A stretch of DNA of 64,000 bases from an uncultured Desulfobulbaceae bacterium (GTDB taxonomy: Bacteria > Desulfobacterota > Desulfobulbia > Desulfobulbales > BM004): NCBI GenBank assembly GCA_947259115.1, contig CAMYKS010000004.1, forward strand, positions 66,810 to 130,809. The letters are read 5' to 3'. Below are positions 1 to 64,000 of this stretch, piece by piece. Numbering within the stretch: position 1 is the first letter of the stretch; every line of letters begins with the position of its first letter. Under the pieces are notes generated by a model that worked only from the letters and a program-made list of their open reading frames with translations, was not told where the DNA came from and ran no database searches. The position numbers and the translations under genes were made by a program.

Positions 1-712
1 GGACCAGTATGGTCTGCTCCGCTACATGGAGCAATGTATACAATTCACTTTTCTGGTCCGCCAGATCACCAAAAAACAATACACCTGCCGGACATGCCTC
101 GGCGCAGGCGGTAGTAGTCTCCCCGTTCTGCAAGCGTCTGCGGTAACAAAAATCGCATTTGTCCACTGCCTGGAGCTCTCTGTTATAGTATCGGGCATTG
201 TAAGGGCATGCAGTCATACAGGCCTTGCATCCGATACATAACGACTCATTCATCATGATAATGCCATTCTTCTTATCTTTATAGGTAGCTTTTGTTGGAC
301 ATACGCGGACACATGGAGGCCTGTTGCATTGATTGCAGAGTACCGGGAGAAACTCCCGTATCATTTTACTGGCTGCAATGCCCGTTTTTCTGCGACTTAG
401 AATTGCGTTTCTGGACCCATAAGAAGGAACATTATTTGTTTGGGTGCATGCTTCAATACAAAGCTCACAGTCTATGCATCTATCGTTATATATTATCATT
501 GCATGATGGGGTTGATAGGGATAGGTCCCCACAACACTGGCGCCAAGCAGTTCACCTTTTGCTTTTTGGGCAGGAGTAAGTGTAAGAACTGATCCACCCA
601 CGAACACACCGGTGACTTTAAGTCCCAGACGCAGAAAACCTCTACGCTCCTCCAAGGAAACCTTTGTTGAGGTGTTGCCTTTTCCGTCATTATAGTTCTT
701 TATATTGCTCAT
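1..712 (-). CDS. Tat-exported 4Fe-4S ferredoxin-type iron-sulfur subunit (PsrB/NrfC/DmsB-like), 3' end runs off the window
   Basis: Manual translation from the ATG at 712 gives MSNIKNYNDGKGNTSTKVSLEERRGFLRLGLKV... with a twin-arginine motif. It contains several Cys clusters (CIDCELCIEAC, CNQCNRPPCVRVCP, CIGCKACMTACP, CDFCYRR...CAEACP). No stop occurs before position 1. It is absent from the ORF track because the ORF is open at the edge. Confidence 0.85.
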   Translation of the reverse strand, partial: MSNIKNYNDGKGNTSTKVSLEERRGFLRLGLKVTGVFVGGSVLTLTPAQKAKGELLGASVVGTYPYQPHHAMIIYNDRCIDCELCIEACTQTNNVPSYGSRNAILSRRKTGIAASKMIREFLPVLCNQCNRPPCVRVCPTKATYKDKKNGIIMMNESLCIGCKACMTACPYNARYYNRELQAVDKCDFCYRRRLQNGETTTACAEACPAGVLFFGDLADQKSELYTLLHVAEQTILV

Positions 713-1125
713 CATAAATTTGTAAGGAAATCATTTCCTGTCGCAGGGTTGCATACTATAAAGGTACTTAGATGCAGCGGTCAAGGCAATATTTCTAATC
801 ATTTTCGGTGCATAACCGTGACTTTCAGAACAAAAGCAAATATGTTCAGCCTCAAGTCCAGTAGCGGCATGAAAAAATATTATTCTTATTTCAAATTGAT
901 TGGATTCCATAAACAATATTTATCTTTTAGAATTGCCTCATAACAAAAAATGAATTAGCATTCACTCTTTTTCGTGATAAACGTTAAATTAAATATAATT
1001 TTGTATTTCTTATTGGTGCGAATAATTTTGAGTAGAGCCACGGATACGAACTAAATTATGCTCAATATTTATATAAACGATCAATAAAACCGCACATAAA
1101 AGATCCAACTCTTGCAAGGGAGATT

Positions 1126-2934
1126 TTGATGGACGCCCAACATGACCTGACTGATCGGATACTGATTGTTGATGATGAGGAGAGCTTACGCCTGACCTTT
1201 GAAATGCTGTTAAAAAGGGCCGGCTATGGATCTGTTACCGGGGTATCAAGCTTCGAGGAAGCCCTTGCTGCTGTTAAACGTGAAGACTTTGACCTGATCA
1301 TCAGCGATATCGTCCTCCAGGGTGCTTCAGGAATTGATCTTCTGCGGCAGATCAAGGAAATGGGCAAAACCTGTCCTGTGGTCATGATAACAGGGTACCC
1401 GAATATTGAAACAGCTGCTGAGGCAGTACGGCTCGGTGCTTTTGACTATGTACCCAAGCCTGTTAAAAAGGACGAACTGTTAAAAATAGTGGCCCTGGCC
1501 CTTGAAAAACAGGAACTGCAAAAAGAAAAAATCCGCTTTGAGGAACAACAGGAAAAAAATCGCTATCTGCAAGAGACAATCCTTGGTTCTGTCAGAGAGA
1601 TAATCATTACCATAGACACCCATCTCCGCATTGCCGACATGAACGATATGGCCCGCGACTGGGCCCGATCCTTCCTGCCTGAAATTGCCATCGGTGTTTC
1701 TCTTCCCACATTGACCAGTAAATTTGGCCGGGCATTGCTTGACGATGCGGAAAAGGTTCTCAAGCACCGGAATGAGATCAAACTCCATCGTATCGAATTG
1801 CAGAAATCGGATGGAACCTTTGGTGTTATGAGTGTCACAGCAGCGCCCCTCGAAGATAATAAGTCAACGTTTCTCGGTGTGGTAATCACTGCCCGTGATC
1901 TAACCCATCTGGAAGATCTTGATAAACGTGATCTGCGCTCGAAATTCCACCGTTTTGTTGGGAAAAGTCAGCCAATGCAGCGCATTTATGCCCTCATCGA
2001 AAGCGTCGGCAAGGTCGACACAACGGTCCTTATCACTGGTGAAAGCGGTACAGGAAAGGAACTTGTTGCTGATGCCCTGCATGAAGAAAGCCCACGCCAC
2101 AACCGCCCTTTGGTCAAGGTTGACTGCACGGCCATCCCTGAAGAACTTCTGGAAAGCGAGCTCTTTGGGCATAAAAAAGGATCCTTCACCGGTGCGGACA
2201 GGGACAGACTTGGAAGAATCCTGCAGGCGGACGGCGGCACCCTTTTTCTCGATGAAATAGGTGATATTTCTTCACGCATGCAGTTGCGGCTGCTGCGTTT
2301 TCTCCAGGAAAGAACATTTTATCCGGTTGGACAGGACCTGCCCATCCAGGTTGATGTAAGGGTTATCACGGCGACCAATGCCGATCTCAAAGAAAAAGTA
2401 CGCAGGGACCAGTTCCGGGAAGACCTTTACTTCAGGCTTCGGGTTGTTGATATTATCCTGCCGCCGTTGCGCGAACGCAAGGAGGACATTCCTCTCCTGG
2501 CCCAACACTTCCTCGCTGGTTTTGACAATAAGATGAAAAAAGGTGTTACCGGTTTTTCCGACTCTGTAATGGAACTGTTTATGAACCATTCCTGGCCGGG
2601 AAATATCCGAGAACTGGAGCATGTCGTTGAACGCGCCTACGTGCTCTGTCTGGGAGACACGTTAACAACGGATCACCTGCCTGCTGAAATATTGATTGCA
2701 GAAACACCTCAACTTCCAGGCCATGAACCTGCAGTTCATCACCATGATCCGCCCAAACCCATTTCACCTGTAATGGATTCAGAGGATGAGGTAGGGCAAA
2801 TTATTGAAGCCCTGCGCCGCACTGCGGGCAATAAGGCCAAGGCGGCCCGTTTACTCGGAGTAGACCGCAGCACATTGTACAGAAAAATATCGAGTTATAA
2901 TATTGACCTGTCCAATCTGGATATTTATGAGTAG
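1126..2934 (+). CDS. Sigma54-dependent response regulator (NtrC family: REC + PAS-like + AAA+ sigma54-interaction domain + Fis-type HTH)
   Basis: REC domain: ILIVDDEESLRL, DLIISDIVL. Walker A: GESGTGKE. Also ESELFGHKKGSFTGA (GAFTGA-type loop) and C-terminal HTH GNKAKAARLLGVDRSTLYRKI. Confidence 0.93.
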   Translation: MMDAQHDLTDRILIVDDEESLRLTFEMLLKRAGYGSVTGVSSFEEALAAVKREDFDLIISDIVLQGASGIDLLRQIKEMGKTCPVVMITGYPNIETAAEAVRLGAFDYVPKPVKKDELLKIVALALEKQELQKEKIRFEEQQEKNRYLQETILGSVREIIITIDTHLRIADMNDMARDWARSFLPEIAIGVSLPTLTSKFGRALLDDAEKVLKHRNEIKLHRIELQKSDGTFGVMSVTAAPLEDNKSTFLGVVITARDLTHLEDLDKRDLRSKFHRFVGKSQPMQRIYALIESVGKVDTTVLITGESGTGKELVADALHEESPRHNRPLVKVDCTAIPEELLESELFGHKKGSFTGADRDRLGRILQADGGTLFLDEIGDISSRMQLRLLRFLQERTFYPVGQDLPIQVDVRVITATNADLKEKVRRDQFREDLYFRLRVVDIILPPLRERKEDIPLLAQHFLAGFDNKMKKGVTGFSDSVMELFMNHSWPGNIRELEHVVERAYVLCLGDTLTTDHLPAEILIAETPQLPGHEPAVHHHDPPKPISPVMDSEDEVGQIIEALRRTAGNKAKAARLLGVDRSTLYRKISSYNIDLSNLDIYE

Positions 2935-3341
2935 CAGAGCGCTTCACTTATCGTATTAATAATTTCTCCTGCTTTACCTGTACAGCCTCCCACGGACTGC
3001 CACACTTTTTACTGCACATGGAGAGCCGCTCCATTATCAACTATCTAAAATTTTAATATTATTTGATTTATTGTCCTGTTGCATAATTGTTCCCCATAAA
3101 CAATTCCTTTAATAGCAATATTTCACTTTTTGATATTTTTACAGAATAGACATTCCAGGTCATGCACATGGGCACGTATATATAATAAATTACATATAAT
3201 GCTGAAATAATAACATAAAAGTTACTTTATCATGCTGTGCCGGGAAACATGCGTGCTTGATTTTCAATCCCGATGGAACGACAAGACAACTCCATTTCAC
3301 TTCTTACATAAAGTATTAATATTAAAAAGAATAATTACAAC

Positions 3342-3381
3342 TGCAACACATGTGTTGCAACACATGTGTTGCATGCAACAC
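3342..3381. promoter_or_regulatory. Putative enhancer (UAS) cluster 1: overlapping perfect palindromes built from TGCAACA(C) half-sites
   Basis: TGCAACACATGTGTTGCA (3342-3359, 18-bp perfect palindrome) and GTGTTGCATGCAACAC (3366-3381, 16-bp perfect palindrome). ACACATGTGTTGCA is tandemly duplicated. The cluster lies about 255 bp upstream of the sigma54 promoter at 3610. Confidence 0.6.
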
Positions 3382-3609
3382 TCCATGCGACAGGCATATA
3401 ATAAGCATTCTCAATTATGTTCCTGGTCAATTTTTCGAAGCATTGCAGTCCTCGGGAGAGAGTATCGGTACAAAAGTGTTCTCAAATCAGACCTATTAAC
3501 CATAACTACCTGTTATTAAATGAACAATTAAATTCACCATATACATTTTTATATTTTTTCAAAATCCAGCGCAATAATTAAACATGAAACCTGAAGCTAA
3601 ATATTTTTC

Positions 3610-3625
3610 TGGCATGGGATATGCA
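3610..3625 (+). promoter_or_regulatory. Sigma54 (-24/-12) promoter P1
   Basis: TGGCAT-GGGAT-ATGCA has the exact GG-N10-GC spacing of the TGGCAC-N5-TTGC consensus. It lies 74 nt upstream of the ATG at 3699. Confidence 0.7.
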
Positions 3626-3698
3626 TAACTCCAAAGCAAAGCATAAATTTAGAACGTAATTTAACAAAATTGCACTCGAACCACCAAGGAGACACACA

Positions 3699-3926
3699 AT
3701 GTACGATTCAATGAAACTCAGCCAGGAAAGAGTGGCAACATTTGACAGCACTGTGGAAGTTGCCGAACTCGAACTGGGAAATTCCAGATTGGGTTTAGGG
3801 ATTATCATGGTAATGGCTGCTTTCGTAGGTATCTGGGGAGTAGCATGTTTGGTAAATGGTTTGGCCAGTGCAGGGAGTTTCAGTGCAATCGGACGCAGCC
3901 TCATAACTGCCTTCACAGGAATGTAA
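3699..3926 (+). CDS. Small membrane protein, family A (75 aa), copy 1
   Basis: SD AAGGAGA lies 9 nt upstream. There is one predicted TM segment (LGLGIIMVMAAFVGIWGVACLVNGL). It is paralogous to 11083..11310 and, across the N-terminus and TM, to 10269..10448. Confidence 0.8.
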   Translation: MYDSMKLSQERVATFDSTVEVAELELGNSRLGLGIIMVMAAFVGIWGVACLVNGLASAGSFSAIGRSLITAFTGM

Positions 3927-3962
3927 TACGTATTTTATTATTTGAAATAAACGGGAATCGTC

Positions 3963-4271
3963 ATGGGCAAGAATACAATAAACGGCAAGAGAATAGCATG
4001 GCATGCTTCTATTTTTTGCGGCACAGTTATCAGCATTTGGTCTTCAGCAGCATTTCTCAGCGGCTTGGCCCAGGCCAACTGGCAATTGTCCGAACTCATA
4101 CGGCAGTACCTGGTTGCTGTTGGCCTGCTGCAGGAGTTCCACACCCTGTCCGACTTTTATACCCATATCAAGGGTGTTGAATATATTATTGCAGCCATGT
4201 TTCTTGGGGCCTTTCCTGCTTTCTATACCTATCTCAATCGTTCCAGAGGGGGAATTGGAGCAAAAACGTAA
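3963..4271 (+). CDS. Small membrane protein, family B (102 aa), copy 1
   Basis: Two hydrophobic segments flank the amphipathic stretch ANWQLSELIRQYL. Over the 84 aa that align without gaps (I17-N92) it is about 80% identical to 11354..11668, and many of the DNA differences are synonymous. Confidence 0.82.
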   Translation: MGKNTINGKRIAWHASIFCGTVISIWSSAAFLSGLAQANWQLSELIRQYLVAVGLLQEFHTLSDFYTHIKGVEYIIAAMFLGAFPAFYTYLNRSRGGIGAKT

Positions 4272-4412
4272 CCTTTGATCTGACATAGTTGCCTGGTTGT
4301 GTTGCAGTAAACTGCCAGGTATTTTTTTACCCAAAACTCAAGCTTTAGAAATAATTATTATAAACAATTTCAGTAATTTATAAAAAATTAACCCAAAGGA
4401 GGTAACAGAAAA

Positions 4413-4949
4413 ATGGAGCTAATCCAAAAATATCTACTGAGTTCACTCATGGCAATGCTTTTGTGCTTTTCTTCTTATGGCACCAATGCTTTAGCAGGTG
4501 AAGGGCCTGATGAGGTGGAAATCGATTCCCTGGCTCAGCTTTATGATCCAGTCTACTTTGACCATGCCATGCACGAAGAAGTTACTGAAAGTAAATGCTC
4601 AGTCTGCCATCACCATACTCTTGGCACTGAAATCGAAAATGAAAACTGCATGCGCTGCCACGCAGAAAGTGGTGCAACCGATGAAATCACCTGCCAGGGC
4701 TGCCATTCAAGCAAACGGTTTGATGCTGACTATCTGCATAAAATTGATGCTGACAATACTCTGTATCACCGCGACAAGGTGGGACTGAAAGCAGCTTATC
4801 ACATCCGCTGTATGAACTGTCATGAGGAAATGGGTGTGGCGAACGGTTGCCAGGATTGCCATACACGCACCGATGCAGGTGACAAGTTTTTCCATGCCGG
4901 AAGCTATACGCCTCCCAAAAGTGATAAACCGGTAGGTGGTGGACACTAA
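4413..4949 (+). CDS. Periplasmic multiheme cytochrome c (cytochrome c3-like, five CXXCH motifs)
   Basis: Signal peptide, SD AAAGGAGG, and the motifs CSVCH, CMRCH, CQGCH, CMNCH and CQDCH. A c3-like FDHAMH stretch precedes the first heme motif. Confidence 0.88.
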   Translation: MELIQKYLLSSLMAMLLCFSSYGTNALAGEGPDEVEIDSLAQLYDPVYFDHAMHEEVTESKCSVCHHHTLGTEIENENCMRCHAESGATDEITCQGCHSSKRFDADYLHKIDADNTLYHRDKVGLKAAYHIRCMNCHEEMGVANGCQDCHTRTDAGDKFFHAGSYTPPKSDKPVGGGH

Positions 4950-4998
4950 AGGCGGATTACATAAAGTACTTTTCAGCATATATAATAAGGAGAAGATA

Positions 4999-5907
4999 AT
5001 GAAAGCAATGAACCGAAGAAAATTCATGAAAGGCAGCCTACTCGGAGGAGCTGCCGCATCGGTAGTCGCCAAAAGCAAAAGTGCAGAAGCTTCTGCTTCT
5101 TTTGGCGGATATCCTGAAGCCATGGGCGTACTGGTCGACTTGACCCGCTGTGTCGGCTGCCGGAGCTGCGAAGCCGCATGCAACAAGGAGCAGGGCCTGC
5201 CGGCCCCGGCCCAGGCTTTTGACGATATGTCGGTCCTGGATCACGAGCGCAGAACCAGCGAAGGAGCATATACCGTTGTCAACCGCTACGAAATCCCGGG
5301 GCAGGACCACCCCCTCTTCCGCAAGATACAGTGCAATCACTGCAACGAGCCTGCATGTCTGACCTCATGCTTTGTCAATGCCTACACCAAGACGCCTGAA
5401 GGGGCAGTAATATATGACCCTACCGTTTGCGTGGGTTGCCGCACATGCATGGTTGCCTGTCCTTTTTATATCCCGGCTTACAGCTACTCCAGTGTTTTAA
5501 ACCCGGTTATTAAAAAATGTATATTCTGTTACGATACCAGGCTGAAGTTCGGTCGTCCTCCGGCCTGCGTCGAAGCATGTCCGCGTGAAGTTCTGACTTT
5601 TGGCAAACGCCAGGATCTTATCAAGATCGGCCATAAAAGGATTCAGAATTATCCTGACGTTTACGAAGATCATATCTACGGCGAAAATGAGGTCGGGGGA
5701 ACATCCTGGATGTATCTTTCAAATGCCCCCTTTGACCAGGTAGGCTTTGATACTGATCTCGGCAATCAGCCGATTCTCTCCTATGTCAAGGAGTTCCTGA
5801 CCGTGGTCCCCATGGTATTGACTATCTGGCCTGCACTTTTTGCCGGGTTTCACCTCCTGGCAACACGTAAGGATGCCAAGAATAAAGAAGAAAAAACTGA
5901 GATATAA
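4999..5907 (+). CDS. Tat-exported 4Fe-4S cluster protein (HybA/NrfC-like) with C-terminal membrane anchor
   Basis: Start chosen at MKAMNRRKFMKGSLLGG (Tat motif) with SD AAGGAGAAG, internal to track ORF 4936. Cys clusters: CVGCRSCEAAC, CNHCNEPAC, CVGCRTCMVACP, CIFC...CVEACP. The C-terminus is hydrophobic. Confidence 0.88.
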   Translation: MKAMNRRKFMKGSLLGGAAASVVAKSKSAEASASFGGYPEAMGVLVDLTRCVGCRSCEAACNKEQGLPAPAQAFDDMSVLDHERRTSEGAYTVVNRYEIPGQDHPLFRKIQCNHCNEPACLTSCFVNAYTKTPEGAVIYDPTVCVGCRTCMVACPFYIPAYSYSSVLNPVIKKCIFCYDTRLKFGRPPACVEACPREVLTFGKRQDLIKIGHKRIQNYPDVYEDHIYGENEVGGTSWMYLSNAPFDQVGFDTDLGNQPILSYVKEFLTVVPMVLTIWPALFAGFHLLATRKDAKNKEEKTEI

Positions 5908-5924
5908 TAGGAGGGATGGAGAGA

Positions 5925-7193
5925 ATGAAAACACTTATCGCAAATGGGAAAATTCCCGTGGCTACGCATTATAATACCGGAAAAAATGAAAAATTAACCA
6001 TCAAAGACAAACTACTCCTGGGGCTGAGCTTAAGTGAATACCTGGCCCAGGCATTCAGGAATCCGCTCAACTGGCTCTTTGCAGTTATATTCACCTTTGG
6101 CGGCTACGTTACTGTAAGCAGGTTCTTCTTCGGACTTGGCTATGTAACGCACAGCTCCTATGATTACCCCTGGGGTCTTTTTCTTGGCTGGGGTCTCTTT
6201 GTCATGGTTCCTCTCTCAGCTTCAGGATTCATGCTGGGCACTACAGTCGAAGTCTTCGGGCGCCATGATTTCAAACCCATTGAACGGCTGGCTTTGTTAA
6301 ACGGCCTGTTGGGATATTTATTCGCGGTTATTTTTCTGCAGGTCGATCTCGGTCAACCCTGGCGCTTAATCTACCCGATGTTTGTCTCCCTGGGACCTGC
6401 GGCGGTTCTGTTCCTGGTTGCCTGGCATGTTGCTACCTATCTTTCAGTGCAGGTAGCTGAACTGGTTCCGGCCTTTGCCGAATGGGCTGCTATGCCGAAA
6501 CTTAAAACAGCTGTCAAAAAGACTATCCTCGGGTTGACCATCGCAGGCATTATTCTGTCCACCCTGCATCAGGGTGCTTTAGGAGCCCTGTTCACCTATG
6601 CTCCGGGAAAGGTCCATCCGTTATGGTACTCTTCACCGTTTCAATGGTTCCATTTCTTCTGTTCATCGATTTTTGCCGGTCTTTCCATGCTTATCGTCGT
6701 AAGCACGATCTGCAAAAAAACCATGGCCTGGCGCTGTGACAAAAGCTTCCTGGAGAGCCTGGACCGCCTCACCCTGGGACTGGCCAAGGGTGCCACCCTG
6801 GCATTAATCACCTATCTGGTTATCAAGATAATCGCCATTGCCCATGACGGCGACTGGGGCTACCTGGCAAGCGGCTGGGGCCAGTGGTTCATGCTGGAAA
6901 TGGTTGCGGGCGTTATCCTGCCCATGGTGCTCTTTACAATTTCCATCAGGAACAACATGCCAGGCCTGGCTCGATTTGCAGCTCTAATTGCGGTTCTCGG
7001 CATCGCCTTAAACCGTCTTAATACAGCTCTTATTACATTTAACTGGAAGCTTTATCAGGAAATACCGCACTGGCGGGAAGTAATGATCTGTATCTTCATC
7101 TACTCACTCTACATTGTAACCTACAGATTCATCCTGTATCGCTTACCCATCCTCTATAGCTGGAAAAAGGATGAAGATACGGCAAGTTCATAA
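5925..7193 (+). CDS. NrfD/PsrC/HmcC-family integral membrane quinone-interacting subunit
   Basis: About 420 aa polytopic membrane protein immediately after the FeS subunit. Start moved to the ATG at 5925 because the SD AGGAGGG abuts the ATG at 5916. Confidence 0.8.
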   Translation: MKTLIANGKIPVATHYNTGKNEKLTIKDKLLLGLSLSEYLAQAFRNPLNWLFAVIFTFGGYVTVSRFFFGLGYVTHSSYDYPWGLFLGWGLFVMVPLSASGFMLGTTVEVFGRHDFKPIERLALLNGLLGYLFAVIFLQVDLGQPWRLIYPMFVSLGPAAVLFLVAWHVATYLSVQVAELVPAFAEWAAMPKLKTAVKKTILGLTIAGIILSTLHQGALGALFTYAPGKVHPLWYSSPFQWFHFFCSSIFAGLSMLIVVSTICKKTMAWRCDKSFLESLDRLTLGLAKGATLALITYLVIKIIAIAHDGDWGYLASGWGQWFMLEMVAGVILPMVLFTISIRNNMPGLARFAALIAVLGIALNRLNTALITFNWKLYQEIPHWREVMICIFIYSLYIVTYRFILYRLPILYSWKKDEDTASS

Positions 7194-7207
7194 AAGCTCT
7201 CTTCCTT

Positions 7208-7253
7208 GTGCAACAGGGGTGTATGGAAATCCCAAACCACACCCCTGTTGCAC
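7208..7253. repeat. Perfect 15-bp inverted repeat (hairpin) carrying the TGCAACA/TGTTGCA half-sites
   Basis: GTGCAACAGGGGTGT (7208-7222) pairs with ACACCCCTGTTGCAC (7239-7253) across a 16-nt loop, with no downstream T-run. It sits between the NrfD-like gene and kinase HK1. Confidence 0.7.
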
Positions 7254-7426
7254 CTGGCTGCCCAATGCAGCCGATCGTCCAAGACCACAAAAAACAACTT
7301 TACCTGCTATGTACACAAACAGACGAAGCGATGGTTACAGACAAGTCATTAAGAACGGATCTGTATGCTTTTGTCTTTGCATGGGTACCGGTTGGGGAAC
7401 ATTTGTAAGACGCACTAATTCCCAGG

Positions 7427-9775
7427 GTGACTGACATGATCCTTTCATTGAGAACAACCAGTTATACTGCAGCAATCTTTGTGGCATTGATCCTCGGTTT
7501 TCTCTTATTGCTCGGTTCGCGGCAATACAGGTCCCATAAAGAATATGCAAGCATCATTGAACAGAATGAAAAGGTCATTTTTCAATTTGCCACCATCAGG
7601 GAGCATATAACCGAATCACTCCTGGAAAACCGCCTTCAGCAGCTCAACAGCATTACAAATGAAATTGAAAACTTAAATGTAAATATTTCACAGATACTGC
7701 AGCAACCGATCATCCCAGATGAGTACAGGCTGTCATTTGCCGGCCAGGTTGACTTTGCAGGCATCATTCTTTTACTCCGAAGCATAGGCTCGGGTGACCA
7801 GCCCCTGTCAAAGATCCGCCTGCTCAACCAGGAAATACGCATTTTGGGTGAACGGCTGATGCTGTTCGACAGGGTTATTGTAGATCATGTAAAAAGAAAG
7901 CTTGTCGGTTTTCAGAATTTTGTCATAGGACTCCTGGCCATCATCCTTTTTATTGTCATCTATATTTTACTCTTCTGGCACGGCCAAATTGCCATGCCGC
8001 TCATTGACCTTGTAAAGCAAGCCAGGGAAGTAACTTCCGGGAAACGCTCTACCCTGTCCGTACGAAAAAAAAGGGGCGAGGTGGCTGAGCTGGCAGGATC
8101 ATTCCAGAATCTCCTGTCACAACAAAACAGGACATCCAGTGAAATTGCACGTTACAACAGGGTATTGGAAATGGTCCATAATGTTAGCGCATCCGTTTGG
8201 CAGGCTAAAACCAGGGATGCCGTCTTTATCGAAGCATGCCGGGGTGTGCTGCACAACAGCGATTACGGCCTGGTATGGATCGGTATCCCAGGGGAAGACA
8301 AGCGGATTCTGCCTGTCATTGCAGATGGTTCAACGACCATGAACCGTCAGGAGCAGGATGAATGCATGACCGCCCTGCTCACAGCCGCTGAAGAAAATAC
8401 TGAAAAATATGATGCAGCCCATAAGGCTTTAGAGAAAAAATCACCTGTGATCCTACGTGATATTCTGGCTGGATTACCCAAGGGCCCCTTCAAAAACACA
8501 CCTTTTGCAAACAGCGAGCCTCACTGTATAGCTCTGCCCCTTGTATACGACCAGCAGATATTTGGAGTCATGAACATATACTCCAATACCACTCAGGGCT
8601 TTTCTGAGGAAGAAATTGAACTTCTGAAAGGCATGAGCCGCGAGATTGTTTTTGCTATATTTGCCCTGGCAGCCAAAGAGTCAGACAAGACATTGGCGCG
8701 TCTGCAGGCTGCCAGAAAAAAAGTCTTTGAAAACAATCCTGATCTTATTCTTGTTATCAGAAACAACGGCACCATTGTCGAGGCAAACCCCACTGCAGAG
8801 GCTGAACTGGGAAACAACACCAATGAAGTTATCGGCTCAAGTATTTATGACATTTTCCACGGCAGTCCCGATACTCCCCGTCAATTCCTGGATACCTTAA
8901 GCGCTGGCAGAGATACTGTTTCCCTTGAACTTCGTTGTTCCGGAACAGAATATACGGTTAGTCTCTCTTCCCTGAAAAATGAGCCCGGAGAAGATGATAC
9001 ATACCTTCTGATTGCCAGGGATAATACCGAACAAAAGGCCCACAAATATGAGACAATTAAGGCTTCAAAACTGGCTGCAATGGGTGAGCTTTCCGTTGGG
9101 GTGGCAAATGAGATAAACAACCTTACCAATGGCATTATCAACTATACCCAGATCCTGAGCGATGAAATTGAAGAAACCGCAGGCAACAATAACCAGTCTA
9201 TTGAATTATTGAAAAATGTTATAAAGGAAGGCGAAAGAATTTCGCAGATTGTCCAGCAGCTCCTCTTCTTCAATGGGAATCGCTCCCAGACAAAAGAAGC
9301 TTTTAAGATAAACAAAATAATTGAAGACTCCCTGGCGCTTACCAAAAATCAGTTCAGATATGACGCAATTGATGTCATACTTCGTTTTCCGGATGATGTC
9401 CCTTCCGTCAAGGTGAATGTCCAGGAAATGCAGCATATATTTCTAAACCTCTTGAGCAATGCAAGATATGCCCTTAATCAGCGCTACCCAGGCCAGCACC
9501 CGGAAAAACGCATTGAAATATTTGCAGAGATAACCGGCCTGAATGGACAGCAGCGCCTAAAGGTTGTATGCACCGATTTTGGCGTCGGTATTCACCCAAA
9601 CATCATTACCAAGGTATTTGAACCTTTCTTCTCGACCAAACCTGAAGGAGTAGGCACAGGCCTTGGTCTCTCCATTTGCCGCAGTATTGTTGAAGACGAT
9701 AACGGTACGCTCGAAATTGAAAGTACCCTGGATGACCATACCTCCATAATCATGGAACTGCCTGTCGCTCCATAA
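7427..9775 (+). CDS. Membrane sensor histidine-kinase-like protein HK1 (2 TM, HAMP-like, GAF, PAS, DHp, HATPase_c) with a degenerate H-box
   Basis: N-box LLSNARYAL, G-boxes DFGVGI and GTGLGLSI. The H-box reads ELSVGVANEINN, with Asn where the paralogues have His. The start may be GTG 7427 or ATG 7436. Confidence 0.85.
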   Translation: MTDMILSLRTTSYTAAIFVALILGFLLLLGSRQYRSHKEYASIIEQNEKVIFQFATIREHITESLLENRLQQLNSITNEIENLNVNISQILQQPIIPDEYRLSFAGQVDFAGIILLLRSIGSGDQPLSKIRLLNQEIRILGERLMLFDRVIVDHVKRKLVGFQNFVIGLLAIILFIVIYILLFWHGQIAMPLIDLVKQAREVTSGKRSTLSVRKKRGEVAELAGSFQNLLSQQNRTSSEIARYNRVLEMVHNVSASVWQAKTRDAVFIEACRGVLHNSDYGLVWIGIPGEDKRILPVIADGSTTMNRQEQDECMTALLTAAEENTEKYDAAHKALEKKSPVILRDILAGLPKGPFKNTPFANSEPHCIALPLVYDQQIFGVMNIYSNTTQGFSEEEIELLKGMSREIVFAIFALAAKESDKTLARLQAARKKVFENNPDLILVIRNNGTIVEANPTAEAELGNNTNEVIGSSIYDIFHGSPDTPRQFLDTLSAGRDTVSLELRCSGTEYTVSLSSLKNEPGEDDTYLLIARDNTEQKAHKYETIKASKLAAMGELSVGVANEINNLTNGIINYTQILSDEIEETAGNNNQSIELLKNVIKEGERISQIVQQLLFFNGNRSQTKEAFKINKIIEDSLALTKNQFRYDAIDVILRFPDDVPSVKVNVQEMQHIFLNLLSNARYALNQRYPGQHPEKRIEIFAEITGLNGQQRLKVVCTDFGVGIHPNIITKVFEPFFSTKPEGVGTGLGLSICRSIVEDDNGTLEIESTLDDHTSIIMELPVAP

Positions 9776-9933
9776 CCCGGGAATCCGGCAATATTCGTTG
9801 ATCACCTTCTATAGTATTTCCTGCCTTCCAGTGCCTTACACATTATCTGCTTATCATGATAAAACAAGCAACCCGGACTGCATCTTTTCATTTCAGCTTG
9901 CCAATCATAATGTTCCGACACTACCAGCAAATA

Positions 9934-10006
9934 TGTTGCATGCAACGTATTTGCGCCACAATATCGTAGCATGCAACACCCGGTGCAACACTTGACAGCT
10001 GCAACA
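9934..10006. promoter_or_regulatory. Putative enhancer (UAS) cluster 2
   Basis: TGTTGCATGCAAC palindrome at 9934-9946, plus three further TGCAACA(C) half-sites at 9972, 9984 and 10000. The cluster lies about 210 bp upstream of P2. The intervening DNA is extremely A-rich. Confidence 0.55.
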
Positions 10007-10170
10007 AATAGTACAAAACCGAAAATTGTTTCAAGATTAGAAGCAACTAAACATTCAATAAATAATATTAACAAAATCAGACGAATACAAACTAAACAAG
10101 CAAATAAAAACACAAACAATCGAGCTTTCAAAAAGTCATTTATCAAAAAAAACGACAAAAGAAATGAATG

Positions 10171-10186
10171 TGGCACCATTTCTGCA
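10171..10186 (+). promoter_or_regulatory. Sigma54 (-24/-12) promoter P2
   Basis: TGGCAC-CATTT-CTGCA has exact GG-N10-GC spacing. It lies 83 nt upstream of the ATG at 10269. Confidence 0.7.
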
Positions 10187-10268
10187 ATAAAAAAGACAAA
10201 GAACATAATGAGGAATACAAATACAGTTAATTTTATAAAAAAAAAATAAACAAATAAGGAGGCCAGTC

Positions 10269-10448
10269 ATGACTAATGCAATCGACACCACCCAGGAAAG
10301 AATCAATACAGTTACCCAGGAAAATGCTGAAACCCAAAAAACAGAAATGAGTAAGGCGGAAATCTGTTTTGGAGCCCTCATGGCAATTGCTGCCATTGCA
10401 GGAATGTGGGGTGTTGTCTCCCTGCTTATTTCATTCTTCCTGAAATAA
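10269..10448 (+). CDS. Small membrane protein, family A-related singleton (59 aa; below the ORF-track cutoff)
   Basis: Manual translation: MTNAIDTTQERINTVTQENAETQKTEMSKAEICFGALMAIAAIAGMWGVVSLLISFFLK. SD AAGGAGG lies 6 nt upstream. It shares QER at residues 9-11 and the TM motif A-x-x-G-x-W-G with the 75-aa proteins. It has its own sigma54 promoter and terminator. Confidence 0.72.
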   Translation: MTNAIDTTQERINTVTQENAETQKTEMSKAEICFGALMAIAAIAGMWGVVSLLISFFLK

Positions 10449-10480
10449 ACAAAAAATTACAAATAATAGTACATCATTAA

Positions 10481-10526
10481 CCCATAAAGACTTCTGCTTC
10501 AGCAGGAGTCTTCATGGGTTTTTTTA
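10481..10526 (+). terminator. Intrinsic terminator
   Basis: CCCATAAAGACTTCTGC / GCAGGAGTCTTCATGGG stem (2 mismatches) followed by a T7 run. Confidence 0.8.
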
Positions 10527-10652
10527 TTATTTTTTTTTAAAAAACTTTTTTCACTTTAAATTACTAAATTGCATTTGATAATTCTTCCATATAATCAGCA
10601 TAATATTTATTAATTCATATAAAATTATTTTTCTCTATTAATACCACGTTTA

Positions 10653-10680
10653 TGTTGCAACAAAAATGTTGCATGCCACA
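10653..10680. promoter_or_regulatory. Putative enhancer (UAS) cluster 3
   Basis: TGTTGCAACA (10653-10662, palindrome) and TGTTGCATGCCACA (10667-10680, near-palindrome). The cluster lies about 330 bp upstream of P3. Confidence 0.5.
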
Positions 10681-10992
10681 CAAGTGCTACACACGCCACA
10701 GTTCCTGCACCATTTCAGTAAATAATATTTTATATACATAATTTCAATTAGTTACAATTATATATTGGGACAAAATGTGGCTGAATATACCGTCTTATTT
10801 ACTTTAAACATCAGTACTTATATTAAGAACATTCCGTATAATTACCGGACATTAAAATTTATTAGACAATAATTATTTCCAATTTTATATTATTATACTA
10901 TTGAAATAATAGAATAAAATTTTATGAAATCATTTTAGCCCACTCCCTGTTTCATGTCTTCCTTAGGAACAAAATTACAATAATTATTTTTA

Positions 10993-11008
10993 TGGCACGA
11001 TTTATGCT
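10993..11008 (+). promoter_or_regulatory. Sigma54 (-24/-12) promoter P3
   Basis: TGGCAC-GATTT-ATGCT has exact GG-N10-GC spacing. It lies 75 nt upstream of the ATG at 11083. Confidence 0.72.
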
Positions 11009-11082
11009 TCAATATATTACAAGAAGATAATGCAGAGATACAAAGCTGAATTCTGACAACCATACAAATAAGGAGAAAAGCC

Positions 11083-11310
11083 ATGCTGAGCGAACATAAA
11101 ATTTCAAAAGGACAGGTTACAACCTTTGCCGGTAATGCTGAAATCTCCGACCTCCAAATGGGAAACTCAAGATTTGGTATCGGCGTTATATTAATCATGG
11201 CTGGTTTTGTTGGTGCCTGGGGCTTTGTATGTCTCATTAACGGCATAGCACAAACCCAGAGTATACAGGAATTAGGTCGTGGCATCTTCACAGCGTTTAC
11301 AGGAATATAG
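11083..11310 (+). CDS. Small membrane protein, family A (75 aa), copy 2
   Basis: SD AAGGAGA. Collinear with 3699..3926 with no gaps (GNSRFGIGVILIMAGFVGAWGFVCLINGI, C-terminal FTAFTGI). Confidence 0.8.
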   Translation: MLSEHKISKGQVTTFAGNAEISDLQMGNSRFGIGVILIMAGFVGAWGFVCLINGIAQTQSIQELGRGIFTAFTGI

Positions 11311-11353
11311 GAAGAAATTATTTCATTTAACCATAACTACTCAGGAGGACAAA

Positions 11354-11668
11354 ATGTCAAAAAGAGAAACCACTACTAAAAGCATGACCGTATTCAAATT
11401 CGCATCCATCTTTCTTGGATCACTCATTACAATCTGGTCAAGTGCTTCCATCTTAAGCGGTCTGGCCCAGGCAAACTGGCAGGTATCAGAATTGCTCCGC
11501 CAGTATCTTATCACTGTAGGCCTGATGCAGGAATTTCACACCCTGTCAGACTTCTACACTCATATCAAAGGAGTTGAATACATCATTGCTGCCATGTTTC
11601 TTGGTGCCTTCCCTGCATTCTACGCATACCTGAATAAACAACCGGCTGAAGAAATGGCTGCTGAATAA
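11354..11668 (+). CDS. Small membrane protein, family B (104 aa), copy 2
   Basis: Start moved to the ATG at 11354 (SD AGGAGG), internal to track ORF 11279. The stretch HTLSDFYTHIKGVEYIIAAMFLGAFPAFY is 100% identical to copy 1 despite 13 synonymous DNA changes. Confidence 0.82.
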   Translation: MSKRETTTKSMTVFKFASIFLGSLITIWSSASILSGLAQANWQVSELLRQYLITVGLMQEFHTLSDFYTHIKGVEYIIAAMFLGAFPAFYAYLNKQPAEEMAAE

Positions 11669-11691
11669 ACTGACTCTACATCTGTAAAAAA

Positions 11692-11723
11692 CCTGGCCGC
11701 TAAAATTAACGGCCAGGTTTTTT
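11692..11723 (+). terminator. Intrinsic terminator
   Basis: CCTGGCCG / CGGCCAGG stem followed by a T6 run. Confidence 0.85.
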
Positions 11724-11978
11724 CATGTAATAATCACACTCGTTACAACCGTTTTGTTTTTTAAAAAAACCATTATTGCGTTATTCCTTTTATTCATACT
11801 CCAACTGCGTGGGTGGAATTGCAAAATTATCTTTATGCTTGGGAATATTCTGTTATATTCATTTTATTTTGTTTTTTGTGACCGAATGAATACATATCAA
11901 ACTGTGATGCAGTCCCTGTTTTATTTGCTATTCGAGCTTGACTGACAAAATTTCAACCTGCACCATTTTGCAAAGACT

Positions 11979-12857
11979 ATGAAGAAAAGATGCTTTTCCT
12001 TCTCCTTATGGCTCCTGCTCATGGGCTTAACTTCGTTAAGCTGCGCTGAACAGAATCTAACGGTAATGCCGGCATCGGAACCTCCGGTAATTGACGGACT
12101 CGCCACCGATCCTGCCTGGCAAAATGCTCCTGCTGTTTCAACAACTGACAAGGCCAATCTTCTGCCGATAATAATTAAAGCAGTATATACTGATACAGAG
12201 ATATTTTTTCTGGTCAGCTTTCCCGATCCTGATAAGTCGCTAACCCATAAAACATGGGTCTGGGACAAGGGGCGTCAAATCTATACGGTGGGTCATGACC
12301 GGGAAGATATTTTTATCTTCAAATGGAATATGGGCTCTAATCCTGTTGATATGAGTTTATACTCCGATACTGCTTACCACGCTGACATCTGGTTCTGGAA
12401 GGCATGCCGCACTGATGGAGTTGGCTATGCTGATGACAAGAGCCATACATACAGTCTGACAGAAGACCGGAATGCAACAACAATTGTTTCCCGAACAGGA
12501 GAAACCATGTATCTGTTACGGTCAGGTGACGATGGTGAGAGTGCTTACACTATCGACCTGATAAGCGATTATGGGGGTGATATGCTACCCCGCTATACTT
12601 TACGGCAGCCCACTGGAAGCAGAGGTGATGTCCGGGCCAAAGGTGCTTGGCTTAATGGCAGATGGACCATCGAGTTCAGGCGGAAACTGGTAACCGGCAA
12701 CGGGGATGATATCCAATTTACCCCTGGCAAAAAATACTTGTTCGGTATTTCCCGCTATGAAATTGCCGGCCGGAGCCATAATTCAAAACTATCCGACCCA
12801 TTTTACGGAACCGGTGATGTCAACGAAACCCTGTGGTTGGAATTCATTCAGCAATAG
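11979..12857 (+). CDS. Secreted DOMON / ethylbenzene-dehydrogenase-gamma-like (EB_dh) putative heme-binding domain protein
   Basis: Signal peptide MKKRCFSFSLWLLLMGLTSLSCA. The pattern VIDGLATDPAWQNAPA...IKAVYTDTEIFFLVSFPD...DIWFWKA resembles the EB_dh/CBM9-like fold. This is family recognition by eye only. Confidence 0.55.
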   Translation: MKKRCFSFSLWLLLMGLTSLSCAEQNLTVMPASEPPVIDGLATDPAWQNAPAVSTTDKANLLPIIIKAVYTDTEIFFLVSFPDPDKSLTHKTWVWDKGRQIYTVGHDREDIFIFKWNMGSNPVDMSLYSDTAYHADIWFWKACRTDGVGYADDKSHTYSLTEDRNATTIVSRTGETMYLLRSGDDGESAYTIDLISDYGGDMLPRYTLRQPTGSRGDVRAKGAWLNGRWTIEFRRKLVTGNGDDIQFTPGKKYLFGISRYEIAGRSHNSKLSDPFYGTGDVNETLWLEFIQQ

Positions 12858-12866
12858 TAATTACCA

Positions 12867-13796
12867 ATGACCTACATACATATTTCCATACTGCCTTTTT
12901 TGTTTTCAACCTTGCTCTTTACTTTTTTGTCCTTCCTGCCTGTGGCCGTTTGCCATGGCACTGAGACGCAGGCACAGGCAAGAGCTGAAAGAACTCTGCG
13001 TATGCTCCTTGTTCCCGAAAAAAACACCTTTGAACAACGCAGGCGGTACAAATATATCACCGACTACCTTTCCCGGAAGATGGAGATGAATGTCACTGTT
13101 GAAATCATGGCAAATTATGGGGAAATCAGTGTTGCTTTTCAGGAAGGAAGAGCCGATGCCGGGTTTTTCGGGAGTTTCAGCTATGCATTAACCCATGCCC
13201 AGACAGGCATTGAACCCCTTGTCAGGCCGGTATGGCTTGACGGGAACTCCACGTATCGGGGATATATTTTTGTTAGAAAAGACAGTGGCATCAGAACCGT
13301 TAAAGATATGAAAAACAAAAGCCTTGTTCTCGTTGATAGGGCAACAACCGCAGGCTATATATTTCAACGCTTTTATTTCAAGTACCACGGTATCGACAAC
13401 CTGGAGGATTATTTTTCAAGAATTTCCTATGCCCGCAGCCATGATGCTGCCGCCTGGGCTGTTTATACGGGAGAGGCTGATATAGGTGGTTGCAAAAATC
13501 ATATTTTCAATAGTTTTAAAGATGAATATCCTGACTTCAAAGAACAGATGATGGTTCTTGCCGAATCAGCGGAGGTACCTTCAAACGGTCTCGCTGTCCG
13601 CAAGGACCTCAACCCGGCCATAAAATTACGCCTGAGAACGCTGCTGCAGCACCTGCACGAATCCACAGAAGGCCGTGAAATATTGAAAAATTTTGGCGCA
13701 ACAAAATTTATTGCAACGAACAACGACGATTATTTCGTCCTTTATAATATGGTTAATGAATTGGGTATAGATCTTGAAGAATATTCCTTTAAATAG
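12867..13796 (+). CDS. PhnD-like (phosphonate-type) periplasmic substrate-binding protein
   Basis: Signal/TM segment, then LRMLLVPEKNTFEQRRRYKYITDYLS...GRADAGFFGSFSYAL, typical of the PhnD/Phosphonate-bd family. It lies directly upstream of a sensor kinase. Confidence 0.7.
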   Translation: MTYIHISILPFLFSTLLFTFLSFLPVAVCHGTETQAQARAERTLRMLLVPEKNTFEQRRRYKYITDYLSRKMEMNVTVEIMANYGEISVAFQEGRADAGFFGSFSYALTHAQTGIEPLVRPVWLDGNSTYRGYIFVRKDSGIRTVKDMKNKSLVLVDRATTAGYIFQRFYFKYHGIDNLEDYFSRISYARSHDAAAWAVYTGEADIGGCKNHIFNSFKDEYPDFKEQMMVLAESAEVPSNGLAVRKDLNPAIKLRLRTLLQHLHESTEGREILKNFGATKFIATNNDDYFVLYNMVNELGIDLEEYSFK

Positions 13797-13829
13797 TAAA
13801 TCGTTTTTTCTGCCACCTGGATTTAATCA

Positions 13830-15686
13830 ATGAACTTTTCGTTCCGCACAGCCAGAAATCTGGGCCTTTTCATACTATTGCTGATCATAATCATTGAGAG
13901 TATTTTTGCCTATATAACCATATCAGACAGCTCGGAACGCCTCACCTCCATTATCACAATCGATCAGGTTAAGTTGCGGCGCTGGTATGATGTTTCTGAG
14001 ATCATCGCCCATGCAAAAGACAGCCTTTACGACTACAGGCTGGGCCGCACTGATGTCGTTGCATCAATTGACCTGCTGGTCAATAAGGCCCTTAAAGAAA
14101 TAAATGAAATTAAAGTACTGGCAAAAGATCAGGAAGAACTTGCCAATATAGATGAAATCAGCCGGGCTGCGCAAAAGTTCAAACAGGCAGTGTATGCCTT
14201 CGAAACAGAGGTGCATGAAGGTTACCGGGGTGGATCCTCAGCTCGGGAAATGGAAGATATTGCGGTACGGGAAGCAGACCGTATAGCAACCCTGGGTCGA
14301 GAGGCGGCAACCTATGTCAGTAAACGCATAGAAGAAAAAAATACAGCGATTTTAGATATTTCAATATTTTCCCGCAAGATGCTGACCCTGGTCCTGTTTA
14401 TAGCCATTCTCGCTACCATCATTAATGCCTATTTCATGGCACGTGCCCTGGGAAAACCAATAACGCAGCTAGTTGAAGGCACCAACCGCCTGGCCGAAGG
14501 CGACTTGACCCATCGGGTCAGCGTGCATTCCAGGGACGAGATCGGTCAGCTGGCCGCATCGTTCAACAAAATGGCTGAAAAACTGAAAAAATCCAGGCAG
14601 GAACTTCTTGCTGCAAAGGCCTACACCGATAACGTAATACGCTCCATGAGCAACTCTCTCCTGGTAGTGAATAAAAACCAGACGATCAGGGCGGCCAACC
14701 AGGCCACCTATGACCTGCTCGGCTATACGAGAGAGGAATTGATCGGCAAACCATTTTCACTTATTTTTGCTGCAGGGTATTACGGCGGCATCGGACTTGA
14801 TGATCTCATCAATAAAGGCTTCACAAAAAACGTGGAAACAACCTATCTGACCAAGTACGGCGAAATAGTCCGCATGCTTTTGACCGCCTCGGTCATTTTC
14901 AATGAAGAAGGCTCGTTTGAAGGCATTGTCTGTGTTGCCCAGGATATTACCATGCAGACTGAAACAATGCGGGCCGGACATTTGGCTTCAATCGGTGAAT
15001 TGGCAGCAGGTGTAGCCCACGAAATCAACAACCCCATCAACAGCATAATTAACTTCGCCCAAATCATGATTGATGAATTACAGCGAGGAGAAATTCCTGT
15101 TGAAGAAATCCCACAGAGAATCATCAGGGAAGGTGACCGGGTCGCAAGCATTGTCAGCAGCCTGCTTTCTTTTGCCCGCGAAGATGAAAAGGAAAGAAAG
15201 CCCATTGATGTCCGCGACGTCCTCGATGAAGTCCTGGCCCTTACAGAGGCCCAGATTATTAAAGATGGCATCAACCTGAACGTGGATTTTCCTGCCGGAC
15301 TCCATAAAGTACTTGCAGATTTTCAACAGGTTGAACAGGTATTTTTGAATATAATCAACAATGCCCGTTACGCCTTAAACCAAAAACATCCCAAAGCCCA
15401 TCCCAAGAAAAACTTTATCATCCAAGCCAACGAAGAAACAATTGACGATACACTTTTTCTTGAAGTTACTTTTCTGGATAGCGGCACCGGCATTCCCGCT
15501 GAAATTATCGACAGGTTATACAATCCATTCTTCTCCACAAAACCTTCCGGCATAGGCACCGGGCTTGGTCTTGCCATCAGCCATGGGATCATTACCGACC
15601 ATGGCGGCAAACTTACTTTAAAAAGCAGTTACGGGGAGTATGCCCAGGTAACTATCCAACTGCCGGTTATTGTTGAAAACGGATGA
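13830..15686 (+). CDS. Membrane sensor histidine kinase HK2 (periplasmic helical sensor, HAMP, PAS, HisKA, HATPase_c)
   Basis: HAMP: LAEGDLTHRVSVHSRDEIGQLAASFNKM. H-box: GELAAGVAHEINNP. N-box: IINNARYAL. G2: GTGLGLAISHG. Confidence 0.92.
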   Translation: MNFSFRTARNLGLFILLLIIIIESIFAYITISDSSERLTSIITIDQVKLRRWYDVSEIIAHAKDSLYDYRLGRTDVVASIDLLVNKALKEINEIKVLAKDQEELANIDEISRAAQKFKQAVYAFETEVHEGYRGGSSAREMEDIAVREADRIATLGREAATYVSKRIEEKNTAILDISIFSRKMLTLVLFIAILATIINAYFMARALGKPITQLVEGTNRLAEGDLTHRVSVHSRDEIGQLAASFNKMAEKLKKSRQELLAAKAYTDNVIRSMSNSLLVVNKNQTIRAANQATYDLLGYTREELIGKPFSLIFAAGYYGGIGLDDLINKGFTKNVETTYLTKYGEIVRMLLTASVIFNEEGSFEGIVCVAQDITMQTETMRAGHLASIGELAAGVAHEINNPINSIINFAQIMIDELQRGEIPVEEIPQRIIREGDRVASIVSSLLSFAREDEKERKPIDVRDVLDEVLALTEAQIIKDGINLNVDFPAGLHKVLADFQQVEQVFLNIINNARYALNQKHPKAHPKKNFIIQANEETIDDTLFLEVTFLDSGTGIPAEIIDRLYNPFFSTKPSGIGTGLGLAISHGIITDHGGKLTLKSSYGEYAQVTIQLPVIVENG

Positions 15687-15856
15687 ACCTCATAATGCAA
15701 TTCGAAGACCCGGCTCTCAAAATTACTGCTGATCATGCGGGCCCATATGAAAACTCATTGAACTTCTGTCATTTTGCAGCTTTCTACAACCCTTACGCAA
15801 TGATTTATTGGGGGTGCATGTGAAGGTTTTTCCGGATATGCAGAATTCAACTTATC

Positions 15857-16120
15857 CTAACCCGCATTTTTCACGAGTCGAGACGCCGGATAGACAAAGT
15901 GTAAGTCGTTTGAGCTATACTTTAGTATGCGAAACGCCTAACACAGTAGGCTATACGGATGTATCGGCTTGCCCGAAGGGTGAACAGTTTTGAAATAAAT
16001 CTATTCAGTCACTTGGTACAAACTGTAACCGGACAAATACACTAGAAATTTAAAATTTAACCTACAAAAACAGATAGTTAAACCAATTTTTAAAAATTGT
16101 TCATGAAATATTCGGGCTAA
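15857..16120. mobile_element. MITE-like non-coding repeat, copy A (264 bp)
   Basis: Near-identical blocks shared with 21437..21721. Imperfect terminal inverted repeats TAACCCGCATTTTTCACGA / TCATGAAATATTCGGGCTA. Both ends are flanked by CTAA. Confidence 0.6.
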
Positions 16121-16527
16121 CAGTATCAAAATATAGAAATCAATAAATTGGCTCGGAGTACATATATTCAAATGCATGTCCCGGCAAATGGTTCCGCAAT
16201 ACAGAAAATTCAATTATGCAAATACGGCACAGCGGAAATGAATGGTTATTCATTTGTTCTTGACACATATACACTCATACTATAATAATCCATGGTACAT
16301 GAAATATAATTTGCCATACAGGTATGGTTCAAACTGTCTTGTTTTTTAAAACGTGTATTTATTTACCGTGCTCGCAACAACATACATTTATTAGCCATTA
16401 ATCTTATGATCCCCTATCCGGAACTGAAGTTCACTTCTTTTGAGGCTTCTGCATGTTGATTATGCAGTATGATTCAGCAAGCTTTCTCCCCAGCAGCAGA
16501 AAATATCCATCAGGCGTGAGGTAGGTA

Positions 16528-18441
16528 ATGAAACGCTACAGGATAGGTCTTGGCCCCAAGCTGGTTGTATATCTCAGTCTTTCCTTGATTGTTATCTTCG
16601 CTTTGATCGGTGTCCTCAACATCCGCATGTACCGGCGTCATATGATGATGGGTGTGTACCAGAATGCCGACCAGGTCAGTGACATTATCAAGCGTAGTAC
16701 CAATCACGCTATGATGACAAATGAAAGGGAGGACATTTATCGAATTATCGAAAGCATAGCCGCGGAACCCGGAATCCAGAAAATCAGGATCTACAATAAA
16801 GAGGGGAAAATCACTTTTTCAACCAACCAGGCAGAGGTCAACACCATGGTAGATATGAACGCCGATGCCTGCAATGTATGCCACAGCGGAGATTCGAAAC
16901 CGCCCAGCGGTGATGTCTCAATTCTGAAGCGCACCCGTGATTATTTCATCCAGGAAGGTGAACATGTTCTCGGTCTGATCAGTCCCATCAAAAGCGAGAC
17001 ATCATGTGTGACCTCGGACTGTCACGCCCACAGCGTTGACCAGAAAGTGCTCGGGGTTCTCGATGTAATCATGCAGCTTGACAAGGTGGATGCCAGTCAG
17101 CAGGAATACGAAAACCATTTCCGGTGGTATGTGCTGCTGACCATTCTTGTTGTCTGTATTATTTCGGTATTGTTTGTGTTCTTCCTGGTGCACCGACCTG
17201 TTAACAAGATTGTCGAAGGCACCAGGAACATTGCCGAGGGAAAGTTGAGTTTCATGATCGATATCAACTCGAAAGATGAGATCGGCAGCCTGGCAGAATC
17301 CTTCAATCGCATGACCCTGGACCTCAAACAGTTCCGCAATGATCTTTTATCGGCTAAGGCATATACGGATAACATCATTCACTCCATGCTCAACTCCCTT
17401 GTCGTAGTTGACCGTGATGCCAATATCAGGAATGTTAATAAAGCAACCTGCGATCTTCTGGGATATGCGGAACAGGAACTGCTGAATAAACCGATGTCAT
17501 TCATTTTTGCCAAGGGTTATTTCGACGAACTTGGATTCAGGGCTGAATCCATCAATGATTTCGGGGGCACCGGGGAAACAATTTATCAGGCAAAGGACGG
17601 CAAGAAGATACGAGTGCTTTTTTCCGCATCGGTGATCCGTAATGATGCAGGTGATTTTCAGGGGATTGTCTTTATGGCCCAGGATATTACCGTACAGACT
17701 GAAGCCATGCGCGCCGGACATATGTCTTCCCTGGGTGAACTCGCTGCCGGAGTCGCCCACGAGATCAATAATCCCTTGAACAGCATAATCAACTTTGCGC
17801 AGATCCTTATTGACGAAATTGAGGATGACGCGCCATTGACCGACGAACTCCTTTTTAGAATAATCCAGGAGGGAGACCGGGTGAGCAATATCGTCAGAAG
17901 TCTTCTGTCATTTGCGCGGGAAAGTGAACGGGGTAAGACCTTAGTCATTATTAATGAGGTAATCCAGGAAACCCTTGCCTTGACTGATACTCAAATTTTC
18001 AAGGACAATATAACCCTGAAAGTGAATATCCCCGAATCATTGCCCATGATTCTGGCAAATTCCCAGCAGCTCATGCAGGTCTTTATAAATATTATCAACA
18101 ATGCCAGATATGCCTTGAGTCTGAAATATCCGGGCACATCTGCTGAGAAGGAACTGGTTATCAGCGCTGAGACAAAACTGGTTGACGATGAATCTGTTAT
18201 TGACATCAGTTTTTATGATACCGGTGTCGGTATTCCCGCCCAGATTATAGACAAGGTTATAAATCCATTCTTCACCACCAAGCCTGCCGGGGAGGGAACC
18301 GGCCTCGGGCTTGCCATTAGCCACGGTATAGTTACGGATCACGATGGCAGGCTTATTATCAATAGTGTAGAGGGCGAATATACCAGGGTTACTACGCGGT
18401 TTCCCATACCAGAGAATGATAATAGTTCTGATACTGCTTGA
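16528..18441 (+). CDS. Membrane sensor histidine kinase HK3 (periplasmic domain with CXXCH, HAMP, PAS, HisKA, HATPase_c)
   Basis: Two TM segments flank a ~165-aa loop containing CNVCH and CVTSDCH. HAMP: IAEGKLSFMIDINSKDEIGSLAESFNRM. H-box: GELAAGVAHEINNP. It is a close paralogue of HK2 from the HAMP domain onward. Confidence 0.92.
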   Translation: MKRYRIGLGPKLVVYLSLSLIVIFALIGVLNIRMYRRHMMMGVYQNADQVSDIIKRSTNHAMMTNEREDIYRIIESIAAEPGIQKIRIYNKEGKITFSTNQAEVNTMVDMNADACNVCHSGDSKPPSGDVSILKRTRDYFIQEGEHVLGLISPIKSETSCVTSDCHAHSVDQKVLGVLDVIMQLDKVDASQQEYENHFRWYVLLTILVVCIISVLFVFFLVHRPVNKIVEGTRNIAEGKLSFMIDINSKDEIGSLAESFNRMTLDLKQFRNDLLSAKAYTDNIIHSMLNSLVVVDRDANIRNVNKATCDLLGYAEQELLNKPMSFIFAKGYFDELGFRAESINDFGGTGETIYQAKDGKKIRVLFSASVIRNDAGDFQGIVFMAQDITVQTEAMRAGHMSSLGELAAGVAHEINNPLNSIINFAQILIDEIEDDAPLTDELLFRIIQEGDRVSNIVRSLLSFARESERGKTLVIINEVIQETLALTDTQIFKDNITLKVNIPESLPMILANSQQLMQVFINIINNARYALSLKYPGTSAEKELVISAETKLVDDESVIDISFYDTGVGIPAQIIDKVINPFFTTKPAGEGTGLGLAISHGIVTDHDGRLIINSVEGEYTRVTTRFPIPENDNSSDTA

Positions 18442-18548
18442 AAATTTTTTCACCACAAATGGCATGAACTCGGGGCCAAGCTGGATAAATATGAACAGAA
18501 ACTGATGAATGATTCCTAAATATTCATGGTGTCCAGTTAATATATTGA

Positions 18549-18575
18549 GCCTCTCCAATCGGAGGGGCTTTTTCT
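18549..18575 (+). terminator. Intrinsic terminator downstream of HK3
   Basis: GCCTCTCC-AATC-GGAGGGGC stem (1 mismatch) followed by TTTTT. Confidence 0.6.
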
Positions 18576-18671
18576 TGTCCACCGTCAGAGGTTATTCGTG
18601 TAAAGCCCTTGTAAAAAATCACTTAACACAAAAAGGGATTCAACCAATCCGGCTGAACCCCTCTCTATTAC

Positions 18672-18759
18672 TGGTGCCCGGGACGAGAATCGAACTCGTA
18701 CAGGCACAAGGCCCGAGGGATTTTAAGTCCCTTGCGTCTACCAGTTCCGCCACCCAGGC
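18672..18759 (-). tRNA. tRNA-Leu (anticodon UAA), long variable arm, encoded CCA
   Basis: The reverse complement reads GCCTGGGTGGCGGAACTGGTAGACGCAAGGGACTTAAAATCCCTCGGGCCTTGTGCCTGTACGAGTTCGATTCTCGTCCCGGGCACCA. It has a 7-bp acceptor stem, anticodon loop CTTAAAA and T-loop GGTTCGATTC-like GAGTTCGATTCTC. Confidence 0.93.
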
Positions 18760-19070
18760 ATCCTGTTTTTTCAGCGACTCTATAATATCATTGCCGAAAA
18801 TGCAAATAAGATTAACATTGATTGTTGTTTTTGAAATTTTTTTTACTATCCCCTCAAAATGTCTGGTACAAATGGACGTAAGCATGGATAACTTTGCGTT
18901 ATCATTACCTCTATAACTTGTTTCGTAAGGCTGATTATTCTTGACAAAGCTATTATTTGTTTGTATCTGGATAATAACTTAATATGCTGATTTCAAAGTA
19001 GTTTTGGGTTCAGTAAGTGGTGGCATACATTGCCGTTTTTTTCATGCATCAAATTGGAGGGAGTTTGATT

Positions 19071-19286
19071 ATGTCAGATCGTGAAACTGGGACAGTAAAA
19101 TGGTTTAACAACAGCAAGGGGTTTGGTTTTATCGAGCGTGATCAAGGAGATGATGTATTCGTACATTATTCTTCTATCCGTGACACCGGGGGTTTTAGAA
19201 CACTTACGGAAGGTCAGAAGGTTGAATTTTCTATCAGCGAAGGCCAGAAAGGTCTGCAGGCAAATGATGTAGCAGGCCTTGAATAG
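19071..19286 (+). CDS. Cold-shock protein (CspA family)
   Basis: [15 protein letters not shown] (RNP1) and DVFVHYS (RNP2). Start set at the ATG at 19071 with SD GGAGGGA. Confidence 0.95.
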
Positions 19287-19308
19287 TCAATCTACCTACT
19301 TATATGAC

Positions 19309-19343
19309 AAAAAAACCCGCCGGTTTTCCGGCGGGTTTTTTTT
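19309..19343. terminator. Bidirectional intrinsic terminator between csp and the SapC-family gene
   Basis: AAAAAAACCCGCCGG-TTTT-CCGGCGGGTTTTTTTT. Confidence 0.9.
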
Positions 19344-19388
19344 ATTATTTTGAGATAAAAACTATTCGGGTGAGAACTATGCCGCTTT

Positions 19389-20123
19389 TTACGCTGTAGC
19401 TTTTTTCACCTCATGCGCGGCTAAAACTTTAAAATTTGACAGGGAGTTAAGATGCCCGTATATCCAGCCCAAAAAACCCCTGCGAAAAAGCTCCAGGGCC
19501 TTTTCATCATCAAGTTCACGAAGGGCCTTTTCATTAATCATTTTCATTCCCCTGAACCCGATTTTTTCTCCTGCAGGCATGGTTATATCTGCTGCAAAAT
19601 CCTTTAGCAGGTCATAATCTACTAGTTTTTTTACAAATTCCTGGGTCAGCATATTCTGCATTTGGTATTGCCGTAAGAATTCAATAATATTATTCAAATC
19701 AGTAGAATTATTTCCTTCTTCATCAAATAAAGACATTCCTTCTTCTGCGTTAAATCCTGCATAATCTGCATCAACCGAAATTGTAAAATTTTGTCCGTTA
19801 GGATCACTTGTTGATAAAATAAAAGGATATCTGCGGATAAATGCCGGTATAAATGCCCCTTCCAACCATTTTCCAGCGTCATCGATAAAAAGATTGCTCT
19901 TGTCACGTAGACCAAGAACCGCCAATGGCACTAAATCATTGTCCTTACCGCTGACAAAAACAATAGGATAATGCTTGGAAGCCTCAATAAATTCATGCCC
20001 TGTAACAAGAATTGAATTGAGTTCTTGGGCAAAGCCATAATCTTCTACTTTGCTGACTTTGACTTCTTTATGGGTACCACTGTTGAGTAAGATTGGATTT
20101 TTATAAATTCCTTCCTGTGCCAT
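19389..20123 (-). CDS. SapC family protein
   Basis: The N-terminal pattern NPILLNSGTHKEVKV...YPIVF...AVLGL...AFIRRYPFIL is characteristic of the SapC family. Confidence 0.75.
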   Translation of the reverse strand: MAQEGIYKNPILLNSGTHKEVKVSKVEDYGFAQELNSILVTGHEFIEASKHYPIVFVSGKDNDLVPLAVLGLRDKSNLFIDDAGKWLEGAFIPAFIRRYPFILSTSDPNGQNFTISVDADYAGFNAEEGMSLFDEEGNNSTDLNNIIEFLRQYQMQNMLTQEFVKKLVDYDLLKDFAADITMPAGEKIGFRGMKMINEKALRELDDEKALELFRRGFLGWIYGHLNSLSNFKVLAAHEVKKATA

Positions 20124-20425
20124 AATTTTTCCTTTTAGTTTTTTTTTATTTCAAGCCCATACTGAATATTTAAAAAAGACCTGGGGGTAAATCCACCGTT
20201 CCCCGGCATAAAGTGCTTCCTGAATATATATTTTCACATACGCTTTTCAGGTGACAAAACAAAAATATATACGTTTTTTACTAATAAACCTTAAACGGTT
20301 GATGTCAAGCTCTTTGTCTCCTTTGAGGTCAAATAAAAAATAAAAAAGAAGTAGCCAGTTTCTTGGCCTGCCTGTATCTTTCAAATACACTTATCCTCTC
20401 GCATCTAAACATTTAATTTACAGCC

Positions 20426-21412
20426 ATGAAAAAATTCCTCATCAGCATAGTTCTACTACTCATGATCCTGATTTTCGGAACCTTAGGCTATATACTTATT
20501 GAAGGTACCAGCCTGATTGATGCAATCTATATGACTGTAATCAGTATCACAACAGTAGGTTTCAGTGAGGTAATACCACTCAGCCCTGCCGGTAAATATT
20601 TTACCATGCTTCTTATTTTCGGCGGAGTTGGTTTGTTTCTTTTTTGCGTCAGCTTAATCACACAGGCCATGGTTGAAGGCGGCCTGCAGACATTTTTGGG
20701 GAGAAGACATATGGAAAAAAAGCTGGCAGATCTTAAGGGCCATTACATAGTTTGTGGCTTCGGGCGCATTGGTAAGGTGATCAGCAAAATCCTGCATGAA
20801 AACAGGAGAACCTTCGTCATAATCGAAAACAACCCGGAAGAGATAAAAACCATCGAGGAACTGGGTTATCTTGTACTGCAAGGAGACTCGACCAATGATG
20901 ACATACTTAACAGGGCTCATATTGAAGATGCCAAAGCATTAATTGCCGTTACCAGTTCAGATGCCGACAACGTCTATATTATCCTCTCAGCAAGGGTACT
21001 CAATCCGGATATTTATATTCTTGCCAGGTCAAGCGGCAAGAAAGGCGCTGAAACAAAGCTCTTACGTTCCGGCGCCAACAAGGTTTTCTCACCGTACGAA
21101 ATCGGGGCCCGCCGCATGGCTCAAGCACTGGTCAGGCCAACTGTCATTGATTTTATTGATCTCGCAGTCCATGAAGGAGAACTTGGCCTCAGACTCGAAG
21201 AACTGCGTGTTTCCGACAGAGCAGCTTTTACAAACAGTACATTGATGGAATCAGGTATCCGATCCGAGTATGATCTTATCGTTGTTGCCATCAAGCGGGA
21301 AAAAGGAGAAATGCTTTTTAATCCGAGTCCCAGCACTGAAATACTGCCAGGAGATATTCTGGTTGTTTTAGGAGATCACACAAATATTCAGGGATTGGAA
21401 AAAAACATATAA
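20426..21412 (+). CDS. Two-TM ion channel with RCK (TrkA-N + TrkA-C) gating domains, non-canonical pore filter
   Basis: Pore helix/filter MTVISITTVGFSEV. Rossmann motif IVCGFGRIGK. C-terminal TrkA-C-like stretch LRVSDRAAFTNSTLMESGIRSEYDLIVVAIKREKGEMLFNP...GDILVVLG. Confidence 0.85.
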   Translation: MKKFLISIVLLLMILIFGTLGYILIEGTSLIDAIYMTVISITTVGFSEVIPLSPAGKYFTMLLIFGGVGLFLFCVSLITQAMVEGGLQTFLGRRHMEKKLADLKGHYIVCGFGRIGKVISKILHENRRTFVIIENNPEEIKTIEELGYLVLQGDSTNDDILNRAHIEDAKALIAVTSSDADNVYIILSARVLNPDIYILARSSGKKGAETKLLRSGANKVFSPYEIGARRMAQALVRPTVIDFIDLAVHEGELGLRLEELRVSDRAAFTNSTLMESGIRSEYDLIVVAIKREKGEMLFNPSPSTEILPGDILVVLGDHTNIQGLEKNI

Positions 21413-21436
21413 AATTTTTCTTCGGGTCTTCCCTCT

Positions 21437-21721
21437 CTAACCCGCATTTTTCACGAGTCGAGACGCCGGATAGACAAAGTGTAAGTCGTTTGAGCAGATA
21501 AGTGACCGAAAAGGGAGACTTCGATACTTTAGTATGGATCACACTGCAGGCTATACGGATGTATCGGCTTGCCCGAAGGGTGAACAGTTTTGAAAAAAAT
21601 CTATTCAGTCACTTGGCACAAACTGTAACCGGGAAAATCTACTGTAAAAAAATAAATTTAAATCATAAAAACAGATACTTAAATTAATTTTTCAAAACTG
21701 TTCATGAAATATTCGGGCTAA
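21437..21721. mobile_element. MITE-like non-coding repeat, copy B (285 bp)
   Basis: Same termini and long identical blocks as copy A. The internal indel region differs. Flanked by CTAA. Confidence 0.6.
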
Positions 21722-21811
21722 ATATCCACTCTTCAATGACTGTTTTTAGTAGCTGTATTTTTAGTGACTCCTTATAGATCTCTCCATTAATTTACTTTTT
21801 GCTTGAAAAAT

Positions 21812-22855
21812 ATGAAACACTGGCAAACTGTTCTCAAAAAAAGCATCACTGAACCTGAACATCTGTTTGCTCACTTTGGGATTAGTCCGGAAGATGCTGA
21901 ACGGGTGACAAATATTTATCCCATGCGCATAAACCCCTATTATCTCAGTCTGATAAAACACCCCGGTGATGCACTCTGGCGCCAAGCGGTGCCGGATGCT
22001 TTGGAACTCGACGACACTGTCTGCATGAAAGACCCGTTAAACGAAGAAAACTTGAGTCCCGTACCGAACCTGGTTCATAAGTATCCTGACCGCGCCCTGT
22101 TTCTGGTCCATAATCAATGTGCTGTATACTGCCGATTCTGCACACGGAAACGCAAGATCGGTACAAAAGAAATGCATATCAGCATAAAAACAATCAATTC
22201 CGGCCTTAATTACCTGCGGCAGACCACCGCCATCAAGGACGTCCTCGTTTCAGGCGGCGATCCATTGCTTCTTGATGACAACAGGCTCGATTATATTCTA
22301 TCAAGTTTGCGAGCCATAAAACATGTTGAAATTATCAGGATAGGCAGCCGTGTCCCCTGTACGCTGCCCATGCGGGTGACGAAAAAACTTGCTGCAACAA
22401 TTAAACGGTATCACCCGGTATATATCAATACCCATTTCAATCATCCGGATGAAATAACCCCTGAGGCTGCAACAGCCTGCAGCCGATTAGCTGATGCCGG
22501 CATCCCCCTTGGCAGCCAAACGGTTTTACTCAAGGGAATCAACGACGAGACGGAAATTATTAAGCAATTAATGTATAAACTCTTGCGCATACGCGTCAAA
22601 CCTTACTATCTTTTCCAGACGGACATGACACAGGGTACGAATCATTTTCGCACCCCAATCGAGAAAGGCATCGAAATCATGCAATCCCTGATCGGGCACA
22701 TATCCGGCATGGCAGTACCAACCTTTGCCGTAGATGCTCCGGGTGGCGGTGGCAAAATACCGCTGCTGCCGAATTATGTCGAGCAATTGGGCAGCCAGCT
22801 TGTTTTTCAGAATTATTGCGGCCTGATATGCACCTATGACAACCCCTGCGATTAA
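21812..22855 (+). CDS. KamA-family radical SAM aminomutase (lysine 2,3-aminomutase / EpmB-like)
   Basis: CAVYCRFCTRK radical-SAM cluster motif, VLVSGGDPL and the KamA-type N-terminus. Start taken at the ATG at 21812, in frame with TTG 21803. Confidence 0.85.
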   Translation: MKHWQTVLKKSITEPEHLFAHFGISPEDAERVTNIYPMRINPYYLSLIKHPGDALWRQAVPDALELDDTVCMKDPLNEENLSPVPNLVHKYPDRALFLVHNQCAVYCRFCTRKRKIGTKEMHISIKTINSGLNYLRQTTAIKDVLVSGGDPLLLDDNRLDYILSSLRAIKHVEIIRIGSRVPCTLPMRVTKKLAATIKRYHPVYINTHFNHPDEITPEAATACSRLADAGIPLGSQTVLLKGINDETEIIKQLMYKLLRIRVKPYYLFQTDMTQGTNHFRTPIEKGIEIMQSLIGHISGMAVPTFAVDAPGGGGKIPLLPNYVEQLGSQLVFQNYCGLICTYDNPCD

Positions 22856-22873
22856 AAAAAAAGAGGTTCATCC

Positions 22874-23806
22874 ATGGAAAAAAAACTGCTCGTTGCTGTT
22901 GATGGTTCAGTATACAGTTCCAATACCCTGCATTACCTGGAACAACTCTTTGCAAATCTTGATGATATCCGCCTGCACCTGCTCTCCGTCATAACCTGTA
23001 ATCCATCCGAAGCTGCAAGTGCATGGCTTGATGAAAAGGAATTGATGAGCACGCTGAGCCCCGAGGAACAGAAACGGTGTGCTGCAGCCAACAAATTCCT
23101 GCATAAAGCAATTGACAGTTTCCGGCGCAACGGCTTTAAAGAGGAACAGGTTACAACGGAGGTTAAAATTGCCACCGCAAATCCTGCAGCCGAGGTATTA
23201 AACGTTGCCAGGAAAGGTTTATTTGATGCCCTGGTATTAGGGCGCCGCGGCGCCTCCAAACTTGAAGAACTCATCATGGGCAGTGTATCCAGTACCATAT
23301 TTCAGAAATGCCATGATGTACCGGTCTGGATTGTTGACGGCCAGGTTGATTCCCGCAAGTTCCTTGTCCCGGTGGACGGTTCCCATTTCACCATGCAGGC
23401 CGTTGACCACCTCTGTTTCATGCTTAAGGACAATCCTTATGCGGAAGTAACCCTTTTTCATTCCACTGCCATGTTTTCCCAGAAACAAGACCTCAGCGTG
23501 AACTATTGCAGCCGTTTTCTGCAGCCGGATTGGTGCGAAATTCACTGCAAAGATGCGGATTATTATTTTCTTGCACCCCGGCAAATGCTTATCAACAGTG
23601 GATTCCCCCCTGAACGCATCCATCGCCTTGAAACAAAAAAAGGCATGTATGCCAGCCGTCAGATAGTACGCCAGGCCCTGATTGATGACTTTGGCACAAT
23701 TGTCATGGGCCGCCGCGACAAAGAGTTCGTTAAGGGTGTTTTCGGCAGCGTAACTGAAAAAGTGATGGCCATGAGTGTAAATACCGCGGTATGGGTTGTC
23801 GGATGA
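22874..23806 (+). CDS. Tandem universal stress protein (two UspA domains)
   Basis: KKLLVAVDGS and KFLVPVDGS domain starts. G-x2-G-x9-GS-like ends: VLGRRGASKLEELIMGSVS and VMGRRDKEFVKGVFGSVT. Confidence 0.85.
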   Translation: MEKKLLVAVDGSVYSSNTLHYLEQLFANLDDIRLHLLSVITCNPSEAASAWLDEKELMSTLSPEEQKRCAAANKFLHKAIDSFRRNGFKEEQVTTEVKIATANPAAEVLNVARKGLFDALVLGRRGASKLEELIMGSVSSTIFQKCHDVPVWIVDGQVDSRKFLVPVDGSHFTMQAVDHLCFMLKDNPYAEVTLFHSTAMFSQKQDLSVNYCSRFLQPDWCEIHCKDADYYFLAPRQMLINSGFPPERIHRLETKKGMYASRQIVRQALIDDFGTIVMGRRDKEFVKGVFGSVTEKVMAMSVNTAVWVVG

Positions 23807-23936
23807 TATATTGCAGGAAAAAAATATCCTAGCCGCTATGCAATCAAGCGGCGCAGTTGCCTGATGCCAAAGAACTGCTTATCTTTACAAATGCCATGCT
23901 GCTTTTGTTTTCCCTCAGTTTACAGGTAGGCATTCA

Positions 23937-25391
23937 TTGACTTTTCAGCGCAATACATACCGCATTTTTTTTATCATTCTCTGGCTTGTTCTCTTTGGGG
24001 CCCTGCTTAAGCGCGATTATTTTATCTCAAGTATTGATATTAACGAGGAACAGATCATCAAGCGCAGCAGGGAGGAGAGCTTTGCCGGTATCTACTTCCA
24101 AAATGAAAGGATCGGCTTCGTGAAAAACAGGCTGACCGAATCCGGCTCCGACGCATATCTTCTCTACCAGGATGCCTTTCTCTATCTCAATATTCTTAAC
24201 GAATCCCATCCCATTGACATGAGGATCGAGGCGACCCTGGGTCTGGATATGCGGCTCAAGGATTTCAACTTTCAATTCACCTCCCCATTTTATAAAATGG
24301 AAGCAGAGGGTCGGGTTGTAGGCCAGGAAGTCCATTTTTCCTTAACAACGGGCAAGGAAACAATTTCCGACACCATTGCTCTGCAGCAGCCGCCGTATCT
24401 TTCGACAAACAATCGTTTTTACCTCATGGAACAAGGGCTGCAGCCTGGAGACAAATTAAAGATCCCCTATTTCGACCCAATTTCCTTATCCGGAAAAGAT
24501 ACTGTTATGGAATATAAAGGGCGCAAGAAAGTTCTCGTCAACGGGCGTGTGTATAACCTGCATCATTTTATTGAGACATTCTCCGGAGTCAGGATAAACA
24601 GCTGGCTGGACGATGAAGGTAAAGTCATGAAGGAAGAATCACCGGCCGGGTTCGTATTTATATCCGAACCGGAATTCAAGGCCACTGATATAAAGTTCAA
24701 AGGCCAAGAAATTCTAAGCAGCGTATCCATTCCACTCATTGGCGGCAGCCTCGACCTGACGGACCTGAATACAATACGCTATCGTCTGACCCTGCCTCCA
24801 GACACTGAATTTGACCTGAATAAAGACCGCCAGAGTTTTGCTAATGATATTCTTACGGTCAACAAGGAATCCTTGCCGGAGCATGATGCTCTTTCCTGCA
24901 AAGGTTTTACGGAAGAGCTTGCTTCCAGCCCGTATATCCAATCAAAAAATAAACGCATAACTGAAGTAGCCCGGGAAGCAACAGGAAAAGCAGGCAGCGA
25001 TCTTGAACGTGTAAGGATTTTATCTGATTGGGTATATACTAATCTCGAAAAAAGGCCGGTTCTTGGTATTCCGGATGCCCTTACAACTCTGAATACAAAA
25101 ATGGGCGACTGCAATGAACATGCCGCCCTGTTTGCAGCCCTGGCCAGGAATGTAGGCGTGCCAACCCGAATCGTTGCCGGGGTGACATTTTTTGATGGGG
25201 CATTTTATTACCATGCCTGGAACGAAGTCTGCCTTGACGGCAACTGGTATTCTTTAGATACGACTAAAAATCAACTGCCGGCTGATTTGAGCCATATTAA
25301 ATTTGTGGAAGGGGAAACGGATAAGCAGATTAAAATTGCAGCGCTGCTCGGAAAATTGAAAATTGAGATCGCTGACGACAGAGAAAATTAA
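23937..25391 (+). CDS. Membrane-anchored transglutaminase-like (Cys-His-Asp core) protein
   Basis: N-terminal TM segment. Core motif GDCNEHAALFAALARNVGVPTRIV...YHAWNEV...DTT. TTG start as in the ORF track. Confidence 0.8.
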   Translation: MTFQRNTYRIFFIILWLVLFGALLKRDYFISSIDINEEQIIKRSREESFAGIYFQNERIGFVKNRLTESGSDAYLLYQDAFLYLNILNESHPIDMRIEATLGLDMRLKDFNFQFTSPFYKMEAEGRVVGQEVHFSLTTGKETISDTIALQQPPYLSTNNRFYLMEQGLQPGDKLKIPYFDPISLSGKDTVMEYKGRKKVLVNGRVYNLHHFIETFSGVRINSWLDDEGKVMKEESPAGFVFISEPEFKATDIKFKGQEILSSVSIPLIGGSLDLTDLNTIRYRLTLPPDTEFDLNKDRQSFANDILTVNKESLPEHDALSCKGFTEELASSPYIQSKNKRITEVAREATGKAGSDLERVRILSDWVYTNLEKRPVLGIPDALTTLNTKMGDCNEHAALFAALARNVGVPTRIVAGVTFFDGAFYYHAWNEVCLDGNWYSLDTTKNQLPADLSHIKFVEGETDKQIKIAALLGKLKIEIADDREN

Positions 25392-25394
25392 GCC

Positions 25395-26207
25395 ATGAAT
25401 CAAGGTAGCAATAAAAAGGAAAAAACATGGCCTGAACATGCCCCGGCCATGGTCATAAAGGACCTGACCAAGACCTTCGGCAGTTTCACGGCAGTTGACA
25501 GTATAAACCTTGACGTCAACAGGGGGGAGATTTTCGGGTTCCTGGGCCCGAACGGGGCTGGTAAAACAACCACAATCAAGATGATAGCCGGTCTTTTAAA
25601 ACCTGATAGCGGGCAGATATCAATAAACAATCGCAGCCTGGCAAGCGAACCCCAAAAATGCAAGCAGGATACGGGATACATCCCTGACCGCCCCTATTTA
25701 TTTGAAAAACTTACCGGCTTTGAATTCCTCCAGTTTATTGCGAGTCTGTATAATCTCGCCCCTGATACTTTTAATAAATACACAGCCCACTACCTCAACC
25801 TTTTCGATCTCCTGGACTGGCAGCATCATCTTATAGAAAGCTATTCCCATGGCATGCGGCAGAAGCTTATTATATCCAGCGTCTTTATGCTCGAGTCCCC
25901 CCTCATCGTTGTTGATGAGCCCATGGTCGGCCTTGACCCGAAAAGTGCCCGTATTGTGAAGGAATTATTTAAAAATCATGCTGCCAGGGGTACTTCCATT
26001 TTCCTTTCAACCCATTCCCTGGAAATCGCCGAAGAACTCTGTGACCGCATAGGCATCATCCTGAACGGCAGTCTGCGGGCAATGGGCAACCTGAAAGACC
26101 TGGAGCTTGAGGCCCGGTTGCAACACTCGGATCTTGAGGAAATATTCCTGGAACTGACCGGCGCCTATGAATTGCAGGAGATAATAGCGGCCCTGAGGAC
26201 CGGCTGA
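25395..26207 (+). CDS. ABC transporter ATP-binding protein
   Basis: Walker A GPNGAGKTT, Walker B LIVVDEP, H-loop STH, Q-loop present. Confidence 0.93.
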   Translation: MNQGSNKKEKTWPEHAPAMVIKDLTKTFGSFTAVDSINLDVNRGEIFGFLGPNGAGKTTTIKMIAGLLKPDSGQISINNRSLASEPQKCKQDTGYIPDRPYLFEKLTGFEFLQFIASLYNLAPDTFNKYTAHYLNLFDLLDWQHHLIESYSHGMRQKLIISSVFMLESPLIVVDEPMVGLDPKSARIVKELFKNHAARGTSIFLSTHSLEIAEELCDRIGIILNGSLRAMGNLKDLELEARLQHSDLEEIFLELTGAYELQEIIAALRTG

Positions 26208-26253
26208 AATTATCCGTCGTGTTGTCGCGGCTGTTATATTTGAGATAGAGCAA

Positions 26254-27927
26254 ATGAATTCTTCTAAACGAATGACACTTCTTGAGCCGTTTTTCTATTC
26301 TGCCAAAAACAGATTCTTCCCGAAAGGCAGGCTACCGCTGCGCACCATGGGAGTGCTGGCCTTCAGCCTCACGGTCTGCCTCGTGCTCTATAAAATCGGG
26401 GTGCGGGTAGTTACCTATTTTCACAGCCAGAATGAACTCGGCATAATTCTCAGTTTGAAAATTTTCCAGATGGCCTGGATAACCATGTTTGCCATGCTCA
26501 TTTTCTCTTGCATGGTTTCTGCGGTATCAACCCTGTTCCTCTCCCAGGACAATGAAATAATCTTTGCAGCGCCGGTTGCTAAATCCGATATTTTCTTCAT
26601 GCGCTATGTTACAACATCGATATATACCTCATGGATGATGATTGTTTTTTCAATCCCCATTTTTGCAGCATATGGAACAGTTTTCCAGGCCGGCATTCTC
26701 TATTGGCCCCTCATGCTGGGAACAATTATCGCCACTGCAGCCATAGCCACAACCTTCGGCATGGGCTTTACAGTCGTTCTCGTCAATCTTTTTCCAGCCA
26801 AACGCACCAAGGATGTTATTCTCTACCTTTCAATATGTTTCGGCATCTTTATTTATCTTATTTTCCGGCTCATGCGACCGGAAGACCTGGTTAATCCCGA
26901 TAAATACGGTTATTTTGTCGACTATCTTTCCTCTCTTGCCACCCCTGCCGCCCCCTATATACCGGCCGCCTGGGCATCAAACCTGCTTTCCTACTATCTC
27001 CTGGACCGTGAAATTGATATTCTGGTAGCTGCACTGCTCATTATCACTCCCATTACACTTTTCATCCTCGGCGAATGGGCCATGGAGCGCTGGTTTCTCC
27101 CCGGCTTCACAAAATCCCAGGAATCCTTTGGCGGCTACCGGAGATTTTTCAGCCGCGGTAAATACCGGCAAAGTGCCCTGCGATGGATATTCCGCAAAGA
27201 GGCGAAGCTTTTTTTACGGGATTCCGCCGAATGGTCGCAGCTTTTCATGATTGGTGCCCTGGTTGTTGTCTACCTCTATAACTTCAAAGTGCTTCCTGTG
27301 GAGCGTTCTTTGTTTGAAGAAGAGTATGTGACCAACCTTATTTCTTTTCTCAATATCGGTTTAACAGGATTTGTCATTGCCTCTCTGGCAGCCCGTTTCG
27401 TCTACCCTTCCATTGGTGCGGAAGGGGGCTCCTTTTATATTATCATGTCATCCCCCCTTTCAACCGGCAGGTATATGCTGCACAAATATCTCTTTTATGT
27501 TGTCCCTTTTACCGGACTCGCTTTAATCCTGTTGGTTGTGTCCAATCACCTCCTCAATATCGAGGGGCCCATGTGGTGGATCTCGATCATTACCGGCTTA
27601 CTTATTACCTGGACTGTTCTCGCCATGGCCCTGGGCTTCGGGGCAATCTACGCGGACTTCAAGGCAGAGAACAGGGCTGCAGCCCTGGGAGGAATCGGTG
27701 CCATCCTCTTTCTTTTCAGTGCCATTGCCTTTGAAATGGCAATTATTTTCCTGGGAGGGGCACCTGTTTTCAGGGTTATGAAAAGTTGGTTGCGAAGCGG
27801 AACAATGCCTCCAAACGACCTGCTGACGCTTATCGGCTGGATTATTGCCTCAATAATCATCTCCCTCTTCCTGGCCCTTTTTTTTATCAGAACAGGCATA
27901 AAGAAGCTGGAAGCATCAAGTACATAA
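26254..27927 (+). CDS. Polytopic membrane protein, putative ABC exporter permease partner
   Basis: 557 aa with more than 10 hydrophobic segments, directly downstream of the ATPase. The family was not recognised more precisely. Confidence 0.65.
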   Translation: MNSSKRMTLLEPFFYSAKNRFFPKGRLPLRTMGVLAFSLTVCLVLYKIGVRVVTYFHSQNELGIILSLKIFQMAWITMFAMLIFSCMVSAVSTLFLSQDNEIIFAAPVAKSDIFFMRYVTTSIYTSWMMIVFSIPIFAAYGTVFQAGILYWPLMLGTIIATAAIATTFGMGFTVVLVNLFPAKRTKDVILYLSICFGIFIYLIFRLMRPEDLVNPDKYGYFVDYLSSLATPAAPYIPAAWASNLLSYYLLDREIDILVAALLIITPITLFILGEWAMERWFLPGFTKSQESFGGYRRFFSRGKYRQSALRWIFRKEAKLFLRDSAEWSQLFMIGALVVVYLYNFKVLPVERSLFEEEYVTNLISFLNIGLTGFVIASLAARFVYPSIGAEGGSFYIIMSSPLSTGRYMLHKYLFYVVPFTGLALILLVVSNHLLNIEGPMWWISIITGLLITWTVLAMALGFGAIYADFKAENRAAALGGIGAILFLFSAIAFEMAIIFLGGAPVFRVMKSWLRSGTMPPNDLLTLIGWIIASIIISLFLALFFIRTGIKKLEASST

Positions 27928-28049
27928 AGCTAAGCACTCTTTCACTTCTCACTCTATTGCTTCCTGAGGATAATTTATCTCTCAGTCAGCAATCCTAAGA
28001 ATTGTCAGGCAAAAGATTGTTTTGTTAAAAAAATCATGAATATTTTGAG

Positions 28050-28183
28050 CTAGGAGCCTGTCGGGGAATTATAATCGTAACGAAAAATTGAGGAATTGAG
28101 ATCAAATTTTCGGGAAATTGATGCGAATAGCAGCGCTATTTAAAGAATTGCAGTAGATTGGGAATTCTCCGACAGGCTCCTAG
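28050..28183. repeat. Long-range inverted repeat (21 bp arms, ~91 bp spacer)
   Basis: CTAGGAGCCTGTCGGGGAATT (28050-28070) pairs with GGAATTCTCCGACAGGCTCCTAG (28161-28183), 1 mismatch. It abuts the stop codon of the Cys-rich gene. Confidence 0.75.
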
Positions 28184-28185
28184 GA

Positions 28186-28368
28186 TCATGAAACAAAGCC
28201 CGTACCCTGACAGACTGGACAGGTTTCCTCCTTTGAGCACTGGCAGTCATCCCATTCATCACCTTTCTGGGTGCCGCGCCACTCCATGTTGCATACACAG
28301 GTTCCGTCGATCTTCTTATCACCGTTGCACTCGGGACAGACCTTCTTGGTTTCATCGGCCATGATCAT
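28186..28368 (-). CDS. Small Cys-rich (zinc-ribbon-like) protein, 60 aa
   Basis: SD GGAGG directly upstream. MIMADETKKVCPECNGDKK...CVC...CQC...CPVCQGTG has two CxxC knuckles plus CxC pairs. Confidence 0.65.
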   Translation of the reverse strand: MIMADETKKVCPECNGDKKIDGTCVCNMEWRGTQKGDEWDDCQCSKEETCPVCQGTGFVS

Positions 28369-28804
28369 ACCTCCATTACAGTTTAGGGAGAGTATACAAT
28401 AACTTTTTTATGCTTATACAATATACACTAAGAACCATTGCATCAAGGGAACTATTCGGAAATAAAATATTGTAAAATCACCGGCCTGTCTACACCTTTC
28501 AAATAATATGACCTGACAATCACACATTCTGAAAGTACAGGTTAGCTATGAATATCGAGTTTCAAAAAACAACGATACGTTTAAGATAGCCAGTTTAAAG
28601 GGCATAAGAACCTGTTGGGATTAAAACCATTGATGGTAAGCAGTCTCAACTTTGATATTTAAGAAAATATATGGAAGTGTTAAGTTGCCGGTAACACGAG
28701 TTTTACATGGCAACTCAAAGAGTAAAAGTCATACGTTTGCCCCGTACCGATTAAGTTAATTTCAGTTTGTCCTACTATGTTCAACCTTGTGAATACTGGG
28801 CAAC

Positions 28805-29371
28805 ATGGAGAGAACTACAAAGAACATGCGAAAGAACCAGCCAAAATCGTTTTGTGATGAAAAACAAAAGGTGAAGCATAAAAAATCATGTTTACCTGTG
28901 ATTGGCTGGCGTGAATGGATCGAACTTCCAGACCTTGGTATCAAGAGGATTAAGGTTAAAGTCGACACCGGAGCCCGGTCGTCATCGCTACATGCTTTTA
29001 ACCAGCATGTATTTGAGCAGGATGGGGTGCAGTGGGTCCGGTTTCAAGTTCATCCTGTTCAGCGAAAAAGTGTCGAAACCGTTGATGTTCTGGCAAAAAT
29101 TGTCGAATTTAGATCTGTACGCAGTTCAAGTGGAAGAAACTCAATGCGGCCAGTCATTATAACCAATATAACGTTGCTCGGTTTCACCTGGCCCGTTGAA
29201 TTAACCCTTGCAAGACGTGACGAAATGGGGTTTCGAATGCTGCTGGGCCGCGAGGCATTCAGGGGGCGCTTTCTCGTCAATGCCGGCAAGTCATTTTATA
29301 ATGGTAAGCCGAGTCGAAAAAGAAATATTCCAAAAAAAAAATCTATGGGTAACAAAAGGAGAAAGCAATGA
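28805..29371 (+). CDS. RimB-like retropepsin-type aspartic peptidase (family formerly named 'ATP-dependent zinc protease', PF05618-like)
   Basis: IGWREWIELPDLGIKRIKVKVDTGARSSSLHA with a D-T-G motif. Its stop overlaps the rimK start (ATGA). Confidence 0.75.
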   Translation: MERTTKNMRKNQPKSFCDEKQKVKHKKSCLPVIGWREWIELPDLGIKRIKVKVDTGARSSSLHAFNQHVFEQDGVQWVRFQVHPVQRKSVETVDVLAKIVEFRSVRSSSGRNSMRPVIITNITLLGFTWPVELTLARRDEMGFRMLLGREAFRGRFLVNAGKSFYNGKPSRKRNIPKKKSMGNKRRKQ

Positions 29372-30618
29372 AGCTTGCAATTCTTTCATGCAGTCCAAAA
29401 TGCTACAGCACCCGCCGGCTTCGTGAAGCTGCCGAACAACGCGGCCACAAGGTTAAGGTTCTCAATACGCTCAAATTTGCCATTGACCTTGAAGAAGGTC
29501 TGCCAAATCTATACTTTCTCCAGAAAGAACTCTCCCATTATGATGCTGTACTGCCAAGGATCGGAGCGTCGATTACCTATTTCGGTACAGCGGTTGTGCG
29601 GCAATTTGAACAGATGGATGTGTTTTGCGCAAACACGTCCGCAGGCATCTCAAATTCACGAGACAAACTTCGCTCTCTGCAAATTCTTAGTCGACATCAA
29701 ATTGGTATCCCAGAAACAACTTTTGTCCGCGACAAGAAAGATGTTATGCCGGCAATAGCCAGAGTTGGTGGAGCGCCGGTAATTATCAAACTGATTGAAG
29801 GAACTCAAGGTATCGGCGTTCTCTTGGCTGAAACCGAAAAATCGGCCGAAGCTATTATCGAGTTATTACAGAGCCAGAAACAAAACGTTTTGATCCAGAA
29901 GTTTGTTGCTGAAAGCAAAGGACGGGATATCAGGGCTTTTGTGGTCGGGGACCAGGTGGTTGCTGCCATGCGCCGTGTTGCCCAAGGGCAGGAGTTCCGG
30001 AGCAATGTACACCGGGGTGGTATTGCCGAACCCGTCACACTTGATAAAGAGTATAAAGAAACCGCCGTTCGATCTGCGCAGATAATGGGCCTTCGAATCG
30101 CCGGCGTTGATATGCTTGAGAGCAAAACCGGACCACAAATTATGGAAGTAAATTCCTCTCCTGGCCTGGAAGGAATAGAAGGATGCACCCAGCTCGACAT
30201 CGCCGGCACGATAATCGATCATATCGCAGCCCAAATAAATTTTCCTGAAATCGACTTGCGTCAACGATTGACTGTGAGTCGAGGGTATGGAGTTGCAGAG
30301 TTACACATTCCTGATGGCTCTGAATACATCGACAAAACAATCCAGGAATCTGGTTTGCGTGAAAAAGATATCATAGTCCTGACGCTTAATCGCGGTGCTA
30401 CAGTTATACCAAACCCCCGGCCACAGAGACAACTTGAAATTGGTGACCGGCTGCTTTGCTTCGGCAAACTAGAGTTGATGCGTAATCTGGTACCTGCAAA
30501 AACTCGCCAGAGGAGACGCCCGCAGGTACATAAACTACCCGAATTGCCTGTGGCAGAAGAAGTTCGTACTGGGAGTAACATACATGATGGTTATTCGACA
30601 CAACCGGAAGAAGGATAA
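29368..30618 (+). CDS. rimK: RimK-family ATP-grasp alpha-L-glutamate ligase fused to a C-terminal RCK_C (TrkA-C) domain
   Basis: MKLAILS...STRRLREAAEQRGH...VIIKLIEGTQGIGV...GRDIRAFVVG...EVNSSPGLEGIE, then AELHIPDGSEYIDKTIQESGLREKDIIVLTLNRGATVIPNP...IGDRLLCFG. Confidence 0.85.
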   Translation: MKLAILSCSPKCYSTRRLREAAEQRGHKVKVLNTLKFAIDLEEGLPNLYFLQKELSHYDAVLPRIGASITYFGTAVVRQFEQMDVFCANTSAGISNSRDKLRSLQILSRHQIGIPETTFVRDKKDVMPAIARVGGAPVIIKLIEGTQGIGVLLAETEKSAEAIIELLQSQKQNVLIQKFVAESKGRDIRAFVVGDQVVAAMRRVAQGQEFRSNVHRGGIAEPVTLDKEYKETAVRSAQIMGLRIAGVDMLESKTGPQIMEVNSSPGLEGIEGCTQLDIAGTIIDHIAAQINFPEIDLRQRLTVSRGYGVAELHIPDGSEYIDKTIQESGLREKDIIVLTLNRGATVIPNPRPQRQLEIGDRLLCFGKLELMRNLVPAKTRQRRRPQVHKLPELPVAEEVRTGSNIHDGYSTQPEEG

Positions 30619-30621
30619 TCC

Positions 30622-31710
30622 ATGGCTATCCGCCGCGAACGAAAATCTATAAACGAATGGTTCGGAGAAGAGATTCCAGCCGGTGAGTCGCGTGACGTTA
30701 ACCTCCCCATAAGTGAGAGTTACAGCGGCATGACAGTAAAGGTTCAAGTACACATCCGCCGTGCACTGGAGGATGGCCCGGTTGTATTTGTCACGGCCGC
30801 ATTACATGGTGATGAACTAAACGGCACCGGAACTGTTCGCCATTTAATTCAAGACAATCATTTCAACTTGACCAGGGGGGCAGTCATTTTTGTTCCTGTT
30901 CTTAATTTACTCGGTTTCGATCGTCACTCCCGATACTTGCCTGATCGTCGTGATTTAAACCGTTCGTTCCCCGGATCAGCAACAGGAAGTTTTGCCAGCC
31001 GCATGGCCAGTATTATTTTTAATGAGATTGTTCCGCGTTGCGACTACGGAATAGATCTCCACACTGCCGCTATCCGGAGGACAAACTATCCAAACGTCCG
31101 TGCCGATTTGACCAACCCGCAAGTCCGCTGGCTCGCAGAATCGTTTGGTTCGGAGATCACCATTGACAGTAAAGGGCCCCAGGGTTCATTTCGCCGTGAA
31201 GCCTGCAGTGCCGGTTGCCCGACGATCATTATGGAAGGCGGGGAGGTATGGAAAGTCGAACCAAGTATTGTTGAAACCTCAATACGCGGCGTTAAAAATG
31301 TTTTTCGCAAACTCAAGATGCTCGACGGCAAGGCTGTAAATCCAGCATATCAAGTAGTCATCAAACAATCAAAGTGGATTCGGGCTGAGCGTGGAGGTTT
31401 TTTGCACTTCCATGTCAAGCCGGGTGATATTATCGAAATAGGCCAGCCACTTGTGACGAGTTCGACGATTCTCGGTCGAGAACATAACACATTCAATGCT
31501 CCGTTTAACGCAGTTGTTATCGGCATGACCAGCCTGCCAGCTATAAGCCCTGGTGAACCGATATGCAATCTCGGCAAACTCCCAAAAAAATATAAACCAT
31601 CTGCACTACGGCAACTACGTATTGATGAAGATGGCCTTGAGCATCGGGTCTCGCAAGAGCTGGCCTCAAACGTTCACGTTGTTGAACCGCCGGGGGGATC
31701 AAATAATTAA
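30622..31710 (+). CDS. Succinylglutamate desuccinylase/aspartoacylase (AstE/AspA, M14-like) family deacylase
   Basis: VFVTAALHGDELNGTG zinc-site motif, LNRSFPG, DLHTA. Confidence 0.8.
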   Translation: MAIRRERKSINEWFGEEIPAGESRDVNLPISESYSGMTVKVQVHIRRALEDGPVVFVTAALHGDELNGTGTVRHLIQDNHFNLTRGAVIFVPVLNLLGFDRHSRYLPDRRDLNRSFPGSATGSFASRMASIIFNEIVPRCDYGIDLHTAAIRRTNYPNVRADLTNPQVRWLAESFGSEITIDSKGPQGSFRREACSAGCPTIIMEGGEVWKVEPSIVETSIRGVKNVFRKLKMLDGKAVNPAYQVVIKQSKWIRAERGGFLHFHVKPGDIIEIGQPLVTSSTILGREHNTFNAPFNAVVIGMTSLPAISPGEPICNLGKLPKKYKPSALRQLRIDEDGLEHRVSQELASNVHVVEPPGGSNN

Positions 31711-32019
31711 GAATAGATTATTAAATGTGAATGATGACTCTTATAGTTAAATAATTGCAACAAATATACATTTTGAGTTTTCTCCCACAAACTGGTGATA
31801 CCATTTTAGATACTGCACTTTCTCAGGCAACACTGAGTTGAGATGTTTGCAACTTATTTTGCATTTCCTCCCTTCTCAAACATTGAATATAGCATTCAGT
31901 ATTTTTTAATAGCCGAGTTACGTATAGCGGGAACCTGAAGCACAGAGAAAGAGCTGGCAGCATTAATCAAAACCTTACTTTCATTTATGTCAGATTGAGT
32001 CTGGGGCACCACAGATTAA

Positions 32020-33204
32020 TCAACTGCGGTAATCAGCATTTATTTTGATGTACTCTATGGAGAGATCACTGGTATAGATTTCACCGGCGGTTTGCCCTGC
32101 TTTAAGATCTACAGTGACTGTGAATGCTTTATGCTTGAGAACTTCTGTTGCCTGTGCTTCTGCTGCCGCTCCAAGTGCCAGGCCATCCTGCACCAGGAGC
32201 ACGTCATCAAAAAAAATATCAACGCTGTGCTGCTCAAATGTTGCGCCGGAGCGCCCCAAAGCAGCTATTATCCGTCCCCAGTTAGCATCTTCACCAAAAA
32301 AGGCGGTTTTGACCAGGGCAGAGTTAGCTATGGTGCGGGCAGCCTGCACCGCATCCCCTTCACTGGCGGCATTAATGACCTTTATTGTGACTAACTTGGT
32401 GGCTCCCTCCCCGTCTGCAACGATCTGCAGGGCCAGGTCCTTTAATAAGTCTGTCAGGGCAGCGCTAAATACGTTGCTTTCTTCTGTATCAAATGCAGTG
32501 ATTTCCGGGTTGCCCGACGTACAGTTCGCCAGGACCAGGACCGTGTCATTCGTACTGGTGTCACCATCAACGGTGATACGGTTAAATGACAGCTTTACCG
32601 CCCCTGCCAGGTGCTGCTGCAGAATGTCCGCATTAATATTTGCATCGGTCATGACAAAGCAGAGCATGGTTGCCATATCAGGCATGATCATGCCGGCTCC
32701 CTTGGCCATACCGAAAAGCTTTACTTTGCTGCCGGCTATTGAGCAGGTACGCGCCGCTGTTTTGGGCACCGTATCCGTGGTCATGATGGCACGGGCTACC
32801 TCGTCGTAGCCGCTTGACGATAAACCGGCAACCAGTTCATCCATGGCGGCTGCTACTTTTTCTAGCGGCAACTGTTCTCCGATAACACCGGTGGAGGCTA
32901 TCTGCACCAGGTTCCCGTCAATATTCAGGGCTGCGGCAGCCAAATCCGTACAGGTCCGGGCCACCTGCATGCCGATCTTCCCTGTACAGGCATTAGCCAC
33001 ACCGCTGTTCACCAGAAGTGCCTGGGCCCCGCCAAGCTCCAACCGTTCCATATCAAGCAATACCGGGGCTGCCTTTACACGGTTTGTGGTAAAAACACCG
33101 GCAGCAACCGCAGGTTTCTCAGAAAAAATAAGACCAAGATCCAGTCGGTCTTTTTTCCTGATCCCGGCTGCAACAGCTGCATATGTAAAGCCTTTAATGA
33201 TCAC
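32020..33204 (-). CDS. argJ: Bifunctional ornithine acetyltransferase / N-acetylglutamate synthase
   Basis: GFTYAAVAAGIRK, TTDTVPK and the autoprocessing site ATMLCFVMTDA. Confidence 0.95.
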   Translation of the reverse strand: MIIKGFTYAAVAAGIRKKDRLDLGLIFSEKPAVAAGVFTTNRVKAAPVLLDMERLELGGAQALLVNSGVANACTGKIGMQVARTCTDLAAAALNIDGNLVQIASTGVIGEQLPLEKVAAAMDELVAGLSSSGYDEVARAIMTTDTVPKTAARTCSIAGSKVKLFGMAKGAGMIMPDMATMLCFVMTDANINADILQQHLAGAVKLSFNRITVDGDTSTNDTVLVLANCTSGNPEITAFDTEESNVFSAALTDLLKDLALQIVADGEGATKLVTIKVINAASEGDAVQAARTIANSALVKTAFFGEDANWGRIIAALGRSGATFEQHSVDIFFDDVLLVQDGLALGAAAEAQATEVLKHKAFTVTVDLKAGQTAGEIYTSDLSIEYIKINADYRS

Positions 33205-33239
33205 TTATAGCGCCCAAATTCTCTAATAACGAGGATAAA

Positions 33240-35789
33240 TTACTTGAGCCTGCCGCAGCATTTCTTATACTTCTTGCCGCTGCCGCAGGGACAGGGGTCG
33301 TTGCGGCCTATCTTTTCACCTTCCCGCTTCAAGGGCTGCTGCTGGGCCTGTGCAGCTCCCTCACCGCCCCTGCTTAAACGCAACTCTGCCTGCTGCCGCT
33401 TTTTCTTCTCCAGGGCCTCATGGTCAACATCCTCCTCGCTCTTAATCTGAATGCGAAAAAGGGTGGTCAATGCCTTTTGTTTCACAGCTTCGATCATACC
33501 GGCAAACATTTCAAAACCCTCTCGCTTGTATTCATTAAGGGGGTTTTTCTGGCCATAGCCTCGCAGCCCGATACCTTCCTTCAGGTGATCCATATTGAGC
33601 AGATGTTCTTTCCAGTAGGTATCAACCATCTGCAGAAAAATTACCCGTTCAAGATAACGCATACCTTCAAGGCCGATTTTCTCTTCCTGTTCCTCATAAG
33701 CCCGCCGGGCAATGTGCAGCAGCTTATCAACAAACCTGTCATGATCCAGATCCTGCATGTCAGCCTCATCCCATTGGGGCGCAAAACCGATGATTCCCTG
33801 CAGCCGCTCATTTATCCCCTTCCAGTCCCAATCAGAAGACAACACTTTCTGTTCAACGAATTCCGCCGCAACGGACTCCATCTCTTCGGTGATTATCTCT
33901 TCGATGATGGGCTTGATATCCTTGCTGTCAAGAGCTTCACGTCTCTGCTGGTAGATAACCTCCCTCTGCTTGTTCATGACATCATCATATTCAAGCAGAT
34001 GTTTACGGATATCAAAGTTATGACCTTCCACCTTGCGCTGGGCGTTTTCAATGGCCCGGCTGATCATGTTATGCTCTATGGGGTCATCTTCATCCATGCC
34101 CAGCTTGTCCAGAACACCGGAAATTCTATCCGAGCCGAAAATACGCAGCAGGTCATCCTCCAGGGACAGATAAAAGCGGGATGAACCGGGGTCGCCCTGC
34201 CTTCCTGAACGTCCACGGAGTTGGTTGTCAATGCGCCTGGATTCATGGCGGCTGGTGCCCAGAATATGCAAGCCGCCGAGATCGGGAATCCCTTCACCAA
34301 GTTTGATATCCGTGCCCCGGCCCGCCATATTAGTGGCTATGGTAACTCTGCCCTTCTGCCCCGCTTCTGCGATAATTTCAGCTTCTTTCTCGTGGTGTTT
34401 TGCGTTGAGCACAGAATGCTTGACACCTTCTTTTTTGAGCATATTGGATATCTTTTCGGAAACATCGATGGATATTGTACCGACCAGCACAGGCTGTCCT
34501 TTTGTGTGCAGTTCTTTAATCTCACGGATTACAGCCTTGTATTTGGCCGGGATATTCTTGAAGATCGAATCGGGGTAGTCAATACGGATCATGTTTTTAT
34601 GGGTCGGGATTATGACCACATCAAGATCATAAATTTTCTTAAATTCCGCTGCTTCCGTATCTGCCGTACCTGTCATGCCGGCAAGCTTGTCGTACAGGCG
34701 GAAATAATTCTGAAAGGTTATGGAGGCCAGAGTCTGGTTTTCGCGTTCGACCTTGACACCTTCCTTTGCCTCCAGGGCCTGGTGCAGGCCGTCGCTGTAT
34801 CGACGCCCCGGCATGGTGCGGCCGGTGAACTCGTCAACTATGACCACTTCGCCTTCCTTGACCAGGTAATCAACGTCGCTCTGGAACAGGAGATGGGCTT
34901 TCAGGGCCTGGTTCAAATGGTGCAGATATTCGATATTTTTCGGATCATACAGGTTTTCCACCTTAAGTAGTTTCTCACCCAGGGCCACACCTTCCTCTGT
35001 TAAAGATACGGAACGTGATTTTTCATCCAGGTTATAGTGTTCATCCCTTTTGAAACCGGGAATGATCTTATCCACCAGATGGTAAAGCTCTGTTGAAATA
35101 TCGGCGGGGCCGGAAATGATAAGGGGCGTCCTGGCTTCATCGATGAGGATGGAGTCAACCTCATCAACTATGGCAAAATTGAAATCCCGCTGGCAATAAT
35201 CCTTAATGTCGAACTTCATATTGTCGCGCAGGTAATCGAAACCGAATTCATTGTTGGTGCCATAGGCCACATCGGCATTATAGGCCTCCTGGCGCTCCTG
35301 GTCACTCTTTTCATGCAGGATCGTACCGGTGGAAAGCCCCAGAAAACGGTAAATAGTGCCCATCCATTCAGCGTCACGCCGGGCCAGATAGTCATTGACC
35401 GTTACTACGTGAACCCCTTTTCCAGATAGGGCATTAAGATAGACCGCCAGGGTTGAACAGAGCGTCTTGCCCTCACCGGTTTTCATCTCAGCGATCTTGC
35501 CCTGGTGCAGGACGATGCCGCCAATAAGCTGAACATCATAATGCCTTTCGCCTATCACCCTTCTGGCAGCTTCCCTGGTTACGGCAAAGGCTTCCGGCAG
35601 CAGATCATCCAGCGGCTCCCCCTTGGCAACTCTTTCCTTGAAAGCAACTGTCTTTGCCGCCAGGGCCCCGTCATCCAACTTCTGGATATCAGCCTCAAAA
35701 CTGTTTATCCTGCCTACAAGCGGCTGGATCTGTTTCAGAACTCTTTCGTTTTTACTGCCGAATATTTTTGTTAGTGCAGAACCTATCAT
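33240..35789 (-). CDS. secA: Preprotein translocase ATPase SecA
   Basis: [28 protein letters not shown] and the C-terminal zinc finger [14 protein letters not shown]. Confidence 0.98.
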
Positions 35790-35971
35790 TTACTCAGAAC
35801 TCCGTATGTAGTGACCTAATTGCAGTCTTTTGCATTTATTGAGCATTTCCCCTTTAAACACCAAAATACGGAAGAAATGTTGTTATTGAAAAGGCGTGAC
35901 ATCTTGCATATTTGTTTTCCCGGCCTGCAGCCGCTACCATTCCAAGAGATAAACATGGAGCCGCAAAGATG

Positions 35972-36448
35972 TTATGTGCTTTTTTCCCAGACCAGGGCTT
36001 CCTCATTGCAATCCGGAAACTTGGAGCAATTGATACAGTCACTCCAGACCTTGTGGGGCAACTCTGACTTATCAATATCCCGAAAGCCGAGCTTTCTAAA
36101 AAAATCAGGCTGGTACGTCAGGGTAAAGACCCTGGTAATGCCATAGGAGTCAGCCTCGGCCAGGGCCTTAGTAATAAGAGCCCCCCCGACCCCTTTGCCG
36201 TGAAACTCGTCAACAACTGCCAGCGATCTTATTTCAGCAAGGTTGTCCCAGCATATATGCAGGGCGCAGACCCCGACCAGCTTCTCCTGATCCGAATCCT
36301 TTTCCTCCTTATCCACATAGACACTGAAATCCCGCAACTGATCGTACAAAGAACTTAAAGAGCGCCCCAACAGGAGATCCTTGTCGGCGTAGTACTTCAG
36401 CAGATTATAAATTTTCTTTATGTCACCCATGCGGGCACTGCGTATCAT
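35972..36448 (-). CDS. GNAT-family N-acetyltransferase (ArgA C-terminal-domain-like)
   Basis: Motif A LAVVDEFHGKGVGGALI. Size 158 aa. Confidence 0.8.
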   Translation of the reverse strand: MIRSARMGDIKKIYNLLKYYADKDLLLGRSLSSLYDQLRDFSVYVDKEEKDSDQEKLVGVCALHICWDNLAEIRSLAVVDEFHGKGVGGALITKALAEADSYGITRVFTLTYQPDFFRKLGFRDIDKSELPHKVWSDCINCSKFPDCNEEALVWEKST

Positions 36449-36483
36449 TTTAGCGCTCTTTCCTCACATTCTTATAATCATCT

Positions 36484-36507
36484 GGGGACAGATTTAAATC
36501 TGTCCCC
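36484..36507. repeat. Perfect palindrome GGGGACAGATTTAAATCTGTCCCC; a near-copy lies at 48933..48957
   Basis: Read directly. The second copy is GGGGACAGATTAGAAATCTGTCCCC. Both are intergenic, downstream of minus-strand genes. Confidence 0.8.
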
Positions 36508-36631
36508 TATTAAAAAAGAACCGGATCAGGATGGTATCCGGCGCAATAAATGCATTAATGCCATTAGATGGCGGCGCCATCTTACTCCGAGAGAAAGACA
36601 GGGTCAAGCACTGCAGCAATGTTTTGCATGT

Positions 36632-36859
36632 CTAGCCGGGAGGCAGAAGTATTGTCTGCCCTGCCCAGATGCCCAGGAGAAACATCCATAAAAAAATACA
36701 GAATAACAGGGCCCCAACCCCCAGCAAGCCGCCCAGCGAGAGTTCAAACTTTATTTTCTTTTTCTTCTTCCTGCTCCTGGCCACTCTATCAATTGTTACT
36801 GTTGAGTTTTGAATTCTTATTATTATATCTGTCTGCCTGTCTGCCTGCCTGTAAATCAT
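36632..36859 (-). CDS. Possible small single-TM protein downstream of argS (75 aa)
   Basis: A lysine-rich stretch (RSRKKKKKIK) is followed by a TM segment (LGGLLGVGALLFCIFLWMFLLGIW). No clear SD, and the N-terminus is encoded by low-complexity DNA. Confidence 0.3.
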   Translation of the reverse strand: MIYRQADRQTDIIIRIQNSTVTIDRVARSRKKKKKIKFELSLGGLLGVGALLFCIFLWMFLLGIWAGQTILLPPG

Positions 36860-37007
36860 CAGACGTTTAATAGACTGATAATCATTGGGTTATCTCGTTA
36901 CCCGGTAATCATCGCTCACTTTGTAGAACGGTAATCAGCAGCAGTATATTTTCAGATAAATTTGAATTGCTCCTAAAATCCTTTTCTCTTTGAGGCCTAA
37001 TTTTTAA

Positions 37008-37054
37008 GCCCTCAGCCTTTAACCTTTAGCCTTCAGCCTTCACCCTTCACCCTG
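37008..37054. repeat. Degenerate heptamer tandem repeat (CCTTYAR)x~7
   Basis: GCCCTCA GCCTTTA ACCTTTA GCCTTCA GCCTTCA CCCTTCA CCCTGAA, immediately 3' of the argS stop. Confidence 0.7.
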
Positions 37055-37057
37055 AAA

Positions 37058-38716
37058 TTACATGGTTTCCGGGGCGGAAAGGCCGACTACCCGCAGACCG
37101 TTGTGGAATACGATGCGAAGTGCTTCGGCAAGCCATAGCCTGGCCTGGGTGAGTTCCGGGTCGTCTGAAATTACCAGGTGGCTGTTATAATAACTGTGAA
37201 ACTGCCCGGCAAGATCCATGAGGAAAAAGATAATCCGATGTGGTGACAGGTCAAGGGCAGAATCTTCTACTAATTCCGGATAGGAGGCAAGTGCCTTGAG
37301 CATGTTGAGTTCCTCTGGCAAGGACAACTTCCCGAGGGAAACCTCTTGCAGCGGGTTGCGCCTAATGTTTTTTTCTTCTGCCTTCTTCTGGATACTGCGC
37401 AGGCGGGCATTGGCATACTGCACATAAAATACAGGATTTTCCTGGCTCTCTTTCGTGGCCAGGTCCAGATCAAATTCCAGCTGGCTGTCCGCCTTGCGTG
37501 TCAAGAAGAAAAACCTGATCACATCCGGGCCGACTTCGTCAAAAAGCTCATCAACGGTGATGAAATTTGCCTTCCTGGTTGACATCTTTACCTGTTTGCC
37601 TTCACGGGTCAGGGTAACAAACTGATGGAGAACCACAGTCACCATGGAATCATCATAGCCAAGCGCCCTGATTCCGGCCAGAACATCGGGAACGGTCGCA
37701 ATATGATCAGAACCGAAGATATTGACCAGCCAATCAAAGCCCCGTTTTAATTTTTCCCTGTGATAGGCAATATCAGGAAGCCTGTAGGTGGGCTCGCCCG
37801 TGCTTTTAATGATGACACGGTCCTGCTCCTGGCCGAACTCCGTGGTCTTGAACCAGACCGCCCCGTCATGATCATAGGCCAGGCCTTTTTCGCGCAGCCG
37901 GGCAACCACATCATCGACCAGTCCTTTTTCATATAACGAATGCTCGTTGTAGTAATTATCAAACCTGATGTCGAGTCGTGCAAGCGTTTCGGCAATATTG
38001 GCAAATATCTCCTGCTCCGCCTTTTCCTTAAAAGGCGCAACATCAGCTGTATCTTTCAGGGAATCATTTTTTTCAGATATGAGTTTCCTGGCTATGTCAT
38101 AGATATATTCACCCTGGTAACCGTCTTCAGGAAACTCAGCCCCAAGATCCAGGAGCTCCATATACCTGGCCCTGGTGGATTCTCCCAGGACGCGCATCTG
38201 CCGTCCTGCATCATTGTAATAGTATTCCCGTGTAACCTCATGACCGGTTGCCTCCAGGAGCCTGGCTATGGCATCACCCAGGACAGCCTGGCGGCCGTGG
38301 CCGATGGATAATGGTCCTGTGGGGTTGGCACTGACAAACTCGACCAGCACCTTTTTCTGTTGCCCTATGCCGGAAGAGCCATATCCATAAGCCTTTTCAC
38401 AGACAGGTTTTATGACAGACTGCCAGACTGCATCCCGGACAAAGAAGTTGACAAAGCCCGGCCCCGCAATCTCAACCTTAGAAAACAGGTCAATATGCGT
38501 ACCCATCTGTTCAGCAAGCAGAGATGCAACCTCACGGGGATTTTTCTTTTCACGGCCTCCAATAAGCATGGCCATGTTGGTTGAAAAATCACCATGGGAG
38601 GTATGCTTGGGCAGTTCCACCGCATATGAGCCGGCAGCAGCATTGGTCCACAGGCCCTGCTCGACTCCCTCGTTGAAATATTTGTCTAAAATGTCTTTGA
38701 TTTGTTCTTTTATCAT
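37058..38716 (-). CDS. argS: Arginine--tRNA ligase
   Basis: SANPTGPLSIGHGR (HIGH region), overall ArgS architecture and C-terminal anticodon-binding domain ending in ...APETM. Confidence 0.97.
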   Translation of the reverse strand: MIKEQIKDILDKYFNEGVEQGLWTNAAAGSYAVELPKHTSHGDFSTNMAMLIGGREKKNPREVASLLAEQMGTHIDLFSKVEIAGPGFVNFFVRDAVWQSVIKPVCEKAYGYGSSGIGQQKKVLVEFVSANPTGPLSIGHGRQAVLGDAIARLLEATGHEVTREYYYNDAGRQMRVLGESTRARYMELLDLGAEFPEDGYQGEYIYDIARKLISEKNDSLKDTADVAPFKEKAEQEIFANIAETLARLDIRFDNYYNEHSLYEKGLVDDVVARLREKGLAYDHDGAVWFKTTEFGQEQDRVIIKSTGEPTYRLPDIAYHREKLKRGFDWLVNIFGSDHIATVPDVLAGIRALGYDDSMVTVVLHQFVTLTREGKQVKMSTRKANFITVDELFDEVGPDVIRFFFLTRKADSQLEFDLDLATKESQENPVFYVQYANARLRSIQKKAEEKNIRRNPLQEVSLGKLSLPEELNMLKALASYPELVEDSALDLSPHRIIFFLMDLAGQFHSYYNSHLVISDDPELTQARLWLAEALRIVFHNGLRVVGLSAPETM

Positions 38717-38888
38717 TATTTACTCAATTTATATTTGTCGAAAATTTACGGAAAGAATCAAAATATATAATTTTTTATCAAAATTCAGGAGCTTTTGAAT
38801 TTAGTCCAGATTTAAGGAAGAACAGGTTCGGCTATGGCATACCATGCCGAATCTGTGATGACACAAAAGATGGGCTTAATTCAAAAGC

Positions 38889-40028
38889 TCATACATATAC
38901 TCTTTCGTTGAATGAGCCGAACAGACACAACACTTCATAGCTTATAGACTCCAGCCACCCGGCAATCTCATCAGCGGTAATGTTTTCATCACCCTGTCTT
39001 CCCAGGAGAACGACCTCATCACCTACAAGAACCCGGGGCAGATCCGTTATATCAACCATGGTGGCATTCATACAGACCCGACCGCAGACAGGTGCCCGCC
39101 TGCCATCAATTAATACCTCTGCCCTGTTGGAAAGTTTTCTGAGATAACCGTCGGCATACCCGACCGGCAATACTGCAATTCTGCTTTTACGGCGTGTCAC
39201 AAATGTATGGCCATAGCTTATACCGCAACCCGCATCCAATTCCTTTATCTGCAAAACCCTGGTTTTAAAACCCATTACAGGCTGCAGATGCAGCGCGGGA
39301 GCAGAAGCCTGAGCCCTGGCAGGGGAAGCATCAGGATAATAGCCGTAGAGGCTGATACCCGGCCGGACCATATCAAGATGGCTGCCGGGGAAATTAATGA
39401 GCCCTGCAGAATTGGCAATATGGGCTACAACTGCCTCCGCTTCTTTTATATTCAACTGAGTCACAACATTTCTGAAGAGAGCTAATTGCTCCTGGGTGGT
39501 CCCTACAGCTCCTGTCTCATCGGCAGCTGGAAAGTGACTCAGCACCCCGGACAGCGATATGCCCGGCAACCGTTTCAGCAGTGAAACATGCGATTCCACC
39601 TGATGGGGCAGGACCCCGAGCCTGCCCATGCCGACATCCACCTTCAAATGCACCCCTACTTCAGTATTCTTCCTCACGGCCTCATGGGAAAGTCCTGTGA
39701 TGAAATCAATATCAAAGACAACCGGTGTCAGGCTGTATTTAATAATCTCGCCATAGGATTCAGAATCCCCTCCCAGAAGTACGACAATCTCACCCTGCAG
39801 TCCGGCCCGGCGCAGTGCTGCTCCCTCCCATACTTCGGCCACACCGAAGGTCCTGCCTCCGGCACGGTATATTGCCTGGGCACATTCAACCAGGCCGTGG
39901 CCATAGGCATCCGACTTGACGACAGCCATGATCCTGACCTGCTGCCCGACTGTCTGTTGAATGCTTTGAAAGTTGGCCTGCAGGGCTCCAGTATCTATCT
40001 CGACCCTGTTAAAAGAACGTGGTTTCAT
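38889..40028 (-). CDS. alr: Alanine racemase
   Basis: AVVKSDAYGHG PLP-lysine motif. Start moved to MKPRSF (ATG 40028), 2 nt after the upstream gene's stop (the stop ends at 40031). Confidence 0.9.
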   Translation of the reverse strand: MKPRSFNRVEIDTGALQANFQSIQQTVGQQVRIMAVVKSDAYGHGLVECAQAIYRAGGRTFGVAEVWEGAALRRAGLQGEIVVLLGGDSESYGEIIKYSLTPVVFDIDFITGLSHEAVRKNTEVGVHLKVDVGMGRLGVLPHQVESHVSLLKRLPGISLSGVLSHFPAADETGAVGTTQEQLALFRNVVTQLNIKEAEAVVAHIANSAGLINFPGSHLDMVRPGISLYGYYPDASPARAQASAPALHLQPVMGFKTRVLQIKELDAGCGISYGHTFVTRRKSRIAVLPVGYADGYLRKLSNRAEVLIDGRRAPVCGRVCMNATMVDITDLPRVLVGDEVVLLGRQGDENITADEIAGWLESISYEVLCLFGSFNERVYV

Positions 40029-40030
40029 GG

Positions 40031-40465
40031 TCAGGGACTCCTCTTCCATTCCAGCCACATCAGTCTGCTGGCAAGCAAAAGAGCGCAACCCACTCCAGTG
40101 TATATAAGTCCGACTACTTCACCAGGCAAAACCGTAGTGCGTAAAATCCTGCCCAAAATAATCATGGCCGCCACCAGAACCCATGTTTTCCATGAGTATA
40201 CGGAACCGATGCAGACTTTATCATCAAATGCCTTAATTCTTTTCACATTTTTCCGGGCCACCCGGTCAAGGACAAAAAAAGTCTTGGCAGCTCCAAGGGC
40301 CAGGCCAATCACTCCGTACCATAACTTATTTTGCAACGATACTAAGACAAAACCGTTCATGAGTAGAAAAAAACCGACCACACTCCAGATTATGGCGGCG
40401 AGAAACAAATGGGTTCTCACTGAAACGCCGGGCTTGTACCGTTGCAGGATCTCTTTTAAACCCAT
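40031..40465 (-). CDS. Hypothetical 4-TM membrane protein
   Basis: Four hydrophobic segments, tightly coupled upstream of alr. No family recognised. Confidence 0.6.
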   Translation of the reverse strand: MGLKEILQRYKPGVSVRTHLFLAAIIWSVVGFFLLMNGFVLVSLQNKLWYGVIGLALGAAKTFFVLDRVARKNVKRIKAFDDKVCIGSVYSWKTWVLVAAMIILGRILRTTVLPGEVVGLIYTGVGCALLLASRLMWLEWKRSP

Positions 40466-40821
40466 CTGATCCGTCTATTCTCCAATTTGATGAAAAAAAT
40501 TATATGCAGGCTAATTTCATTATCCAATGAGCTGCATCATATAGCCCGGATTCAGGTAAGCGATCAACGGGTGATCCCGAGAGGAAAAATCAGCTCAGAT
40601 ATATATGTTCTGAGCTTTGTTGGTGTCCCGGATATTGGTAAGTGATCAACGGAAGACTCCGAGGTAGAGTATGTCCAGTTATGGTCCACCATGCCGGGCA
40701 GACGGAGCCACCCAGGATGGGTATAAACAAAGTCTTACATACAAAAAAACATAGGCCTGTCCCTTCTTCAGGAAACAGGCCTATGGGTTACATCGTAGAG
40801 TCTGCTTTCTCTAAAAAGAAA

Positions 40822-41007
40822 TTAAACCTCTGTTACGGTGATTGCGCCTTCAGGGCAAACCTCAACACAGGTTTCACAGCCGAGGCATTCGTCCATATTA
40901 ACCGGATCGGATTTCCCGTCTACCATTTCATAAACCTGCGCCGGACATGCATCAACACATTCTTCGTCGCCGCTACATTTGTCTTTGTCAACTACAACTT
41001 CCCACAT
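40822..41007 (-). CDS. Small 4Fe-4S ferredoxin (Desulfovibrio-type, 61 aa)
   Basis: CSGDEECVDACP and CLGCETCVEVCP motifs. Confidence 0.9.
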   Translation of the reverse strand: MWEVVVDKDKCSGDEECVDACPAQVYEMVDGKSDPVNMDECLGCETCVEVCPEGAITVTEV

Positions 41008-41363
41008 AGTAAAACCTCCATGTAAATTAATTATTGTTTAGAACAAGTCAAAAGGACCAGTTATTCCTAAAATGAGGACAATCTCCTATTTGAAGAATCA
41101 TCACGCACGAAAACTATTCCCCTCTAATTCACCCCCCCTTTTTTGTCAATAAAAAAATCCACCAAATAATACGTGAAACTACTGAGTATGAAAAAAGGGA
41201 TAAAGGAAAGCAGGAAATAGCTGTTGACCTACTATTTCTTTTCAGAGTAGATTGTCACACTTACGTTCCTAATATAAGCATTATTTCCAGTGAGGCAATG
41301 CAAAATTTTTACTATGATAACAGCAACATATACCACATTCAAATTTCAACAATTTTATATATC

Positions 41364-41708
41364 ATGAAAAAAGACCAGAAGAAAAATGAAAATGGCTGGG
41401 CCCCGGAAAAATCAGAAGAAGCCATGATCCAGGGAATTATCGAAGGAAGCCCGGATGCCGTCGGGGTCGCAGTGATCAGGCTGGACTGCGGCTGCCGCAA
41501 GATGGCGGCTGTGGCCAAGGACGGTGAACCGGCAAGCAAGGTGATCATGTACCGTGACCGGTCTGAATCCATCTGTGACAAGTGCAAGGAGGACAACGGC
41601 TCCTACATGCGCATCACAACCCAGTTTATCCACTGGCCAAGCCCGGAACCGGATGCCGACACCAAAAAAATGATCTATGAAAAAGTCCTTGGCATTAAAA
41701 CACAGTAA
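41364..41708 (+). CDS. Hypothetical Cys-containing protein (114 aa)
   Basis: Open frame starting at MKKDQKK, containing CGC and CDKC motifs. No family recognised, and the start is uncertain. Confidence 0.45.
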   Translation: MKKDQKKNENGWAPEKSEEAMIQGIIEGSPDAVGVAVIRLDCGCRKMAAVAKDGEPASKVIMYRDRSESICDKCKEDNGSYMRITTQFIHWPSPEPDADTKKMIYEKVLGIKTQ

Positions 41709-42159
41709 CAGGCCATAATACGGTGCTTTATCCGTCCATGCAATACACTGCTGCATACATGTTTTTGATAAATTGAGCGCCACCTGATTATGTGCGAATT
41801 CCGGCACGAAAATCCAGCCTGAAACGTAAAATATTCACTGGTTGTATTACCCCTTTAAAAACCAATTGCAGGTTCGCATACATTTGCCGGGCACCTGGAC
41901 CTCTATATGGTGCTTGTATCAACCCTGCACCTCCTGAATTTCCCCAAACCAAATAGTTGCTTTTCAGCAAGCGCCATACCCGTACAGATTATCATTGGGA
42001 TATAATTGTCACAGCTACCGTATCCCACTGACAATTTTTGTCACTTTTTCGTCTTTTTCTCCTGAGAATATATTTACAGCAATCACGCATGAAAACAATA
42101 GTTACGCAACTTACTGATAATACTTATCAGAAATAATCTTGGTAAATTTTACAGCAAAA

Positions 42160-42175
42160 TGGATCACTTCTTGCA
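42160..42175 (+). promoter_or_regulatory. Possible sigma54 promoter upstream of the SBP-MCP pair
   Basis: TGGATC-ACTTC-TTGCA has correct GG-N10-GC spacing. It lies 130 nt upstream of the ATG at 42304. No TGTTGCA-type UAS was seen nearby. Confidence 0.35.
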
Positions 42176-42303
42176 ATACAGCTACGGATGCAAATTTCCG
42201 GCTATTTATTTTGCATGGCATACAGAAACTTCAAAGTAAAACAATTGTCCAACTTTACTTCCTAAGCCAGTCATAAATTGTAAACACTCACGAGGAGGAA
42301 GAA

Positions 42304-43269
42304 ATGAGAAAATTAGTAAAAATCACTCTGTTGGTAAGCATGGCGGTATTCCTGGCAGCAACATCTTTTGCCGCAGAATACAGTGGTAAGAAAATTCTCT
42401 TTATTGATTCATACCATGAAGGCTATGCCTGGAGTGACGGCATTGTAAACTCTGTAATAGCTGGCCTGGATGGCACCGGTGCAGAACTAAAAATCGTCAG
42501 GATGGATACAAAAAGAAACAAGGATGAATCTTTCAAGAAAGAGGCTGCCCTTAAGGTTAAAGGAGCCATCGAACAATTCAAACCCGATGTGGTTATTGCT
42601 GCGGATGATAATGCTTCAAAGTATGTAATTGTACCATTTTACAAGAATTCCAACTTACCTTTCGTGTTCGTTGGGTTAAATTGGGACGCCTCAATCTATG
42701 GCTTTCCCACAAAAAATGTTACCGGCATGGTGGAGGTTTCCCCCATTCCCCAGTTGCTTGACCAGTTAAAACCCTATGCCAAAGGAACCAGGATAGGACA
42801 CTTAGGTGCAGATGTAACCTCGAGCAGAAAAGAAGGAAAGTATTACAAGAAAATTTTCAATATCGACCTTGTTGAATACTATGCAACCGATCTTGCCGAT
42901 TGGAAAAAGGGCTTTGTCGAGGTTCAAAACCAGGTTGATGTGATGATCGTTGGCAATAAGGCCGGGATCAATGACTGGGATGATAAGGATGCAGCAGCCT
43001 TTGCCGAAACCAATACCAAAATCCCCACCGGCGCCACCCAACCATTCATTGCCGATTACGCCATGATCACCTTTGCTAAGGTTGCAGAAGAATTTGGCGA
43101 TTGGGCTGCCAAAACCGCCCTGCAGGTTCTAGATGGCACTTCTCCGGCCGATATCCCCATGGTCAAGAACGTCATGGGCTCTCTTATCATCAATGTCAGA
43201 ATAGCCAAAGCATTCGGGGCAGAGATACCCTATGAACTTTTGGGAACTGCAGACCGTGTTATCGAATAG
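42304..43269 (+). CDS. Periplasmic ABC-type substrate-binding-fold protein (ABC_sub_bind/PF04392-like)
   Basis: Signal peptide, then KKILFIDSYHEGYAWSDGIV, typical of this family. No transporter genes are adjacent, and it precedes an MCP. Confidence 0.65.
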   Translation: MRKLVKITLLVSMAVFLAATSFAAEYSGKKILFIDSYHEGYAWSDGIVNSVIAGLDGTGAELKIVRMDTKRNKDESFKKEAALKVKGAIEQFKPDVVIAADDNASKYVIVPFYKNSNLPFVFVGLNWDASIYGFPTKNVTGMVEVSPIPQLLDQLKPYAKGTRIGHLGADVTSSRKEGKYYKKIFNIDLVEYYATDLADWKKGFVEVQNQVDVMIVGNKAGINDWDDKDAAAFAETNTKIPTGATQPFIADYAMITFAKVAEEFGDWAAKTALQVLDGTSPADIPMVKNVMGSLIINVRIAKAFGAEIPYELLGTADRVIE

Positions 43270-43360
43270 CGTCCGACCTGCAAATCAATTGTAAACAGTT
43301 CCGGCCCAAATGCCTGCTGCCGTCTCCCAAGCACCCAAAATAAATGTTGTGGGGAAAGAC

Positions 43361-45469
43361 ATGACCAAAAGCCTGAGAAGTAAAATTCTTATCCCGACCC
43401 TCGTGTTAATCATCCTGGGCATGATCATTTCTACGGTCGTATCATACATAACAGCAAAAGCAGCTTTTCAGGAATCAGTCTCCGGTATGGTTTCCCAAAC
43501 AACCGATTCAACGGTTGATGCCATATCGTTGTGGATGAGAGACCGGAAACTTGACTTTGAAAGCTGGAGCGACCAGAAGGTCTACCAGGCTTCAGTGCAG
43601 GACAGTTTTCTGGGAAAAGCCGCGCGCAAAAGCGCCAATGAAGAACTGGCGCACCTGAAAGAGAAGTACGTGTATTACGAGGATATTGTCCTGGTGGATA
43701 AAGGCGGCACTATCATAGCCGCATCAAATCCCGATATCATAGGTGCCATGCAGGCAGCCGAGTCTGAATATTTCAAGGCGGGGCTGAACGGCACTATCTT
43801 CATATCAGATGTCATAAAAAGCGGAAAAAGCGGAGCTCCGGTCTTTGTTCTTGCCGCCCCCGTTGGTCAAAATGACACGGTTGAAGGCGTACTGTTGGGC
43901 TTCATAGATTTAGATTATTTCAGCAGAACTTTTATTGATTCTATTCGTTTGGGTAATACCGGTTACGCCTATATGATGAATCGAAACGGACTCGTTATTG
44001 CCCATCCGGATAAGGAAAACATCCTGACGCTTGATCTGGCAAAGTATGATTTCGGCCAAGAGATTCTGACGCAAAAGGAAGGGCAGATAATCTATACATT
44101 CAATAATCTGGAAAAACTGGTTTCCTTTGCCACCTATGAAGAACTTGGTTGGATTATTGCAGCTGGTGCCGGAACTGCAGAGCTCTATGCACCTGCCAGG
44201 AAGATCAGGAAAGTCAGCCTGTTCATAGCTGTTTCCATGCTTTTCCTGGTGGCTTTGGCCTTAATTGTTGTTACAGGAAAAATAGTTAAGCCGATCAAAA
44301 AAGCGGTTGAACTGGCCAAGACTATCCGCGCCGGTGATCTCTCCCAGAGGTTGGATTCCGGCTCCGCAGATGAAGTGGGGCAACTCTCAATGGCCTTAAA
44401 TGAAATGGCCGACGGCCTTGAAAGAAAGGCCAGTCTGGCCAAAACCATTGAAGCAGGGGATCTCACCGTTGAAGTGGAACTGGCTTCCGAAAAGGATGTA
44501 CTTGGTAATGCCCTGAAAGGAATGAATAAGAATCTCAATGAGGTCCTTGGCCAGGTAAAAACAACGACGGAACAGGTTGCTTCAGGAGCAGTGCAGGTAT
44601 CAAATGCCAGCCAGTCACAGTCCCAAGGTGCCACCGAACAGGCCAGTTCTCTTGAGGAGATAAGCAGTTCCATAAGCGAGATGGCCCACCAGACCAAAAC
44701 CAATGCTGAGAATGCCAACCAGGCAAATCATCTTTCAGAACAGGCGAAGAATGCTGCAGAAAAAGGTAACACGCAAATGCAGGCAATGGTTAAGGCCATG
44801 GATGATATTAATGATGCCGGTCAGAATATCTCTAAAATCATTAAGGTAATTGACGAAATTGCATTCCAGACCAATCTCTTGGCATTAAATGCCGCAGTAG
44901 AAGCTGCCAGGGCCGGTAAGCACGGCAGGGGTTTTGCCGTGGTGGCTGAAGAGGTGAGAAATCTGGCGGCAAGAAGTACCAAAGCGGCCAAGGAAACGGC
45001 AGAGCTCATTGAAGGTTCGGTGGAGAGAACAAAAAAAGGCGCGGAAATTGCCAATCAAACAGCCAAGGCACTTACAGAAATTGTTGAAGGTATCGGTAAG
45101 GCAAGTGATTTGGTGGAAGAGATCGCCGTTGCCTCCAATGAGCAGGCACAGGGGATTTCCCAAGTGAATGGGGGGCTTGGACAGGTGGAGCAGATCACCC
45201 AGCAGAACACCGCCAATGCTGAAGAGTCCGCGGCAGCGGCGGAAGAGCTTTCAGCTCAGGCCAGCCAGTTGAGTTCCATGCTTGACCGGTTTAAACTGCA
45301 CGCTGATTTTAACAAATTACAGTTCACACAAGAAACAGCACAGCTTCAACGAAAACTTCCTGCTGCCAAGGGGGCTTATTCCGACTCCTCTGAGCAGCAG
45401 GAAAAAGCGAATCGCAATACGGCCGACAATATTATTGCCCTGGATGATCTGGAATTCGGCAAATATTGA
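43361..45469 (+). CDS. Methyl-accepting chemotaxis protein (dCache sensor, HAMP, MCP signalling domain)
   Basis: Cache-like [21 protein letters not shown]: [28 protein letters not shown]. Signalling hairpin: [40 protein letters not shown]. Start set at the ATG at 43361. Confidence 0.93.
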
Positions 45470-45607
45470 GAAAGGCATAAAATACAAATCTCAGGCAAAA
45501 CAGCACCAGCAATAAAAACATGCTTAGTGTGAGACAGAATGTCGGTGGCTGCTTTGTCCTACCGTTTCCCTGTCCTCCGTGCATGTTATCACTTTAATAA
45601 AAATGCC

Positions 45608-45662
45608 CTAACCCGAATATTTCATGAACAGTTTTGAAAAAAATCTATTCAGTCACTTGGTA
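45608..45662. mobile_element. Fragment/short derivative of the MITE-like repeat (copy C)
   Basis: CTAACCCGAATATTTCATGAACAGTTTTGAAAAAAATCTATTCAGTCACTTGG matches the terminal repeat joined to the internal GAACAGTTTTGAAAAAAATCTATTCAGTCACTTGG block of copies A and B. Confidence 0.55.
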
Positions 45663-45912
45663 AAATCCGAACTCTGATCTTTATTGCCTTTCTTTATCAA
45701 ATCTTTAAACGGTCTTTATCTTTCCTTTACAACCCACTCTTATATTCTCCTGCATAAACTCATAACCTGACAAGCAACGAACAAGCTGCGCTTTCCAGCA
45801 GCATTTTATGGGCCGGGAATCCAGCCTGAAGGAGGTGATGCGTGTGGATGGGAGATAAAACAGATCGGGGACATATCAGATTTACTGCTGAATTTCAAAA
45901 CAACCGGAGGAT

Positions 45913-46377
45913 ATGAAGATGATAAAAAAATTAGCAATATTGACAATGGCAACATTATTTCTGCTGACAGCTGGCAGTGTTTTTGCAGGAAAAGGCAAAC
46001 CGAATTTCACCCCATCCGTCTATGCTGACGGCGTAGTCTGGGGAACTAAAGCAACTACCACAATTCCGGCTCCCAATGCCCATAACCTGCAGTCATACGA
46101 TATTCTTTATGTAATCACCAACGGTGCTGAGGTGCAATTACCGGTGAGTGATGCCGGCCCGGGTAATCGCTTGTATAATGGAGGCCGCTGGTTCACCCAC
46201 ACTGCAATGTGGACTCCGGACGGCATGATGGCCCATGACGAGCTTCCTGTTTTAAAATCCTATGAAGATATAATGTTTCACCATGACCTGGGACATCTGG
46301 ACATTTCTCCAGGTTCCCCAGCAGGCGGTCCACCGGACTTCTTCCAGTGTCCGTTGCTGCCGGTAAAAATGTGGTAG
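45913..46377 (+). CDS. Secreted hypothetical protein (154 aa)
   Basis: SD GGAGGA and a signal peptide (KKLAILTMATLFLLTAGSVFAG). No family recognised. Confidence 0.6.
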   Translation: MKMIKKLAILTMATLFLLTAGSVFAGKGKPNFTPSVYADGVVWGTKATTTIPAPNAHNLQSYDILYVITNGAEVQLPVSDAGPGNRLYNGGRWFTHTAMWTPDGMMAHDELPVLKSYEDIMFHHDLGHLDISPGSPAGGPPDFFQCPLLPVKMW

Positions 46378-46381
46378 GAGA

Positions 46382-46417
46382 AGTGCGGGTGTGTATTTTT
46401 TCTACATACCCGCACTC
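46382..46417. terminator. Bidirectional terminator hairpin between convergent genes
   Basis: AGTGCGGGTGTGTA-TTTTTTC-TACATACCCGCACT. Confidence 0.7.
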
Positions 46418-46511
46418 CCATAAGAAAGTGTCAGAATTAGATTTAACTTTTTAACAACTTATACCCTGAAAGGGTACTTGCCCGGGGGATACTTGCCCCC
46501 CTTTGTTACAT

Positions 46512-47486
46512 TTAACATCCTTTGAGGCACCGGCCCTCGCCATTGAACTCCATTGTACGACCGCTCAATGGAATGTGAACAGGAATATTTTTCATTAAAC
46601 TTTCAAAAAGAGCGGTTTTTGATCCTGGTTTGAGTTCACCTTTTTCTGTGGCAGCTTCATTCATGTGATGGGGAATGACCGCTTTAGGGCGGATCAGCTC
46701 GGTGATTGAATATGCTGCCTCTTTCGGCCCGGAGGTGTAAATTCCGCCTGCGTTGATAACGGCCAACTCTGCGCCGTAATAACCACGGACAGTTATATCC
46801 TGATCGGCAAAAATACCGCTGTCTCCAGAGAGATAAACCACCAGCCCATTAGAAAAATTCAAGATATAGCCATTATCTGGTCCGGCATAGGCTGTCAATC
46901 CGTCATGATCGAGCAAGTCTCCAAGATCCTTGTTTAAAAAACCACTTCCTATGCCATTGCTGTGGGTAACCGGAACGATTGCAACCCGTACCCCGCCAAC
47001 CTGACGCTCGCCCCCAAAACGTAGGACCTCCACCTGCTCGGGGGAACCTCCGGCTGCCTTCACCTTTGTTTGCATGAATTTATGCATCTCCCCCCCCAGG
47101 AGTGCCTTAGCATTTTTTCCAACAATAATGGCTGCAGTATTCGAGTTAGGAATAGTTGCGACTTCGGTCTGCGGTTTTGCACAGGTACCGTTTCCTGTTT
47201 TAGAAATACGCCTGTCCCCAATATGGTCTCCATGCATACCGCTCAATAGAACCACGTCAATCTTGCCCAGGCGTGGATCTTCAGGGCCGGCTACTGTGCG
47301 TCCGACATCAAAAAGCAGTCTCGTGCCATCCGGATCCTCAAACAGCATGGCACGGTCACGACTGCAAAATTCACCATCATGACTTCCTAAAGGAGTGATT
47401 TTAACAGTTTGAGAAAATGCAGTTACTGAAAACAACAAAGACATGGCAACAATAACCATGCAAACCCTGAGTGATAGTGTAATCAT
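46512..47486 (-). CDS. Secreted MBL-fold metallo-hydrolase
   Basis: Start moved to MITLSLRV (SD AAAGGAGAA) with a signal peptide. GMHGDHIGD and VIPHHMNE metal-site-like motifs. Confidence 0.65.
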   Translation of the reverse strand: MITLSLRVCMVIVAMSLLFSVTAFSQTVKITPLGSHDGEFCSRDRAMLFEDPDGTRLLFDVGRTVAGPEDPRLGKIDVVLLSGMHGDHIGDRRISKTGNGTCAKPQTEVATIPNSNTAAIIVGKNAKALLGGEMHKFMQTKVKAAGGSPEQVEVLRFGGERQVGGVRVAIVPVTHSNGIGSGFLNKDLGDLLDHDGLTAYAGPDNGYILNFSNGLVVYLSGDSGIFADQDITVRGYYGAELAVINAGGIYTSGPKEAAYSITELIRPKAVIPHHMNEAATEKGELKPGSKTALFESLMKNIPVHIPLSGRTMEFNGEGRCLKGC

Positions 47487-47739
47487 CACGCTTCTCCTTT
47501 TATTTATGAATAAAATTTGTTCTGCCATTGTATAATAATACATATCGTCAGGGAGGAAAGAAATGTCAAGTGGCAGCATGGAGAGCAACTTCAAGAAAAA
47601 AAGTTGACTGGGAAATATTTTTTTGTTTTTGAATTATGTTACAATTAAAAATTTAGATTTGCGGCCTAGTATTTATCAAATAACGCATTAACGCAAGCCC
47701 CGGTCCAATACGATCACTTTAATGGTAAGAGGTGAATTT

Positions 47740-48105
47740 ATGATATTTATTAAACTTGATAAAGATGCCGGCATAGTAACTGTGACGCCCTCAACTCCTT
47801 TAAACGAAAAGGACTTTAAACGACTTGCAGATGAAGTGGATCCCTATATTGAGAAAGAGGGCAAGCTCAATGGCTTGATTATCCAAATTGAATCTTTTCC
47901 CGGCTGGGAGGATTTCGCCGGGTTATTGTCCCATCTGAAGTTTGTCCGTGAACATCATACAAAAATCGAAAAAGTCGCTGCGGTTTCCGACGGTAAAATT
48001 GTTTCAATCATGCCCAGAATAGTCGATCATTTTGTCAACGCCAAGGTGAAGTATTTCCCCTATGAAAGCCTCGATGAGGCCATTTCATGGGTGAAATCCA
48101 CATAA
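47740..48105 (+). CDS. SpoIIAA-like / STAS-fold (DUF3478-type) protein
   Basis: The pattern MIFIKLDKDAGIVTVTP...KLNGLIIQIESFPGWEDF...HHTKIEKVAAVSD matches the SpoIIAA-like family by eye. Confidence 0.6.
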   Translation: MIFIKLDKDAGIVTVTPSTPLNEKDFKRLADEVDPYIEKEGKLNGLIIQIESFPGWEDFAGLLSHLKFVREHHTKIEKVAAVSDGKIVSIMPRIVDHFVNAKVKYFPYESLDEAISWVKST

Positions 48106-48157
48106 AAGCATAAGGGAAATAATAGGGATACCCCAGACTGTCTCCAGACAGAGTTTA

Positions 48158-48198
48158 CTATACTGGGGACTGAACTTTGGTTCTGTCCCCAGTATAGT
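48158..48198. terminator. Bidirectional hairpin (14-bp perfect stem) between convergent genes
   Basis: ACTATACTGGGGAC ... GTCCCCAGTATAGT. Confidence 0.65.
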
Positions 48199-48203
48199 CA
48201 TAA

Positions 48204-48785
48204 CTACATCTTCATATGTTTTTTCATGCCGCCCATTCCCAGAGTTTTCATTACGTCGGGGTTGATATCAGCATACGTCATCATGGCGCCCCCCTGCTCC
48301 TGGTGAAATTTCTTCGCTGCGGCTTGATCTGCAAAGGGTATGAGCTCTTTGCCCATGGGGCCCATCCTGCTGCCGACCACATAGTGTGCCTCCGCAGCAT
48401 TTATCCAGGCACCGGAGTTAAAATCCTTTACCCAGGCGACTGCCACATCAGCCCTGGAATGTGTTTTGTCAAATTTTTCCATGCCATAGAGAAAATTAAA
48501 CATGCATTTACAGCCGTCAAACGGCGTCATGGTGCCGTCCTTGAAAATAATCTGCGAATGCCAGCGCGGATATTGGGCAGGATACATGCCGCATTTTCCA
48601 CAGGAAACGTTCCCCGGGATCTCCATTGGCTGCTGTACCGCGGCCTGGCTTGTCGCGGCGGCGGCTTCCTTCTCGGCGGTCTTGCTTCCGGAAGAGGCGC
48701 ATCCTGCTGTCGCCGCCAGCAGCAAAACAAGGAATAAAGCAAAAAATTTCTGCAGATACCCATGGTACATATTTTTCTTTTTCAT
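48204..48785 (-). CDS. NosL-family copper-binding lipoprotein
   Basis: Lipobox LLAATAGC. CGKCGMYPAQYPRWHSQIIFKDGTMTPFDGCKCMF is typical of NosL. Met-rich C-terminus: MKTLGMGGMKKHMKM. Confidence 0.75.
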   Translation of the reverse strand: MKKKNMYHGYLQKFFALFLVLLLAATAGCASSGSKTAEKEAAAATSQAAVQQPMEIPGNVSCGKCGMYPAQYPRWHSQIIFKDGTMTPFDGCKCMFNFLYGMEKFDKTHSRADVAVAWVKDFNSGAWINAAEAHYVVGSRMGPMGKELIPFADQAAAKKFHQEQGGAMMTYADINPDVMKTLGMGGMKKHMKM

Positions 48786-48979
48786 AACCCATTTTCTCCT
48801 TTAGTGTATAATTACTGGTGCCAGGCAATCTGCCTGTTTCTCAATAGTTTGGCCACAAAGTATAAAGTAAAATACCACTGAAAGGATTATCTGCACATGC
48901 GGCAAATTGTCGCACTAGAGTTATGTTGGAAAGGGGACAGATTAGAAATCTGTCCCCATGGTAGAAATAAATTACGTGC

Positions 48980-49513
48980 TTACTTATTCGGTGCGTACTT
49001 ATAGAGTTTCCTTTGCAGGGTTCTTCGGTGGATGCCAAGCTTATGGGCCGCGGCAGTGATGTTGTTGTCGCAGTCGTTCAAAACCCTTTGAATATGCTCC
49101 CATTCGGCCCGCGCCAGTGAAGGCGCTGCAAACTCTTCCTGTTCAGGGCGTCCAGGCAGGTCAGGATCCTTTTCAAAAGCAAAGAGAATATCATCGACAT
49201 CAGCAGGTTTTGGCAGGTAATAATGGGCCCCGAGCTTTACGGCCTCGGTAGCTGTGGCAATGCTGCCATAGCCGGTGAGAACGACGATTTTCAGCTGCGG
49301 CAGAAAATCCTTGGCCTCCCTGATCAGGTCAAGGCCGCTCTTCCCTTCCATTTTCAGATCAACCAGGGCCCAGTCCGGACGCTTCTTTTTTATCTTTGCC
49401 AAGGCCTCATCGACATTTGCCGCCTGAAAAACCGTATATCCTCTGTTGCTGAATGCCCGTGCCAAGCGTTCCCTGAAATGCTCTTCGTCATCAACCAGAA
49501 TGATGGATTGCAT
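48980..49513 (-). CDS. RegA/PrrA/ActR-type response regulator (REC + Fis-type HTH)
   Basis: ILVDDEE, LVDLKMEGKSGL, and a C-terminal HTH (NITAAAHKLGIHRRTLQRKL). Confidence 0.85.
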   Translation of the reverse strand: MQSIILVDDEEHFRERLARAFSNRGYTVFQAANVDEALAKIKKKRPDWALVDLKMEGKSGLDLIREAKDFLPQLKIVVLTGYGSIATATEAVKLGAHYYLPKPADVDDILFAFEKDPDLPGRPEQEEFAAPSLARAEWEHIQRVLNDCDNNITAAAHKLGIHRRTLQRKLYKYAPNK

Positions 49514-49534
49514 TGTACGATCCTCCGTGATTTT

Positions 49535-50938
49535 TTATTTCCGATGCCGGGAAATGTACTCGGTGACCCCGATATGATCCAGGGCAAAACTTATTGTCAC
49601 CCTGGTTCCGGCCAAACTTTCCGAAGAAATCTTCAATTCGCCACCAAATTGCTGCGCCACGTTCTGCGCCAGAAAGAGCCCCAGCCCCAGCCCCCTGCCC
49701 TGTTCTTTGGTGCTGAAAAAAGGCTCAAGCGCCCTGTTTAATGTCTCTTCATCCATGCCGGAACCCTGGTCCTCCACCTGAAAAAATATATATATATCAT
49801 CGGAAAAGCATCGGAGAAAAACATGGGAAGCAGGCTGTGAAGCATCGATGCCATTTATTATCAATCCCTTTAAAGAGCGCACCAGGGTCCTGAGTGGCAC
49901 CAATATTACCATTGCTGCGACTCTATTCTCTACTCGAATTCTGGCTTGATCCTCTGCAGAAAACTCTTTGAGAGTCTGTTGCACGATATATTCTACAGCG
50001 TATTTTTCCAGCGCCTCACCCAGATGTTCTCCGGCATCAGCCGCCATCTGGTATAAGATATTCTTACAGGCCTTGACCTGATCCCTTATAAGCCGGGCGT
50101 CATCAATGAGCCCCTGGTCGCTCTTTACATCTCTTAATTGATGCAGCATTTCTCCCGCTGCAACGGCGATGGTTGATAACGGCGTGGAAAACTCATGGGC
50201 TGCACCTGCAGATAAGGTTGCCAGGGAGGCAAGCTTTTCACTTCTGGCTCTTTCTTCATCAAGACTGATCAAGGTTTGCTGGTGTTCCTCCAGCGCCTTT
50301 TGTATGCGCCCGACAAAAAAAACAATGAAAACAGCGGTGATGCTAAAGGCCAGAAGCATACCCTTGAGATGAAGCTTCATATGGTCAGACAACTGGGTGT
50401 ACTCGGCTATGGCCGGATGACAGGCTTCCTGGATATCCGCACCTCCGATAAATCCACCGGGAATTATGAGCGGCAGCCTGCCCAGGAACTCCGGGTCAAC
50501 AAGGAAAAAAGAAGTGTAGCATAGTATGGTAAAAACTGTCAGGCTCCAGGACCAGTGGGGCCGCATCAAAACAGCTCCGAGGACAATGTGCACCAGATAG
50601 AGAAAGGTAAAGGGGTTCATTGGCCCCCCGGTATAATATAGAAGTACAGTGAGAAAAATTATGTCAAGGAACATCACCAGGCCGAACAACCACTCCGGGA
50701 TATTTTTTTTCAGCCTGTGGAGGTAGGTAAAAAAAAGATTGCTGACAGCCTCGAAAATAATAATTGTCGAAACAAAAAAGATGGGAATGGCAATCTCCAG
50801 ATAAATGTAAGCAACAAATATAAGGATTGCCTGGCAAAAGACTGCACCCCAGCGCAGATGCAGCAGCCATGAAAAAGCAATATTGGCAGTTGCCTCATTT
50901 ACCGGCCAGACCGATACTGGATATTGTTTCGGGTTCAC
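49535..50938 (-). CDS. RegB/PrrB-type redox-responsive sensor histidine kinase
   Basis: Polytopic N-terminus with the RegB quinone-site heptapeptide GGPMNPF (GGXXNPF). H-box: GAAHEFSTPL. A Cys sits between basic residues after the H-box (QVKACKNIL). HATPase G-box: GRGLGLGLF. Confidence 0.8.
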   Translation of the reverse strand: MNPKQYPVSVWPVNEATANIAFSWLLHLRWGAVFCQAILIFVAYIYLEIAIPIFFVSTIIIFEAVSNLFFTYLHRLKKNIPEWLFGLVMFLDIIFLTVLLYYTGGPMNPFTFLYLVHIVLGAVLMRPHWSWSLTVFTILCYTSFFLVDPEFLGRLPLIIPGGFIGGADIQEACHPAIAEYTQLSDHMKLHLKGMLLAFSITAVFIVFFVGRIQKALEEHQQTLISLDEERARSEKLASLATLSAGAAHEFSTPLSTIAVAAGEMLHQLRDVKSDQGLIDDARLIRDQVKACKNILYQMAADAGEHLGEALEKYAVEYIVQQTLKEFSAEDQARIRVENRVAAMVILVPLRTLVRSLKGLIINGIDASQPASHVFLRCFSDDIYIFFQVEDQGSGMDEETLNRALEPFFSTKEQGRGLGLGLFLAQNVAQQFGGELKISSESLAGTRVTISFALDHIGVTEYISRHRK

Positions 50939-51437
50939 CTTGATATCTCTCCGAATATGCTTCCTGTTTCATGCCTTAAACTGAAAAACTTTTGGCCGGA
51001 TAATTGATCGGGCAAGTCCCGCAGTCAGTAATTATCAGCAGCGGCAATAATTGTCAATGTCTGCAGCTGCCAAACTTTTCTTCAGCTAACAGCTGCGACA
51101 ATTTGCCGCATTTTCAAGAGTGCCACCATATGGTAATAATAGATACAGTTCTCTTCTCCATGCATGTTTTCCAGGAGGCCTCCCCCCGTTTGGCCCTCTG
51201 GAAAACAGGAGCCGAATGTATCCACCACCCCGGACTGACCACGGTTCGGGGTGGTGGTGTATATGGTCCGGCAAACTCCTTGCAAAGAAAAAAGCTCAAC
51301 ATCACACCAAATACAAAGAACGGCTGCATGATTTATTGGTGCAGCCGAAGTTCTTTTTCTCTCCTGCCGGAAAAAATAGTATGGTGCTAAAATTCACTCG
51401 TCTTAGGACTGTAATCGCAGTAATATATACGCCGATC

Positions 51438-52241
51438 ATGGAACATAATTTCTCACACATAATTGCCCGCTGTTTTGTCAACATCCCCTTTGCCGAGTTT
51501 AACAAATACGAACGTTTTGTGGCGCTTCACCGGATTAACCCAGAGATTGGGCTTGACGGTGATGCGCTTAACACCTTCAGCAGGCAGGACTTTGTGGACA
51601 GGGCAAAATTTTTACACGACATGGGTCTGAATTGCACCCTGCATGCACCATTCCATGATCTGCTGCCAGGAGCCCAGGATAAATATATTCTTCAGGCCGT
51701 GCGTGATAAACTTAAACGCTGCTTCGATCTCATTGACATATTTAAACCGCGATCAGTTGTTTGCCATTTGGGATATCTTGATTGCGTCCACAGCTATGAG
51801 ACTGACCAGTGGTTTACCACCTCCCTGGAAACTTGGCGGCAATTGCTTGTAGTGGCAGAGCAATCCCAAACGCCGATCATGTTTGAAAACACATACGAAG
51901 CCGGGCCCCGCATCCATAAAAAAATCCTTGCAGCCCTTGATTCTCCCATGACTCGATTCTGTCTTGATGTCGGCCACCTTCTGGCCTTTGCCCGTATGGG
52001 CTGGCAAGACTGGCTGGCATCCCTGGGACAGTGGCTCGGCCAACTTCATCTGCACGACAACCATGGCTTCAGGGACGAGCATTTGCCAGTGGGCATGGGC
52101 GACTTTGATTTTGCCGGCCTTTTTTCCCACCTGAAATCAAACAATATGTACCCGATTATCACTCTGGAGCCGCGCAATGAAAGTGATTTATGGGATAGCC
52201 TGAATGCACTTGACAGATTCTCCTTATTCGACCATAAATGA
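51438..52241 (+). CDS. Xylose-isomerase-like TIM-barrel (AP_endonuc_2) family protein
   Basis: LHAPFHDL, the pattern VCHLGY...ENT...LDVGH...LHLHDN, and metal-site-like residues. Start moved to MEHNF because the upstream part of the track ORF overlaps structured, non-coding-looking DNA. Confidence 0.65.
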   Translation: MEHNFSHIIARCFVNIPFAEFNKYERFVALHRINPEIGLDGDALNTFSRQDFVDRAKFLHDMGLNCTLHAPFHDLLPGAQDKYILQAVRDKLKRCFDLIDIFKPRSVVCHLGYLDCVHSYETDQWFTTSLETWRQLLVVAEQSQTPIMFENTYEAGPRIHKKILAALDSPMTRFCLDVGHLLAFARMGWQDWLASLGQWLGQLHLHDNHGFRDEHLPVGMGDFDFAGLFSHLKSNNMYPIITLEPRNESDLWDSLNALDRFSLFDHK

Positions 52242-52445
52242 GGCTAAGAGTTAAATAGCAAATCCTCATTTTCCGGCTGGGGAATCCCCTTTGAAACTCC
52301 TGCTATTCCAGTGATTCCTGATCTCCTTCCCATGGGATCCCTGAAATTTCTGCAGAACATTTTGGACCCATTGCAGCTGTAAATTATGAACTCTATTATG
52401 CCTGTTTCATCATACCAGAATCCTATAACCCCCAGATAAACTGCC

Positions 52446-55400
52446 ATGACTAAAACACCTGCAGCCGACTTTGTTCACCTTCATGTCCACACACAATACA
52501 GCCTCCTTGACGGAGCCATCCGCATCAACTATCTCCTCGAAAAATGCAAGGAACTGGAAATGGGTGCAGTGGCAATTACCGACCATGGCGTCATGCATGG
52601 CGCCCTTGAATTTTATGTTAAAGCAAAAAAGGCCGGCATAAAACCGATAATAGGCTGTGAGTTCTATATCGCGCCACAGGATAGAAAAATACATACCGGG
52701 GCAAAGAGCTCCAGTGATGCCGCCTTTCATATTGTCCTTCTGGCCATGAACCCCACGGGCTATAAAAACCTGATGAAACTGGCAAGCATTGCCCATCTTG
52801 AAGGTTTCTATTACAAGCCGCGCATTGACAAGGAAACCCTGGAGGCCCACAACGAAGGCTTAATTGCCATGACCGCATGTCTGCATGGAGGCATACCCCA
52901 CCTAATTTTAAACGGCAATATGAATGGCGCCCGCAAGGAAACAAAGGGGCTGCAGAAAATATTTGGAGACCGCCTCTACTTTGAACTGCAGGACAACGGC
53001 ATAAAGGAACAGAAAAAAGTTAACAAAGGCTTGAAAAAACTCTCACAGGAGTTTTCCGTTCCACTCGTGGCCACCAACGACTGTCATTACCTTAACCGCG
53101 ATGAGGCCTTTGCCCATGAAGTTCTTCTCTGTATCCAGACAGGCAGGACTATAAATGATAAAAATCGTTTCAAATTTGCAACGGATGAACTCTACTTCAA
53201 GTCTCCCGATGAGATGCGGGATCGGTTTAAAGATTATCCCGAGGCCCTGGCTGAATCCGTAAAAATTGCCGAGCGCTGCAACCTTGAGCTGGAATTCGGC
53301 CAGCATCATTTTCCCAATTTTCCATTGCCCGACAATGAGACCCTGGATACATACTTTGACAGATTGGCCCGGGAAGGTCTGAAGGAACGTTTGGCTGCAA
53401 TCCGCGACAGGGAAAAATTGACCCCTGAATTGGAGAAAACCTATCGCGAGCGCTTAGAGATGGAAATCGAGGTCATCAAAACCATGGAATTTCCAGGCTA
53501 TTTTCTCATCGTGGCCGATTTCATCAACTGGGCTAAAAATAAAAAAATACCGGTCGGGCCCGGACGAGGCTCCGGCGCCGGAAGCCTGGTTGCCTATAGC
53601 CTGCGCATAACCGAAATTGACCCCATGCCCTATGGCCTGATTTTTGAACGTTTCCTGAATATCGAGCGTATGAGCCTGCCTGATTTTGACATTGACTTCT
53701 GCCAGGAAAAGAGAGGCGACGTTTTCCACTACGTACAGGAGAAATACGGCGGCTCAGGGCATGTGGCCCAAATTATAACCTTCGGTTCCATGAAGGCCCG
53801 GGCTGTTATCAGGGACGTTGGCAGAGCCCTGGACATGCCCTTTGGTGATGTGGACCGCATTGCCAAGCTTATCCCTGATCAACTGAAAATTACCATCAGG
53901 GAAGCCATCGAGCAGGAACCCCGACTCAGGGATGCGGAAAAAAGAGATGAGAAGGTTGCTTCCCTGCTTTCCATTGCCCGGGTTCTCGAAGGACTATCCA
54001 GGCATATGTCAACCCATGCCGCCGGCGTTGTGATCTCACCCGAACCAATGGTTGAATACCTGCCCCTCTGCAGAGGACCAAAGGGAGAGACTCTAACCCA
54101 GTATGATATGAAATATACCGAGATGACCGGTCTCATCAAATTCGATTTTCTGGGCCTGAAAACCCTGACCGTCATTGACCGGGCAATCAAGCTTATAGAG
54201 GCAGATTTGGGGAATCCGCTCGACCTGGATGCAATCCCCCTGGATGACCCAAAAACTTACGACCTGCTTTGCAAAGGTGATGCCCTTGGCGTGTTCCAGC
54301 TTGAAAGTTCAGGTATGCGGGCACTGTTAATTAATATGAAGCCCGAAGTGTTTACCGATCTTATCGCCCTGGTTGCTTTATATCGGCCCGGTCCCATGGA
54401 AAGTGGCATGGTAGGCACTTTTGTTGAAACCAAGCACGGCAAAAAGCCTGCCAATTATCCGCTGCCCCAACTCAAGCCGGTTCTTGAGGAAACTTACGGC
54501 GTCATCGTCTACCAGGAACAGGTCATGAAAATTGCCAATGTCCTGGCAAATTATTCCCTCGGTGATGCCGACATCCTGCGGCGCGCCATGGGAAAGAAAA
54601 TTCCCGAAGCCATGGCCAATGAAAAAGAGAAATTCATGGCAGGAGCGGAAAAAAATAATATCCCCAAGGACAAGGCCGCACATATCTTCGACCTCATGGC
54701 AAAGTTTGCCGGCTATGGCTTCAACAAGTCACACTCAGCAGCATATGCCCTGATCGCATACCAGACAGCCTACCTTAAAGCACATTACCCGGCCCAGTTC
54801 ATGGCAGCACTTCTATCGTGCGACATGAACAACACCGACAAGGTTGTACTCTATATTAATGAGTGCCGGGATCGTGAAATCGAGGTCCTGCCGCCTGATA
54901 TCAATGAAAGCTATAAGGACTTTACCGTGGTTGAAGACCGTATCCGCTTCGGGCTGGCGGCAGTTAAAAATGTCGGCGAAGCAGCACTGGATTCCATCAT
55001 CGAAGCGCGTATGGCAGACGGCCCCTACACCTCACTTGAGGATTTCTGCTCCAGGGTTGACCTGCGCCGGGTAAACCGCCGCGTCCTGGAAAGCCTTATC
55101 AAAGCAGGGGCCTTTGACTCCCTTGACCTGAAGCGCTCGCAACTCTTTGCCATTCTCGACCAGGCCCTGGAGCAGGGCCAGGCTGCCCAGCGTGACAGGT
55201 TGAGCGGCCAGATTTCACTCTTTGCCGTCATGGGCGGCGAAGATAAACAGCAGCATACAAAAATTGAAATCCCGGCGATCCCGGACTGGTCTGACCAGGA
55301 AAAACTCTCCTTAGAAAAGGAAACCGTGGGTTTTTACCTGACCGGCCATCCCCTGGATGACTACCGGGAAGATATCCTGGGGGTGACCGATACGAACCTC

Positions 55401-55994
55401 AGTGAAAATAAAGAATGGGTCGAAGGCCAGATCCTGCGGGTCGGCGGCCTGATCCGCGATATCAAGAACAGAAAGACCAAAAAAGGCGACCCCATGGCTG
55501 TTATTGTTCTGGAGGATATTGTCGGTACCGTTGAAGTTGTCATATTCCCGGAACTTTATGCCAGGTGCGCCGCGATCCTGCATACCGACACACCCGTTGT
55601 CATTGAAGGCCTGGTCAAAAAGGATGAACGTGGGGATAATATAATTGCCAATGGCGTGGATACCCTGGAGACGGCGCGTGATAAATATACGGCCGCCGCC
55701 CGCATCATGCTGCAATCAGACCGGGTCAACCGTCAGAACCTTGAGGCCCTTAAAAAGGTTTTTTATCGTCATCACGGCTCCTGCCCCGTATCCCTGACCC
55801 TGCACTTTGCAGGCCGTGGCGAGGTGGACCTGGAAATACCCCATGATTTCACCATAAAGGCCTGTAAGGAGTTTACCGCTGAAGTTAACAAAACCATGGG
55901 GGAGCCGGTAATTACCTATGAAAAGAAACCGGTAAGTGCGCAGCAGCAGAAAAAAAGAAATGGCGCCTGGAAGCAGAGGGAAACAGCAGCTTGA
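52446..55994 (+). CDS. dnaE: DNA polymerase III alpha subunit
   Basis: PHP domain: FVHLHVHTQYSLLDG. PDFDIDF, GLLKFDFLGL-type motif (GLIKFDFLGLKTL). Length 1182 aa. Confidence 0.98.
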   Translation: MTKTPAADFVHLHVHTQYSLLDGAIRINYLLEKCKELEMGAVAITDHGVMHGALEFYVKAKKAGIKPIIGCEFYIAPQDRKIHTGAKSSSDAAFHIVLLAMNPTGYKNLMKLASIAHLEGFYYKPRIDKETLEAHNEGLIAMTACLHGGIPHLILNGNMNGARKETKGLQKIFGDRLYFELQDNGIKEQKKVNKGLKKLSQEFSVPLVATNDCHYLNRDEAFAHEVLLCIQTGRTINDKNRFKFATDELYFKSPDEMRDRFKDYPEALAESVKIAERCNLELEFGQHHFPNFPLPDNETLDTYFDRLAREGLKERLAAIRDREKLTPELEKTYRERLEMEIEVIKTMEFPGYFLIVADFINWAKNKKIPVGPGRGSGAGSLVAYSLRITEIDPMPYGLIFERFLNIERMSLPDFDIDFCQEKRGDVFHYVQEKYGGSGHVAQIITFGSMKARAVIRDVGRALDMPFGDVDRIAKLIPDQLKITIREAIEQEPRLRDAEKRDEKVASLLSIARVLEGLSRHMSTHAAGVVISPEPMVEYLPLCRGPKGETLTQYDMKYTEMTGLIKFDFLGLKTLTVIDRAIKLIEADLGNPLDLDAIPLDDPKTYDLLCKGDALGVFQLESSGMRALLINMKPEVFTDLIALVALYRPGPMESGMVGTFVETKHGKKPANYPLPQLKPVLEETYGVIVYQEQVMKIANVLANYSLGDADILRRAMGKKIPEAMANEKEKFMAGAEKNNIPKDKAAHIFDLMAKFAGYGFNKSHSAAYALIAYQTAYLKAHYPAQFMAALLSCDMNNTDKVVLYINECRDREIEVLPPDINESYKDFTVVEDRIRFGLAAVKNVGEAALDSIIEARMADGPYTSLEDFCSRVDLRRVNRRVLESLIKAGAFDSLDLKRSQLFAILDQALEQGQAAQRDRLSGQISLFAVMGGEDKQQHTKIEIPAIPDWSDQEKLSLEKETVGFYLTGHPLDDYREDILGVTDTNLSENKEWVEGQILRVGGLIRDIKNRKTKKGDPMAVIVLEDIVGTVEVVIFPELYARCAAILHTDTPVVIEGLVKKDERGDNIIANGVDTLETARDKYTAAARIMLQSDRVNRQNLEALKKVFYRHHGSCPVSLTLHFAGRGEVDLEIPHDFTIKACKEFTAEVNKTMGEPVITYEKKPVSAQQQKKRNGAWKQRETAA

Positions 55995-56006
55995 TTACTT
56001 TGAAGC

Positions 56007-56330
56007 TTACTGCCTGAATGCCACAATCCTGTTATAGATCCACCCCATGATGGCACCGCAGATTGTCCCCAGGGCAAAACCATATGCGGCCCCGATGAGG
56101 CTGCCGGCAAAGGTCACTTTATAGCCGATAAAATACTGGCTCAGGAGTATCAGGTGGGGCCCTACCCTGTCACCGCCTTTGATGACCAGCCAATTTGTCG
56201 CCACAAAGATTCCAAGCCCAAAAATGACACCAAGTGTGAGGCCTACCACTTTAGCATTCAGCAACATTACACTGCTAAAGAGTTTCTCTTCAGGGGTCAG
56301 CGATGTATTTTCCATGTCTGATTTTACCAT
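56007..56330 (-). CDS. Small 2-3 TM membrane protein, paralogous to the C-terminal module of the adjacent oxidoreductase
   Basis: KGGDRVGPHLILLSQYFIGYKVTFAGSLIGAAYGF aligns with SRGGDVLNSHLRLLGQYFIGYTVTVKGGFLAFGYSF of 56682..58448. Confidence 0.6.
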   Translation of the reverse strand: MVKSDMENTSLTPEEKLFSSVMLLNAKVVGLTLGVIFGLGIFVATNWLVIKGGDRVGPHLILLSQYFIGYKVTFAGSLIGAAYGFALGTICGAIMGWIYNRIVAFRQ

Positions 56331-56681
56331 CCTGTCACCTGCAGTATGTCTAATTTAACAACCACCCATAAATGGGTCTTTTGTTTTGACGCCATTTTAC
56401 GCCGCCGAGCAGCACAGTAAAGAACGGATAAGCGACTCGGCGGAGCGTTAGCGACTTTCCGATGTCGCCCGTTCTTTGCGAGCAGCGCAGGGTAGCCCGC
56501 TGCAGCGGGCCAAGTGAACGGCTGCCCTTTTTGGTTCGTTTTTGGGCAAGCAAAAATGAACGTAACAATGTATTTAAGGCAATGTAAGAAACTATACGGG
56601 AACTTCACTTTATTTATCATTAACCTACATGCATAGCCTAGCTGAGACACACCAGTCTAAGTGGTGAATTAAGTTTGAGAT

Positions 56682-58448
56682 TTAAAAATTATCAAAAAAA
56701 TCCTTTAATGACAGCAGCTCAACCTTTCTTTTGATCCTGTAAATATAAATTGCCAGAAACAGGTTGCGCAGATAGGCGAAAAGCCAGCCTGCAAGAAAGC
56801 CCCAGAAAAAGGAATAGCCGAAGGCGAGAAAGCCGCCTTTCACGGTCACCGTATAACCGATGAAGTATTGTCCTAAAAGCCTGAGATGAGAGTTCAGCAC
56901 ATCTCCTCCACGGCTTATAATCCACAGGGTAGCACTGAAAACAAGCAGACCGCAAACTGTGCCGACCGCAACAGCAAAGGCGAGTTTGTCCATCCGGGCA
57001 AATGCCCTTATCAATATTTTTTCCGGAACAATAGGCGTCTCTCTTGCCGCCTTATCCTCTTCCAGGTAACTCTTTTCTTCGTTGACCGCCCAGATATCAT
57101 GGTGCTCTCCACAGGAATTTTTTGCTGCCAGGATCCCGGTCTGCATTGAATGGTCCATATTGTTATAACGGTGCATGCCGCTGCGGCCAATTGTCTGCAG
57201 ATTGCTAAAATTGTCGAGATAGTTTCTGATTGTCAGCAGGTTCTGCTTATACGTAGAGTCATATACCGGATAGGCATGGGACTGCCGCACCACATAACTG
57301 TCAATTACCTGCGATGCAGGGCCAAACCCCATTTCCTCCATTTCCCGTGTGGCCATTTCCACCAGTTCATGATCAGTCCTTTTCCAGGTCGAATCATTTT
57401 CATTGCAAAAATACTCCATACCGATGCTGGTCTTGCTCTGATCCGGAACCATGGACCTGCTCCAGTTCTTAAAGTTCTGGATGCGCCCGACCTGGACTTT
57501 GGGACTGTGGATATAGAGCCACTGGTCCGGGAACAGGGCTTGCCTGTCAATTATAAGAACAACAATGATAAAGGCACGATATGCAAGACGGCTTCCACTC
57601 TGCAAAACAGCAGCCGGGGGCTGTGGCTGAAATAACTGCACCAGCGTGGGAATCGGCATGCTTGAGATAAAATGTTCGGCGTTCAATTCCCCTGCAGTTC
57701 CACCATTGCGGTATTCAACCGCTGTTATCCTGCTGTTGTCATGGAGGATGGCAGACACCTCGCAGTGCAGCATGACCTTGCCACCACCTGCCACAATACG
57801 ATCCATAAACCTTTGCCACATCATACCCGGCCCGAGCCTGGGATAGGAAAACTGCTCTATGAGACTTTTGGCCTGCTGGCCGCCGAATAAGGCGTTTGTG
57901 ACTGCAACAAGAAGCGACAGGCCCTTGATGCGCTGTGCGGCCCAGTCTGCCCTGATTTCTTTGCACGGGATACCCCAGACCTTTTCAGTATAGGTCTTGA
58001 AAAAGGTCCTGTAGAGCCGTTCCCCGAAACGGTTGACAACCCATTCTTCAAAGCTGTTTTCCTGGGGTTGTGGAGATAAGCGGGCCCTGCAGTAGCTTAT
58101 GAGAACGAGCAGACTCTCAACTGGGCCAAGATTGAATAAGGCATTGGTTGGGCGCAGAGGATAGTTAAAGAATTTTCCCTGATAGTAGAGACGCGAAAGG
58201 CGGTTTACCTTGAGAAAATCAGCCCCGAGCATTTCCTGCCAAAGCCTGTTTATCTCCTCATTCTTGGTGTAAAAACGGTGCCCGCCAATGTCGAAATGAA
58301 AATCCTTGTATGATTCGGTCCGGGAAATACCGCCGACAATCCCGTCCCGTTCCAAAATTATCGGACATTTTTCTCGTCTGATTAACTCATGGCCGGCAGC
58401 AAGGCCGGCTGGTCCTGCACCGATAATGACTACCGGATTCTTATGCAT
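56682..58448 (-). CDS. FAD/NAD(P)-binding oxidoreductase (amine-oxidase / UDP-galactopyranose-mutase-like) with C-terminal membrane module
   Basis: Dinucleotide fold VVIIGAGPAGLAAGHEL...ILERDGIVGG. Two C-terminal hydrophobic helices. Start moved to MHKNP (ATG 58448) to avoid overlap with the upstream gene. Confidence 0.8.
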   Translation of the reverse strand: MHKNPVVIIGAGPAGLAAGHELIRREKCPIILERDGIVGGISRTESYKDFHFDIGGHRFYTKNEEINRLWQEMLGADFLKVNRLSRLYYQGKFFNYPLRPTNALFNLGPVESLLVLISYCRARLSPQPQENSFEEWVVNRFGERLYRTFFKTYTEKVWGIPCKEIRADWAAQRIKGLSLLVAVTNALFGGQQAKSLIEQFSYPRLGPGMMWQRFMDRIVAGGGKVMLHCEVSAILHDNSRITAVEYRNGGTAGELNAEHFISSMPIPTLVQLFQPQPPAAVLQSGSRLAYRAFIIVVLIIDRQALFPDQWLYIHSPKVQVGRIQNFKNWSRSMVPDQSKTSIGMEYFCNENDSTWKRTDHELVEMATREMEEMGFGPASQVIDSYVVRQSHAYPVYDSTYKQNLLTIRNYLDNFSNLQTIGRSGMHRYNNMDHSMQTGILAAKNSCGEHHDIWAVNEEKSYLEEDKAARETPIVPEKILIRAFARMDKLAFAVAVGTVCGLLVFSATLWIISRGGDVLNSHLRLLGQYFIGYTVTVKGGFLAFGYSFFWGFLAGWLFAYLRNLFLAIYIYRIKRKVELLSLKDFFDNF

Positions 58449-58462
58449 GTGAGCGCTAATAT

Positions 58463-58999
58463 CTAGCCAAAACCCAAACCACAATCAGGGCAGGCAGTTT
58501 CAGATGTAGGGAAAGAGTGTCCGCAGGCGGGGCAGCATGCCTCAGCAGCCGCAGGATTATAAACCGAATCAGCATTGGCATGGTCAAACTCATCTAAACC
58601 GGTCGTTCGCCTGTGCTCCTCTTCTATTATATGCAGGGCCTCCATGCCCTCTTCTCTCTTGACCATCAGGTCATAGGCTGTAGGAGTGCTGAGGGTGTTG
58701 CCAAACCGGTCTTTACCGCAGGTTTCCTTATCACCCACAAGAAGAGTCCCTATTCTTTCAGCATCAAGCAAATTTTCAAGATACCGCATTTCAGCTAAGG
58801 GCCCCCTGCGAATGCGTACAAGATCGTCATCAGGGCTTATATCACTGACGCGGCTTTCAAATTTTTTCCGCCGCTCTTCTTGCATCTCAATTTTCTGCCG
58901 TCCTGTGATTAAATCAATGCAGCAGACAGCACATTTTTCAATCTCCGCCCGGTATTCATCATCGCATTTCGGACAGTATTTTAAATCAGGTTCAACCAT
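58463..58999 (-). CDS. Hypothetical zinc-ribbon protein
   Basis: N-terminal CPKCDDEY...CAVCC and C-terminal CCPACGHSF...CPDCG knuckles. Confidence 0.55.
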   Translation of the reverse strand: MVEPDLKYCPKCDDEYRAEIEKCAVCCIDLITGRQKIEMQEERRKKFESRVSDISPDDDLVRIRRGPLAEMRYLENLLDAERIGTLLVGDKETCGKDRFGNTLSTPTAYDLMVKREEGMEALHIIEEEHRRTTGLDEFDHANADSVYNPAAAEACCPACGHSFPTSETACPDCGLGFG

Positions 59000-59049
59000 T
59001 TTTTCCTCCGATACACTTCAACTTCTCTGCTTTTAAGAAGCCGGCTCCT

Positions 59050-60438
59050 CTATAAAATGAAACGACTCAAATCCTCATCCCGGATGATATCCGTCAGTTG
59101 CTCCCGCACATAATCGGCTGTAACGGTAAATATTTTATCAGCGATATTAGGTGCCTGGAATGACAGGTCCTCCAGGATTTTTTCCAGTACAGTATGCAAC
59201 CTTCTGGCGCCAATGTCTTCTGTTTTCTGATTCACTTCTGCTGCCAGACGGGCTATCTCCAAAACTCCTTCCTCGGCAAAAATAAGATCTATACCCTCTG
59301 TTTTCATCAATGCCACATACTGTTTCAGCAGGGCATTTTCCGGTTCTGTCAGAATCCGGAAAAATTCCTCTTTGCCCAGGGCCTTCAGTTCTACCCTTAT
59401 GGGAAAACGCCCCTGGAGTTCGGGGACGAGATCAGAAGGTTTGCACATATGGAAGGCACCGCTGGCAATGAAGAGAATATGGTCGGTTTTTACCATGCCG
59501 TGTTTAGTCGTAACAGTGGCACCCTCGACAATGGGCAGCAAATCACGCTGAACCCCCTCCCGCGAGACTTCAGGACCATGCCCGCCTCCCTGGCGTGAAG
59601 CGATTTTATCTATTTCATCAAGAAAAATAATGCCGGACTGTTCTGTTTTCTGAATTGCCTGGCGGGTTACATTATCCATATCGATAAGATCCTCCACCGC
59701 CTCATTTTTTAATAAGCTGAAAGCCTCCGCCACTTTCAGCCTGCGCATCTTTCCCTTTTTGGGAAAAATCTTGCCAAAGGCATCCCGCAGGTTTGATTCC
59801 ATCTCATCCATGCCGGTATTGGAAAAAACCTCAATCATCGGCATGGACTGGGCCTGGGTGACTTCCATTTCAACTTCTTTATCTTCCAGTTTCCCGTCCC
59901 GTAACATTTTCCTGAAACGGTCACGGGTTGATTCAGCTTCATCCGGTGCTTCCGTCCCCTCCACTGCACCATTGGCATCCATGCCTATCCTGGGACTGCC
60001 TGCGGGTTTCGGCATTGATGGCAAAAGCAGATCAAGCAGCCTTTCTTCTGCCATTTCGTGGGCTTTATCCTCTACCTCACTGCGCTCCTCCTTCTTTGCC
60101 ATATTGACTGCCAGCTGCACGAGATCGCGTATCATCGACTCAACATCCCGGCCCACATAGCCGATCTCCGTGAACTTGGATGCTTCTACTTTCAAAAAGG
60201 GGGACTGGGCCAAATTTGCAAGTCTTCTGGCAATTTCTGTTTTACCGACCCCTGTGGGGCCGATCATGATAATGTTTTTAGGCGCAATCTCATCACGAAG
60301 AGGAGGCTCGACCTGCTGCCTGCGCCAGCGGTTGCGCAGGGCAATTGCCACCGATTTTTTAGCTTCATCCTGTCCAATAATATATTTATCAAGCTCACTG
60401 ACCGTATCTTTGGGTGTGAGAGATTTAAAATCATTCAT
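59050..60438 (-). CDS. hslU: ATP-dependent protease ATPase subunit HslU
   Basis: [22 protein letters not shown], Walker [26 protein letters not shown]. Confidence 0.98.
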
Positions 60439-60507
60439 ATGCTCAGAGCCTGTATGTAAATGTTTATCTTCAATCAGCCACAGTACTGATATGCGAAAAT
60501 TTTGCAG

Positions 60508-61068
60508 CTAAAGTGTTTCAAGTACTATGTTTTCATTTGTGTATATACAGATGGAAGCGGCTATCCCCATAGCCTCACGACAGATTTCCTCTGCACTCAA
60601 ATCAGTGTGACCAACCAAGGCCTTGGCAGCGGCCTGGGCAAAAGGCCCGCCGGAACCAATGGCCAGAATCCCGTCATCGGATTCAATCACATCTCCGGAA
60701 CCGGAAAGCAGCAGGGAAGAATCAACATCTGCAGCAATAAGAAAGGCCTCCAAGCGGCGCAGTACTCGATCGGTACGCCAGTCTTTTGCAAGTTCTACAG
60801 CTGCACGCATGAGATTCCCCTTATACTGCTCCAGTCTTTGTTCCAGTTTATCAAAAAGCGTAAAGGCATCGGCGGTGGCACCGGCAAAACCTGTAATAAC
60901 CTTGCCGTTATAGAGGCGCCTGACTTTGCGGGCCGCATGCTTAACCACTGTATTACCCATGGTCACCTGGCCGTCGCCGGCGACGACCACTCTGCCTTTA
61001 TGCCGCACTGCAATAATTGTTGTCGAACGTGTTTTCACTTTTTCCACCATTTTTTTGCATTTTACCAT
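60508..61068 (-). CDS. hslV: ATP-dependent protease subunit HslV (with a short N-terminal extension before the TTI motif)
   Basis: [36 protein letters not shown]. The exact start is uncertain (ATG 61068 or 61050). Confidence 0.93.
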
Positions 61069-61099
61069 TTGCCGGGTTCAATGCTTTATGTTCCTGCTA

Positions 61100-62008
61100 T
61101 CAACTATTTCTGGCTCTGGGGTGCGCCTTATCATAGACCCTCATCAAGTGCACCATATCAAGATGCGTATACTTCTGGGTTGTGGATAAACTGGCATGTC
61201 CCAGCAATTCCTGCACCGAACGCATGTCAGCTCCCATCTCAAGCAGATGCGTGGCAAAAGAATGACGCAGGACATGGGGCGTGACCTGTTTGTCTATTCC
61301 GGCTTTTTGTCCATACCGGGCAATCAGTCTCTCAACACTTCGCGCTGTAAGTCTGGTGCCCCGGTTGTTTAAAAACACAGCCGCCTTATCAAACTTTTTC
61401 CCCAGTTGCAAACGCTTTCTTAAAAGTTTTTCGCGCTCGACCCAATATGCCTGCAGCGCTTTTATGGCCTGTGCACCAATGGGTATTATGCGTTCCCGGT
61501 TGCCCTTGCCCCTTACCCTAACCATTTCACTCTCAAAATCAAGACTTGTTACATTACAGGCAACAAGTTCTGACACCCGCATTCCCGTTGAGTATAGCAG
61601 TTCCAGGATGGCCCTGTCACGGGCTCCGAAAGTATCATGCGCTCCAGGTGATTCCAGCAGGGCAAAAACCTCATCAACAGATAAAAAAATAGGTATATGC
61701 TGCTCCTGTTTCGGCATGGAGACAGCCCCCATCGGGCTGTGGCGGATCACATTCTCCCGCTCCAGAAACTTAAAGAATGTTCGTAAAGCTGAGAGCTTTC
61801 TTGCCACTGAAGAACTTTTGTTCTTGCTATTCAGGCTGTAGACATAATTGCGGATGATGGGGGTATCAATTTCCCTTACATTACATGCGCTGCCGGCGAC
61901 AGCTGCAAATTCAAGCAGGTCTCTGCGGTAATTAATAATGGTATGACGGGAGTATCCTTTCTCATCTGTCAACCAGGTTATGAAACGTTCTATATTTACT
62001 GTCAGCAT
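61100..62008 (-). CDS. xerC: Tyrosine recombinase XerC (CodV-like position upstream of hslVU)
   Basis: R...HxxR...Y catalytic pattern (HVLRHSFATHLLE, LGHASLSTTQKYTH). The gene order xerC-hslV-hslU is seen directly here. Confidence 0.9.
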   Translation of the reverse strand: MLTVNIERFITWLTDEKGYSRHTIINYRRDLLEFAAVAGSACNVREIDTPIIRNYVYSLNSKNKSSSVARKLSALRTFFKFLERENVIRHSPMGAVSMPKQEQHIPIFLSVDEVFALLESPGAHDTFGARDRAILELLYSTGMRVSELVACNVTSLDFESEMVRVRGKGNRERIIPIGAQAIKALQAYWVEREKLLRKRLQLGKKFDKAAVFLNNRGTRLTARSVERLIARYGQKAGIDKQVTPHVLRHSFATHLLEMGADMRSVQELLGHASLSTTQKYTHLDMVHLMRVYDKAHPRARNS

Positions 62009-62538
62009 TTCAAGTGGTACCCGCTTATATTCATGTCATCCAAGGGTCAGCTCCCATACCTGAAACGCAGGCATAACCAGATCTAATTTGTTTCAGACCG
62101 AGTTCTGTATGGTTTTCAGTAAAAGATACCGTGCAGGAGCCCAGTATTAACACAGTCATGTTTTTTTTGTAAAGACGTTGATGATCAACCCTTAATGAAT
62201 TATGATTGTCGGTCTCAAAGACAGGGAAGAAAAATGTGACTTCGAAAGCACTCGACGGACAGGTATTCCGCCGGTATTTTTTTTTACTATTGTCAGGCCC
62301 CGTCGTTGACGGCGGGATTTTTTGCAATAGCATCATTAGTGACAGTTTTTTAATTTTGCCTCTTCCTGCAGAATACTGTTGAACCTTTCATTTACATTGA
62401 CCTCCAGACGAAATGTTCTTTATGTATCTTTGACGTTCTTAGCGGAACAGGTGACAGACTTCTCGCACAGGCCATAAGAGTTAACTGAAACGGATACGCA
62501 CCTTTAATATATTTATTTAGTCAGCGGGCAGGTGATTC

Positions 62539-62775
62539 ATGAAAAAAAAATCGTTTGAAGAGGCCCTGGCAAAACTTGAGCAGATCACCAACGAACTTGA
62601 GGAAGGTGATTTATCACTGGAAGAATCACTCAAGTACTTTGACGAAGGGGTTAAGCTTGCTGAACAGTGCAGCAGCAAATTGAGTGAAGCACAGAAAAAA
62701 GTTGAAATTCTTCTTAAAAAAAATAACAGGCTGGAACCTGTCCCATTCGACGAATTGGATGAAAAAAAACCTTAA
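62539..62775 (+). CDS. xseB: Exodeoxyribonuclease VII small subunit
   Basis: SFEEALAKLEQITNELEEGDLSLEESL. Position upstream of ispA-dxs. Confidence 0.93.
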   Translation: MKKKSFEEALAKLEQITNELEEGDLSLEESLKYFDEGVKLAEQCSSKLSEAQKKVEILLKKNNRLEPVPFDELDEKKP

Positions 62776-63674
62776 TGGATATCAGGCAGTATATAGCTAC
62801 AAAACGCCAGCAGATAGATACTGCCCTTGAAAGGTATCTGCCTGAAGATGAAAGCACCCTGGCCGAGCATATTAAGGCCATGCGCTACAGCATTTTTGCC
62901 GGCGGTAAACGGGTAAGGCCTATCCTCTGCCTTGCAGCAGCAGAGGCTGTTAAAGATTTCAACAATGAATTTCCTGATTCAGTTATGCTTAGCGCCTGCG
63001 CCCTGGAATGCATCCATACCTATTCCCTCATCCATGATGATCTGCCGGCCATGGATGATGATGATCTGCGGCGGGGCATGCCGACAAACCACATGGTTTA
63101 CGGTGAAGCGTGCGCCATACTTGCCGGTGACAGCCTTCTGACTTATGCCTTTGACCTGTTAAGCCGAGATGTCCGGGAAACGATTCCCGCCCATGACCGC
63201 CTAACCATAATTTCTCTCATCAGCAGAGCTGTAGGCCCGGAGGGCATGGTCGGCGGACAATTCCTTGATCTGACCCATGAGGGGAAGGAAGCTCAATATA
63301 CTATGCTGCGTGACATTCACAGCCGCAAAACCGGCGCCCTTATTACGGCATCTGTACAAACAGGTGGTGTACTCGGCAGCAGTAGTCCTGAACAGTTCAA
63401 GGCCCTTACCCGATATGGTATACAAATAGGCCTCGCCTTCCAGATCGTTGATGACCTGCTCAATGTAGAGGGCACCGAAGAACAACTTGGAAAAGCAGCC
63501 GGCTCTGATGCTGCCAGAAATAAAGCCACCTATCCGGCCCTGTTTGGTGTTGATAAAACGAGAAAAAAAGCACAGGAAGCTCTACAGGAAGCTCTTGCTA
63601 CACTTGATGACTTTGATGAACGGGCGGACAGGCTGAGGGATTTGGCCCGCTATGTTGTCTCCCGGAAACGATAA
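62775..63674 (+). CDS. ispA: (2E,6E)-farnesyl diphosphate synthase
   Basis: FARM motif [17 protein letters not shown] and SARM motif FQIVDDLLN. Confidence 0.95.
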
Positions 63675-63736
63675 CAAACGGATTATTCAGGCCATTGAAC
63701 ATTTCTGGCCTGTTGTATCTCTTGTATTGGTGTATT

Positions 63737-64000
63737 ATGAAAGATGACATGAAACAAAATGTACTGCAGACAATTAATTCACCCGAAGACCTGCGCGGGT
63801 TTTCTGTAGTCGAGCTTGAACAGCTGGCAACAGAAATCAGGGAAGAGATAGTAAAAACGGTCTCCGTGACCGGTGGGCACCTGGCGCCGAGCCTGGGAGT
63901 GGTTGAATTGACCCTGGCCCTGCACCATGTATTCAATACCCCTTCCGACAAGTTGATCTGGGACGTTGGCCACCAGGTTTACTGCCATAAACTCATCACA
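63737..64000 (+). CDS. dxs: 1-deoxy-D-xylulose-5-phosphate synthase, N-terminal fragment (continues beyond the window)
   Basis: Manual translation: [22 protein letters not shown]...[43 protein letters not shown]. It is absent from the track because the ORF is open-ended. Confidence 0.93.

Follow-up and report, generated by a model that had tools for sequence, protein, structure and literature searches.

The locus described here lies in a 64-kb stretch of Desulfobulbaceae DNA (the window), and comprises a sigma-54 activator (EBP) gene, arrays of short half-sites (UAS1-UAS3), predicted sigma-54 promoters (P1-P3), genes for small membrane proteins, intrinsic terminators, and genes for a putative redox complex and a histidine kinase:

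1126..2934, + strand: sigma-54 activator of response-regulator type (REC-PAS-AAA+-Fis HTH), proposed cognate EBP
3342..3392, no strand assigned: UAS1, six TGTNGCA/TGCNACA half-sites (starts 3342, 3353, 3356, 3367, 3374, 3386), including a pair of TGCAAC-N6-GTTGCA dyads that overlap, with the shared 24-bp module at 3357-3380
3513..3529, no strand assigned: conserved block TAACTACCTGTTATTAA in the P1 spacer, at about -97 to -81 (conserved A3 columns)
3610-3625, + strand: P1, predicted sigma-54 -24/-12 promoter TGGCATGGGATATGCA, predicted start ~3636
3699..3926, + strand: S75a, 75-aa single-pass membrane protein of an uncharacterised family (ORF; 518 homologues)
3963..4271, + strand: D102a, 102-aa membrane protein with HmcD-like C-terminus (NCBIfam HmcD 27 bits, under the cut-off of 34)
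4290..4328, + strand: weak intrinsic terminator (hairpin and T-run, -13.3 kcal/mol) closing the P1 unit
4413-4949, + strand: cytochrome c with five CxxCH (below NCBIfam equivalog cut-off)
4999-5907, + strand: HmcB-like Tat Fe-S protein (below NCBIfam equivalog cut-off)
5916-7193, + strand: HmcC/NrfD-like membrane protein (below NCBIfam equivalog cut-off)
7427..9775, + strand: membrane GAF-PAS histidine kinase (Pfam; synteny conserved), presumed partner of the EBP
9934..10006, no strand assigned: UAS2, two dyad-module copies 31 bp apart (9934-9947, 9965-9978) and half-sites at 9954, 9984 and 10000, with the shared 24-bp module at 9955-9978
10171-10186, + strand: P2, predicted sigma-54 promoter TGGCACCATTTCTGCA, predicted start ~10197
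10269..10448, + strand: S59, 59-aa membrane protein, short S75 relative (ORF, coding signal)
10479..10527, + strand: strong intrinsic terminator after S59 (-26.5 kcal/mol, z -7.5; flagged by a second analysis too)
10642..10700, no strand assigned: UAS3, degenerate dyad 10642-10659, dyad 10656-10673, half-sites at 10674 and 10685, GCCACA at 10695, with the shared 24-bp module at 10657-10680 and the layout of UAS1
10993-11008, + strand: P3, predicted sigma-54 promoter TGGCACGATTTATGCT, predicted start ~11019
11083..11310, + strand: S75b, paralogue of S75a (47% identity; ORF, coding signal)
11354..11668, + strand: D104b, HmcD-like paralogue of D102a (68% identity; coding signal)
11683..11725, + strand: strong intrinsic terminator after D104b (-22.6 kcal/mol, z -7.6)

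Gene order around the locus is kept across 17 related loci, representing at least 12 Desulfobulbales genomes. The window itself lacks rpoN.

The sequences and coordinates given by a first-pass annotation for the promoters and clusters proved exact on re-check, as did the GG-N10-GC spacing of P1, P2 and P3 and the distances from promoter 3' end to ATG (74 nt for P1, ATG 3699; 83 nt for P2, ATG 10269; 75 nt for P3, ATG 11083). The pattern TGGCA-N7-TGCW matches four times in the window against 1.8 expected, and three of these matches are P1-P3; the fourth (45972) falls among the codons for the signal peptide of a secreted protein and was rejected as a chance occurrence. Across the 17 related loci, a -24/-12 element lies 67-96 nt ahead of the start of every S75a, S59 and S75b gene for which upstream DNA is available, and each promoter has its TGTNGCA array, except that S75b lacks a promoter of its own in genomes where it directly follows S59. 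The TGGCA and TGCA of P1 are invariant in seven orthologues (alignment A3), and all three units are retained even in L010 (57% GC), the genome that diverges most, where P2 takes the form CGGCATTGATTATGCA.

The half-site originally read as TGTTGCA is real, but its fourth base is free, so that TGTNGCA (extended form GTGTNGCA) describes it better. In the window TGTTGCA has 27 matches against 13.2 expected, 12 of them inside the three clusters; the 14-bp dyad TGTNGCATGCNACA (at most one mismatch) has four against 0.14 expected, all within clusters, and the 24-bp module GCNAC-N6-GTNGCATGCNACA is found exactly once in each cluster, three matches in all where 0.01 would be expected. Common to the clusters is a longer oriented module, TGCNAC-N6-GTNGCA-TGCNACA-N4-6-TGCNACA. 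Clusters 2 and 3 match their earlier description, and the palindromes reported for cluster 1 are present but resolve into a perfect 32-bp palindrome (3342-3373), which doubles as a 14-bp tandem repeat, followed by a 16-bp palindrome ending at 3381. All three clusters had been correctly placed but are slightly longer than first drawn (TGCGACA at 3386-3392, TGCTACA at 10685-10691 and the degenerate dyad from 10642), and their distance upstream of the promoters is 165-340 bp rather than 200-330 bp.

Comparison of the related loci revealed the same arrangement. The UAS and -24/-12 blocks form the best-conserved islands in intergenic alignments whose mean pairwise column identity is 42-47%; UAS1 is the conserved block of alignment A3, UAS2 the best-conserved block of alignment A4, and UAS3 is conserved in alignment A5. 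An unbiased 7-mer count over 28 upstream regions placed TGCAACA (60 versus 4.1 expected) and GCAACAC/GTGTTGC (45 versus 1.8 expected) at the top of the list, and half-sites number 10.3 per kb within UAS windows compared with 0.70 per kb across the remaining 248 kb. The distance from array to promoter is class-specific across genomes at about -245 (P1), -240 (P2) and -325 (P3), with the core dyad at -243 to -247, -236 to -250 and -318 to -329, respectively, and in the P2 class a second dyad copy follows about 31 bp downstream of the core dyad.

It is scarcely credible that the palindromes act as structural elements of RNA or DNA (a terminator of the EBP gene, a cruciform or a repeat remnant) standing upstream of promoters by coincidence. 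On the minus strand cluster 1 was indeed scored as resembling a terminator, and as a 14-pair hairpin it is 89% paired in seven orthologues with some double changes; however, it has no T-run on the plus strand, no minus-strand gene ends there, and no Rfam match was obtained. Moreover, clusters 2 and 3 form no long hairpins yet carry the same oriented module, TGT and GCA of the half-site are kept while the base between them varies freely, and the 24-bp module is confined to UAS positions in ~260 kb, its 19 exact matches in the related loci all lying on the promoter strand.

The AT-rich DNA between clusters and promoters had been taken as consistent with intrinsic bending or IHF-assisted looping. 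The spacers are 23-31% GC, much like other intergenic DNA of the window (22-34%), and contain no strict IHF consensus, so their AT-richness adds nothing specific. The conserved block at 3513-3529, which matches the IHF core only in part, is a candidate for binding by an architectural protein of the IHF type. An enhancer distance of 165-340 bp is at the long end of the usual range; in Desulfovibrio vulgaris most promoters are less than 100 nt from the nearest EBP site.

The proposed activator contains Sigma54_activat (PF00158, 8.6e-68), Response_reg, PAS_4, AAA_lid_14 and HTH_8 domains, a GSFTGA loop and the Walker A sequence GESGTGKE, and a tblastn search bore out the earlier statement that it is the sole sigma-54 AAA+ gene of the window. 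Also encoded in the window is a REC+HTH_8 regulator without AAA+ (48980-49513), together with its kinase, and two more histidine kinases are encoded just downstream of the locus. The EBP gene is immediately upstream of the locus in nine of the ten genomes in which that flank is visible (the window, L001, L003, L004, L005, L011, L015, L016 and L017), and this conserved adjacency suggests that it encodes the protein that binds the arrays.

Since Thermodesulfobacteriota genomes can hold dozens of EBPs (PMC12316311), another EBP with a similar HTH, encoded elsewhere, could bind the arrays, with the adjacent EBP controlling a different target or acting jointly. L010, in which no EBP gene was found within 10 kb of the locus, retains the UAS and promoters, related phyla carry many EBPs, GTTGCA half-sites are also predicted for the unrelated Desulfovibrio EBP DVU2827, and the two downstream kinases are consistent with such an arrangement. 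We nevertheless consider it unlikely, given the position of the EBP gene directly upstream of UAS1 in nine of ten genomes, the kinase inside the gene cluster, the lack of a second EBP in the window, and a recognition helix and HTH that are invariant among orthologues, as the half-sites are. Very unlikely is a model in which the arrays are operators of a non-EBP regulator, either a repressor or the AAA-less REC+HTH_8 protein, with a sigma-54 activator acting from solution or other sites. The presence of that protein and its kinase in the window and the unusual distance of the arrays from the promoters would fit, but a position 165-340 bp ahead of a sigma-54 promoter makes no plausible geometry for a repressor, the hallmark of EBP enhancers is just such a set of dyads at a conserved distance, and the gene for the REC+HTH_8 protein lies at a distance of 38 kb, with no linkage to the locus seen.

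The five small ORFs (S75a, D102a, S59, S75b and D104b) evolve as coding sequence; in S75a, for example, substitutions are biased toward the third codon position. S75a has no match in Pfam, NCBIfam or PDB, and D102a orthologues carry Pfam PF28260 (DVU_0533). Because a conserved intrinsic terminator follows the small genes in each unit, the direct targets are predicted to be five small membrane proteins: two of the HmcD family and three of a new family of 75/59-aa single-pass proteins. The compact regulon of the first-pass annotation is thus retained as five small-protein genes in three units, whereas the redox complex is not demonstrably included. The stem and T8 of the terminator at 4290-4328, which precedes the cytochrome gene, are kept in nine loci, making control of the complex itself uncertain; this terminator is weak, however, so P1 could also boost the complex and kinase, and the cytochrome, HmcB, HmcC and kinase genes are possibly reached from P1, at most via read-through.

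Taken together, we estimate a probability of roughly 0.7 that the region constitutes a two-component regulatory unit dependent on sigma-54 and acting through three arrays and three promoters on small membrane-protein genes. In such a unit, the GAF-PAS histidine kinase would respond to a presumed signal by phosphorylating the REC-PAS-AAA+-HTH activator, whose Fis-type HTH dimers would fill the arrays of 5-7 TGTNGCA half-sites. An active AAA+ ring would then assemble on the arrays, loop across ~165-340 bp of AT-rich DNA, possibly helped by an architectural protein near -90, and spend ATP to open the sigma-54 holoenzyme bound at the three promoters. Three short transcripts, each ended by an intrinsic terminator (S75a-D102a, S59 and S75b-D104b), would result, and the direct output would be five small membrane proteins made in a burst, most plausibly accessory subunits of the adjacent cytochrome c/HmcB-like/HmcC-like quinone-interacting complex.

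This organization resembles NtrB/NtrC-glnAp2 of enteric bacteria, in which an EBP of response-regulator type with a Fis-type HTH, driven by phosphorylation to oligomerise on an enhancer at -110 to -140, acts from several dyads upstream of a GG-N10-GC promoter. The locus shares the EBP type, the HTH, the several dyads and the promoter, and its dyad TGCNAC-N6-GTNGCA resembles the textbook NtrC site TGCACC-N5-GGTGCA. Nevertheless, the activator was rejected as an NtrC orthologue (TIGR01818 score 420, cut-off 559) and has an extra PAS between REC and AAA+, and the enhancer lies at about -240 to -330 with 5-7 half-sites including direct repeats, serving small membrane proteins rather than nitrogen genes. 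The norVW enhancer of NorR, a one-component NO sensor, consists of three GT-N7-AC sites close to the promoter, and the need there for more than two sites to nucleate an active oligomer could explain the 5-7 half-sites per array. The complex itself recalls Hmc and Nhc (NhcABCD) of Desulfovibrio in combining a cytochrome c, a periplasmic four-cluster Fe-S protein, an NrfD-like subunit and a small HmcD/NhcD-type subunit. However, none of its subunits reaches the Hmc equivalog cut-offs, its cytochrome has five CxxCH rather than 9 or 16, HmcE and HmcF are lacking, and the HmcD-like gene is duplicated, placed first and paired with a novel 75-aa protein. The D. vulgaris hmc operon is regulated by Rrf1/Rrf2, not sigma-54.

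Closer parallels in regulation are the EBP-controlled cytochrome regulons DVU3142-ohcBAC and DVU0621-nrfHA of Desulfovibrio vulgaris, predicted or mapped from conserved promoters and UAS (Kazakov et al. 2015, PMC4641369), in which, as here, a sigma-54 activator adjoins genes for periplasmic multihaem cytochrome, Fe-S and membrane subunits. DVU3142 controls its adjoining operon as a one-component, divergently transcribed EBP with a ACATGTGTTTAAACACATGT-like motif (PMC4641369), whereas the present locus is two-component and has three promoters, with small-protein genes first and then terminators. Arrays of TGT...ACA-type EBP sites are predicted 250-420 bp upstream in Desulfovibrionales (PMC4641369); those of DVU0744 (TGTWACA) likewise consist of repeated 7-bp half-sites at that distance from the gene, and the DVU2827 site (GTTGCA-N5-TGCAAC) has the GTTGCA/TGCAAC core in common with the locus, which differs from both in its proteins, its target genes and its half-site arrangement, in which TGCNAC-N6-GTNGCA leads into abutting and direct repeats. 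The type of switch is therefore conventional for bacteria, comparable EBP-controlled cytochrome operons and TGT...ACA-type arrays having already been predicted in Desulfovibrio; here, on well-supported sequence grounds, three predicted sigma-54 promoters with conserved upstream TGTNGCA arrays would control five genes for tiny membrane proteins next to an Hmc/Nhc-like respiratory complex in an uncultured Desulfobulbales bacterium.

The locus reads, all on the plus strand, as the gene for the sigma-54 activator (EBP); UAS1, P1, S75a and D102a; redox genes; a kinase gene; UAS2, P2 and S59; and UAS3, P3, S75b and D104b, where UAS1 to UAS3 (clusters 1 to 3) are half-site arrays 5' of the predicted sigma-54 promoters P1 to P3.

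Features of the locus
1126-2934, plus strand, EBP gene (domains REC-PAS-AAA+-HTH_8), first gene of the locus
3610-3625, plus strand, predicted promoter P1, TGGCATGGGATATGCA, GG-N10-GC, 3' end 74 nt upstream of a small ORF's ATG
P1 unit, plus strand, S75a, 75-aa membrane protein
P1 unit, plus strand, D102a, 102 aa with an HmcD-like C-terminus
After D102a, plus strand, cytochrome c (5 CxxCH), HmcB-like Tat Fe-S protein and HmcC/NrfD-like membrane protein
7427-9775, plus strand, membrane histidine kinase (GAF-PAS), between the redox genes and UAS2
10171-10186, plus strand, predicted promoter P2, TGGCACCATTTCTGCA, GG-N10-GC, 3' end 83 nt upstream of a small ORF's ATG
P2 unit, plus strand, S59, 59-aa relative of S75
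10993-11008, plus strand, predicted promoter P3, TGGCACGATTTATGCT, GG-N10-GC, 3' end 75 nt upstream of a small ORF's ATG
P3 unit, plus strand, S75b and D104b, paralogues of the S75a/D102a pair

The first-pass annotation had read this region as three sigma-54 promoters, each with a cluster of TGTTGCA/TGCAACA palindromes, controlled by the adjacent activator, and our analysis supports that reading with refinements. The promoter sequences, positions and spacing proved exact on re-check of the sequence, each promoter having TGGCA..TGC and precisely 10 nt between GG and GC. The pattern TGGCA-N7-TGCW occurs four times in the window (1.8 expected); the fourth match (45972) falls where the signal peptide of a secreted protein is encoded, lacks an upstream array and was set aside as a chance match. 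To follow these elements in relatives, 13 loci were collected from Desulfobulbales MAGs by a genome scan with the HmcD-like pair and four more through S75 homologues, and gene order is identical throughout these 17 loci. One of them, L009 (JAIWHJ010000068.1), comes from a MAG labelled Promethearchaeota; it contains the bacterial locus, is near-identical to L002, a Desulfobacterales contig, and is probably a binning contaminant. A -24/-12 element lies 67-96 nt 5' of the start codon in 28 instances, comprising all S75a, S59 and own-promoter S75b genes with upstream DNA present (two truncated ones were left out). In alignments of the intergenic DNA at P1, P2 and P3 these elements form invariant columns, on the right strand, 5' of the gene and conserved in orthologues. 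Even the most divergent locus, L010 (57% GC), retains all three units, with P2 there as the variant CGGCATTGATTATGCA. The window ORFs that were scanned include no rpoN.

In cluster 1 a perfect 32-bp palindrome, which doubles as a 14-bp tandem repeat, is followed by a 16-bp palindrome; clusters 2 and 3 have the composition originally described. TGTTGCA is only two-fold enriched in the window (27 matches, 13 expected), with 12 of the 27 inside the three clusters, whereas the dyad TGTNGCATGCNACA (at most one mismatch) has four matches against 0.14 expected, all of them in the clusters. Among orthologues the fourth base of the half-site is free (TGTTGCA, TGTCGCA, TGTGGCA, TGTAGCA), so the consensus becomes TGTNGCA, with the extended form GTGTNGCA; the palindromic arrays of the original claim stand, but TGTTGCA as their sole form does not. 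An unbiased 7-mer count over the 28 upstream regions placed GCAACAC/GTGTTGC at the top (45 observed, 1.8 expected), together with TGCAACA (60 observed, 4.1 expected), and half-site density is 10.3 per kb in UAS windows compared with 0.70 per kb in the other 248 kb of the window and related loci. Repeated dyads thus lie 5' of all promoters of the regulon and are rare elsewhere, as expected of an EBP upstream activating sequence (UAS).

The three arrays share an oriented module, consisting of the dyad TGCNAC-N6-GTNGCA, an abutting TGCNACA and a further TGCNACA 11-12 bp on.

Module sequences
Module at P1, TGCAACACATGTGTTGCATGCAACACTCCATGCGACA
Module at P2, cGCCACAATATCGTAGCATGCAACACCCGGTGCAACA
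Module at P3, TGCAACAAAAATGTTGCATGCCACACAAGTGCTACA

Its 24-bp core, GCNAC-N6-GTNGCATGCNACA, has exactly three matches in the window (0.01 expected), and, with S allowed at one position, 19 matches in related loci, every one on the promoter strand and at a UAS position. UAS1 and UAS3 carry a second, overlapping dyad upstream of the module, and in UAS2 the dyad module occurs twice, the second copy lying 31 bp upstream. The distance from core dyad to promoter is class-specific and conserved, lying across genomes at -243 to -247 for P1, at -236 to -250 for P2 (with the second copy about 31 bp further downstream) and at -318 to -329 for P3. Mean pairwise column identity in alignments of the three intergenic kinds is 42-47%; it rises above 70% only at the half-site arrays, the -24/-12 elements and the ribosome-binding sites and in portions of the leaders. 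A conserved leader segment, AATTTnGCAAAATTTCAC (3659-3674; columns 396-411 of the P1 alignment), would belong to the 5' UTR of the predicted P1 transcript and has no Rfam match.

Cluster 1 was also considered as a terminator or hairpin, since its minus strand had been flagged as terminator-like and it stays largely paired among orthologues, with an ambiguous pair count. Nevertheless, a T-run is missing on the plus strand, no minus-strand gene terminates there, and the module recurs in clusters 2 and 3, which lack long hairpins, so that we rejected this explanation; an Rfam search of window positions 1-13000 gave no match. A conserved hairpin lies at 7207-7254, directly after the stop of the hmcC-like gene (15-bp perfect stem, -32.8 kcal/mol, no T-run). 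It is kept in all orthologues (among others L002 3748-3793, L006 2292-2337 and L016 13511-13556) with compensatory changes (CAACAGGGGTGT versus CAGCAGGGGCGC), and probably serves to stabilize or process the mRNA between hmcC and the kinase gene. Two half-sites, at 7209 and 7246, belong to this hairpin; orthologues carry other bases there (CAGCAGGGGCGC), and both were discarded as EBP sites.

Two accessory claims about the DNA between arrays and promoters did not hold. The spacers had been described as very AT-rich, but their GC content (23-31%) is that of other intergenic regions here (22-34%), and IHF-assisted looping found no backing, as the strict IHF consensus WATCAANNNNTTR has no match in any of the three UAS-promoter spacers. 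Short conserved blocks do occur near -90, TTGTTATTAA-like (TTGTTAWTA-like) in P1 and as the reverse complement in P2, a hint that an architectural protein may bind there.

The domains of the EBP are those of a response-regulator-class enhancer-binding protein, as judged by profile matches: an N-terminal Response_reg domain (1e-28), a sigma-54 interaction AAA+ domain (PF00158, E = 8.6e-68, residues 278-443) with a Walker A motif, and a C-terminal Fis-type HTH_8 (6.8e-13). Its sigma-54-contact loop (GAFTGA) reads GSFTGA (residues 351-356), a variant also listed for DVU3220 of D. vulgaris (PMC4641369). A tblastn search of the 64 kb with the EBP found no second sigma-54 AAA+ domain, confirming it as the only such activator in the window. 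In 9 of the 10 genomes with visible upstream flank (the window, L001, L003, L004, L005, L011, L015, L016 and L017) the EBP gene lies directly 5' of UAS1, the exception being L010. The recognition helix AARLLGVDRSTLYRKI does not vary, and neither do the half-sites. We strongly infer from this arrangement that the adjacent EBP is the cognate activator of the predicted arrays, and stop at inference because no EBP gene was found within 10 kb of the L010 locus and because bacteria related to the host can encode dozens of EBPs (PMC12316311). Nothing points to the EBP regulating itself or controlling the divergent operon, since the divergent Fe-S/EBP intergenic region has no sigma-54 promoter or array in seven genomes.

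PAS histidine kinases are encoded at 7427-9775, 13830-15686 and 16528-18441, and downstream of the P3 unit a trio of EB_dh heme protein, PhnD-like binding protein and HAMP-PAS kinase is syntenic in relatives. Three kinases within 18 kb for one response regulator (EBP), with the conserved trio, suggest that one activator may be fed by several sensors. Farther away on the minus strand, a response regulator with REC and Fis-type HTH but no AAA+ domain (48980-49513; RegA/ActR/NtrX-like architecture) adjoins a histidine kinase (49535-50938), and a NosL-family gene lies at 48204-48785.

The system works like NtrBC-type enhancers and its dyad, TGCNAC-N6-GTNGCA, resembles the enteric NtrC site, TGCACC-N5-GGTGCA, but the protein itself is no orthologue of NtrC (NCBIfam equivalog score 420, cut-off 559), AtoC (410, cut-off 714) or ZraR (402, cut-off 760). 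The GTTGCA core also appears in sites predicted for DVU2827 of Desulfovibrionales (PMC4641369). The closest functional precedents are the predicted DVU3142-ohcBAC regulon and the DVU0621-nrfHA regulon of Desulfovibrio vulgaris and the Desulfovibrio TGT...ACA-type site arrays 250-420 bp upstream of genes (PMC4641369). Since most D. vulgaris promoters lie within 100 nt of the nearest EBP site and only four lie more than 300 bp downstream (PMC4641369), the enhancer distances here are long, not unprecedented. A literature search for TGTTGCA with sigma-54 found nothing relevant.

All five small ORFs are real genes, given that third-position substitutions across orthologues exceed second-position ones three- to six-fold; a PDB sequence search gave no match to S75a or D102a. 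S59 and D104b are each followed by a strong intrinsic terminator (-26.5 and -22.6 kcal/mol, respectively), D102a by a weaker hairpin plus T-run (4290-4328, -13.3 kcal/mol) whose stem-loop and T8 are kept in nine loci, indicating that direct sigma-54 output is confined to the five small proteins. Transcription from P1 would extend into the cytochrome, HmcB, HmcC and kinase genes only through leakage of the weak terminator; otherwise these genes would have a promoter of their own. In L002, L003, L009 and L014, UAS3-P3 and the S59 terminator (the stretch matching window 10449-11082) are absent and S75b directly follows S59, so that P2 heads a single unit of S59, S75b and D104b; this supports co-regulation of the small genes, and the enhancer-promoter cassette has thus been gained or lost in one piece. 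The loop of the D102a terminator is unusually conserved (TTGTGTTGCAGTAACCTG) and includes one GTGTTGCA half-site; the lone TGTTGCA at 4300 sits in this loop and was rejected as an EBP site. On the reverse complement the loop contains a well-spaced sigma-54-like motif, TGGCAGGTTAACTGCA, in L002 and L003, while in most other loci the spacing is one base short.

The adjacent redox complex resembles Nhc/Hmc in its cytochrome c, four-cluster Fe-S protein, NrfD-like subunit and small HmcD/NhcD-type subunit, and D102 orthologues carry Pfam PF28260 DVU_0533. It lacks the HmcE and HmcF of Hmc, and a true Hmc complex was rejected on NCBIfam equivalog scores, which fall below the cut-offs for HmcB (414 versus 420), HmcC (363 versus 550), HmcA (48 versus 400) and HmcD (27 versus 34). 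Divergent from the EBP (window 1-720, minus strand; 1900-7000 in L015-L017) is a second redox cluster, encoding a Tat Fe-S protein, a cytochrome c7-like protein and NrfD, then a multiheme NrfB-like cytochrome and cytochrome b, for which neither a sigma-54 promoter nor a TGTNGCA array turned up. The whole region is a conserved "redox island".

Because the regulatory principle is already textbook, the value of these results lies in annotation and hypothesis generation and not in conceptual surprise. The least conventional feature is that the direct targets are five tiny membrane proteins. A speculative and rather unlikely reading is that these proteins, as the only direct output of the circuit and made from three units each with its own enhancer and terminator, would be exchangeable accessory subunits that remodel the adjacent Nhc/Hmc-like quinone-interacting complex, or MgrB-like feedback connectors acting on the membrane kinase; if so, the signal would re-equip a respiratory complex via small proteins, not via more enzyme. 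For uncultured sulfur-cycling Desulfobulbales, the analysis provides a testable regulatory map, comprising an enhancer grammar, transcription starts predicted near 3636, 10197 and 11019, and a sensor kinase/activator pair. It also draws attention to two unstudied small membrane-protein families (HmcD-like and the new 75/59-aa family) as partners, under tight regulation, of an electron-transfer module of Hmc/Nhc type.
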